Source: Paragordius varius
Taxonomy: Eukaryota > Animalia > Nematomorpha
NCBI GenBank assembly: GCA_964247055.1
Contig: OZ176051.1
Span: forward strand, 12,772,001 to 12,836,000
Reading direction: 5' to 3'
DNA: 64,000 nucleotides
Of this stretch, positions 1 through 64,000 are shown in pieces. Position numbers and translations under genes: made by a program. Numbering within the stretch: the first letter of the stretch is position 1; each line of letters opens with the position of its first letter. The notes beneath the pieces were generated by a model. The model worked only from the letters and a program-made list of their open reading frames with translations, did no database searches and was not told the DNA's origin.

Positions 1-894
1 CATCAAAGTTGAAGAAAATGCGCCTTTCTTTATTTAAAACAATGCAACAAAAATAATTATTGGACAACTATAGAATACCCACAAATAATCGTCAAAAACA
101 GCTAACTGGTGAAAATAATTTTTTGGACTTTTATATGCACTTGACCATTTTTTCTGAGAGTAGTTTCTCTAAAAATTAAAAAAAATCGAGGTCCAAAATT
201 GACACATTTAAATCTACTTTTGCCAGATTAATGTCTTATGTTTCAGCTTTTATCTTCCCAAAAATTACTAGATTGCTGTTATTAAAAAAATTTTATTCTT
301 TGGCTTTAAAGGATGTTTCGTTTCCTTAATACCCATTAACCCATAAACCATTTGGAGGACTCAGTTTCTGATATTCAAGTAAAATGTATAGACCATGTTG
401 ATTGTAGTTTTTCTAAAAAATACTCATAGTTTCACAATTTTAAATCAACCCTATTCTTATATAATTAATGAGAACTAACTTGATCCATTAACCCTCGAAA
501 AACAACTGTGTTTAAGACTTCTAGACAGCTGGCTTTGTTATAATTAAGTAATCAAAAAATGAAATAAAGGCCATGGAAAAAGCGCTACATCAATCAGCAA
601 GGAGAATATTTAGTTACATGTTTTACCGGTTTTCTTTTCGTGGCTAATTAAGTTCTCCTTAAACAATTATACAACTTTCAAAAGTAACGCATCTTAACAA
701 TAATGAAATTGGTAGATGGTTAAACGCGTAAATTTTTTAAGTCTATAATGACACCATGATAAATCTTTGACATGATCTTTGTTACTTTTTGTTGTGTAGA
801 CATCAAGAAAATCATACAATATATCCAAGGGTTGCACTTTAAGCTCCGCAAAATTATATATATATATGTGTATATATATGATTGTTTGTTTTAG

Positions 895-3199
895 GTGCTA
901 ATAATTTTACCACAACCATTTCATGTGATGACGGACTCAATAAAGCCTTGGATATAAGCAGCTCTTCCTTATTTGAAAATTCCAGAAATCCAACTGGAAT
1001 GACAAAAAGTTTTACCGGTGATTTCAAAATTCCAATATCTTCTCCAATATGTAATTCACACGAATTAGATCGTCAAAATCAAAAGGTATCTATTTTTTAT
1101 TGGTAATCGCAACTCTAATCAAAATTTATATTTAGGTAGTTTTAAGCCAAGGATATTTGTTTTATATAGACAAATAAATAACTTGGCCTTATTTACTTTA
1201 TAACCTTGCTATTCAATATATATATAAAAACACCCCTTTTCATTTTACTTTCGGGATATATACCTTTAAAAACTAAAAAAAACCCATTTCAATTATCTTC
1301 CTTTGCTTAAAAATAATTTTATCGATTTATTAGTAAAGTCAATCTACATTTTGAAAACATTTAGCCGTTATATCGATTTCTTTTACAGTTATGTGTTTTT
1401 AAAGAATTTACTTACAAAACGTTGTACATAAGTACTTTTTGATATCAAAACATTAAATGGTTTAAAAGTATACAATTCCCTTAAAAGGTAATTAAGTGAA
1501 ATTAACTTGTTACTGTTATCATATTTTCACTTTTTTACCATAGCCAAATGGAAAATTGAATGATAAAGAAACAACATTAATAACCCCTACCAATAACAAA
1601 TCCCAATTAAAACCAAATAGATTTTCTACAATTTCTACGGATTGCTTTGAAAAAATTCCTGCGATAACCTCTACCTTAAACGATAGCATCAATATAAAAG
1701 ATAAACAAAATGGTTGTTTAGCTTCAAATGATAATTCTAAAAGCACAGATACGATATCTATAACCAATCGTGTCGAAAAGAATATTGAATCAGAAACTTT
1801 TAGGACTAAAACATGTTCTGATTCCGATATTGATACCAAAAATTTAACGGGCAGTAGTATTGATTTGGAAAATACTGAAAATTCGGAAAAAGATATTAAT
1901 ATCAGTGAAACAACAACTCAAAAAAATGATGCACATACTTTGTGTGACAATGAATCTTCAGAGGTAATCATAAATCCACACTAAACATTTATGGATCAAA
2001 TTCAGAGTTTTTGTTTAAAAATTTAATTACCCTAAATATAAAATTGATATACCATTCACAATTTAAATTCACCCTTGAACAATTCAAATTCACCCTAAAA
2101 TAAATTATGAGTTTTCGGGATAATATAACTCATCATTAATATGAAATATTTTTTTACGACATAGTTTATTAATTTTTCACGATTATATTAATTTTTTTAA
2201 AAATATTATAAAATAAAGGTAATTATAAATCATATAATTCATTATAGGGTAAATTTGAATTGTTCGAGGGGGAATTTGAACTGTAAATGGTATATTTTAT
2301 CGATATGTATTAATGAATCATCTCTCTTTATTAAGGATAATTTGTCAGATCTGTATATTCCGGAGATTGCATCTTTTTCAGACGAAGTGTTAAAAGTATT
2401 TGAGCGACAACATGAAATCCAAAAGGCCAAAGGGTCAAAGGAAATAATCTTGGATGATTCATATAACGGCAAATCTCTGCCAGATTACAATAACAATAAT
2501 ATAGTAATAGATGATTCCGTAGACAATGTTTCAGTAGACAGCGAGCATGCTAAAAAACGTATAATTTTTTATTTTTATAGCTCTGTTTTTGCTTTTGAAA
2601 TTAGGACAGAAAAATAAACCTCATTTTACTCATGTAGGAATGGCCTCTATTAGCATAAAAAATATATATTTTTCGATAACTATAAATTTAACAACTTTGT
2701 TTAGTAATAAAAAGGATTTTACTTTCATTTTTTTTACCTTTATATAAATTTTGTGTAATATATTCAAATATAATATTGATTATAAAACGGCTCAATTACT
2801 TTAACGTCATAACTGGTATATTTTAGAAAAACAATTTTTTTATGAGGAAGAATTTTTATACAATCCATATAATAATAATAATAAAATTCCTCATTGTTAA
2901 AATATCATTTTTTAAGAATTAAAGTGGAACTTAAATTACATAACATAGTGGCCCACGTATTTTCAAAAATTGGTTTTCCAATTTAACAAGCTGACTATAG
3001 ATATTTTACTTTTTAATGTAATAATTTATCTCGTATATTACATGTACTAGCTTATGAAAAAACGGTAAAACACCGTGAGACAACGATTGTTATGAAGAGC
3101 AAATCTCCAATCCAAAAACCAAATGCTGAATATTTAGCCTCCTTCTGGAGTCCGGAAAAAGTTTTTAGGAAATCTCAGAAAATCCCGGCTTTTGTTTAA
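895..3199 (+). CDS. 3' part of an unidentified multi-exon gene; S/T/N/D/E-rich, probably disordered protein. Exons 895-1085, 1544-1963, 2336-2558, then 2581- (22-nt intron) and/or 3051-3199
   Basis: GT..AG boundaries at 1086/1543, 1964/2335 and 2559/2580 or 3050. Reading phases join (0, 0, 1) into GANNFTT...DRQNQK|PNGKLNDKE...SSE|DNLSDLYIPE...HAKKP|YEKTVKH...KIPAFV*. No family recognised; 5' exons not resolved. Confidence 0.55.
2051..2291. mobile_element. small palindromic MITE-like insertion inside an intron
   Basis: About 45-bp imperfect inverted arms (accattcac..aattcaaattcaccct / agggtaaatttgaatt..aaatggt); related sequence near 57380-57660. Confidence 0.55.
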
Positions 3200-4178
3200 A
3201 TTGTCATGGTTGAATGCAACAATTATCAATTATTATAAAAAACTCTTTTTGTTAATTCACAATATATGTATTTTGGTATACACAATTTTGTTGCGGCGTA
3301 TAAAGTAAAATAAATTCATATCCTAATACTTGAATGTATATAAATGATAATTAATTATTGTAATATATATTTTATTGAGATCCTTACATTGCAGCCATGC
3401 TGCATTCGAGCGGCAAAGTCATATTGTTTCTTCTCAAAATAATCCAAATGTGATACCAAAATTAATTTTAACATTGTTTTATAGGGTTTTTGTTTTATAC
3501 GTAAGAAAATTTCTTAATTACTTCTAAGATTGGCCATTATATTTAATAACAAAAACTTAGAACAATGAACATATTAATTCATAACAATACCAGTTATAAT
3601 TTTAATAGTATTAAGGTATTTTTATGAAAACCAATGCGACAAAATTTGCAAATTAACCCAAGATAAAATTAGGATACATATGCAAAAATTTTCTTGCTTT
3701 CCAGTATCGATTAATTTTTACCAAAAATCACTGGATATTGAATTAAATATGCTTTCTGTGACCTTATGCATTAGAAAAAAATATAAAATGTTAATTGAAA
3801 CCATGTCCTGGGTTAGCTGCCAAAAATTTTTATGAGTAGACTCATTAAAAAGTATGTTTAAAAAAGGAATATATATTAAAAATGGTAGCTTTATGAGAGT
3901 AAATTTTCCTAAAAGAAAAATCAGCTATTAAGTTGAAATTTTAGTGATATATTTTTTATCAAAAAAATGGAAAAATATGAAAGAATAAATCTAATAGACA
4001 AAAACTCTAAGGCAAAAACCAATAATCTTTGAAAATGTATTTCAATTAGTTCAAAACATAATATTTATTTCAATTGCAAACTAGAAATTATTGGTTTTTA
4101 TAGACAAAATTGAAATAAGCGTAGTAATCGGAAAATAAAATTTTTTCTAGCAGAATTATAAATTATAAAAAATTTTAA

Positions 4179-4746
4179 TCTTAAAAATGGAAAATGCAAG
4201 TGTAATCTGTTTCCGGAAAACCGGTAGTCCCATTCAAATCCAAATGTTGAAAAAATATAATCATTAATAAATGCCCCGACAATAGCTTCGTCTTTTTTTG
4301 AATTAGGTCCCCATTCGAGCCCATCCCGTGTAAAAAACGGTTTTTTAAAAACAGAAGTCCACAAAAAACGTGTCGTTGAGACAATTTTCCGGAAAACGTG
4401 TTGGACCATTGGATATCAAATATGATTTTTTTTACTTTTTTCGATTGCGCTGAACATAGTCGGCTCGTGTTTTTAATTTAGGCCCTCTTTTTACCCGTTC
4501 CCCCGTAATATGCCATTTTTTTCAAAAAAAATCCACGAAAAAAATTTTTTGAATCTATTTTTCCCCCAAGTAAACAACATTTTTGTATTAAGACACCATT
4601 TTAAAATTCCTATGAGATCAGAGCTATTTAATAATGTTTCAATCCACATATGTGAATTATTGTCCCTTTTTTCAAATAGTTCCTTCCCCCCTCGCCCAGA
4701 AGTCCGAACGACTTTCTCGGGTGGCGTAGCAGCACGAGATTTACGC

Positions 4747-4749
<3 letters not shown>
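4179..4749 (+). mobile_element. non-autonomous Helitron, monomer (571 bp)
   Basis: Starts A|TCTTAAAAATGGAAAATGC and ends with hairpin ctcgggtggc-gta-gcagcacgag plus ATTTACG CTAG|T. Inserted between A and T with no TSD; homologous to the elements at 18613-21300 and 22983-24261. Confidence 0.85.
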
Positions 4750-4777
<28 letters not shown>

Positions 4778-5280
4778 AGGTTCCAAAATAGGGATTATTT
4801 TGTCCGTATAATTGATTTTTTTGAGCATATAGGACATTGACCATTTTTATAATGTGTCCCAGATTATCATCGTCAAAAATCAAAAGTTTACGAAAAATTG
4901 GTGAGCAAAATTAAGTATTATTATAGCAATCATTTTTTTTTGATAAACATATATAGTGATACGCAATATTTTAGCGTTAAAATGGATGCATGGTAATTCT
5001 TATGATTTTATTATTAATTTTAAGTTATTAACATGTGGTTTACGCTACCACATCAAATCTCCGAAATATTGTATTCATAAAAATATTTTGTTATCATATT
5101 TTAAGAAGCCAGATTTTTAAATTTATAATTATGCACCGATGTTTACAGAGATACTATTTTTGAGCCATTTTAGATATGAAGTTTTCAATAGTTTCGCGAA
5201 TGAAACAAGGGCATATTAAATTTGGCCCTTACATGTTAAAATGGGAATTTTTCATAAAAAATCGTTTAAGCAATTTTCCC

Positions 5281-5499
5281 TTAGAAGGTAATCAAGGTAT
5301 AAAACGTAAACTTGAAATCATATTTATTCGTTGTGCATATACTATTTTTAGGAGAAACATAATTTGCATTATAACAATAATTTCGAGTAACAAAGGATGA
5401 ATATTTATATGGTACAAAAAAAATTTAATAAAACAATTCAAATCTTACAGAAAATTATAATATACAACCAAAATAAATATTTAAAATTTACATGTAACA
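5281..5499 (-). repeat. 3' LTR of gypsy element 1
   Basis: Homologous to 7643-7833 and directly abuts the PPT; the outer TG/CA dinucleotide is eroded. Confidence 0.85.
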
Positions 5500-7616
5500 T
5501 CACTTCCCCCTTATGAGAACCGGACCGGCTTCCGAATCCTCTTAGAGTAAGGACGCTCGTGCGGATTTTCGTTGATATTGTTATTATTGCTATTAAAATT
5601 ATCATTACTACTTTCATTATTATTATCAATTATTTTATCATTATTATTGTCATTACTATTATTATTATTATCAATACTGTTACCATTATTATTACTATTG
5701 TCGTTATTACTATCATTACTATTGTTTTGAGTGACCGGTGTAGTTGAGCTGACAGGTGGGTCTACGTGTTTCAACTGGTAGGCGTTTCTGAAAATCTTCT
5801 GGTTTTCATGATCCCACACACTGTAAAGGAGACCTGTTCTATCAACAACATCGCCGGCTCACCATCCAGGACTTTGTTCGTTTTTATCATTCTGCGTTGG
5901 TCTTGAAAACTCACGACCGTGGTGCATCTAAGACTGTTGTTTTTGTGTTAATCCAGGTCAGGGGTATTTGGGAGACTCGTTTAAAGAGTAGTTGTAAGGG
6001 GGTTTCTTTTGTGGTAGCGTGAATTGAGTTACGGTACGACCGTAAAGTAGTGTTAAAAGCCTCCTGCGGTGAATAATATAATTTTTGATTTTTCTATTGC
6101 CCTTAAGGGTCCCCACTAACCTTACCATCCCATTACTTTTAGAATGATAGGGGGTTACCCTCACGTGCTTAATTCCCAAGTTTGTCAGGGTGGATGTAAA
6201 GTACGAATTATTAAAATAAGAGGCGTTATTACTTATTACCGTCCTCAGAAACCCAAACCTGGCAAAGATTTCCTCGAGTTTGTGATATATATTCCCCGAA
6301 TTAACCCGTTTTAACATAAACCCGTCCGACCATTTTGATGAGCCTTCACTCAATAACAATCAAAAATACCCGTCAACTGGTGCCACTATATCGATGTGTA
6401 AAGCTCCCATATCACTGCATTAGGATTCCATTGATAAGTGGGGTTTTCCTTGTTTACTTGACATGAGCTACATTGAGTGCACTTTCTTACCAAATCGTTT
6501 TCTTATTTTGGCCAAAAACAGGTAAACCTTGCCATTGCTTTCATCGTTTTTACATTATTATGCCCGCTGTGTAAATAATTGAAATATTTCCACTGTAACT
6601 GTGGTTACGCCCAGTAGAGGTATATAATATCATTGTAAGCTTTTACTAACGGCATGGGTCTCTTATTTGGCTTGCCAACTTGTTTCCAAGTTTTAAAGCT
6701 GATAACACTGATGTCAGGTGTCATAGATAAACGTTTCTGTGCTGTGTATAATTATATTTAAGGTTTACGGTGAGGTTGACATTGCTTTTCTATGGATATG
6801 GTTGAACAAATTTTTGGTGTTTTTTGATCTACACATTTTTGCGGAATGGTGGGGTTTTTCCCATTTATTGCGATTGCGGTTCCAGGTAGGACATTTGTTT
6901 GGTCCATGGCTACTCCCACAACGATTGCGCGAATGTCTTAGGGGTTTTGCTGTCGTGAACGCATGGCCTTATTATATTATTGGTGTGTTGTAATCGATTT
7001 AAACTTACCATTGTTATAATTAGTATTCTCATTATTGTTATTAAGGCGAGCCCTAGGAGCCTCGTGTGCTAGTAAGAGATCAACCATCGTTTCTATGGGG
7101 CACAGGTTGTACATTGATCTCGGCATCTGGATACTTGAATGCATATCGATTTCCATTGCGGTTGCCATAAACTGAGCAAGCATCTCGAATACGTTCTTAT
7201 ACAAATGATTGAATTTGGTATCTTCGGCTGCTATCTTAACCCGTTCTAAAAATTGGGTGAAAGATTCAGCTTGCTCCGCACAAATCGAAAAAATTTAAAT
7301 CTGCTTTGAATTTTGATTTTGTGGGAATATATACTTTTAGGCCTGTTGTCATTATCTCGCTCCATGATGCATATTTTATCTTTTTGGGATACAGTTGATT
7401 TATTTTGTGCAAACCAATAGATCACTAGAGGCAAGCAAGGTTGTTTTGAGAGCTTGTTCTGTTACAGAAATATCTTTCGCCTCCATAACATTTGTCATAT
7501 AATCAACGTATTCCTCAAACTTAATATTATCATTGTATTTCTCGATGCATAAGTTAGCGAGATTGATTGGCGTTGTCATGTTCGTTTGGATATCGGTAAG
7601 ACCTAGCACTAGCTTA

Positions 7617-7640
7617 GTTCGGAACTCGTCTTGGCCACCA
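7617..7640 (-). promoter_or_regulatory. primer-binding site complementary to a tRNA 3' end
   Basis: Plus strand reads gTTCGGAA-CTCGT-CTTGGCC-A-CCA, i.e. T-loop-like, T-stem, acceptor stem and CCA, 2 nt from the LTR. Confidence 0.75.
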
Positions 7641-7642
7641 GA

Positions 7643-7833
7643 TGTTAGAAGGTAATCAACGTATAAAACGTAAATTTGAAATGATATTTATTCGGTTTTC
7701 TTGTGCTTTATACATACTATTTTTAGGAACATAATTTGCATTATAACAATAAATATTTACATAGTATAAAAAATATAAAAATATAATTTAAATCTCACAG
7801 AAAATTAAAATATACAACCAAAAATATATAACA
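7643..7833 (-). repeat. 5' LTR of gypsy element 1
   Basis: TGTTAG...ATAACA termini; followed on the minus strand by TGG-initiated PBS. Confidence 0.85.
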
Positions 7834-8819
7834 TTTGCATAAAACACCCTAATGACCCATTTGAAAAAAAATTAACATATAAATTACAGATGTATTTTTT
7901 CTGTAACTCATAGTTCATCGGCCAACCCTGTGAGGATTTAAGTAATCAAATTGTAAACCCAACAATTTCCAAGGTATAAATAAACTGTTGGGTCATTTTT
8001 ATCTTCAATTATTGAATAATGCTATTTAAGACTTTTAAATTGGAGTATCTAGGGATGCTAAATTTTATTGATATATTTAATAAACTACCGAAAGAAACGG
8101 TTTTAAATTAAACTTATGTTTCCATTCTAATAAATATTACACAAATTAAACAAAATTTGAATTTTGAAAAAAAAGTGCCATATTAAACTACTGCGATTCC
8201 ATTTTTATTTTAACATTTTTACAAAATATCGTGTTTAAACGCAAACATTACAGTTAATTTTTATTTTTATTATATCCTGCTCAAAGGTAGAGTGGTTTAT
8301 TTTGCAGTATTTTTTATAGCTGGTGAACACATGTCATGTTGAGTAAATTTTTTACCTTGTGACCATAAAATATTAGATTTTTATGTACTTTTTTATATTT
8401 CGATGGATCAGTGTTATATAAGTGCCAACTTTTGGAATGATTTAATTTGTTCCATATTTTTGGTTATACTTTAATTTTAAACAAATCTGGTTCCCTAAAG
8501 ACCCAAATTTGAATCGAAGAATTAAAAATGTGTTGGTCGCATTTTGTGAAAAACGCCCAAATTTAAATTTTTTACGAATGCGCATGGTTGATTAGGCGCT
8601 GTATTAGATCGTAATTAGGCCACGCCTGTAAAAATAGGTCATTCGAAAAATGTTATGTTAATACTGCATCAACTTTTCACTTTTTGTCATAGTTCACATT
8701 TTGAGGTAGTATACCAAAATTTTGTAAAACTACAGTTTTAAACATTTTTTTATTCAAAATTTAATTACGAACAATGTTTTCATGTCTTAGAGTTGTAAGA
8801 GAGCAAAGAACAGTAAAGT

Positions 8820-11800
8820 TAAGCAATATGTGGAATTTATTTAAGTCTAAAATAAATATAAAGTAATAATAATGTGTGTGCAAAATAATTGTCCGTTATA
8901 ATAATAAAAGCAAATTGTGGATCGTTGCTATTATCAATTTGTGTATTTCTAAAATTGGTACATATATATATATATATATATATATGTATCTCTCCCCTCA
9001 CCTCCCGAATCTTCTGGGGGCTCTTCTAGTATAATTTACATGCCGCCCACTGTTTGTTGGGTAGGTGTATTATTACATCCGGTAACTACAGGATTTGTGG
9101 AGGACTATAAATAACCGCTATCCGGCTCTTGTGTGCTATGCTTGCCTGTTTTCCATTGATTTTATCCTCATACCCTAGCTTGTCCGAACCCATTATTGTG
9201 TTGTCATTGATTCTGCTACCATCCACATCTAGCTTGTCATCCTTGTTTATTTTACCAACTCTGATTAACACATTATAATCTCGCTTGTGTTTACCTATTT
9301 AAATTGTTGTGACATTCTCATACGACTCGTCACCACCGCTGTCCGAGCATTCCCGGCTTATTAGATAATCAGCATGTTTCTTTACTACCTTTTCACATGT
9401 TTCATGTAATAGGACAACCACCCTTTTCTATCCAAAACGAGTCCTCTTTCCCTCCATCCAGTACTAAGTTTGTTTTTAATGTACATTATCTCTCCTTCTT
9501 AAATCCTTTTGGTATGTCCAGCCTAAAAATTTCGTTGGTGTCGTTTTTACCCAGGTTAGTGAAATTTGAATTGTATGTTTTAAGAATAGATGAGCTGGTT
9601 TCCTTGATAGAAAAATGGGTATATTCATACGCCGAAAAGGTTTGGTTGGTGAGTGGCTAGTAAGTTACCTTTTGTCATCGCATAAAGGTTTTTGAAGTAT
9701 AAATCACCCTCTTTATTAAACCGTTGATCTGTGGATGGTAAGGTGCTGACGTGACGTGTTTAATGTTTGAGATGCCAGTGTTTTTTCAAACTCAAATGAG
9801 TTAAATAACGCGTGGTCTGTTATTATCATCTTCGGTTACCCAAAACAGCAAAAACATCTTTCCAAAAATTTTACTATATTAGGAGTAACAGTTTTTATGC
9901 TTTTCACTTTAACCCATCGTCAAAGGTCGATTAATACCACAATATGCATTATCTAAGGGTCGGTAATATCTACGTGTGGCTCCCATATGTTGGTGTTTTG
10001 GTTCCACTGATATGTTGGGTTTTTGGGTATACTAGACTGATATTCGTGACAATTTTTATCACTTTCTAATGTCTTGATATTGTCCCGGCCGTTAAAGACT
10101 TTCACAATAGTTTCATTGCATTAATGCCGAGATTTCCCGCAAGTAAGTACTTTAGAATTTCCCGTTTTAGTTTTTTCTAGGATAATCAGTCGATCTCTAA
10201 AATGTAATAGATTCTTCAATCTCATTCCCAAATGATCTATTCCGCTTAACGGGTCGTTTCAACTATTAGATCGTGAGGTGTAATTTGGTTATCACCTCAT
10301 TTTTCATAGCTTCCTTGTATATATATATATATATATATGGGCCTGCTGAATAAAAACAAGCACCTACTGGGTAGTAGGTGCTTGATAGTATGTACCTTTT
10401 TTTGAAAAAACATTGAATAAAAATAGGTACTTACTATCATGTACGTACTTAAGTTTTTAGTATGTGTAAAATGTTTATTTTCATTTTGTTTTTTTGTTTG
10501 TTTTCGATTTCATTCATAAAATGCGTTTGAAAAATTCATTTTCTAAATTAGAAAGTCTAACTTTTGGAAAATAAATATCGATTATCAACCCATTATTTTA
10601 AAAATGCAATTATTAATACACATTTATTTATAAATACACAAAAAATAAATTAAATAATGTTTGAACAATTGAATCTCGTTTCATTTTGCCAGCCTTGAGT
10701 ATTTGTAGATCAATATTTGTTTCACAATCCTCCACATATTCAATATCAAAATATGAATTACTTTCGAAATCTGTTAAGGGTTCGTTAAGATATTTGGATA
10801 CATTATGTAATATGGAACATGTTAAAATAAGTTTTGGTATTCGTTTTAGACTTATACGAATTTTGTTACCGAGTATGGGAAATCGGGCCTTCATCTGACC
10901 GAAAACCCGCTCGATAATACTTCTTAACAATGTAATTTATTGAATTTTTTCTCGTTATCGATAATCGTATTTTTGAAGGGGGTTAGGAGCCAGGGTGATA
11001 GTGGATATCCATTATACCTTAACAAACAAAAAATCATTTTGTTTGCACATATAAATATCATTACGAATAATATTATATTAGTTCATTATGAATGATATAA
11101 ATCCTCCAAAAAGATTCTGAATTAAAGATATATATAATTTTTAACCTATACAAAATATGAAAAGGTCATTTTATCTTAGTCATAACTCGAATTTGAATAA
11201 ATCGGTTTTTTATATAGAAAATAGCTTCATTCAAAAATATTCACTCAAATATTTATTTAAAATTTGTTTATAAAAAATTAAGGTCATTATAAAGTATATA
11301 AGCTTAAATATCTTTCACAAAAATGAAATGATCGATGAAAATGATATAATTGTGGACATCTTGAAAAAAAACCAATATTTTTTAACAAAAGTAATAATCT
11401 CTGCTAATTGAACTTACAAAGCTTAAAATAGAGAAGGAAAAAAATTATTATTAATAATAAAACAAATGATATTTAATTAATATATTAATAAGTTTATATA
11501 TATACATATATATGAATCATGTAATTTAAAAAAACATTTATCTTAGAAATTTTATAAAAATAAAACCGATATTATTTTAAGTGAAAAAATAATAGTTTAA
11601 AATGTTGCCATTTACCAGCTTAAAAAAAACCAGTAAGTACTAGGTAAAATTTGTAAAAAGACAATTTTTATTCAATGAAATTTGTCAGTAAATACTGGTA
11701 AACATAGTACGTACTGGATAGTAAAAGCAAAATATTTTTTTATTCAATACATAGCTAGTATATACTGGAAAAAACCTAGTTTTTAGTATATACTAGCTTT

Positions 11801-14270
11801 TATTCAGCAGGCCCTATATATACGTTATTTTTGGATTTGTATTGCTTGACCAAATTAATTAAACCTGATCTATGATATCGTTATCTACTCGGTGGCATGG
11901 GTGGCTTCTATAAGTAATCTAGAGAGAGAGACAATCTGCTACGTTATCTTTTCCGGATCGATACGTTAGAACCAAACGTTATGTATAATTTATCCATTCT
12001 AATAGGGTACTATTATTAACCCTGCTTAATTATGATCTAAATAATTTATGACTGTGATAATTTCAAATTTTCGGTTGTATAAAAATGTTTTAAATTTTTT
12101 AATGATGCTGTTACAATAGCTTTTGCATCGCGCTGTTATATACGCAATAGTTTTGCCTTGCGAAGTTTTGATAAGATAGCCCCACCTATTATTGAGGCGT
12201 CTGTTTCCAAAATTTATGGTAGTTTTGGGTTAAATGAGTGTAACTGACTTTGCTCGTTGATAGGTGTTTTAGCTTTTTGAAATATATTTTCATGATATTG
12301 TCCCATTTTGTTTTACCCCTTGAAAATTTGTGTAACTCATCTTATTAGGAGACTTGATGGTATAAATTTTGCGTGAAAATTTAATAACCCTAAAAAGGAT
12401 CTCAGTGTCGTTTTGTTCGTCAGCGTTGAATAGTTTTTAATCGCTATTTACTTGGGGACGGTTTTATACTATTTTTCGAAATAACGTATTTAGTATTCTA
12501 CGTTTTCTTATAGTAGTTTTATATCTCTTCTATATTTAAATCCTAATTTCAATTTGTTTTAGTACTTGAAATACTTTTTTAAAATGTCTCTATCCGTTTC
12601 GCCGGTAACAATTACATCACCTAAATACCGGGCTACCCCCTTAAAGTCTCTTAAGATCTCGGATTTTTTGTTGAAAAAAGAGCTGGTGGAACAATAGACC
12701 AAATGGCTTGTTTTAAACCCTATATTAGTTGTTTTAGTTAACTTCCCTTATTTACGGGTATTTGTAAATAAGCCTTTTTGAACGAGTGTTGAGAATGTTT
12801 AACCGAACGAAATACGAGCAATCAGGTCAAACGTTGAAATTATGTACTGTGCTACCCTAATATGGCAATACTTACTCGGCACGTATTCTAACTTACACAT
12901 TAGGTTTTGGTACATTTACCGTTGGACTTGCCCAATGTATTCTGGTTTGTGTACCGACGACAATTATCTCAAGGTTTATAAGTTTTTTTTTATCTCCGTA
13001 TCAATGAGCGCCAACGGCACCCTTCTAGGAAAATTTTCCCCCTATTATTGCCTAGATATAATTTAAATGGGCTGCCGTTTCAACCCCCGAGCCCTTGTGT
13101 AAATAAAGGAAATTTGTCATAAATATTATTTTCACTAAATAATTTATTTTGACATAAAATGTAGTTTATAAATTTGTTAAACAGTCCATTCCAAAAATAA
13201 GAGGTAGGTTGTTTTGTACAATGTAACATTGTGTTTGAAGTATGATGTCGTTTATTTCACGGCATTTCCCTAATATATGTACTCTATTATAATTATATGT
13301 AAATAATAATATTATCATTGCCTATTGCTGTTATATTTTGATTTACCCACTTTAACCCAGACCTGGACATTTACGATTGAAATATCCGACCTGGTAAAAA
13401 TTATTTCAATTTCTAAACTATTTATTATTGGACAAATTTTGGGTTTATTATTATTATCACAAAGTGCGTAAATTTTTATTTACTGGCACACTTTCGCAAA
13501 ATGATTCTTTTGTTGACATTTATAACATACATTTCCCAGGCCGAACAAATCTATGATTTTTGCCACACATTCGACCTTTTCGGTAATTAGTATACTAGAT
13601 GGCGGTAAATTCGCGGCTGGTATTATGTTTCTTACTATTGACATTTGATTTGTTAATCGCAGCTATTTGGATCTCTTCCAAATCCCTATGGTATTAATAT
13701 TTTGGTATGGGTCATTATTACTCTTGTTATGAAGCGGCCACACCTCCAAGTTAGCGATACCTTTTCACGCTTATTTGGGAGCAACATGGCAATGTTAATG
13801 AGTGTATTTAGAGGATTCGTTTAAATCCAGATCAGCTTGTTGCTGAATCCTACGATGAACACATTGGGTATGCGTTCATCGATGTTAGTAGCAAATGGCA
13901 ATGCATTGCCATTCGTCCTCAGAGTAAAAATCAGTGAAACTTTAAGCGCCTTCCTTCCCCATTTTGATGATTATAAGCAAATATTATTTTTGAAGGAGCA
14001 GAATTTTTTAATTTGCATTCTCATCAGTTACTGGCACATTCTTTACCACGAGATTTCTTTTTATGAACGTATGTAGTCCGTAATGAAATTTGTATCGAAT
14101 ATAAGGTTCAACCGTTCCATGTCCATGCCATAAGCGAGCGTATTTAAGACATATGTGGAATTTATTTACACAGTAAATAAATATAATAATATGGTGTGTG
14201 CAAAATTATCCGTTTATGTATCTTTAATAAACATAAATTGTGTATGTGCTATGAACATTTTACGTATCCA
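8820..14270 (-). mobile_element. old full-structure Ty3/gypsy (Mag-like) element, heavily decayed and interrupted by a Harbinger insertion
   Basis: Diverged LTR-like repeats at ~8820-8960 and ~14145-14270 and a purine tract at ~8988-9006. Coding remnants: zinc knuckles (..YKCQQKNHFAKVC) ~13480-13570, protease-like ~13350-13430, RT (WASPTVNVPKPN; RYLGDVIVTG) 12600-13050, RNaseH (ETDAS; YRSGKDNVADCLS) 11900-12220 and integrase (KHVTSAPYHPQING) 9700-10290. Boundaries approximate. Confidence 0.8.
10339..11814 (-). mobile_element. PIF/Harbinger DNA transposon deletion derivative
   Basis: Perfect 17-bp TIR GGGCCTGCTGAATAAAA and TAT on both flanks. Retains the transposase C-terminus GYPLSPWLLTPF..RSIIERVFGQMKARF..CSILHN (10628-11015). 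Confidence 0.9.
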
Positions 14271-16090
14271 TAATTTCTTTTGGATCTCAAATTGTATACA
14301 ATAATTAGCCGAAAAAGCTTATATTTTTAAAAATTTTGTGACTTCTAGATTTCAAAATTGGGCTAGTTCCAAAACAAAACGAACAGCTGATATTGAGATA
14401 TATATCAAGTTTTCATTGGTAATATGTAACATGAAAGTTTTTTTAAGTTAATTAACATTACCTAACAATAATATACAACTATATGCCTGTTGCATTAATC
14501 CAAAAAATTAATGGAAAAAAATGGCGGGAAGAAAGATTGAAATGAGGTTTTTTTACGATTTTTAAAAATTTATTTGTATGATGTGTTAAAGTAAAGAAAA
14601 CATATTTATAAATTCGGCTCCTTTTTCACTAAGATATTGAAATTTCAAATAGTGGGATAAATAATTACCCAAAAAGGTAATGGTTGGAGAACGTGTAGGC
14701 CTGTTTCAATAATGTAGGTTAATAAAGGATGCGAAGGTTACAAAATTATGTTTTATTAGAATGAGTAATCAGCTTTCGTAAAACATGTTACAAAAAAATA
14801 TATACCCAAAAAAATATTTGAAACAACTTTAATAATTGTATACGGACGTATGAATTAGTTAAAGGGTCCTTATAGTATCTCATCATGTAAACCTTCTAGA
14901 TTTTTAAAAATCTGATTACTTTAAGATCCCTAATCTCTAAAGCTTATTGAAACACATACCTATGAATTATGTGTGTTTTCTGTACAATGTTTTAACTTAT
15001 ATAATAAAAAATTGAATAAAAAAACTAAAAAATTGACTGCTTTAATCAGTTGTAAAATGTTTTCTTTATTCGCAGCGACCACCAATTTTAAGCTATTAAT
15101 GCAAATTTCATTTAAAAAATGATTGGGAAAATTATATTTTACCCTAAATTTGGCACACGGTAATTAAACAGTAAAAATTTGAAATTTCTATTTGATAAAG
15201 AAAAGCACCAGGATTCTGCTGGTTAATTTAGGGCCTCATAAAAGTTTTTATTACTTTTGGAGGCCTCAATGACGATGATCACGCTAAATATTTTTTTGGC
15301 AAGGTACCCTTATATATTTGAAAAGCAATAAAATTTTAATTTTAGATGTGTGCTCCGAAAACTATTATATTTTTTTAGGGCAGGTTAACGCGATAATACT
15401 GAGATTGCCTGATAAAAATATTAATATATGGTAGATTTTATCATCAAAAAAATTATATTTTATGGTTTTGGAGTATAAATTGTAGAGATACCTTAACAGA
15501 TATTATAAAAACACTTTCACTCTGTAAATTGATGATGCCGAAAATTTATATGACTTCAGAATTTCGATAAAAATATGTATTTATTGTCAAATATAGGTTT
15601 ATATATTGTGAGGGCGCATTTAACTGAAATATGAAGACATACTAATTTTTCTTTAAAAATCTAAGATGATATAAATTTCATCATTGAATTATATGGAAAG
15701 TGTGATTTTATGATATCTTAATTATACCGTTATCCATATGCCCCGAACCATAAAATACGCTTTTGCTATTAAAAATTTTTAAACAAGGTGTGCATTTTAT
15801 CTAAAATAATATTGATGTCATAATATAGCATGTACTTTAATATCGCACAATGCATTTTTGTATTTGGAGAACAAGCGAGGCAATTTCAAAATTTTACGTA
15901 CACATTCTATACTTGACAATAAAATAAATTTTGGAATAAAGAATTTAGCCTTTACCAAAAATATTAATTTAGCAAAATGTTATGCAATTATTATAAAATT
16001 GGCAAATTTTTAAAACTTCACTCGTAACCAAAACCATAATATCCTGATGCATCGCATGTAAAAAAAATTTATACACCCCAATTTATATTA

Positions 16091-17034
16091 CACTGTGTGC
16101 AAAAAATTTTTAGAAAAATATTCAAGAGATATATATAACCGTGGAATCATATGCCGCAAATATTTTTATTTGACGACCTAGTTTTAGAAATTATGAGAGA
16201 AGATTAAAATTGGGCAAAAATTAAGGATAATTGGATCAAAAAATAATGATAAAACTTGAGTATCCAAGATTTATTTAGATTATATGAGATATAAATAGCC
16301 TAAAATCATATAGTTTGGATATTTATTAAAATTCGACCAAATAATCGTGTTACTTTAACATGATTAATAGATAATTTTTTTTTAAACCATATTAAAATAA
16401 TTTTTATAAATTATTTTTATTTTTTTAATTATCTGAATTATAAATATATAATAAATATGCTGTCTTATATTGTAATCTTACATGAGTGGGAATTACAAAT
16501 CAAATAAATAAAAAATAGGATTTACAAGTAGTAGAATATAAGCTAACAATCCATACAATTGCCAGTAAAAAACTAATTTGCTTTAAAACTCTTAATGAGA
16601 TTTGTACGGGATTGCTTATGTTCCATTACTTGTATATCCTATTTTGTATCTAACTTGTAAAAAACCAAAAATTAAACAAAAAATTTATTTTTACATTCAT
16701 TCAGACAAACTGAAAAAAAACAATATTTTTAGTTTTATTTTGATATATACAAGTTTTTTAATATATAAAATATGAATGTTAAAATTTTAAATTGAGTTTC
16801 GCTTATTAAAAATTTAAATTATTTTAATATAGTGTCAATTTGTATAAAACGCAATTAGGTCTTAGTTTTACGATTATCCTTAGTTTTCATTTTTTCCCAA
16901 TTTTTATTTCCTCTAAATATTTCAAAAACTAGGTCATCAACAAATTAAAATTTTTGCGGCAAATGAATTCGCTGGTCATATGCTGTCTCATGAAAATTAT
17001 TGTTAAAAAAATAAACTCTTTTTAGCACACAATG
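16091..17034. mobile_element. long-TIR palindromic MITE (TA-flanked, Tc1/mariner-like ends), older copy
   Basis: TA|CACTGTGTGCAAAAA ... TTTAGCACACAATG ends with long imperfect inverted arms; homologous to 57846-59078. Confidence 0.7.
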
Positions 17035-18612
17035 TTACTGACTAAATTAACTATAAATATATGTATTAAAGGGAAGCAAAATTGGTTGGTTTTTTAAGTT
17101 AATTTGGGGGAGTTAATTAAAAATGGGCTGGTTCCATACATCTTATGTCTATGAAACCGGCTCTTTTTTCACATTCGTTATCAGTACTTAATACATCTGT
17201 CTAAAGGACAATCAAGGTCCAAAATATCCGAAAAGAAGAATTTTTAATTTTATAATGACTTTTAAAGTGTATATAAATAACACCCACTAGCCTTTAAAAG
17301 TATGTCCGACGACCGCGATTCAAAACGTCAACTATTCCTTTTTAAACCTTAGACACACATTTTATAAAAAATCTTTTTTGCACAATACTCAATAATTATT
17401 ATAGAAAAATATAATTTGGCTAATACATATTTTTTTAAAAAAGGCCCCAAGATAGTGTATGCATAAAATATTAATTTTAATAAAAAAACCATTCTGATAA
17501 TATATTTTCTGATAGGAATACATATCAGAATTTTTTACCTTGGTACTTTTAATTTTGTGACATGGTTTAAAGTTTATACATTAATGAAAAGCCTCATCAG
17601 AGTATATAAATTTTTTGGTAGAAACTAAAGGCTTGTATGATAAATAAATTTTTTAATATGTATCTTTACTTCTTAATTCCACACTATATAATTGGATATC
17701 GCTAAAATAGACTAAAACATTCACAAAAATTTTTAGATACGCTAAAATAAAATTTTTATTTAAAACTCACATTTAAAAATTTCTTAAAGCGTTTTAGAGA
17801 AAAAAATGAAATTATGTAGAAAACGTAAAAATATATGACAAATATTTTTATCTGAAAGACCACCAAACCTTAATTTTTCTTATATAAACTATTTCGTCAC
17901 TAAGAATTATAAAAGTGATTGTTTTAGTAAATATCATTTCACACTTTGTCATTTGCAACAATGAAAATTGAAATAAATCAAGATTTCAAAAGTATGGTTG
18001 CCTTTTAGATAAAAAATATTTGTCTTATTTTTTCGTTTTGTCCGTATATATTCGGTTTGTACTGTACTAGGTGTTTGGATGCATGATTTAAACGTAAAAA
18101 ATATTTTAAATATTTTTTTTCATACGCTGAATATATACCATTAACAATTTAATAACACACTTAATCAAAATTCAAATTTACCCTTAAATATTTCAATGGT
18201 TAGTCAAAGTTGACCATTAAATCAGATAAGAAGATTAGATAAATTTAAGTAGTATCATTGTAGTTCATTATGGTAGGATATCCATGATCCAGGTAATAAA
18301 ATGGCGCTCAACATTATCTAAAATTTAATTATTCCCCATCCAATCATTTTTAAAATAAATTATTCCACTAGTATAAATAACAAGATTTCCTGTAAGAATC
18401 AACCGAAAAGCTAATAAGTATTAAAAATACTAAGCAAAATAAATATATATTAAAGCCGAAGGTTTAAACCATAAAATGCCTCTTATAGTGTTAATAAGTT
18501 ATAAAGTTTATACCGGTACTATTTTTCTCTTTTTGATATTTAAATGACATATTTATATTCAAAAGACAGAGTTTAAGACGCTTTATTAAAAGATATCAAT
18601 TTTATAATATAA

Positions 18613-21300
18613 CTAGCGTAAATCTCGTGCTGCTACGCAGCCCGAGGAAGTCCTTCGGACTTCTGGGGGGGGGGGGGGGGGGGGGGGGGTTTAATTGAAA
18701 GAGACAATAAATTGATCTACATATGTGGATTATTTCGAAACATTATTTAATAGCGATGATCTTATAGGAATCTTAAAACGGTGGATTCATACTAATTTAT
18801 TGTTTACTTGGGGGAAAAATAGATTTAAAAAATTATTTTTGTGGACTTTGTTTTTTGAAAAAATGGCATTTTACGGGGGTAGCGGGTAAAAAGAGGGTCT
18901 AAATCAAAAAAGTGACTCGACTATGTTTGGCGCAATCGAAAATAACTAAATAAAAATCATATTTGAAATTGAATGGTCCAACACGTTCTCCGGAAAATTG
19001 TCTCAAAGACACGATTTTTGTGGACTTCTGTTTTCAAAAAAAACCCGTGTTTCACACGGGGTGGGCCCGAACTGGGGACCTAATTCCAAAAAAGGGCGAA
19101 GCTATTGTCGGGGCATTCATTAATGATTATATTTTTTCAATGTTTGGATTTGAATGGGTCTACCGGTTTTCCTGTACCAGATCACAAAGCCAGCATTTTC
19201 CATTTTTATAAATATATAGATTACCATAAATAATGTATTAATATCCATATATCTTTTAACATCCTATACATATGATAGATACTCCTTACTCAGCAGCTAT
19301 CATCAAAGAAACGCTTGACTAAAATTTTTGCCTTTTCACAGGGAATACGAAAAATCTTTCTCGAATTTTTACAGTCTCATACCGTGGGCAAAAAAATACA
19401 ATCAAAAAATTATTTTTGTGGACTTTGTTTTTTTTGAAAAAAATGGCATTTTACGGGGGTAGCGGGTAAAAAGAGGGCCTAAATCAAAAAAGTGAGTCGA
19501 CTATGTTCAGCGCGATCAAAAATAAGTAAACAAAAATTATATTTGAAATTGAATGGTCCAACACGTTCTCCAAAAAATTGACTTAACCCATTTTCACACG
19601 GGGTGGGCCCGAACTGGGGACCTAATTCCGAAAAGGGCGAAGCTATTGTCGGGGCATTCATTAATGATTATATTTTTTCGATGTTTGGATTTGAATGGGT
19701 CTACCGGTTTTCCGGAAACAGATCACAAAGTTACATGAGAAATCAGTTTTTAGCGGGTAGCTCCTTACCCAGCAGCTATCATCAAAGAAACGCCTGACTA
19801 AAGTTTTTGCCTTTTAACAGGGAATACGTGGAACCCATATTGAATGTTTACGGTCTCATACCTTGGTCGAAAAATAGATTTAAAAAAATATTTTTGTGGA
19901 CTTTGTTTTTTGAAATAGGTGGCATTTTACGGGGGGAGCGGGTAAAAAGAGGGCCTAAATCAAAAAAGTGGCTCGACTATGTTTGGCGCAATCGAAAATA
20001 ACTAAATAAAAATCATATTTGAAATTGAATGGTCCAACACGTTCTCCGGAAAATTGTCTCAAAGACACGATTTTTGTGGACTTCTGTTTTCAAAAAAAAC
20101 CGTTTTTCACACGGGGTGGGCCCGAACTGGGGGCCTATTTCAAAAAAGGGCGAAGCTATTGTCGGGGCATTCATTAATGATTATATTTTTTCGATGTTTG
20201 GATTTGAATGGGTCTACCGGTTTTCCGGAAACAGATCACAAAGTTACATGAGAAATCAGTTTTTAGCGGGTAGCTCCTTACCCAGCAGCTATCATCAAAG
20301 AAACGCCTGACTAAAGTTTTTGCCTTTTAACAGGGAATACGTGGATCCATATTGAATGTTTACGGTCTCATACCTTGGTCGAAAAATAGATTTAAAAAAA
20401 TATTTTTGTGGACTTTGTTTTTTGAAAAAGGTGGCATTTTACGGGGGGAGCGGGTAAAAAGAGGGCCTAAATCAAAAATGTCACTCGACTATGTTCGGCG
20501 CAATCGAAAATAAGTAAACAAAAATCATATTTGAAATAGAATGGACCAACACGTTCTCCGGAAAAATGTCTCAAAGACACGATTTTTGTGGACTTCTGTT
20601 TTCAAAAAAAAACCGTTTTTCACACGGGGTGGGCCCGAACTGGGGGCCTATTTCAAAAAAGGGCGAAGCTATTGTCGGGGCATTCATTAATGATTATATT
20701 TTTTCGATGTTTGGATTTGAATGGGTCTACCGGTTTTCCGGAAACAGATCACAAAGTTACATGAGAAATCAGTTTTTAGCGGGTACCTCCTTACCCAGCA
20801 GCTATCATCAAAGAAACGCCTGACTAAAGTTTTTGCCTTTTAACAGGGAATACGTGGATCCATATTGAATGTTTACGGTCTCATACCTTGGTCGAAAAAT
20901 AGATTTAAAAAAATATTTTTGTGGACTTTGTTTTTTGAAAAAGGTGGCATTTTACGGGGGGAGCGGGTAAAAAGAGGGCCTAAATCAAAAATGTCACTCG
21001 ACTATGTTCGGCGCAATCGAAAATAAGTAAACAAAAATCATATTTGAAATAGAATGGACCAACACGTTCTCCGGAAAAATGTCTCAAAGACACGATTTTT
21101 GTGGACTTCTGTTTTCAAAAAAACCCGTTTTTTACACGGGGTGGGCCCGAACTGGGGGCCTATTTTAAAAAAAGGGCGAAGCTATTGTCGGGGCATTCAT
21201 TAATGATTATATTTTTTCAATGTTTGGATTTGAATGGGTCTACCGGTTTTCCTGTACCAGATCACAAAGCCAGCATTTTCCATTTTTATAAATATATAGA
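18613..21300 (-). mobile_element. non-autonomous Helitron with internal tandem array (2688 bp)
   Basis: Minus-strand 5' A|TCTATATATTTATAAAAATGG at 21300, a second internal TC end at 19220, and 3' hairpins plus CTAG|T at 18613; G25 run at 18665-18689. Confidence 0.9.
19590..21300. repeat. 513-bp tandem repeat (about 3.3 near-identical units) inside the Helitron
   Basis: Marker gatcacaaag recurs at 19721, 20234, 20747 and 21260, a period of exactly 513. Confidence 0.95.
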
Positions 21301-22250
21301 TAACTTTTTATATAAAGTGATATTTGATTTTCTGTCGATTTTCTTTAATTTTTAAAAAAATTGCAAACCTGTAATTTCAGAATTTTGATTAGGGGGATTA
21401 TAAAAAAATTAAATTCGGTTAGAACACTGCAATTATTCAAAATTCAAAATCTTCAGTGGTGGCAAATTTGTCGACTAGTGTTATTTACTAATAATTTTAA
21501 ATTAATTTTAGAAGCTCATTAATCAAATAATTGGTTATATTTATCAAAGCGCCATCCATTTTCGCTTTAAAACCTAAATTTTTTTAATTTAATTTTTGAT
21601 GACGTTATCGATTACAGATTCCTTTTTAAATTGATTTCGTTGATAAAGTGCTAAAATTTGGAAATATTTTTGTCTAAAGGCATTTTAACGCGTAAGCACC
21701 ACAACTGGATTAATAATAATTTAAAAAAGTTAACAAAAAATTGTAAATTAAATGAAATCTTACACCGATAACAAATACAAGCCATATTATTACGTCCAAA
21801 AAAAACTTACATTGAAATGATTGATTAAAATTGACTTTTTGTACCACAGCTCATATCCAAATTTAACCACAACTATCCAATTAAAAATGGCGTACCGAAT
21901 AAATTTTAATTAAAATTTTCTAAAATTCCACTAATATTGTATAAACCATACAAAATGATAATTGGAAAACATTAGAGTATAGTAGATGTTGATCTTATAT
22001 AATATTTAAAAAAGCTTTTGTTACTTTTTAGGAAAAAAACTTGGTAATTTTCTAAATTTATTTATACATTAATTCTGTTTTTTCAATGTTTAAATTTAAA
22101 TCTTGAATTATTTTATCATTGACATAATTCCATTAATAATTCTGTTCAAAAAAGCGTTGACTGATTTAAAATTGCGGAAAGTATGATAATAATAACAAAT
22201 TAATCATTGAACATTAAGAAACTACACATATATGAAATGAAACACTATAT

Positions 22251-22501
22251 CAGGGGTGTTAGCACAAATGGTTTCTCGGGCCGCATTCTAAATATATCTG
22301 GACAATAAGGAATTCATAAGATTTTAACCATAAAACTGGAAAATGTAAACGCAATATAGCAATTTTTTCCAGTTCTTGCCAATTAGATAATTTAAAATAA
22401 CTGTTTGGGACATCTGAATTTTATTTGGATTTTGTATTATTATTGTGTACTATAAAATTATGGATTTTTTCGGGCTGACAAGTATCGATTGGCCACCCCT
22501 C
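22251..22501. mobile_element. possible hAT-like MITE
   Basis: CAGGGGTGTT..GGGCCGC left end and GGCCACCCCTC right end. No clean 8-bp TSD; a similar right end (TTGGATACCCATG) lies near 52950. Confidence 0.35.
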
Positions 22502-22982
22502 CTATATATATTATATATATATATAGTAAACAATATTTTAACTTAATCAGAAATGAATGTTCTGTGTAAATAAAAAAAGGTTAATTGTGAATAGTTATTG
22601 ATTTGTGATTAAACTGTTAGGCTTGATTGGAGAAGTGTTGACTTTGATTAATAAAAGTTGTGTTCTTGCAATTTTTTTACAAACTAGAGATTTGTTTTTT
22701 ATATTTAAATCTACTTAAATTATTAAAATTTTAAAAATTTTACCAGTAGTAAAGTTTTATATTTTTATTAAATTATTCCTATGGTTTAATTTTATGAATC
22801 GTTAACAATATAAACCTAAAATAGGAAAATTTGTGGTTTTATTTAACCTACTTATGTTAACCAAAACAATAAAATGAAAAAACTATTTAGTTATTTATTT
22901 ATAATAAGGAAATCAACATATAATATAAATTGATAAAGGATGCGGGAGGATTAATACGATAATCCCTGATAATAACACCGCA

Positions 22983-24261
22983 TCTATATATTTATAAAAA
23001 TGGAAAATGCTGGCTTTGTGATCTGGTACAGGGAAACCGGTAGACCCAATTCAAATCCAAACTTCGAAAAAATATAATCATTAATGAATGCCCCGACAAT
23101 AGCTTCGCCCTTTTTTTAAAATAGGCCCCCAGTTCGGGCCCACCCCGTGTGAAAAACGGGTTTTTTTGAAAACAGAAGTCCACAAAAATCGTGTCTTTGA
23201 GACATTTTTCCGGAGAACGTGTTGGTCCATTCTATTTCAAATATGATTTTTGTTTACTTATTTTCGATTGCGCCGAACATAGTCGAGTGACATTTTTGAT
23301 TTAGGCCCTCTTTTTACCCGCTACCCCCGTAAAATTCCATTTTTTTCAAAAAAAAAACAAAGTCCACAAAAATAATTTTTTGATTGTATTTTTTTGCCCA
23401 AGGTATGAAACTGTAAAAATTCGAGAAGGTTTTTTTTGTATTACCTGTTAAAGGCAAAATTTTGGTCAAGCGTTTCTTTGATGATAGATGCTGAGTAAGG
23501 AGTATCTATCATATGTATAGCATGTTAAAAGATATATGGATATTATACATTATTTATGGTAATCTATATATTTATAAAAATGGAAAATGCTGGCTTTGTG
23601 ATCTGGTACAGGAAAAACGGTAGACCCATTAAAATCCAAACTTCGAAAAAATATAATCATTAATGAATGCTTCGACAATAGCTTCGCCCTTTTTTTAAAA
23701 TAGGCCCCCAGTTCGGGCCCACCTCGTGTGAAAAACGGGTTTTTTTGAAAACAGAAGTCCACAAAAATTGTGTCTTTGAGACATTTTTCCGGAGAACGTG
23801 TTGGTCCATTCTATTTCAAATATGATTATTGTTTACTTATTTTCGATTGCGCCGAACATAGTCGAGTGACATTTTTGATTTAGGCTCTCTTTTTACCCGC
23901 TCCCCCCGTAAAATGCCATTTTTTTCAAAAAACAAAGTCCACAAAAAATAATTTTTCAAATCGATTTTTCGCCTTAGGTATAAGACCGTAAAAATCTATA
24001 TGGATTCCACGTATTCCCTGTTGAAAGGCAAAAATTTTAGTCAGGCGTTTCTTTGATGATAGCTGCTGGGTAAGGAGCTACCCGCTAAAAACTGATTCCT
24101 CATAACTTTGTGATCTGTTTCCGGAAAACCGGTGAACCCAATCAAATTCAAATATCGAAAACATATGTGGATCATTTTATTGTCCCTTTTTTCAAATAAC
24201 CCCCCCTCCAGAAGTCCGAAGGACTTCCTCGTGCTGCGTAGCAGCACGAGATTTACGCTAG
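22983..24261 (+). mobile_element. non-autonomous Helitron, multimer (1279 bp)
   Basis: A|TCTATATATTTATAAAAATGG at 22983, internal TC end at 23563, hairpins at 24211-24227 and 24228-24250, and CTAG|T at 24258-24261. Confidence 0.9.
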
Positions 24262-25999
24262 TATTTTTATAAAAAGTAAGCTTTATACGGAAAAGATAAT
24301 TATGGAATATAAAATTTTTACGGCATACATACAATACCTTTTTAGACGTTTTAAGGTTTTTTACCTATATGCCAAAACTAAACTAACGTCAAGTGTCGGA
24401 AAAAACAAATTTAACATAATTCCAAATTTACATATTTTAGTAGTTATATATTGTAATTGTGTCTGTATGCATTTCTTCTAAAAACATCCATTTATTAAAT
24501 TGTTGTACCCATAGGAAATATTATCAAACGAATATGTAGTATATTTTTTAAACAGTTCTTTCAAAACATTTTATATACCATATAAAGATTCTAATTTTTT
24601 TATATTTTTAATCAGGAAGGAACCTACGTCATAAAATAATTACTATAAAACATAATATATATCACTATTAAACATAATTAGGTTCACGGGAGTATATTGT
24701 TTTTTGCTGATTTTAATAAATATAATACATTATTCTTTTAAAAAATTGGCCAAAATATTTCAAGGTATGGTAACAACATAATTTTACAGAGTGGTGTGAT
24801 AGAGATTCTATTTTAACATGCTAGCGCTGTCGATCTGCACAGTTAACTTAATTTGAGGTTTTAATTAATTTTGGTTGGCATGTTATTTTGGAAAAAATAT
24901 TTAACTGATAATCTGTTGATTTCACATTTAGAGAGAGAGTAGATGGTAATATAATTGCATAAGCAAAACATCCCCGTTTCCGATCTTAAATAATTAAATT
25001 TATGGTAGATATGTTTTTCTGCTGTTGTTGCATTGGAACCTTAGTGGCTAAATTTGCATTTTATTTGGAATAACAATATTTATTATTAATATACAAATCA
25101 AGGAAATGTTTGTAAAACTTTTTGAAAACGTTGTATATCAACATAGAACCCAATATTTGTCTCGTAAAACCGCGAGCTCTTTGGCAACACCCATATTTTA
25201 ATATTAAGAGAGGGCACGATCCTATAAACAACATCTAATCTTTCGAATTATAATATGTCGCTTGTTTGATTCCTTGGAATCGGTAAATTTTTCAACAAGG
25301 AAAATTAATTTAAAAGAAAAATTGTCTAAATATAATAAAAAAATTATAATTAAACAAACCGTATAGTGAATATGCGTGTTAATTATTTGTGATGCAATTT
25401 ATGAAATATATGATTGGAAACTCGTGTCTTGACATTATTACAACATAGACAATATTCCTTACGAAGCTTTGGATAAAAATTTAAATTATGCCATTCCCTG
25501 GTAATATTCAAAAACAGAATTAATATTACCTATGCAGACGTCTACAGCTACAGATTTACAAATTTAGCCACCCATCATGATTTTATATTTCTAACTCACA
25601 TGTCATTCTATAACATCGGTTCAATATTTTCACTGATTCGAAAATAGATTGTAATAATACCAAGGTATATGTATAGTCAGGTGTTTAAATTGCGCGCCAA
25701 CAGACGCTGTTTTGTACGATTTCGGGCGGATAAATTACGCAGTTTAAGATTTTTAACCTTGGGCCCTGTTTAAACCATAGAGCGCATTTATTAACTTTTT
25801 AGATTTATTTAATGTGTTTCTTATCATTAGATTATGTATTTTTTCCCATTATGGATTAATACATTTTGGAGGATTAAACAATCAAATCCTTTAAAAAGTT
25901 CAAACTGCTTCTTTCTATTTGAAAATTATCATGAAGCTACTAACATTTATTTGTCTTCGCTATATGTATGATATGTGGTTAATAAAATAAAAAATACAG

Positions 26000-28155
26000 A
26001 ATATCAAAAAAACGCATCGACTTAATTGATCAAACAAAAATAAGCATTAGATCCGACAAAGATCAATTCAATCTGCACTAACCTAAAGCAAGCTGCCAAA
26101 CTTAACCACAACTATTTTACTTACAGTAAAGTCATTTATCCACGCCAAAAAACAAATGTACAAAAGTCCCATGCACCCAAATGGAAAACTTCTAACCGAT
26201 AAAAAAGAAGTAATTTAGCTACTTTGAGAAAGCAAAACCTGTTCACAAAACAATCAAATAAAATTATTATCATTATACATATCCACCAATACTTAAGTAA
26301 GAAATCGGGGCACTGACGCAGTCATCGACCGGAAAAGCGGGATTTAATTGACATTCCTATAAAACTTATAATATCTTCAGTGAGGGATATTAAAAAGGGC
26401 GATCCCAAACTAACTATCGCAGAATACCATTAATTGACCAAACCTCAAAAGTTTTAAAATAATAAATGGTCAGCAACCTATGCCAATCCGGAAGTCTCAT
26501 ACAGGGAGGCTTCAGAGATAAAAAAGGATACCGAGACATGATCTCAAACATTAGATGGATATAATGGAACAAAAATTGTTAACTCCAAAATAAGCTACAC
26601 CTACGCTTCGTAGACATCTCTAATGCCTTTAGTACCGTTCAACATGACGTTCTTAGGAATGCTCTTAAAGAAAGAGGAGTGTCCGATCACTTAATCAAAC
26701 TAATCCATGTACGCCGAATCATTCCTATGAGTACCCCGCATTACAGGTTTACGTCAAGGCTGCATATTACCCCCATTTTGTTCAACAATTATCTGAAATG
26801 CTTCAGTAGGGATATAATTCTGCTTGGAATAAAAGTAGCAGTTTACACTCTCACGACCCTTAACTATGCTGACGACACGGTAATCTAAGCCGATATACAA
26901 ATAAGAGTCGAAAATAGTTTTTGAACTTTATAAATGTCTCCAAATTCATTCTAACACTAAATCTCAGCAAAACTAAAAAAAGACACCAACTTTCCTTATT
27001 TTTATGAGTCGCTTCGGATTAATGATAAATTTAAGTGCTTAAGTAAGACACATTCCTGGTAAACATTATCATCGAATTAAGTTCCAATTCACGAGACATA
27101 AAAAGAAAAACGTATAGCAAATGCACTTACCTTACATTTCAAACTATAGTATACCATTTGCACTTCAAGAGTGTCCTTAAACACTACAAGTTCCTTGAAC
27201 ATTTCAAGTTGGTCCTTGAACAGTTCAAGTTGGTCTTTGAACAGTTTAAGTTGGTCCTTAAACATTTCAAGTTGGTCCTTAAACACTTCAAGTTGGTCCT
27301 TGAACACTTCAAATTGGTCCTTTGACTTTTTTGTTTTGTTTTTAACTTTTATCAATCAATTCGTAAATAATGCATCTATTTTATTGTTTTTAACCTATTT
27401 TCTATTATTTAACATAAATTTTAAATAGAAATCAACTTTTTATCTTTCAGAAACCGTATATCTTTATTAATTTCCTAAAATAATTTTGGATATTTATAAG
27501 ATTTTAACACGAAATGAAAAAATATATAAGTTTTCTGGGTTATTAATTAAAATTTTTCATTAACATTTAAAAATCAATAATTTTGTTCAATTGAAAAAAA
27601 AAATAGTTTAAAACAAAAAAGTGGTTTTTCAATAAAAATATTTATTTTTAAATGAATAAATATAAAATAAATAAAGAAAATTAGGTAAATAAATATATAA
27701 ATAAAAAACTAAATTTAAAAATTATGGTTAAATCAAAATTCATAAATAAGGACCAACTCGAAGTGTTTAAGGACCAACTTGAATTGTTCAAGGATCTTGA
27801 ACTGCAAATGGATATAAGCATCTAAATCCAAAATCCGATAAATAAACTCCCTAATATTCCTTATCATGTTATACGGCTAGATGGAAGGAAGACAATATCG
27901 TAAGCAAATTAAACGCACAAACAACCCTTTGTGGTAAAGTAAAAATCGGTTATTTTGTACAAATAATTAGAGGATATTTGAAAAAATATATAATGTTGGG
28001 AAAAATAAATGGCAAGATAGGAAGAGGACGACGACGTATTCGTTGGATAGACGAAATTTTATCTACAAAATGTCATAGTAAAAATATCTTAAAAACCCAT
28101 GACAAAACACCGAGTGAAAGAATTTTCCTATAAATTCTCTAATGATTGATAATTG
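26000..28155 (+). mobile_element. decayed RTE-clade LINE fragment, interrupted by a MITE at 27154-27811
   Basis: Remnants KKGDP..NYR.IPLIDQTSKVLK, GLRQGCIL.PILFNNYL and NYADDTV, plus 3' IMLGKING..GRRRIRWIDEI followed by a caacaac tail. Confidence 0.8.
27154..27811. mobile_element. MITE with 17-bp TIR and subterminal 21-bp tandem repeats
   Basis: CCATTTGCACTTCAAGA / TCTTGAACTGCAAATGG ends. About 7 units of CCTTGAACA(T/G/C)TTCAAGTTGGT on the left and about 2.5 inverted on the right; absent from the paralogous site near 63570-63600. Confidence 0.8.
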
Positions 28156-28469
28156 ACTACAACAACATTATCAATTTATTAATAGATATTAAAACCAGTT
28201 TTTTCGAAAAATCACATTGGCAAAATAATAGCTAAACTATATTTAAATGAAAGATGAGCTAATGATAAAAAGTTATCTAAACTAAATATTTTTCATATAA
28301 ATGATATTTCTATACATTAATTTATTATTTTCCCCATGAGAAATCTCTTCTCTTGCGCCAATATATTTTCATGGGAGTTTTTGTCAAAATCTAATTAAAA
28401 TATCGAAAATCAGAACTCATTTTAAAACTTAATTCAGTGCTAATATTATAGACAAAATGTAAATATGGA

Positions 28470-28736
28470 TCATTTATGTAAAACCTCTAATTCAGCTTCA
28501 TAGAATGACAACATGTTTTCGTAACCGTGGTCAATTTTATTAGTTTGATGAATTGCTGCAGAGAGTTCAGGGCTATGACAAGATTGATAGTGCTCAATAC
28601 CATTGTCTACCGGCTCTAAACAAAAAAAATATATTTTTATAACCGTGTGAAAGAAAAAAAATAAAAACCCTTTATCCAATAATCCGATCTCTTGTGCAAA
28701 TTTGGCATCTCCCGTTTCTTGCGTTTATCCCCAGTC
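28470..28736 (-). CDS. candidate two-exon coding module, cassette copy 1 (TGDKRKKREMPNLHKRSDYWIK|EPVDNG...ELEVLHK)
   Basis: tgtag|G, G|gttt and tttag|AG junctions are conserved and phase-compatible in all three copies. No start exon could be joined. Confidence 0.35.
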
Positions 28737-29587
28737 CTACAGTATAAATTATGATATAACACTGCCGCACAAAATATATTATAACACATCTTAATATATA
28801 AATTTTGAAAAAGAATTATTAGGTTTATCATGGTGCTTTTGGTTTTGGACTTACGAATGTAATAAAGAATGTTAAAAACAATTTTGCATTGCTTGATAAA
28901 TGCCAAAATTCTCAAATATAATTCTTTAAATCTAAATGCTTTTTTTCCAGAAAACGTCACTAAAATATATCGTAAGCTATATATAAAAATCAAATATTTT
29001 TATTTGATTCATAATTTAAATGCGCCTCCAAGGGTCTTAAGTTTTTGGACACGTCCCAAGGAGGCAAATTTCTCTAAACTAAACTTAAATATTCTGATAA
29101 GCAACAATTAAAACCATGCATAAGCACTGTAATGTGCAGGTATTGATTAAGAATCGCAGTCGCCGATATTTAAACAGCTGTTAACACGCTTAAATAAAAT
29201 AGCACATGTTCTGTTTCTAAACTTGCTTAAAAAAGAGCCATTATCGGATAATGAGTGTTGAATTGATCATACAATTTGTTTGAGCAGATTAGAAAATGTG
29301 GAATTTTATTAAAAATGCATATTTTTTACTGTAATTAAAATTTTATTGATGTTAATACCGTAAAAATCAAAATTCTACAAACAACAAGTAAAAACTTAAA
29401 AACAGATATATTAAAAAAGATTGTGTTTTTTGAAACCTTGATTTTTCTTAATTATTGTTTGCTATACATATTGTTAAAACAATCAATTGCATATTTTGCT
29501 ATTTAAGAAAATCGGTCATTTTAATAAATGTTGTATTCTATTTTTACATTTTATGCATTAATTTTTACTGTTAAAATTTTAATGTAA

Positions 29588-30266
29588 TTACTCATCATCG
29601 TGTTCATAATCGTAGTCATAATATTCGTCTGGTTTTGGTAGAGTAGGGGGTTCGGTTGGATAGCCACATTCTTGGGGCTTGCCACCGTTTACTGGGATAA
29701 CTTTCATGCATTTCATATCAGGGCTATCGCAATTAACCCAATCTGTGTTATGTATGGAAAGGAAAAGGGGAATGGAATCATTGCCGGCACTCTTGGGTTT
29801 TCCGATAACTAGTTGGAAATATAGTGTAAATATATTATATGATAATGGCTAATTATATTACTTATGTTCGAATCCAAATTTTCTCTAATAACTTTTAGAT
29901 CGACACGGCATGTAAGTCCAATAATGGATAGTTTTGCATTCTTTTCTAAAGTTGAAAATATATGTTTTATACAGCAAAATTTAGAAAAATTTTACAACAA
30001 TTTACAAATAAAATTTTACTTTCTCTATATTTAACCAAAACATTCAACATTTAGATGGGAGGCTTAATTTTCAATGGTTTTACTAGAAAATTTAATTTTA
30101 CAATGAATAAAAATGAGAAATCCTGAATTTTACCCAAAATAATTGGATTCTCGGTAACATTGTTGGCATCCAATTCGATATGGCATTTATGAACAACGTG
30201 TGCTTTAGTATAATATAAGCCGAAACTGTTCAAACAAATTGAAATTATTGTTAAAAATTGATTCAT
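29588..30266 (-). CDS. secreted Cys-containing protein with acidic Tyr-rich tail, copy 1 (145 aa, intact); exons 30266-30134, 29945-29862, 29808-29588
   Basis: GT-AG introns, both phase 1, join MNQFLTIISICLNSFGLYYTKA..NPIIL|EKNAKLSIIGLTCRVDL..|IIGKPK..NCDSPDMKCMKVIPVNGGKPQECGYPTEPPTLPKPDEYYDYDYEHDDE*. Identical exon structure in the paralogs. Confidence 0.8.
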
Positions 30267-32018
30267 ATGTATTATAAAACTGATTTTTTTAATAATATTG
30301 TATAAAACAAAATTTTGTAATTATAATTTTTAAGTCCATATATAAGCAATAAATGAAAAATCAGTTAATATAACGCTGAGTAATATAGGCCCCATCTGCA
30401 AAAATATAAACGAATTGGAATCTTTCCAATTTTTCTTTTTATGTAAGCTTCTAAGAATTAAATTTTTTACAAAAAGAATATTATAGGAAATAAATGCAAT
30501 ATTAGAAATATTCACCTTCTGTGTAAATATATACATAGCTTTTCGATTCCTCCAAATTTCTTATATTAAACGAATACAGAATTTGCCTTTATAAAATGGA
30601 GAGATTTGATAATTCATGATGAATAGGTAGAATTTGATAATTAGATAATTTTAACCAATCATTACATAAAGTGTTATTCAAGCAAACAATTTTTTTTAAA
30701 AATAATTTTTATTATTTTTTAACTTTTTTCCTTAGCAATTAAGGGCCTAGGCATCAGAGGTGTCCACACAAATATCGGGCTACATTGATATTTTTTGGTT
30801 TTTTTTATCTATTAAGATACAAATTTTGGATGATTTATTTTTTAAATAATCGTGAAACTTTGATTGATATTCCACACTTTTTTAATTGTTCATTTTTTAC
30901 CCTTTTACGAACTAACAAAAGCTGGATATCCTTGGTAACACTATAAGCGACAAACTCATCATTACTTAATTTTGCATTTTAATCCATATCTAAAATTTTT
31001 CATAAACTGGGCCTATAAAGCCTATCTTTATAATTCTAATAATTTTTTGAATTGCTTGAATGTGTAGCATTTTTTGGAACTGAGATAATATGATTAAACA
31101 AAAATTTATTGAAAAACATATAAAATCCTGAGCTTAATTTCAAAATAGGAAAAATTCCTTGCGTGTAAACGATTAAAATTATTTACCTTAAAAACTGTAA
31201 TAATACTTAACATATCTTCTGTATTTTTCAGTTAAAAATTATTTATTTTTATTTTATTAAAATTAAGACCTAAATATGGTATAATCTAAATTTGCTTGTA
31301 TCATTAAATTTAATAAAATTCCTTATCATTAACTATAAATATTATTATTTTATTGAAAAACAAGTAGAATTGTTTTTTCTGTTAAATAACATGAATTATT
31401 ACTAATAATAAATATTTCTTAGGGACAAATAACAAAAGTTGATTGGAACCACAAAACATACTGATAAATTTTGATAAAAACGGATAAAGCCTGAACCCTC
31501 CTTATATAATAACAATATATCAAGGATTATTATTCTTAGCTTACCATATAGAACTCATAGCATATCCAATCAAGTAATAGGTGGCTTTATATGAAATCCA
31601 AATTTTACAAGCCCGTCTTCACCAAATGTTATAGTATGAGATACGTTTCGAGTTTTTTATTATTGAATAGTTTTAAAATATAGGTTACATAAAGACAACT
31701 ATTGCTCTATAGTAAGCACATTGACTTCTGATTGCGATGAAAGGCTAGAAATGTCATCTCCCTAGTACTATAAAAATGACGTTTTCCACTCAAAAATTTG
31801 TGGAGCGCTTTTTTACACATTCGAAAGTTACAATTAACAGTATTAGAATGTAAAAAAATCCAAACTCATGGATATTAATATTGATGATCCTCCTAACCTA
31901 TAATTAGTGGTCGAATCCTCCCTCCTATTATTGTAGTTGCGTGGATTTTAGAATGAGCAAAAACTATAAAAAAATTTCCATTAATTTAGTAAACCAAATA
32001 ACTATTTATGATTAATTA

Positions 32019-32940
32019 CACTGCTCAACAAGGTTTTGCATCACCCCATTTTTTGGATTTTCAGACACCTAATTGCTGGATAGGCCAAAACCAAAAAAAA
32101 ATTGAGGCCATTAATAGGATATTTCCAAAATTTAATTTTTAATTTTGTATTTAATTTAAAAAAACAATCATTCCTCGTTTACATATGTTTAAATATTTAA
32201 ACGAGCAAGTCTATACAAGTAATATTTCAGATCGTATTTTCTTCTAATTTTAGTATGAAAATGCAAAAATGATCCAAATAATTTTGCATCTGTTGTGGTA
32301 AATATATATTTAAGAAAAATAACTTGCGGAATATCGATGTTAATACTGGAAAACTTTATGCAAAATATTTTGCTACCAAAATTGATAGGGACAGAGCATG
32401 GACCCCCCATGTCTTAACAAGACTGCAGAAAATGTTATTGGTCATTAAATAAAACTTTATCTGAAAATGCCGTTGATCTTTATAATAAAAAATATAAACT
32501 GCCTAAAAATGCCGCTTATACATAAAAAATCTTGAGAAATAAGCCACATTCATGTACTTTCAAAATCATTATAAACTTAGTAAAGCCAAAGCTGAGGCTG
32601 GGAGAGCTAATGGGCCTTTAATTAAAAAATTTTTTTCAAGATAACTATAAACCTATTATCTGCAAAGGAAAAAGCCTTTAAAACTCTAAAAAAATTCAAC
32701 ACTGGGGATATATTTTTAAATTTAGGATCACATAAGTCAGAGGAGTATAAAATATTAGGCCAGGAGCTTGTAGAAAGTTACCATCGGATGAGTAATTATT
32801 TTATAAAATGTAGGCGGTAAAATGACTATGAAGCTACACATCATAGATAAACATAAAAGATTTGAAGCGAGATACACTCGCGAAACAATATTTCTGATTT
32901 TATCTGGAATTTTAAAGCTACATAATTATTATTTTAAATA
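32019..32940 (+). mobile_element. Chapaev3/CMC-like DNA transposon remnant
   Basis: Left end CACTGCTCAACAAGGTTTTGCATCACC. Decayed transposase motifs CKNDPNNFC..CGKY..YAKYF..D.AWTPHV, LSKAKAEAG..GPLIKK and SDFIW. Right TIR not found; family assignment is from recalled motifs. Confidence 0.6.
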
Positions 32941-34234
32941 TATACAATAATTAAATATTCATTTTATTTAATATATTAATTAAAAATTTGTAGTTAAGAA
33001 GAAAATGAAAATATTGAGAATAATTTTAATATGTATTTATACAGTTTTTTGTGGAAGTACCTACAAAGATATACGAGTAAATGGATATATTGACTAGAAT
33101 TAACACTAAAATTTGTACAAAAAATTTATTTGCATGATTAACAAAATTCTAGGCTTTAAATAAAATAAGTTACTAAACAAACTAAGAGCCAAAGTATTAA
33201 AAATATAAAAGGGCATATGTATGGAGTGATAGATCCGGGTGGCTTGCAAAAGCTCTGCAGCTTAATGACCCCCAAGCGATCCTATAATTATGCCAGATAT
33301 GGCAAAGGTAACAATAAGTAATAGTAGAGCGTAGATAGTTACAAGCAAAATCCATTGACATGTCAAATTAACCAATTAGAATAAAGTTAGATAAATTCTA
33401 CTATTAAATCGAATAAAGAGATTAGTTAAATACAAATGGTCCAATCCTATAACAGTATATTTTACTAAAAGTGGCTACCCAATATCCATCTGAATTTCAA
33501 AATGCAGGGAAACCAATCAAAAAATAAATGATATCCACTAGGTATAAAATTTTTTTGTAAGAATCAACCGAAGAGAAAAACCCTAATAAGTATTCGAAAT
33601 AACGAAAACTAATAAAATAAATATAGCCTATCTGAAAGCCGAAGGTTTAAACTAGATGGAAGGACAAGGTGAATATCGTAAACAAATTAAACCCACAAAC
33701 AACCTTTTGTGGTAAAGTAAAAATCGGTTATTTTGTAGACATAAATAGAGGATATTTGAAAAAAGATATAATATTGGGAAAAATAAATGGCAACAGAGAA
33801 AAAGGACGAAGACGTATTCGTTAGATAGACGAAATTTTATGACTTTCCAAAATGTCGTTGCAAAAATATCTCAAAGCCCACGATAGAAAACCGAGTGGAA
33901 GAATTTTCCTATAAAATCTCTAATGATTGATAGACTACAACAACATATTAAAATTACCAATTTATTAATAGATATTGAAACATGTTTTTCCAAAAAAATC
34001 ACATTGGCAAAAAAATAGCTAAACTATATTTAAATAAAAGATGAGCTAATAATTATAAAAAGTTATCTAAACTAAATAAATTTCATACACATTGATTATT
34101 TTCCCCATGAATAATCTTTTCTCATGCGCCAATATATTTTCATGGGAGTTTTTGTAAAAATCTAAATAAAATATCGAAAATCAGAACACATTTAAAAACT
34201 TAATTCAGCGCTAATATTAGAGACAAAATGTAAA

Positions 34235-34514
34235 TATGTAGCATATATTTAAAACCTCTAATTCAGCTTCATAGAATGACAAAATGTTTTCGTAACCGCA
34301 GTCAATATTTTTAGTTTGATAAATTGCGGCAGAGAGTTCAGGGCTGTGACAAGATTCAAAGTACACAATACCACGTTCTATTTGCTCTAAACAAAAAATA
34401 TATTTTTATAACCGTGTGAAAGAAAAACAAACAATAAGAATAAACCCTTTATCCAATCATCCGATCTCTTGTGCACATTTGGGGTCTCACGTTTCTTGCG
34501 TTTATCATCAGTCC
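34235..34514 (-). CDS. candidate two-exon coding module, cassette copy 2 (TDDKRKKRETPNVHKRSDDWIK|EQIERG...)
   Basis: Same junctions and stop-free frame as copies 1 and 3. Confidence 0.3.
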
Positions 34515-35425
34515 TACAGTATAAAATATGATATAACACTGCGCACAAAATATATCATAGCACATTCTAGGAGTATATAAATTTTTAAAAAATAATATTT
34601 GGTTTATAATGGTGCTTTTGGTTTTGGGATTATCAATGTAACTAAGAAAGTTAAAAACAGTTTTCTATGGCTCCAGAAAAGAAAATAGAAAAATTTTCCC
34701 ACATTAATTCTTTGTGAAATCTAAATGCTTTTTTCAGAAAACGTCATTAAAATATATCGTAAGCTATATTAAAAAAGCAAAATAATATTTTAATTAGACT
34801 CATAATTAGAATGTGGAGTCCGAATGTCTTAAGTTTTTGGGCAAGTTTCCTTAAACTGCACTTAAATAATCTGATATAAAGCAACAAAATAACATAATTT
34901 TCCAAAATCATGCTATAAGCACTGTAATGTGCAGGTATTGATTAAGAGTCAGTTCCTTAATCATGCAATTGCCGATATTTAAACAGCTGTTGATACGCTT
35001 ATTTAAAACAGCACATGTTCTGTTCTAAACTTGCTTAAAAAAGAGCCATTCATCGGATAATGAGTGTTAAATTAATTAAACTTTTGAGCCAGGAAGTGTA
35101 TAATTTCAAGTTTTACAAATGCCTTTTTAAGGCAATTAATACTTTAATTGATGTTAATACCGTAAAAATCGAAATTATACAGACAACAAGTAAAAACTTA
35201 AAAACAGATATATAAAAAAGATTGTGTTTTTAAAACCTTGATTTTTCCTAATTATTGTTTGATTGAGATGCATATTGGTAAGACAATCAATTACATATTT
35301 TGCTATTTATGACGATAATTTATATGAGAAAAATTAAGGATAGAAAAAACTTACATTGGCCGTTTGAAAAAAAAAGTTGTTTTACATTTTATGCATAAAT
35401 TTTTACTGTAAATATTTAAATTTAA

Positions 35426-36079
35426 TTACTCATCATCGTCTTCATAGTCATAACTTTCATATTCGTCTGGTAGAGTAGGGGGTTGGGCTGGATAGCCACA
35501 TTCTTGGGGCTTGTCTCCATTTACTGGGATGACATCCATGCATTTCATATCAGGGCTGTCGCAATTAACCCTATCCGTGTTATGTATGGAAAGGGAAATG
35601 GAATCATTTATACCGGCACTCTTGGGTTTTCGGATAACTAGATGGAAATATAGTATAATATCATTATACATATAATATATGATTATGGTCAATTATATTA
35701 CTTATGTTTGAATCCAAATTCTCTCTAATAACTTTTAGATCGACACGGCATGTAAGTCCAATAATGGATAGTTTTGCATTCTTTTCTACAGTTTAAAAAT
35801 TTGTAATAATTAAAAAACAATTTTAAAATTTTACTTTCTATATTTAACCAAAACATTCAACATTTAGATGGGAGGCTTAATTTTCATCGGTTTTACAAGT
35901 AAATTTAATTTTACAATGAAAAAATGAAAAATGTTGAAATTTACCCAACATAATTAGATTCTTGGTAACATTGTTGCCATCCAGTTTGATATGACATCAA
36001 AAGCACTGTCTGCAAGTTTAGTATAATATAAGCCAAAACTGCTCAAACAAATTGCAAATATTGTTAAAATTTGATTCAT
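35426..36079 (-). pseudogene. secreted acidic-tail protein, copy 2; 1-nt deletion in exon 1
   Basis: Exon 1 (36079-35945) is 135 nt versus 136 nt in copy 3 (gct ttt ga tgt versus gct ttt aag tgt), giving a premature TAA. Exons 2 and 3 are intact (..PAQPPTLPDEYESYDYEDDDE*). Confidence 0.75.
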
Positions 36080-37084
36080 ATGTATAAAACTAAATATTTT
36101 AAAGTAATATTGTATAAAACAAAATTTTGTAATTATAATTTTTCAATAATTTCTAAGTCCATATATAAGCAATAAATGGAATTTCATGTTAATATAACGC
36201 TGAGTAATATAGGCTCCATCTGCAAAAATATAAGACGAATTGGATTTCCAATAATTTTTCTTTTTTTGTAAGCTTCTGAAAATTAAATTTTTTATAAAAA
36301 TGAATATTATAGTGAATAAATGCAAGATTAAAATTATGCACCTTCTGTGTAAATATATACATTTTTGGATTCCTCCAAATGTTTTATATTTAACGAGTAC
36401 GCCATTTGCCTGTATTAAATGGAGAGATTTGATAACTCATAGTGACTAGGTAGAGATATATTTTGATAAATAGATTATTTTAACAATCAATAAATAAATA
36501 TTCTTCTAGCAAACAATTTTTTTCAAAAATAACTTTTTCTTTTACTTTTACTTTTTTCTTTAGCAATTAAGAGTCTAGGCGCCAGAGGTATCTACACAAA
36601 TATCGGGCTGCATTATTTTTTGGTTTTTTAATCTATTAAGAGCCAAATTCGGGATATATTTTTCAAATAAACGTCAAATTTTGATCAATATTCACACTTT
36701 TTTATTTTTTCATTTTTTACCCTTTTACGAACAAAAAAAGCTGGATATCCTCGGTTTACACTATAAGCGACAAATACATTACTTAATGTCATATTTATGA
36801 TTTTTTAATAAACTGGGCCTAAAAAAGCCTATATATTTTTATTAATATTTTTTAGATGATTTGCTTGAATGTGTATGAGCATTTTTGGAACTGAGATAAT
36901 ATGATTAAACAAAAAGTTATTATAAAACATATACAATCCTGAGCTTTATTTCGAAATAGGGAAAATTCCTTATGTGTAAACGATTTCAGATACTTAGCCT
37001 GTACACTACATATATCTGTATTATTAGGCTAAAAATTATCTATTTTTCAATTTATTAAATTACGACCTAACTAAGATTTAATAT

Positions 37085-38460
37085 TGATATATTCAAAAAT
37101 AGTAGTATATTTTTGATTATTTTTTTATTTAAAAGTTATTATTTAATCCAATAAATATCAGAATATCATAAATAATTACAAAACAATATTTTTAAAAAAA
37201 ATTTGTTACGTGGGCTGCAAAAATCCCAATTTGGCTCTTCTAGGGTTTTTAATTAAACGCAAAAATGCAGATGGCGATAAAATTAATATATGCGAAAGAT
37301 ATTATATACAGTGCATATTTTCAAAAAATACGTCAAACGCTTTAATATTGTAAAAACACTTTTTATATAATTTTGCTCATCATCGCTTAAAATTTTAATC
37401 AAAGAATATTTAATTATTGGTGAATTTTTAATAAACACAATTTTTATTTAACAAAAATTTAAGGACATTTTAATCCAAACTCTGAGGTAATTAATATTTA
37501 GTCAAATTTATAAAAAAGTGTCATTACTGTGTAATTTTGCCAAAAAATATAAATTAAGAAAAAAGTTCCTCATAAAATCAACTGCTATTCTTAGTTTGGG
37601 AAAATTATCAAAAAAATCACACTATAAGTTAAATAATTTTAAAATCACAATCATTAATATCAGAAAAAGTGATATGCTTTATTTTTATAAGATAATACTG
37701 TAATCTCATCACTTTTTCACTTTTTTGTTTACAGTATTAAATAATATTTTAGTAAAATTAATTATAAACATTGTTCTTATTTTTTTAAAGTTTATAATCA
37801 TTATAGTTTGGGCAGCTCCAAAACACGATTGAAACTGATATTAAATCTTACTAGGCTGATTTCGGACCTAATAACTGAATTAAGAAGTTTTTTAATATAT
37901 TAAGTTTTTCCTAAAATTAAAAATCTTTTTAAAATGCTTATTTACATTTACTAAAATAACATGTTGATTTAAGCGCTTTAACACTTAAATTCGAATTCGG
38001 GTATCTAAATAATCAAGACTAAATTTTAATATATTTAGAAAACTATATGAAATCCCAATTTATTATACCTTTCCTAATAAAAATATAATAGCAAAAAATC
38101 CAAATAAAATTTCATTTAAAAAGTTCCATTTAGTGTTATATTTATTTTAAAGGTAAAGTAGCTAATTATTCTTATTTTATCTAGCAGTGATGATAATAAA
38201 AGTGGATGCATACATATTACGTTGACTAAATTTTTACATTTTGGTTATAAAAATAAGTAATATTAAGTATTTCTATATATTTCACTCCCTTGGATACAAC
38301 ACATTTCTTTGTCCTTCGATTCAAATTCGGGTAGTTGGATACCCAGGTGGAATGAATCGTAACCATGGCAAAAATATGCTTATTTACAACATAAATGAAC
38401 CAAAATATATAAAAAAAATCATTTGAAAATTTTTGATATTGTTTATTTTTAGGCAAAACC
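37085..38460. repeat. left arm of a large degenerate inverted repeat (partner ~43300-45015)
   Basis: Blocks at ~37200, 37520, 37800 and 38290 match in reverse-complement order blocks at ~44880, 44060, 43700 and 43640. Confidence 0.65.
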
Positions 38461-39190
38461 TTAATGTAAAAATTTGGTTAACATATGTGTACATTACCTA
38501 ATTATAATACAAAATAAACTTTTTTTTCTGTTTTTATCAATGTTAGATGTGATTCTTAAATAGATTTCATTTTATCTTAAAAATAAAAAAACATGATATA
38601 TTGCAAAAACTTTGCAAAATAAAAATGGCGTCGAAGCAGTTTGATATGGAACTTTTTTTTCAAAACCAAATTTTATTTAGATATTTTTATCTATATAATT
38701 TTGATTAGGAAAGAGGCATTAATCAATTGGAACCGTTTCTTTTATTAGTTTTTTTTAAAATTTGAACTTAAATTTAGTCTGGGGTTAGATACCCCAATTT
38801 AAGTTTAAAATCCCTTGTTCTTCTTTATTTCATAAAGTATTTAATTTTAAAGACAGAGTTATCCAACTAACCTAATTTGAATTGAATTTGTGAATGTGTT
38901 GCATCAAAGTATTAACATTTCGATTCAATTTGGGGTATCTGAATACCCTAGACTTAATTTAAGTTAGGATTTTACTTAAGGAAACGGCTTCAATTTGAAT
39001 GTATGCTTCTATCCTAATAAAAGTTATAAAATATGCCAAAATATCTAAAAAATTTGTTTTGAAAAAATGTTCCATATAAAACTACTTCGACGGCATTTTC
39101 ATTTTGCAAATATCATATTCATTTAAATTTAACACTATACAACATCATTTTAGTGTTTCAAATTAGGGTAGTTAAATACCCCCCATGCCT
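38285..39190. mobile_element. cluster of TTAA-type (piggyBac-like) MITE copies
   Basis: Carries CTTGGATACAACAC and TTCGATTCAA(A/T)TTGGGGTATCT end motifs in both orientations. Confidence 0.6.
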
Positions 39191-39399
39191 GTTTAAAATT
39201 AAACTTAGTATTATATAATAAACTAATTTATTTTTTTACTATCATTTTATAGGTTACTAAATAAATTATATTATGAAATGGGGCAGTTATTGTATAATCT
39301 TGAATTGTTAATATCAAAGGTAATCACCTTCACCCTTTTAAAGCGCTTTAATTCAACAACAGATAATTTGGCCTATCAAAGTTCGGTTATCATATCCTG

Positions 39400-39831
39400 A
39401 TGTCAGAAGTCAGTGTAAAAAAACCGAAAATTAAAACTGGGAGGTTTTTGTTTTTTTTATTTAGATTATATGCTCGTGCTGTCTTTACCGGTTACAAAAG
39501 AAGTTTACGTAATCAACGGGAACATACATCACTTTTACGTGTTGAAGGAGTTTTTAACAGAAAGGACGCCTCCTTTTACCTAGGGAAGAAATGTGCCTAT
39601 ATGTATCGAGTTAAAAGGTATTTTCTAATATATATCTTTAAAGACGAAAAGTGGGTGACAAGGTTATAACTCACAAAATTATTTGGGGTAAAGTCACTAG
39701 GCCACACGGTGTAAGTGGTGCAGTGCGTGCAAAGTTCAAGAAAAATTTACCACCTCAAGCGATGGGAAAACGCATTAGGATTGTAATATTTATATAATAA
39801 TTTTTAGATGCTTTATCCTTCAAATATATGA
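39400..39831 (+). CDS. RPL35A: 60S ribosomal protein L35a (eL33); introns 39444-39464 (21 nt), 39618-39643 (26 nt), 39783-39807 (25 nt)
   Basis: Spliced product [97 protein letters not shown] matches the eL33 signature throughout. Confidence 0.97.
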
Positions 39832-39887
39832 GATTACTATCTATGAAATATCAATAAATATTAAATATCAATTTATTCATATTTTGC

Positions 39888-40950
39888 TTATAAATAAAAT
39901 TCGCAATCAGGCATCGATTTCTTTAATAGTGTTTTTAATCTGTTTGATTCAGGCTCATCGTTTAGTTTAAATTCTTTTTGTAATTTTGGGGAATCTTGTA
40001 TCCAAACATGTTTCAATGTATTTTTAAAATAATGCAAACAACTAGCTAAACCACGATATGTTATGTGGGGACAACCGCTGATATCTAATTGAGTAAGGTG
40101 GCTCACTATCGATGGCAATCGCGATAAATATATATCATTAACGTCAGGACATCCCCGCATATATAGTCCTTCAATGTAGTCAAGACCCTTTAAATTTGTA
40201 AGGGCATGGTAATTAAATTTTAAGCCTGATAAATCTAGGCATTGAATGCAACCATCTTTCATAACAAGGTCGCTATCACTTTTGTTTGCATCTAAGAATT
40301 GGTCGTAAAAAATGTTTGTCATATATGCAAAAGGTTGATATGACTGGTTAATTGAGGAGAAAGGCAAAAGGACCGATAAATTCTTAAGTGAAGCGACATC
40401 AGTATTAGGATCAATTTTTTGTACTAAAGATAATCCAGCTTTAAAGGTTTCCATGGGTGATTGCGATTGTTTAGCATGTAATATTGATGTGTACCAATAT
40501 TTTTGATTCCAAAATTTAACAGCACCTCCAAGTTTGAGGGTAAACACGGCTGCATTTAAATCGGCTCCGTATTGTTTTTGTTCTTTCTCCATTTTTCTAT
40601 ATTGAAAATATTTAAAATACTTAATATCTTTTCTTTCAAGTATATTTTTAACTTTGCCGATAATAGCATTATCATATTCCCTAAATGGTAAAGCACGAAA
40701 CATTCCCATTTTGGCACGAAACGTATCTAAAATATGTGCTTCAACTTTCCTAACCTAATAAAAAAATTTACCATTTTTCTGTCGGATCTGGATCGTATTT
40801 AAACGCAATATTTCTTACAATCAAATTTTTAAAAATTGGATGCGGATGGCATAAAGCATGGGTCATGTGTAAAAATAATCTTTCTTTGTCCGTGATGACA
40901 TATTGGGGAGTTTTGTTCTCAAAACTTAATTTTGTGATTAAACTACTCAT
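39888..40950 (-). CDS. DMAC2: DMAC2/ATP5SL-like mitochondrial complex I assembly factor (about 346 aa); intron 40750-40771 (22 nt)
   Basis: Motifs TLKLGGAVKF..W, LRR-like LDLSG/LYMRGCPDVND.YLSRL/LDISGCPHITYRGLA and terminal MPDCE parallel DMAC2. Exons 40950-40772 and 40749-39888 join in frame (..TEKW|KVEAH..). Confidence 0.8.
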
Positions 40951-41894
40951 ATATTAGTTAAGATTTATTAGACATTGTTTAGTATTAAATAAAAATTATA
41001 TTGTACAGTTTTGTAACATCTAGATTCTGAACTAGACACAACTTTAAAACACTATTGAAATAAGCTCGATTTAATTAAACATTTTGCTGAATATAAACCG
41101 GTGGCTAATAGAGAGTGTACTAACTGTAAAACAATAATTTAAAAATAAGGAACAATTTGATACTATGACAAATGTTTTCAGTTTCACTGCATGGATCGGG
41201 GGTATAATCTAGATGTATTTATATCATAGTAGTAAATGTTTTAGCATTATTATGGTCTTTTGGTTTTAATCCAGAATTGAAGAATTATTTATCTTTGTGG
41301 TAAGTGCACATTTAAAAATGAAAATCTTTGAGGACAAAACATTTTAAATAGCTAAATGCTCCATTTTAAAAAATATTCCGAAATTTTTTAAAAGCGTAAT
41401 CTCCTTATTATTTGGTTACATAATCTCATGAAGTGCGAGAAATTTGAGACTTTTAGGGCATACATCTTAAAATTAAATTTATTTTTTTACATGTGGATAC
41501 AAAAATTTATATATATAAACAAACTTTGACCTTACGCTCTTACCCAAGAGTAATTTATTTTTTCCTAAAAGCCAAAACTAAAAGCAACATAACTTCATTT
41601 TTCTCTAATTTTGGACTTTACTATATACTATTAAGGACTTAGTGTTGTTGAACCTATATATAAATTTAATCATATAAAAACTCCTATTCAATGGTGAAGG
41701 TAAATATAAAAACCCCCATACCTTGGGTTTTCCCAGCAGAGCATTGTATATCTTTGAAAATATTTTAGCCAAATTTAAAATATCTTCCCTTTAGCCTTTT
41801 TTAGCTCCTTCACACATAAAAAATATTCAAAAATATAACAATGTAAAAAAATCTTTAACTCAAACTTTGCCGCAATTTTTTTCTATATTATCTA

Positions 41895-43650
41895 ACACTT
41901 GAATACTACACATACATATCCCTTCGATTCAAATTGAGAAAAACAAAAATTTGCTTAAATTTTACCCTTAAAATTATATGAAGACGATATTTTGCAAAAA
42001 TTTTGTAAAATAAAAATGGCGTAAAAGTAGTTTGACATGGAATTTTTTTTATAAACAAAATTTTATTTAGATATTTTGGCATATTTATACAATTTTTATT
42101 AGGATAGAAGCATAAATTTAAATTGGGACCGTTATTTCAGTCATTTTTTAAAAATCCTATCAAATTTAGTCTGGGGTATTTAGCCCCAATTTAAATTGAA
42201 GTGTTAAGATTGTTTAAAAATATATAGTTTTTCCTGAAAATAGCCTGAAAGCTTCCTAAAATGCTGTTTAACATTAACAAAATATACACTTGCTTGCATG
42301 TTGCATTTAGCGTAAATTTTTAATTCAAATTGGGGTATCTAAATACCCCACTTTATATTAATATTTATGAAAAAATACTTAATAAAGTAATTTTAATTTA
42401 AATTTGTGCTTCTATCTAAATAAATATAATATGATTAAGGCAAAATATCTAAATAAAATTTCTTGTAAAAAAGTGTTAGGTCAACCTATGTCAAACTATT
42501 TTTATTTTGCAAAATTATTGCAAAATATCGATCATTTTATTTTAGGTAAAGTTAATGCTAGGTTTTTATTTTAATTACATCTAGCAGTAATGAAAGAGAA
42601 AGTCGTTTGGATTTAGCCGATAAACACATGTTAGGTTGACTAAATTCTTAAATTTGGGTTTTACATTAACATTTCGATTCAATTTGGGGTATCTAAATAG
42701 CCCAGACCAAATTAAATATAAAATTTCAAAAAACTACTGAAGAAAACGGTTCAAATTTAAATTTATGCTTCTATCCCAATAAAATTTATATAAATATGCC
42801 AAAATATCTTGATAAAATTTTGTTTTTAAAAAAAGTTTTATCTCAAACTACTTCGACGCCATTTTTGTATTACAAAATTTTTGCATATCGTCTTGATATT
42901 ATTTTAAGGGTAGAATTAAAGCTAATTTTTTATATATATATCTAACATTGATAGAAACGGGAAAAGCGGTTTATTTTGTATTATTTTTTAATTTTACAAT
43001 TTGACACATGTCACGTTAACGAAATTTCTACCTTTCGGAAATAAGTATAAAGTATTATATAAGATTTTTTATATATTTCGGTTTATTAATGTAAAAGTGC
43101 AAAGTTTTGCCTTTACTTTAATTCCTTCCATACTTTTTGTATTTGATTTTAACAAACCTGAGGTATCCAACTACTCCAATTTGAATCGAAGGACTAAAAT
43201 GAGTGTGTTGTATCCAAGTGTTAAAATAAGTATGATCAAGTTTTGAATATAATTTTAATATATTTCGGTTTATTAATGTATGTATAAGTGCAAATTTTTG
43301 CATGGCTTCAATTTGCTTATTTAATAAAATATTAATTTTTTAACAGGCCTGAGGCATCCAATTATCTAACAATGATAGAAATAGAAAAAGCTGTTCATTT
43401 TGTAGTATTTTTCAATTTTAACATTGCACGCATGCCACTTTGACTAAATTTTTACCTTCGGTTTTAGATTAAAATAAGTAATATCAAGAAATTTTATATA
43501 TTTCGGTTTTTTAATGTTATATAAATGCTATATTTTGCCATCGATTCCTTCCATATTTTATAAAGAATTTAATTTTAAACAGGCCTGGGGTATTCAACTA
43601 CCCCAATTTGAAACGAAGGAGTAAAGGAATGTATTGTATCCAAGTGTTAA
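41895..43650. mobile_element. array of TTAA-flanked (piggyBac-like) MITEs; complete copy at 42670-43220
   Basis: TTAA|CATTTCGATTCAATTTGGGG ... GTGTTGTATCCAAGTG|TTAA. The internal repeat TTCGATTCAAATTGGG sits at the tip of one end and about 25 bp inside the other. Confidence 0.7.
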
Positions 43651-45015
43651 TTCACTCGTTACTTTTAAACCAAAATCTTCCTGATATTTAATATCATCTG
43701 TTTCAATCGTGTTTTGGAGTTGTCCTATATAAACTTTGTATCTAATAAATGAGAACAATGTTTCTAATTGAATTTCAAATATATCTTTTAAAACTGTAGT
43801 TTGTTTATTAGGCACTGGATATAAAACTCCTTTAAAAAGCAAACTAGAACATTGAAAAGGTAATAAGATGTATACATGACATATATTTATTATCTAAAAA
43901 TAAGGTAAATCTTTTTCTCCAATTTTAATAATAGCTGTGATTTTAATAAAAATAATATAGTATTACAATTTTTGATAATCTTAAAAAAGAAATAGCGTCA
44001 ATTTAATTTTATGAGGTGTTTTTTATAACTTTATTTTTATTTTTTGACTAAATTACACAGTGACAATAATAATAAATTAATGAAATATATAGATTCGGAT
44101 ATGAAAATTAGGATTACTGATGCTTAAGGCTTTGGCCCTTACGAATATATAAGAAACACCTTTGTGGTAAATGTTCAGTATTATAATATCATAAAATTCG
44201 CGCGTCTCCATATAAATATTATTGGTGTAAGCAGAATCCTTTATTTTAATTATCTAATTATATTAAAAACTACCTAGAAGCAAAACAATGTTTTCTTAAA
44301 AAAACTTTGATGCAGGCTCCAAATTTTTTTTTCGCTATTCCAAAATGGGCTCCTTTAAAATATACGCAAAATTGCAGAGCAGGCGATAAAAAATTTAAAC
44401 ATATGCTAGATGATATAAACTAAAACAATTTTCAAACCTAATATTTTCAAAAATTAATTTTTAATATTTTAGTAAAGCGTACTTTATACCTTTAAGCATG
44501 ATATAAAAACAGTATTTGATTTGGCTAAAAATTTTTATCACCTTAGAATTTCATTAAATTTATGTTAAAGAAAAATTGTGTTTATTTAGAAAAAACCAAA
44601 AAAAAAAATTACCAATGATTGGTAGAAAATAAAAACAAAATCTTAAATTACATTTTGAGCGATGATGGGCGGTTTCAAATAATATAGAAAAGGTGTTTTT
44701 TATAATATATTATAATGGTTTGGGACCGTATCCATCAGGTATAGAAATGATATAAAATAAGCTTCAACAAAACTTTGCTAAAAATTAAATTTTTGAAAAT
44801 AGTATGCATTGTATACAATATCTTTAGCATATTTTAATTTTATCGCACATCTGCATTAGCGAAAAAAATTGGGACTTTCGCAGCCCACATCTAAACCAAA
44901 TTTTTAAAAAATATTTTATTTTTGTGAACAATTTATAATTCTAATATTTATTGGATTAAATAATAACTTTTAAATAAAAAGATAATGCAAAATATCCCAC
45001 TTCTGTATATATCAT
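43300..45015. repeat. right arm of the large degenerate inverted repeat
   Basis: Reverse complement of 37085-38460, with an extra insert (~44130-44560) related to ~49520-50000. Confidence 0.65.
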
Positions 45016-45166
45016 ATTAAATGTGATTTAATAAAAAGGGATACATTTTAAGAAAATCCAAAAAACATAATATATTGCGAAAATGTTGTAAAATAACAAT
45101 AGCTTTCAAGTAGTTTGATACGGAAACTTTCTCAAAAACTAAATTTTCTTTAGATACATTGGCTCA

Positions 45167-48100
45167 TAAAACTTTCACGCATGTAAACACATGCTTTTAA
45201 TCGAGTGGGAAAGGTATGGTATACCTACCCATCTCTTATCGATCTTTTTACCAAAAACATTGATTTTTACCTTCTCCGAATATTAGAAATAGTTAGATCC
45301 TATTCCTTACATATCCATAACATATTTCCTATTCACATTCTTTCATTCGAAGGACATTCTGCTAATGTTGAAATCACGCAATCTCAGCATCCGCATCGCC
45401 ACATGGAATTTACGCGGATCCTACAAAAACCACAAACTAGATATTGTCGTTAACGAGATGGCTAAGCATAAAATTGACATACTAGGAATTTCATCACACA
45501 TCCCCTCTACCGGAACCTTAGAATTCGACAATCATATTTTGTATTATTCCGGCCACGACTCATCAAAATACAACGGTGTCGGCATAATAATGAACAAAAA
45601 ACTAGCTAACTTATCGGACATTTTTAATCCAATAAATGATCGTATTATCGCAATCCGCATAGAAACAACCCCTCAACCCATTACTATCCTCCAAATTTAC
45701 GCACCTACCTCCTCTTACAGCGATGACGACTGTGAAAAATTTTATAGCGATCTCGACTTGGCGATTTCCCAAATTTCAAAAAAGGATATCATATTTATCT
45801 TGGGCGATTTTAATTCAATCATCGGAACAGACAAAACACCTCCTATGACGGGCGGCATGGGCTTGGGCATAAAAAACGAGAGAGGAGACAGATTGATTGA
45901 ATTTCGTGCTAACCATCGTTTCTTCGTCGCAAACAGCTTTTTTAAACAGCCCAAACGACGTCTATACACATGGCGTTCCCCGTGTCAAAGATACCGTAAC
46001 CAGATTGACTTCATATTAGGTATGGTAAAATACAAAAGTTCATTTCAAAATGTCAAATGCCTACCAGGATCGGATTGCTACAGCGACCACAACCTATTGA
46101 TCGCCAAACTCCGAATTAAATTACAACTTCCTAAAACATCCAAACCCACAAGAACAAGATAAGATTATGATACAATCGACGACAAGTTTAGCACCGCTTT
46201 ATCAAATCGTTTCGATTGTCTTGATCATAATTCCGAAAACTATCAGGATATAAACTTCTTTTGGAACGATATATATACAATCTGCCGAGACACAGCCGAC
46301 GAATTCATTCGGCCTCTCAAACGCAATAAAAATAAAATAAAATTGTCAGCCAAAAGTCTCGAGATCGCAGAAAAGCGTAGAGACTCAAAAACCAAATGCA
46401 AATGGGATAAATACAAACAACTAAACAGTGAATTTCAGAAGAGTGCAAGAGAGGACACAAATAAGTATTATGACCAACTATGTGAAAAATTAGAAACAGA
46501 CGCCAAAAATAACCAAAACCTCTTTGCCCATGCAAACAATATTATTCCACACAAAAAAGTTTTTTATAAGGGACCTATGAGAAACGACAACAACTCAATC
46601 GTCACTGAAAAAGACGAAATTCGCAAACTATGGCACAAACATATAAACAAACTATACAATGTAAATAACCCCCCCAACTATTAACGAACTTACTAAACAA
46701 AAAGAACCACCTATTATGAAAGAAGAAGTGGAACTCGCCATAAAACACTCTAGCACCGGTAAATCAGAGGGCCACAAGGACATCCCTACTGAAATAATAA
46801 AATACATTCCAATCGATATACTCACCAAACTTTTTCAAATCATATTTGAGATGGAAAAATTCCTGAGGATTGGTGTACATCCATTATGATTCCGATTTTA
46901 AAAAAGGGTAACCCAGAACTGTGTGACAACTATCGCACCATAGCGCTCATAAACCAGGTGTCCAAAGTTTTTCTAAAAATAATACAATTTCGTCTAAATT
47001 CCATTCTTGACCCCGAAATATCCACGATTCAGGCTGGTTTTCGAAAAGGTAGAGGATGCCGAGATATGATATGTAACATGAGGTGGATAATCGAGAAACA
47101 CATCGAATTTAACAAAGAATTGCATATGTGCTTTGTCGATTTTTCCAAAGCATTTGATTCCATCCAGCACAATAAACTACGGAAGGCTCTAAAACAACTC
47201 GGAGTATCAACACATTTAATCAACATCATATTTTCAATTTATTCAAATTCCACGGCTATAGTATCCACACCATACGGTATATCTGACCCATGTAGGGTAC
47301 AAGTCGGCCTCCGTCAAGGATGCGTTTTATCACCAATTCTTTTTAACGCATACCTGGAGTGCATTATAAGAAATATCCCACAAACTTACGGCATCAACGT
47401 AGGTGGGAACTTACTTACATCCGTTCACTACGCGGATGATACAGTCTTATTCGCAGACAGTCTAGACACATTATCGCAAGCTTTGCAAGTGTTTACAACT
47501 GAATGCAATAAATTTGGATTAAATATCAATTTCAAAAAAACAAAAGTCATGCAAATAAATCCGGCTCAAACCAATTCAATAATCCTCAACGGCAACCAGA
47601 TCGAAACAGATAGCAGCTACACGTACTTAGGTAGCATTATTAATAATGAAAACAACTCTACGCCTGAAATAAAGCGAAGAATTGCTATTGCTAAAGCAGT
47701 AACTTTTAAATATAAATTTGGATGTCACATGACATTAAACTACAAACCAAAATCAGATTAATCAAAGCTACAGTTTTCCCCACATTCATGTATGGGGGGG
47801 AAAGCTGGACACTGAAAAAATATGATGAACGTCTAATAAATTCTTTCGAATTATGGGTTTGGAGAAAACTTCTTTAAACAAAATGGACAGACAAAGTTTC
47901 AAACACCACCATTCTAAATAAAATAAACCCAGAAATGTCACTCCTTGGCAGCTTAACACGGCAAAAACTCTCCTTCTTCGGGCACATCATGAGATCCAGC
48001 TCACTCGAAAAATCACTGATGCTGGGGAAAGTGAGTGGTGCCCGAAAAAGAGGGAGAAGACGAACTCGTTGGATGGATAACATCCTTAAAGAAACCAACC

Positions 48101-48207
48101 TATCCTTATCCGACCTAAACACCAAAACCGGAAATCGAAATGAATGGATAAGCTATATTTTCAATGTTGCAATTAGTCGGAATCGACTTTAGCAAACAAC
48201 AACAACA
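45167..48207 (+). mobile_element. full-length RTE-clade LINE (APE endonuclease + RT), disabled
   Basis: TSD ACATTGGCTCA at 45156-45166 and 48208-48218, with a (CAA)n tail. Motifs IATWNLRG, GDFN, NQIDF, SDHN, QAGFRKGR, GLRQGCVLSP, YADD and LEK..MLGK..RGR..RWMD. In-frame TAA at 46160 and frameshifts near 46670, 46860 and 47710. Confidence 0.97.
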
Positions 48208-48289
48208 ACATTGGCTCAATTATTTAATTTTTAAAAACCCTCTCTTTCAGGGGTTTCTCAAAAATATTAGCTTATAGAGTTAGTGATAT

Positions 48290-48753
48290 TTAGTTACCCC
48301 AATTTGAATCGAACAGGCTTTTTTACTCTGATTTTAAAGATAGTGTGATATTACCCTGATTTTAAACATAGTGTTATATAAACCAAAAGTTAAAAATTTG
48401 GTCATCATAACATGTGTGCAATGGTAAAATTGAAAAATAATACAAAATAAACCGCTTTTTCTATTTCTATCAATGTTGGATGTAATTTAAATTAAAAATT
48501 AGCTTCTATTTTACCCTTAAAATTAAATGAAAACATTTGCAAAAATTTTGTAAAAAAATGGCGTCGATGTATTTTGACATGGAACTTTTTTTCAAAACAA
48601 ATTTATTTAGATAATATGACATATTTATATAATTTTTATTAGGATAGAAGCATAAATTTAAATTGGTACCATTTCCTACAGTAGTTTTTATAAAAACCTA
48701 AATCAAATTTAGTCTGGGGTATGAAGATATCCCAATTTGAATCGAAGTGTTAA
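48290..48753 (+). mobile_element. TTAA-type MITE copy (partial)
   Basis: Ends CCCAATTTGAATCGAAGTG|TTAA; same internal motifs (AAAATGGCGTCG, TTTAGTCTGGGGTAT). Confidence 0.65.
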
Positions 48754-51700
48754 ACGCAAAATATTATCAACAAAGATTTCACATTTTCCCGCATCCCAGA
48801 AAAATTTACAAGAATATTAGCAGAATTGTCGTTATTTTTAAATTCTACAAACTTATTAATATAATGTTCAAGATTTATTTTTATTAAAACAAACAAATAA
48901 CTCTATATATCTAGAAACTTCCCAATATAGCGCCATTAAATTTAAGCCTTATAAAAATAAAAATTTTCGATATGCACCAAAGTGTTAAATTTTTTAAAAC
49001 ATTCAATATACATAATATGTTTTCGATTCAATTCGATGAATAAAATAAATCTATCAACTCGTCCTAAAACAGATATTAAAAGCCAAATGGCGCTAAAAAT
49101 ATATAATCAAGATTTTGGCGTAATAATGTCCCTAAATCGATATCGAGATAAATCTTTTTTTGCATTGAATTGTATGGAAATAGTATTTATATAATTTTTG
49201 AATGTTTTTTTAAAAATTATACTCAGTTTCTGCTTTGATGCAAATTTTTGAAAAATTTTCTTTTATACATGATTAAATTTTGAAGGCGATATATTAGGTA
49301 ATTTCTATATATAAACTAATAATATTGTTTATATGGTTAAAGTCTTTAACCGCATATTAATAAGCATGATTCAAATAACAAAACGTTTATTTAGCTAATA
49401 TTTTTGCACATCTTTCTAGGAAAAAAGTTAAATTGTTGATAATTTTGTGCGTTTCAAAATATTTTTATGCTATATAACAAATAAAATTGACACGTTTTCT
49501 ATTTTATTTATTTTTATTTGAGCTAATACAAAAAACCTTATATATTCTGATAGCATAATATCTCTAAATTATGTGGTCCCTTTGCATTGGCCCTTACGAT
49601 ATTTAAGAAAGACAAATTCCAAAATTTGAGCACATTTTTTGTAATAGTATCTTCGAAAGCTAAATGGTTTATTTGAAAATATCACCAAAACCTGTGAAAA
49701 ACAAAACATATTTCAAAATTTTTATTTTTATATATAGGTTCCGAAAGTCCCAATGGTTTTCTTTAAATGGGCTAGCTCTCTTACAATAACCCCAAAAATT
49801 CCAAGATTGCGCGATAGAATTTTTTAATATTTTTTAAAATATAACGAAATATTTTAAAAAGTCTTTTAACAAAAATTGATTATTAACAAAATTTTGTTAA
49901 AGCATAATTTTCTATTTTAGGACATGATGGAAACGGCATAGAACGCTTTTAGATACTAAAAAACTTTTTCTTATAACGCTATTTCTATGACCTCATAATT
50001 TTAATCGTTTGTTTACTAAATTTTGCTGAATTTTTAAAAATATTCCAATCAATTTTTAACATAAAGAATGAACATTTTAATCAAAATTTTGAAATGATAG
50101 AATTCGGTAGCATTAATGAAAAAGTGTTTTTAGAATACGTTAAAGCGTTATTATACTGTTCAACTAGAATGAGCGCTTTAACAAAATTTTACAAAAAAAT
50201 ATATTTAATTATGCTTTTTTTAAAAAAAAATTAGTCGATAGTAAGCTTTAGCATATATTTTAAATTTGTTACAGAATCCTGGCATTTTGTGGTTTATGAT
50301 AAGACATTTAGCCGATTTAAAAAGAGGGGAAATTTGAATTCCGGACCCATCTAAAATTATAACTTTTGAAAAATGTTGTGCTTATATAAGTAGGTTATTA
50401 AAATAGTAGTGATGTTTTTGGAATGAATTCCAAAAAATGTATTTATAAAAATGTGCCAAAATTTTGCCATTTTCATATGAACCACTTACACAAAAGTGGG
50501 AATAACCTTGTTAAATCAGTAAAAGCCACAACCTCCATGATAATCCTCATTTCTATAAGAAAATATGTATTTCATCAGGTTATTTGTTGTGGATACTGTG
50601 TAAATATGGTTACTGGTCAATTTAATATAATTTTTATAAAACTAATGAAAGAAACTGATCCAAGTTAAATTTACAATTTCTATTCAAGATTTTTATAATC
50701 CCATATTTTAATGAAATTTAAGTTAAAAAACTCCATATTACATATTTAAATTGGTTGTATTTGTATTTTTGTATGTATGTACTAATTGTAGTTATAATAA
50801 TATTTTTATATCTATATTTTATATAATGCAAATAACATGTGCATTTTTACACGTTGTGTTATGCAAATTCCATCATGGATGATTCTTAATTTTATAATAT
50901 TATGGCTAATGCCAACATATGGCTAAACTATTTTCAGGTTTATCCATAAAATAAGTAACATCAAGTTTTCTAAACAGATCTTATGTTTATTTTCCGGTTC
51001 ATCGATGTAAAGGCAAACGTTTGTTGTTTGAATTTAATCCATATATAATATAGATTATATTCAGGGCTTACAACTTACCCCAATCTTAACGAGGGACTGG
51101 AATGAGTATGTTGTATATTAGTGTTCAAATTCCCAGATATTAAAGTAAACAAATTATTATTTACAGTAAAATTGGAATTACTCACAAAACGTAAAAATAA
51201 GACAAAGAATTTTTTCTAAAAGAGAACCACCTTTTAAAACCTAATTTTTCTCACATAAGCTTAGTTACAATTGTTCAAAATAGAGTTAATTGTGTTAGAT
51301 ATATACTATATTTTACACTTAGCATTTAAAACAATATTATGGTGTCTTTTAGAAAAAATTTTGTCTTTATATTTTTACGTTATGTCGTTTTTTACTGTAA
51401 TTTGTTTTCTATTTAAGCTACGATTTTAAATAAGTCCGAAACACTATTATATGAACGGTGGATGAAGATAAATCAAATTTCTTGGTAAATTTTTATTTGA
51501 ATGCTCTAGAATTTATATTCCATAATATACATTTGTTTCCTATTGCGTTCACGATTTTAAAAAATAGAAAAAACAACTATTATTTTGAGATAGTGAAGCA
51601 GGTTTATAATTTTCAATTGATATTTTTTATAATAAATAATGCATAGCCTCGGTTTTTTGAACTATATTATGAAAAAAATTTTAAAATGAAAAACAATATA

Positions 51701-53053
51701 TATCAACTGTTTTTTATAGGGTCACTAATGTCTCGAATTTTTACTCATTCAAAAGGTTTTTTAAATAAGCGTAAAAATGCCGTATCACAGTAAAAGAAAT
51801 ACCTAATAAAATATATTCACAGTATCCATAAAAAATATCTTGTGAAATATATATATTTTGATAGAAAATGTATTAGTATCATGGTGCTTTTGAAGTTCCT
51901 TCAAATAACAAAAAATTATTTCGTGTGGTAGCGTTTCATATCAAAAAATGGCACAATATTAGCACATTTTGCTAAATTCTATAGAAGTCAAAAATGTTTA
52001 TTCAAAAAATTCCCAAATTTAAAATAATGAATGCATCCAAAAGCTCGAATTTGTAAACGCGTGTAGAATGGGCAAGTTTTCTAATAAGATTCCTTGTATG
52101 ATCTAAAGCTTAATTGCTCACCTCAGTAATTGTATAAATGTTTACTGTAGAGTTGAGTCCATTTTTTACAACATATATTATATTTTACTTAAAAGTCGAT
52201 TTTTAAAAATGATTCTGAAGTACACATGTCAGCATTGATACAATAGTAATTATATTAAAGAGCGTTTAAATACAGTTTCCACTCTGCTTTAAAAACCATT
52301 TATGATAAAATATGGTTAAATCTAAACTATAAAAGTTTAAGGACTAACTTGAAGTGTTAAAGAACTAACTCGAAGTGAAGGACACTTAAGTACATGAAAC
52401 ATTCACAAAACCTGCCATAATAATTTATAATTCTCTTTAAAAGAAATGGAATTTTTAATTCATGACCATTTGGTATATATCCCTGAGCAAAAATTTTCAA
52501 TGTTATTTAAATAGGCCAAATTTAAAAAAAATAGGCGCATAATACAAAAAAAATATTGTAAAAAAAAATTAATCCTCATCTCAAACTTTTCACCGCTCTT
52601 TATTTGGAATTTTTATTACGCTTAAAAATAATAATTGTTTTTTATGGTTTAATACGTTAATAAACATAAAAACATAGAAGCGTATAACGAGCGGCCGGCA
52701 AAGAGCCTTTTCAATATGCAGCCCGCAAACTGCAAAATTTTACAAAATTTAAATAAAATTAATTTTTTAAACAAATTTTTGAATAAGATAATCCGAATTT
52801 TGGCAATGAACTTGCAAAAATAGTTTTAATAATGTTTTTTACAGTTTTATTAAACTCTAAAAAAAATATTTATTAATATTTATATTTGCGAATTTGGCCC
52901 ATCAGATAATTTGGCAAATATGGCCCGCAAATTATTATGTTGGATACCCATGTTTAAGGCATTTATAACACATTCAATATAAAATTCGTTTTGATAATGG
53001 TAACCACACAAATTGTGTTATTACTAATAAATAAATAAATAGGATAGACATTA

Positions 53054-54244
53054 TTATAAATTATCCAATATATGGTTTGTGTCGTTTCTAAAACTTTTAA
53101 CTAATCCGCTCTTCAAATCAATCACGATAATTGGTTTCGTCATGCAACATTTTCCCTTATAAATGCGCCATTCTGACTTTGATAAATCAAATATACCAGT
53201 GGCTAAGGTGACTGACTTACCGACACAATTTGTATCATCGCATGTTCTATAAATGGGGTAATCCGTGTCAGTTGTATCACTCAATAATTCAAGTATATCA
53301 GTTGGAACGATAGGGCGTTTCAAAGATTGCACGTAACATTTTGTTCTGGTTTCTCGATGCTCAGAGCTGACAATGAATTCTGGTATTTCAAACACACCCG
53401 GGTAATGTTCATATTTATTAAAATGGGGATAAATGTGGTATCCTTTCCATTTTGTATCTTCACAATTGTCATTTATATGGTTGGCAATGTTAACATTCGG
53501 ATTCAGGGAAGCAGGTGCAACTTCAATATTATAATAGCTGCCTGAATCCAAAACATTCACACTAAAACCAACAGCTGATCCCATTGAAGTGTTATTCAAA
53601 ATACTTTTAACATGTGCCACACTTTGCGCGTTCCCAATCACATCTCGACACAGAAAAGCGCGTGGGATGGCATCAAGTTCGACACGGTTGCAGGAAAGTC
53701 CGTTCATTGTTATAATTAACGGATTTTTATCGTTCGCGCAATTAAATCCCATAGCGTTCCCAGGCAAATGTCCTGGGTAACAGTATGCAACAAATTTCTC
53801 AATATTCAAATTATTTTCCTTTGTTATATTAACATTTACGATATAAGCGGTATTTGCTATGGCATTGTGCATATCTTCATTATGTCCCAAAATATTGTGT
53901 TGGAAAGAAAAAATGTCTGTACAATCGTTAGCATGTTCCGGATTCAGACGAATGTAGTTGGTAATTTCAACCCTAAGACCAGCCAAAAATAGATAATAAA
54001 AGGGAATTTCAGTTGAATCCGAGTATCCTTGTAATTCTTGAATATAATTGGGATAAAATTTATTTGAAAAGTTTAAATAATTATTGTAAATTTGATAACC
54101 GATTGTTGTATTATAAAAAGGAATATATACGGAATGTAACCAATCATAGTTTTTATAAAATCTATTTATTTCTTCTTTAAATCTTTTACCAATATTATAT
54201 CCAACTTGGTAATAATTACCTCCGACTTTATAAAATTCAGTCAT
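53054..54244 (-). CDS. peptidase C45 / Ntn-hydrolase (IAT / Tan-like), 396 aa, intronless
   Basis: Uninterrupted 1191-nt ORF with N-terminal GxxYQVGYNIGKRF, putative autocleavage nucleophile D-C108-T, GHNED and YPGHLPGNAMGFN motifs typical of the AAT/C45 family. Confidence 0.85.
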   Translation of the reverse strand: MTEFYKVGGNYYQVGYNIGKRFKEEINRFYKNYDWLHSVYIPFYNTTIGYQIYNNYLNFSNKFYPNYIQELQGYSDSTEIPFYYLFLAGLRVEITNYIRLNPEHANDCTDIFSFQHNILGHNEDMHNAIANTAYIVNVNITKENNLNIEKFVAYCYPGHLPGNAMGFNCANDKNPLIITMNGLSCNRVELDAIPRAFLCRDVIGNAQSVAHVKSILNNTSMGSAVGFSVNVLDSGSYYNIEVAPASLNPNVNIANHINDNCEDTKWKGYHIYPHFNKYEHYPGVFEIPEFIVSSEHRETRTKCYVQSLKRPIVPTDILELLSDTTDTDYPIYRTCDDTNCVGKSVTLATGIFDLSKSEWRIYKGKCCMTKPIIVIDLKSGLVKSFRNDTNHILDNL

Positions 54245-54411
54245 AAAATATATTTAAATTTAAATATCAGATTATTTTGTGACTTCAATATAAACACATG
54301 CCTATAAAATAACATTGTGTAAATATCCTAATAAAATACTATTAATTTATGATAACATTTACGAAAGATATCCAAACATGTCATGTCATTTCATTTTTAT
54401 GGCATCATTAA

Positions 54412-55454
54412 CACTTCGATTCAATTTGGGGTATCTAAATACCCCAGACCAAATTAAATTTTAAAAAAATTGCTATCCTAATAAAAATTATATAAAGAAG
54501 CTAAAATATCGTGTTAATAATTCGTTTTGAAAAAAAAGTTTTATGTCAAACTACTTGGACGCCATTTTTGTTTTACAAAATTTTTGCAAATTAACACTTG
54601 ACTCATTTTGGTCCTTCGATTCGAATTGGGGTTGGATACCCCAGGCCTGTTTAAAAACAAATACTTTAAAAAGTATCGAAGAAGTCGAAGCCATGGCAAA
54701 ATTTTGCACTTATGTAACATTAATACCAAAATATATATAAAAAATCTTTCAAAATACTTGATGTTACTTATTTTAAGCTAAAACCGAAAGGTAAAATTTC
54801 CTTCAACGTGACATGTGTCAAATTGTAAAATTAAAAAATAATACACAATAAACCGGTTCTATTTCTATCAATGTAGGTATAATTTATATAAAAAAATAGC
54901 TTTAGTTTTACTCTTAAAATTAAATGAAGACGATATTTCGCAAACGCTTTGTAAAATAAAAATGGCGTCGAAGTAGTTTGAGAGAAAGTTTTTTAAAAAC
55001 GAAATTTTATCAAGATATTTTGGCATATTCATATAATTTTTATCATAGAAGCATAGATTTAAATTGGGACGGTTTCCTTCAGTAGTTTTTTAAACATATT
55101 AGTTTAAATTTAGTCTGGGGTATTTAGATACCCCAATTTGAATCGAAGTGTTAGAGCTAGTTTTTTTTTTAAATTACATCTTACATTGATAGAAATAGAA
55201 TAAACGGTTATTGTATAATTTTTTAATTTATTATTTCAAACATGTCAGGTTGACGAAATTTTTACCTTTCGGTGAAAATAGATAAGAATAAAATTTTTTA
55301 TATGTTTCGGTTAATTAATGTTATACAAGTTCAAAATTTTGCCATGGTTTTGATTCCTTCCATGCTTTTTAATACTTGATTTTAAACAGGCCTGGGGTAT
55401 TCAATTACCCCAATTTGTATCAAAGGACTAAAATGAATGTGTTGTATCCAAGTG
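54412..55454. mobile_element. nested pair of TTAA-type MITEs (inner copy 54595-55150 inserted in opposite orientation into the outer copy)
   Basis: Outer ends TTAA|CACTTCGATTC and GTATCCAAGTG|TTAA; the inner copy is flanked by TTAA/TTAG. Confidence 0.7.
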
Positions 55455-56911
55455 TTAAGGCTAGTTACAAATTTTGGTTTATTGTTTTATCTATATATCA
55501 ATAGATAAAAGACCTCCAAACATTTTCCTCAAATTTTCTCTTGGTAAAGATTAGATGTTAAGTTACTTGGCCATTAATAAAGCGAAATGTGATTTTTTAT
55601 TTAGGAGTGTCCATTATTTTAAATTAAATTTCACATATCCATATTTATTGTATTCTAATGCAGGATTCAAATTTTGACTAAGTAGAGTCTTCCTTTATCC
55701 TTTAATTTGTTTGTTGCAGTATCAACTATAACCTTTTAAACTTAAATCCATAGCGGGATTTTTAACTTAAAACTAAAACACATATATTATATCGTTTATT
55801 TTTATGTCAACCGAATTCCTGTAATATTGCGATCAAATAAAATTGATTAATCATAGTTACCGAAAAAATTGAGAATCAGGGGATATATAAATTTAAAAAC
55901 TTTTGCATTTTAATACACTAAAAATATCGTACACATCTGTTACTGTAAAATATATATATTAAACCAATTATTAATTGTCGTTTTCATAAATATAAACTAT
56001 ATATTTCCTGTTTATCCTGGAAACTTCAATAACTTAAGTAACCTTCGTAATCATGCTATACCCATTGACTAATATAAAATATATGATTATAGATTAAGAT
56101 ATTAAAAATCGGAATAATATTATTTTAATTCGCATAAACTTTAAGGCTACCCTATAAAGTAAATGGTCTCTAATATACCCATCAGAAACATTTTTTATAA
56201 AAAATCAACAAAATTTAACTTTTATTTTAATTAATATTTAGTTCAAATGGTCATTATAGATATATATATATATATATATATAAATCACTGATATAAAAAC
56301 TTTTGACATTTTGGGGTAATACCTCAGAGCCATTTCATACTAAAAACATTATATATGATATTGGACCTAAGCATTTCATGAGCTTGTAAAGCTTATTATA
56401 CTAAAAATATATTCATCTTAAACATTGGGAATCGAAAATCAACACTCAAAAAGTGTATTATGGTTATTATTAAATTAGATGGTGTTTTCCGACAAAAAAA
56501 TTATTAATAATGAAAATTTAATGCTTTTGATTATAAATGCCAATTATTTTTATAAAACATTAACTGAATCTTTCAAAGTGATAGCGCTCTCTAATTTCTA
56601 TGAGACTGGGCCATGTAAATCAGCTTATTTTCAGCTCAATCACCTAGATTATGAATTATTAGGAAACATATGTTTAAGGAGGGTGAATGAGTTTTGACGG
56701 ATCGTGTTGCCAGTTGTAAAATATGATGAAAAACAATTCTGCACGCGATTTATATATGGGTCTTATTAAAAAGTTTTGTTAAATAGTTTGTAGACCGTGC
56801 ATCTTTATAAATACCGTAATAAATCTAGCCATGGCGACAAGCTTAAGGCTTGGAAGGCTTTTTTTTATATAAATGACCGATTTGAAATAAATAGCAACCA
56901 AGTTCGATATA

Positions 56912-56915
<4 letters not shown>

Positions 56916-56948
<33 letters not shown>
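56916..56948. repeat. (TA)n microsatellite; others at ~856-880, 4752-4777, 8962-8985, 10317-10338, 56259-56282
   Basis: Direct reading of the sequence. Confidence 0.95.
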
Positions 56949-56954
<6 letters not shown>

Positions 56955-57845
56955 TATATTTATATAACAATATATTCATTAATTATGTAAAAATAAAATA
57001 TTAATAAAATAATCTATTATGTTTCGTTTCTCCGATCTATTTCTGCCTGACTATAAATTATAGGAGTTGTCTGTTCTTTAGAGTTAAACACATTTAATCC
57101 TACCTAACGCTTCCATGACCATATACATAGATAAAAATTAAATTATTTAAACTAATAAAATTTTCACATCCAAAAATCTTTCTAGTTAAGATATCGGCTT
57201 TTGCAGTAACATTAATCCTGAAAAAAACAGGCTCAATCACATTGGCCTTAAACTGCATATCATAGACCAAAAATTTTATTAACTATTATAGTTCTAAATT
57301 TTGCTAAAAATTAAAAGTTTAAACGAAACGTTAAAGTCCGAAAAATGTAAATCATCTTCAACGCTACTGTAGAGGTCTTCTTAAACCACCACATTTTACC
57401 CTAAAACTTAAAATCATTTCATTATTGAGATCACTCTCGAACGATTCAAATTCACTCTGTAAATTATATGTTTTTTTTATGAATAAATTATCTTATTTAA
57501 TAAATAAAATTATATAATACTGTAATAAACTAAGATTTGTTTTATAATTATGAGTTATATTAGCCCAAAAAGACATAATTTATTTTTAGAGGTGATTTGA
57601 ATTGTCCTAAATATAAATGGATTGTTCAAGGTTAAATTTGTATTGTAAATGTTTATATATTATTTATATAAAATCTCTATAATATAATTAGAACATTGCA
57701 AATGATGAAATTATGATTCATTTAGAAATTAATCAAAAGTGTTCTTTGGTTTGAAGAGTGTGAATTTATTAAATGATTTTATTCACAAAATATTGTTAAT
57801 CATTATATATTCTTATTAGTATGTTCTAGCAGAGTTTATTATATA

Positions 57846-59078
57846 CAATGTGTGCAAAAAAAATTTACGAAATAATTTTTTTTTATGAGATAGCTTATGA
57901 CCAGCGTATTCATTTGCCGCAAAAATTTTTATTTGTTGACAACCTAGCTTTTGTATTGAGAGAAAATTGAAATCGGGAAAAAAGTGAAAATTAAGGATAA
58001 TTAAGGATATTTGATAAAATAATGATATAATTTAAAATATTATGGTTTTTTATTATTTTAGGAGATATTTTCAATATATGATTAGCCTAAAATCACATAG
58101 TTAGAGTTTCTATAAAATTTCAGGTCAAAAGATGGCATTTTTCGTTTATCACACCTAAAAGACAAAATAAATTTAAAACTATATTAAAATAATTTTTTCA
58201 ATTATTTACTACTTACTATTAAAATTTTAACATTTATATTTTATTCAGTTACATAAACTTTTACATCAAAATAAAACCAAAAATATTGTTTTTCATTTTT
58301 GCATTTTTTTGTCATCTGGTTTATGAGTGTATATAAAATTTATGTTTTATTTTGGATTTTCACATGATTAGGAATTATTAAGTATATAATTTATGCAGAA
58401 TAGGATTTAAAAGTAGTGGAATATCATCCAAAAATCCCTATTATTTCCTGTGACAAGTCTGTTTTATGACAAATCAATATTTGTATTGGGATTTGTACAA
58501 TGGTTAATATTCCTCTAATTTTCAATCCTATTTGCATAAATTATATACTTAATGATTCCTAAACATGTCAATCCAAAATAAAACTGAATAAATTTTTATA
58601 CACTCATAAACCAGATGACAAAAAAAATGCAAAAATAAAAACAATATTTTGGGTTTTATTTTGATCTATAAGTTTATTTTGAATGTTAATTTAATAATGA
58701 ATTTAGTTATTAAATAATTAAAAAAAAATATTTTAATATAGTTTCATTAAATTTATTTGTTTTTGTGTGTGACAAAATAAAAACCCCTTTTGACCTGAAA
58801 TTTTATAGAATCCCAAACTATATGATTTTAGGCTACTTATATATTGAAAATAATTACCAAAATGATAGTAAACCATAATATTTCAAATTTTATCATTATT
58901 TTTTGGATTATCCTTAACTTAATTTTCACTTTTTAGCCGATTTCGATTTTCTCTTAATATTTCAAAAACTAGGTTGTCAACAAATAAAAATTTTTGCGAC
59001 AAATGAATACAATGGTCATTAACTATGTCATGTAAAAAAATTTTTTGTTGAATCAAAATGACCTTTTTGCACACAGTG
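57846..59078. mobile_element. foldback-like palindromic MITE (1233 bp), TA TSD
   Basis: TA|CAATGTGTGCAAAAA ... TTTTTGCACACAGTG|TA. Inverted arms extend to a short central spacer at ~58430-58510. Confidence 0.8.
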
Positions 59079-61115
59079 TATAGTGACGTAAAGGTTAAAT
59101 ACGAAGCAATTATCTAAATGATCTTAAGAGTAAAAAGAGAAGCTATTTAAAAGTAAGTAGTTATAGTTTAGTCACAGGCGTGCTTAAAGACAAAAGTTAT
59201 GTGATAAATAATTTTTCATGTGTTGAGCTAAGTATATAAACGTCAATTATCCTTTCAAAAAAACACTCAAAAATATATCCATAATCAAAACTTCCTAAGA
59301 TTATGTGGTTTTCAGATATCCTTATTAATATTTTAAAACAAAAAAAAGTAAATAGTAAATATTATGTATTTAGGGTTGTATGATGAAAATTAAAGTAAAT
59401 GGAGTAAATTTATAATTATGAGGACCTTAAACTATTGGATTTGGATCATCATTTTAGGAAAATCAAATATTTATCAATTGATAATTATTATAAATTGGTT
59501 ATTTGGCTTACTAAATTAATGGAAATTTTATGATAGTTTTTGCTCATTTTAAAATCCACGCAACTAAAATAGGGAGGATTCGACCCCTCATTATAGGTTA
59601 AGGAGGATCATCAAAATTAAAATCAGGTTTGGATTTTTAAAGCAGTTTTACATTCTAATCCTGTTAATTGTAATTTTCGAATGTTTAAAAAAGCGCTTCA
59701 CAAATTTTTAAGTGAAAAACATTTTTATAGTAACAACATACTATGGAGATAACATTTCTAGTCTTTCATCGCAATCAGAAGCCAATGTGCTTACTATAGA
59801 GCAATAGTTGTCTTTATGTAAATACTCTAAAACTATTCAGTAATAATAAACTCGAAAGGGCTTGTAAAATTTCCTTGATATGTTGTTAATTTAAGGATGG
59901 TTCAGGCTTCATCTTTTCACAAAATTAATCAATATGGGTTGTGTTGTGGTTCCAACTAAGTTGTGTTATTTGTATCAGGATTTTACGAAATACTAATTGG
60001 TAAAAACTTATGTTATTTAACCTGAAAAAAATTATATTTATTCAATAAAATAATAATATATAGGGTTAATGTTATGGAATTTCGTAAATTTCAATGATAC
60101 AGGCAAATTTAGATGTAGTATTTATACCATATTTAGGTCTTAATTTTAATAAAATGAAAAATGGATAGTGTTTAACCGAATTAAATATGTAAACTTAAAC
60201 AGTAGTTTTCAGGCTAAATATTTATATCGTTTACACGCAATAAAATTCTATTTGGAAATTAAGCTCAGGAATTCATATGTTTTCGAATAACTTTTTGTTT
60301 AATCATATTATCTCAGTTCCAAAAAATGCTCATACACATTCAACCAATTCATCTAAAAAATATTAGGATTATAAAAATATATAGGCTTTATAAGCCCAGT
60401 TTATTAGAAATTAATGTGGCTTAAAATGTAAAAGGAATTTTTCGTTTATAGTGTCAACCAGGTATGTCCCACACGATTTGTTCAGTGCAAAAAAGTGCTC
60501 TAAAAATCAAAAAATAAAAAAGTGTGGAAATTAAACAAAATTTAAATTGGGCTCTTAATAGATTAAAAAACCAAAAAATAATGCAGCCCGATATTTGTGT
60601 GGAAACCTCTGGTGACTAGACTCTTAATTGCTAAAGAAAAAAGTAAAAGTAAAAGAAAAAGTTATTTTTGAAAAAAATTGTTTGCTAGAAGAACCATTTA
60701 TTTATTGATTGTTAAAATAATCTATTTATCAAAATATATCTCTACCTAGTCACTATGAGTTATCAAATCTCTCCATTTAATACAGGAAAATGGCGTACTC
60801 GTTAAATATAAAACATTTGGAGAAATCCAAAAATTTATATATTTACACAGAAGGTGCATAATTTTAATCTTGCATTTATTCACTATAATATTCTTTTTTA
60901 TAAAAAATTTAATTTTCAGAAGTTTACAAAAAAAGAAAAATTATTGGAAATCCGATTCGTCTTATATTTTTGCAGATGGGGCCTATATTACTCAGCGTTA
61001 TATTAACATGATATTCCATTTATTGCCTATATATGGACTTAGAAGTTATTGAAAAATTATAATTACAAAATTTTGTTTTATACAATATTACTTTTAAATA
61101 TTTAGTTTTATACAT

Positions 61116-61811
61116 ATGAATCAAATTTTAACAATATTTGCAATTTGTTTGAGCAGTTTTGGCTTATATTATACTAAACTTGCAGACAGTGCTTTTAAGT
61201 GTGAAATCAAACTGGATGGCAACAATGTTACCAAGAATCCAATTATTTTGGGTAAAATTCAAAATTTTTCTTTTTTTATCATTGTAAAATTAAATTTACT
61301 TGTAAAACCAATGAAAATTAAGCCATCCTGTTGGATGTGTTGGTTAAATATAGAGAAATTAAAATTTTATTTGTAAATTGTTTTCTAAATTTTGCTGTAT
61401 AAAACATATATTTTAAACTTTAGAAAAGAATGCAAAACTATCCATTATTGGATTTACATGCCGTGCCGATCTAAAAGTTATTAGAGAGAATTTGCATTCA
61501 AACATAAGTAATATAATTAACCATAATCATATATACATATATATATTTATAATATATATGATATTACACTGTATTTCCAACTAGTTATCCGAAAACCCAA
61601 GGGTGCCGGTAAAAATAATTCCATTTCCCTTTCCCTTTCCATACATAACACGGATAGGGTTAATTGCAATAGCCCTGATATGAAATGCATGAAAGTCATC
61701 CCAGTAAACGGTGGCAAGCCCCAAGAATGTGGCTATCCAACCCAACCCCCTACTCTACCAAAACCCGAAGACGAATATGATGAGTACGATTATGAATACG
61801 ATGATGAGTAA
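61116..61811 (+). CDS. secreted Cys-containing protein with acidic Tyr-rich tail, copy 3 (148 aa, intact); exons 61116-61251, 61424-61507, 61585-61811
   Basis: MNQILTIFAICLSSFGLYYTKLADSAFKCEIKLDGNNVTKNPIIL|EKNAKLSIIGFTCRADLKVIRENLHSNI|IIRKPK..NCNSPDMKCMKVIPVNGGKPQECGYPTQPPTLPKPEDEYDEYDYEYDDE*. GT-AG junctions are in phase. Confidence 0.8.
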
Positions 61812-62694
61812 TTAAATTAAAATTTTAACAGTAAAAATTTATGCATAATATGTAAAAATATAAAACAACATTACGACCAATTTTCCTAAATTATTGTATT
61901 AAATAACAAAATATGTAATTGATTGCTTCACCAATATGCATGCATCTCAATCAAACAATAATTAAATAAGTTTTAAAAAAACACAATCTTTTTTAATATA
62001 TCTGTTTTTAAGTTTTTACTTATTGTCTGTATAATTTCGATTTTTACGGTATTTAAATCAATTAAATTTTAATACAGTATAAAATAAGCATTTTTAAAAG
62101 TTAAAATTCCTCATTCCTAATCTGCTCAAACAAATTTAAATTCAAGGCTAATTATCCGATAATGGCTCGTTTTTAAACAAGTTTAGAATAGAACATGTGC
62201 TATTTTATTTAAGCGTGTCAACAGCTGTTTAAATATCGGCAATTGCATGATTAAAGAACTGATTCTTAATCAATACCTGCACATTACAGTGCTTATGCAT
62301 GGTTCTAATTGTTGCTTATCAGAATTTTTAAGTTTAGTTCAAAGAAACTTGCCTCCATGGGACGTGTCCAAAAACTTAAAACTTTCGGAGAATCCGCATT
62401 TGAATTTAATAAAAATATTTGTTTTTATATATAGCTTACGATATATTTTAGTGACGTTTTCTGGAAAAAAAAGCATTTATATTTCACAAAGAATTATATT
62501 AAATGTGAAAAAACTTTGCTATTTTCTTATCTGGAGCAATAGAAAACTGTTTTCAACTTTCTTTATTACATTCGTAAGTCCAAAACCAAAAGTACCATGA
62601 TAAACCTAATAATTCTTTTCTAAAATTTATATATTTCATAAGATGTGTTATAATATATATTGTGCGAAGTGTTATATCATACTTTATACTGTAG

Positions 62695-62986
62695 GACTGG
62701 GGATAAACGCAAGAAACGTAGGGCCCCAAATTTGCACAAGAGATCGGATTATTGGATAAAGGGTTTATTCTTATTTTTTATTTTTCTTTCACACGGCTAT
62801 AAAAATATCTTTTTTTTAGAGCCGGTAGAAAATGGTATTGGGTACTATCAATCTTGTCACAGCCCTGGACTCTCTGCCGCAATTTATCAAACTAAAAAAA
62901 TTGACCGCGGTTACGAAAACATTTTGTCATTCTATGCAGCTGAATTAGAGGTTTTAAATATGCTCCATATTTACATTAGGTTTTGA
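62695..62986 (+). CDS. candidate two-exon coding module, cassette copy 3 (exons 62695-62762, 62820-)
   Basis: TGDKRKKRRAPNLHKRSDYWIK|EPVENGIGYYQSCHSPG..; junction phases match, upstream exon unresolved. Confidence 0.35.
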
Positions 62987-63249
62987 AATTAGTTCTGATT
63001 TTCGATATTTTATTTAGATTTTGACAAAAACTCCCATGAAAATATATTGGCGCAAGAGAAAAGATCTATTACGGAGAAAAGAGTGAATCAATCTATAGAA
63101 ATATCATCTTATAAAATTTATTTAATTTAGATATTTTTTATCATTATTAGCTCATCTTTTAATTAAATATAGTTTAGCTTTTTTTTGCCAATGTGATTTT
63201 TTTTGGAAAAACTGGTTTTAATATCTATTAATAAATTGATAATTTTGAT

Positions 63250-64000
63250 ATGTTGTTGTAGTCAATTATCAATCAGTAGAGAATTTATAGGAAAATTCTT
63301 TCACTCGGTGTTTATGGGTTTCTTGATTTTTACTATGACATTTTGTAGATTAAATTTCGTCTATCCAACAAATACATCGTAGTCCTCTTGCTTAACATTA
63401 TATACGTTTTCAAATATCCTCTAATTATGTGTCAAAAATAACTGATTGTTATTTTACCACAAAGCGTGTACGTTTATTTTGTTTACGATATTGTCTTAAC
63501 CTTGTCCTTCCATCTAGCCGTACCTGATAAGGAATATTAGGGATTTTATTTATCGGATTTCGGATTCTAAAAGTATATCATAAGATTTCCATAGTTTAAA
63601 ATGTGTGGTTAAATGCATTTGCTATAGGCCTTTTTATGTAGGAACTTAATTTGTTGATAATGTTTACCAGGAATGTGTACCTTAATCACTAATTTTTTTG
63701 TTATTAATCCGAAGCGAGATATATGTGTAATAAAAGTTGATGCATAATTTAATTTTGAGATTTCAATGTTAGATAGTATTTGCAGACATTTATAAAAGTT
63801 TAGAGCCTGTTTTCGAGGCTTGTTTGTATGTCGGCTTAGATTACCGTTTTCTTAACATAGTTAAGAGTCTTGAAAGTGTGAACCCCTACTTTTATTTCAG
63901 GCAGAATTATATCCCTACTGAAGAATTCCAGATAAATGTTGAACAATATGGGGGATACAATGCAGCCTAACGTAAACCTGTTTTCATTGGGCTCCAGGCG
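63250..64000 (-). mobile_element. decayed RTE LINE fragment at the cassette edge
   Basis: Reverse-complement homolog of 26740-28155 (RT remnant and 3' end). Confidence 0.75.

What the first reader, a model, noticed from the sequence alone, without database searches (positions are those of the whole stretch)
61116..61811. Expanding family of orphan secreted proteins with a Cys core, Pro linker and Asp/Glu/Tyr (sulfotyrosine-type) tail
Seen: three paralogs (29588-30266, 35426-36079, 61116-61811) share a 3-exon structure that the ORF track misses. Each has a hydrophobic N-terminus, five mature Cys, a PTxPPTLPKP linker and a tail (DEYYDYDYEHDDE / DEYESYDYEDDDE / EDEYDEYDYEYDDE). Divergence concentrates just after the signal peptide and in the tail, often as in-frame indels, while the core is conserved; one copy is frameshifted (birth-and-death pattern). 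Known: Tyr in acidic context is the tyrosylprotein sulfotransferase substrate, and such tails mediate thrombin-exosite binding in hirudin and arthropod anticoagulants and chemokine binding in evasins. Inference: a lineage-specific host-interaction effector. From memory, NPIILEKNAKLSIIG loosely resembles the GM2-activator/ML fold, and KC..GxKxQ.C..PKP plus acidic tail loosely resembles hirudin; neither resemblance is verified.
Basis: partly seen in the sequence, partly recalled or inferred. Interest (0 to 1): 0.75.

Follow-up and report, generated by a model that had tools for sequence, protein, structure and literature searches.

The report
Small orphan secreted acidic-tyrosine-tail gene family
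Three neighbouring copies (two intact, one broken) of a small three-exon gene in a very AT-rich, probably horsehair-worm genome encode a likely secreted protein ending in a strongly acidic, tyrosine-rich tail that looks like a target for tyrosine sulfation; it is real and has no known relatives, but it is a tiny, partly decaying family and its function is untested.

Summary
The sequence-level observation holds. Copies C (61116-61811, +), A (29588-30266, -) and B (35426-36079, -) share a GT-AG three-exon model of about 148 codons. Each has a hydrophobic N-terminus, five Cys after it, a Pro/Thr hinge and a 13-14-residue Asp/Glu/Tyr tail. B has a 1-nt deletion in exon 1.

The family is not expanding. 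The 110.6-Mb genome holds five copies; the other two, 1.4 Mb away, share several disabling lesions, so only A and C are intact.

The copies lie in 4-5 kb segmental duplications. Exons are no more alike than introns (A vs C dN/dS 0.81). Coding is still supported:
- Exonic indels are mostly multiples of three (8/11 vs 12/51 non-coding, p=0.003).
- Exon GC is 30-43% against 17-19% in introns.
- An open frame survives 38 neutral substitutions in only 14% of simulations.

Pfam, PDB, the word search, ESM Atlas and a profile search of 1.84 billion proteins found no true relative, but close kin of this species are missing from those libraries. The ML-fold and hirudin resemblances are not supported.

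A tyrosylprotein sulfotransferase gene is present, and all tail Tyr fit its known preferences.

Best reading: a fast-evolving secreted protein whose sulfated tail docks on a cationic partner, target unknown.

The parts
61116..61251 (+). Copy C exon 1 (136 nt, ends in phase 1): start codon, hydrophobic signal-like segment, first Cys after the signal segment, N-V-T sequon
   Evidence: donor GT at 61252-61253
61424..61507 (+). Copy C exon 2 (84 nt, phase 1 to phase 1): second Cys after the signal segment
   Evidence: acceptor AG at 61422-61423, donor GT at 61508-61509
61585..61811 (+). Copy C exon 3 (227 nt including TAA): three Cys, Pro/Thr hinge, 14-residue Asp/Glu/Tyr tail (4 Tyr, net charge -10)
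   Evidence: GC 43% against 17-19% in the introns
60863..61115 (+). 5' flank shared by all five copies in the genome (likely promoter, with a TATA-like run about 80 nt before the ATG)
   Evidence: no more conserved than the introns, so promoter function is inferred
29588..30266 (-). Copy A, intact: e1 30134-30266, e2 29862-29945, e3 29588-29808; differs from C by three 3-nt indels and 38 substitutions in exons
35426..36079 (-). Copy B, broken: e1 35945-36079 with a 1-nt deletion between 35996 and 35997, e2 35702-35785, e3 35426-35637 with in-frame 6-nt and 9-nt deletions
59482..63566 (.). Segmental-duplication unit around copy C. It matches 27825-32018 (unit A, inverted) and 33652-37081 (unit B, inverted). 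The B and C 5' parts are 97-99% identical (gene-conversion-like tract 60645-61237).

Best explanation
A lineage-restricted family of small genes (about 148 codons, three exons) encodes a secreted protein in three parts. First comes a roughly 100-residue domain, probably beta-rich and N-glycosylated, with five Cys. Then a short Pro/Thr hinge. Last a 13-14-residue polyanionic tail with four Tyr.

Proposed mechanism:
- The N-terminal hydrophobic segment sends the protein into the secretory pathway.
- In the Golgi the genome's own tyrosylprotein sulfotransferase sulfates the tail tyrosines.
- The flexible, highly negative tail then docks on a positively charged patch of a partner protein, as sulfated tails do in known exosite binders, while the Cys domain gives specificity.

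The family evolves fast, by local segmental duplication, gene conversion and loss. Two genes (A and C) are intact, one (B) is freshly frameshifted, and two distant copies are old pseudogenes.

Shown: gene structure, copy number, lesions, indel and composition evidence for coding, absence of detectable relatives, presence of TPST. Inferred: secretion, sulfation, binding role. Unknown: the partner, and whether it belongs to the host.
For: - Splice model with GT-AG introns and consistent phases in A, B and C.
- Exon GC is 30/31/43% against 17-19% in introns and 19-21% in flanks.
- Exonic indels are multiples of 3 in 8/11 cases against 12/51 non-coding, Fisher p=0.003. The three frame-breaking ones are confined to B and D/E.
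- Under the local neutral substitution spectrum only 14% of simulations keep the frame open after 38 substitutions.
- The exon-3 core has dN/dS 0.38-0.48 against the distant copies (p=0.014 for A-D).
- The N-terminus has a 16-residue hydrophobic core (Kyte-Doolittle mean 1.5-1.8) followed by small residues.
- Every tail Tyr has 4-7 acidic residues within +-5 and at most one basic residue. All but one follow Asp or Glu directly.
- The tail pattern occurs only twice in 110 Mb.
- A TPST orthologue lies at C10:967248-974212, with E about 1e-22 to human TPST1/2 structures.
- Sulfated acidic peptides that bind cationic exosites are well documented (PMC12434495).
Against: - No RNA or protein evidence of expression was available.
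- A vs C dN/dS is 0.81, not different from 1 (p=0.67), and exons diverge like introns, so current constraint is unproven.
- Three of five copies are dead.
- The number of Cys after the signal segment is odd.
- No signal-peptide or sulfation predictor was available.
- Exon 3 folded alone gives pLDDT 48.
Confidence: 0.45

Rival explanations
1. The whole family is a relic. A once-functional gene was copied by segmental duplication and all copies now drift neutrally. A and C are still open only because they are young.
For: - dN/dS is 0.81-0.98 among the window copies, and exon divergence equals intron divergence.
- Flanks are as similar as the gene.
- B, D and E are visibly broken.
Against: Several things would have to hold by chance at once in A and C. 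The frame stays open (P about 0.14). All three A/C exonic indels are in frame, against a 24% in-frame rate in non-coding DNA. All four splice dinucleotides and the ATG are kept. The joint chance is roughly 1e-3.
Confidence: 0.2
2. It is a structural or adhesive polyanion rather than a specific binder. The acidic Tyr tail would bind calcium or the many secreted poly-arginine/cationic proteins other agents noted in this genome (charge-driven condensation). Alternatively it would supply Tyr for dityrosine cross-links in cuticle, egg string or cyst wall.
For: - The tail carries net charge -8 to -10 with 4 Tyr.
- Unchecked earlier notes describe several orphan secreted polycationic families in this genome, one 567 kb from this window.
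- Ecdysozoan cuticles use tyrosine cross-links (general knowledge).
Against: - The tail is only 13-14 residues on a folded-looking Cys domain.
- There are just two intact genes.
- There are no repeats or low-complexity body as in matrix proteins.
- No pairing with the cationic families was tested.
Confidence: 0.15
3. It is a hirudin- or evasin-type effector of a blood feeder: a thrombin exosite or chemokine binder, as the first reader suggested by analogy.
For: The acidic Tyr tail after a Cys-containing domain resembles the general layout of hirudin and sulfated tick or insect anticoagulants (PMC12434495).
Against: - No Pfam or PDB match at E up to 10.
- Five Cys spread over about 100 residues, not the compact six-Cys hirudin head.
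- The mitochondrial contig has the long perfect palindromes described for Nematomorpha (PMC6649704), which parasitise arthropods that lack thrombin and chemokines.
Confidence: 0.03

Closest known systems
Sulfotyrosine-bearing acidic tails of secreted exosite binders (hirudin C-tail; madanin, hyalomin, tsetse and other salivary thrombin inhibitors; sulfated evasins)
   Same: - Secretory-pathway protein.
- Flexible terminal stretch of Asp/Glu with several Tyr in the context TPST prefers.
- A Pro-rich spacer before it.
- Fast, lineage-specific evolution.
   Different: - No sequence similarity in the body of the protein.
- Larger five-Cys domain.
- Four clustered Tyr at the very C-terminus.
- The organism is probably an arthropod parasitoid, not a blood feeder.
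- Sulfation and any target are unproven.
ML (MD-2-related lipid-recognition) / GM2-activator beta-sandwich proteins
   Same: - Similar size (about 125-130 residues after the signal segment).
- Signal peptide and a few Cys.
- Alternating hydrophobic/polar stretches that suggest beta strands.
   Different: - No HMM match for any exon.
- Odd Cys number.
- ML proteins have no acidic Tyr tail.
- The fold could not be tested.
Clustered, fast-evolving secreted effector families with conserved 5' end and divergent secreted part (e.g. gall-midge SSGPs, conotoxin superfamilies)
   Same: - Local duplication.
- Conserved flank and signal segment.
- Excess divergence right after the signal segment.
- Pseudogenised members.
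   Different: - Only five copies.
- The excess divergence is not skewed to non-synonymous sites (dN about equal to dS).
- No expression data.

Membership tests
Hirudin family | Compact N-terminal head with six Cys in three disulfides, recognisable by the family HMM | tested here: not met
   No Pfam match for any exon at E up to 10 and no PDB match at E up to 10. There are five Cys spread over about 100 residues.
Hirudin family | Acidic C-terminal tail with sulfated Tyr that binds thrombin exosite I | tested here: inconclusive
   An acidic Tyr tail is present. Sulfation and thrombin binding cannot be tested here, and the probable host range (arthropods) lacks thrombin.
ML / GM2-activator domain | Match to the ML-domain profile | tested here: not met
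   hmmscan of each exon against Pfam-A at E up to 10 gave nothing.
ML / GM2-activator domain | Beta-sandwich fold with a lipid cavity | not testable with these tools
Exon 3 folded alone gave pLDDT 48.
TPST substrates (tyrosine O-sulfation sites) | Tyr with Asp/Glu next to it, several acidic and few basic residues within +-5, no nearby Cys or N-glycan | tested here: met
   All four tail Tyr in A and in C have 4-7 acidic and 0-1 basic residues within +-5. Seven of the eight have Asp or Glu at -1. This is a rule-of-thumb count, not Sulfinator.
TPST substrates (tyrosine O-sulfation sites) | Protein passes through the secretory pathway of an organism that has TPST | tested here: met
   The TPST orthologue at C10 matches human TPST1/2 at E about 1e-22. 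The signal-like N-terminus was judged by hydropathy only.
TPST substrates (tyrosine O-sulfation sites) | Sulfate actually present on the Tyr | not testable with these tools
   Needs mass spectrometry of the native protein.
Orphan (taxonomically restricted) gene | No homologue outside the lineage | tested here: inconclusive
   There was no true hit among 1.84 billion representatives; the three weak hits are repeat artefacts. The word search, Atlas and PDB also gave none. But even a conserved enzyme of this window finds at best 35% identity, and exact window proteins are absent from the collection. Sister species are therefore not sampled.

The most novel reading that the evidence does not exclude
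A horsehair-worm effector that reuses the blood-feeders' trick. A sulfotyrosine tail would dock on cationic exosites of insect haemolymph clip-domain proteases (the melanisation or clotting cascade). That would let the worm grow unharmed in the host body cavity, a convergent, non-homologous 'hirudin' aimed at arthropod immunity.
Probability: 0.08. Interest if true: 0.75.

Novelty: new variant of a known kind. Interest (0 to 1): 0.35.

Why it matters
If expressed and sulfated, this would be an unrelated protein scaffold carrying one of the densest sulfotyrosine-type tails known. It would come from a phylum whose molecular dealings with its insect hosts are almost unknown. That would give a concrete candidate to test in host-parasite or extracellular-matrix biology.

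As it stands it is one more small orphan secreted gene family in a genome that has many, with two working copies.

Tried and rejected
- **More family members.** DNA, single-protein and profile searches of the whole assembly, a search with the 5' flank, and a tail-pattern search found only the five loci plus one unrelated pattern hit.
- **Transposon origin.** The flanks are unique to the copies, apart from a roughly 250-nt dispersed repeat inserted downstream. Rejected.
- **ML, hirudin or any known family.** Pfam at E up to 10, a PDB profile search and the ESM Atlas found nothing.
- **Big profile search.** It gave three hits at E 6e-5 to 4e-4. They proved to be multi-stretch matches to a tandem coiled-coil repeat protein and a repeat-derived junk ORF. 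Rejected as relatives.
- **Fold of exon 3 alone.** pLDDT was 48, so no fold search was run.
- **Joined 148-residue model.** It was not built, searched or folded.
- **Organism identity from proteins.** The tan-like ORF gave only 35% and 31% hits, to a chiton and a moth. The LRR ORF gave none. Exact look-ups were blank.
- **Acidic Tyr tails on this genome's serpins** (an earlier first-reader note). None was seen in the 22 serpin C-termini I read.
- **Positive selection.** There is no dN/dS above 1 with support.

Full report
**What is there**

The window is very AT-rich (28% GC) animal DNA. It is C2:12772001-12836000 of a 110.6-Mb, 44-contig assembly.

At 61116-61811 (+) a three-exon reading works:
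- Exon 1 is 61116-61251, exon 2 is 61424-61507 and exon 3 is 61585-61811.
- Both introns are GT-AG.
- The phases join into about 148 codons.

The same model holds on the minus strand for copy A (30134-30266, 29862-29945, 29588-29808). It also holds for copy B (35945-36079, 35702-35785, 35426-35637).

- a hydrophobic N-terminus;
- two Cys in the exon 1/2 part and three in exon 3;
- N-x-S/T sequons in exons 1 and 3;
- a Pro/Thr hinge;
- the three quoted Asp/Glu/Tyr tails.

B has a 1-nt deletion in exon 1, between 35996 and 35997. It leads to a stop about 14 codons on. I describe the break only and made no mended version.

**How big is the family**

I searched the whole assembly with exon-3 DNA, the exon-3 and exon-1 peptides, a five-sequence profile at E up to 10, and the 5' flank. 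Every search gave the same five loci.

The two outside the window are D at C2:14206989-14207648 and E at C2:14194417-14195079. They are nearly identical to each other and share several lesions:
- The intron-1 GT and AG are gone.
- Exon 2 is 10 nt short.
- A TAA precedes the acidic tail.
- There is a 1-nt deletion near the end.

The family therefore has two intact genes, one fresh pseudogene and two old ones. That is birth and death, but not an expansion.

**Duplication history**

The copies sit in segmental duplications of 4-5 kb. A and B are 5.8 kb apart in tandem, and C is inverted 24 kb away.

Flank identity (85-93%) equals that of the gene. A 97-99% identical tract between B and C covers the promoter region and exon 1, which looks like gene conversion.

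Homology with D/E is limited to 60863-62304.

The flanks are not a transposon. Apart from a roughly 250-nt dispersed repeat downstream, they occur only at these loci.

**Is it coding and constrained**

Among the window copies there is no sign of purifying selection:
- A vs C gives dN 0.091 and dS 0.112, a ratio of 0.81 (p=0.67 against 1).
- Intron divergence is 0.10-0.13.

The 'conserved core' is thus mainly recency. Several independent signals still support a coding gene kept open:
- Exon GC is 30/31/43% against 17-19% in introns.
- Eleven exonic indel events include eight multiples of three, against 12 of 51 in introns and flanks (p=0.003). All three frame-breakers are in the dead copies.
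- With the local neutral substitution spectrum, only 14% of simulations keep the frame and the ATG after the 38 A-C substitutions.
- All splice dinucleotides are kept in A and C.
- Over the longer A/C-to-D distance the exon-3 core has dN/dS 0.38-0.48 (p=0.014 for A-D).

The stretch just after the signal segment is unusually divergent between A and C (14/69 vs 24/357, p=0.001). This holds for synonymous and non-synonymous sites alike, so a conversion mosaic explains it as well as selection does.

**Relatives**

- No exon matches Pfam, even at E=10.
- The word-indexed search of 5.8 billion proteins found no candidate. I used the 94-residue open frame around exon 3 so that full-length kin fell inside the length limit.
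- The ESM Atlas gave nothing usable.
- A PDB profile search gave nothing at E up to 10.
- The profile search of 1.84 billion representatives gave three weak hits. These are multi-stretch matches to a tandem coiled-coil repeat protein and a repeat-derived ORF, not homologues.

There is a caveat. The species and its close kin are not in these libraries. Exact ORFs from this window are absent. A conserved tan-like hydrolase finds at best 35% identity, and another 273-residue ORF finds nothing. 'Orphan' therefore means 'no relative detectable with present sampling'.

Exon 3 folded alone gave pLDDT 48, so the fold question, ML-like or otherwise, stays open.

**Organism**

Earlier agents called this genome a probable horsehair worm. 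I tested that partly.

The 15.7-kb mitochondrial contig (C44) carries many perfect palindromes, with arms up to 208 nt and no loop. This is the peculiarity published for Nematomorpha mitochondria (PMC6649704). I did not show that the palindromes lie inside coding genes.

Published hairworm assemblies are 200-300 Mb (10.1101/2024.06.11.598342) and this one is 110 Mb, so it is another species.

Hairworms grow in the body cavity of arthropods.

**The tail**

- In C the last 14 residues carry net charge -10 with four Tyr. In A the last 13 carry -8 with four Tyr.
- Every tail Tyr has 4-7 acidic and at most one basic residue within five positions. Seven of the eight follow Asp or Glu directly.
- These are the known preferences of tyrosylprotein sulfotransferase. 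That is established knowledge applied by counting, not a predictor.
- The genome encodes a TPST orthologue (C10:967248-974212), whose first exon matches human TPST1/2 structures at E about 1e-22.
- The motif [DE][DE]Y[DE][DE]Y[DE] occurs only twice in the whole genome.
- The core differs strongly in charge between the two intact genes: +9 in C and 0 in A.
- An earlier first-reader note says some serpins of this genome have similar tails. I saw none in the 22 serpin C-termini I read.

**Verdict**

This is a real, probably secreted, fast-evolving and very small gene family without detectable relatives.

The most likely mode of action is a sulfated polyanionic tail, tethered by a Pro/Thr hinge to a small Cys domain, that docks on a cationic partner. 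Known sulfated exosite binders work this way (PMC12434495). The partner, the expression and the sulfation itself are all untested.

Rivals are a drifting relic family, a structural or adhesive polyanion, and (unlikely) a true anticoagulant.

Interest is moderate to low until RNA or protein data exist.

Noticed in passing
window 18779-21304 and 23046-23969: There is a tandem array of a 513-nt unit (4-5 copies, 85-99% alike). Inverted copies lie about 2-4 kb away, giving a satellite-like block with a palindromic arrangement.
   Followed up: no
window 45365-47761 (+): A non-LTR retrotransposon remnant. ORFs match the endonuclease/exonuclease/phosphatase and reverse-transcriptase domains and are split by frame breaks.
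   Followed up: partly
window 53054-54244 (-): An intronless 396-residue ORF of the AAT/peptidase C45 family. Its best hit is 35% to a chiton 'beta-alanyl-dopamine/carcinine hydrolase-like' protein and 31% to a moth protein, so it is a tan-like hydrolase.
   Followed up: partly
window 39888-40709 (-): An intact 273-residue ORF with only a faint leucine-rich-repeat signal. It has no relative in the word-indexed search.
   Followed up: partly
window about 62400-62650: A roughly 250-nt dispersed repeat with hundreds of candidate copies across the genome (456 first-look candidates, about 70% identity). It sits inside the duplicated unit downstream of each gene copy and is probably a SINE or MITE.
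   Followed up: no
window 35999-36499 vs 60696-61196: There are 501-nt inverted repeats, 98% identical and head to head across 24 kb (the B and C 5' regions). They are a substrate for inversion or gene conversion of the interval, which holds the LRR ORF, the retrotransposon and the tan-like gene.
   Followed up: no
L030 (G000:C44:1-10000, mitochondrial contig): There are perfect palindromes with arms of 208, 138, 136, 131 and 92 nt and 0-5 nt between the arms. A tandem run of about 72-nt hairpin units lies at 6752-7451. A nuclear copy of a mitochondrial NADH-dehydrogenase gene lies at C2:8694586-8696490.
   Followed up: partly
L022 1480-2502 (-) = G000:C10 about 974.0-975.1 kb: The first exon of the TPST orthologue carries a roughly 270-residue Asn-rich low-complexity N-terminal extension before the conserved sulfotransferase motif.
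   Followed up: no
G000:C7 2.73-3.03 Mb and other contigs: The genome has a large serpin complement (70 exon-level matches). It includes a tandem cluster on C7 and two genes 430-500 kb past this window's end on C2.
   Followed up: partly
window 5958-6359 (-): A 133-residue ORF whose sequence looks by eye like a retroviral-type integrase core fragment. I did not test it.
   Followed up: no
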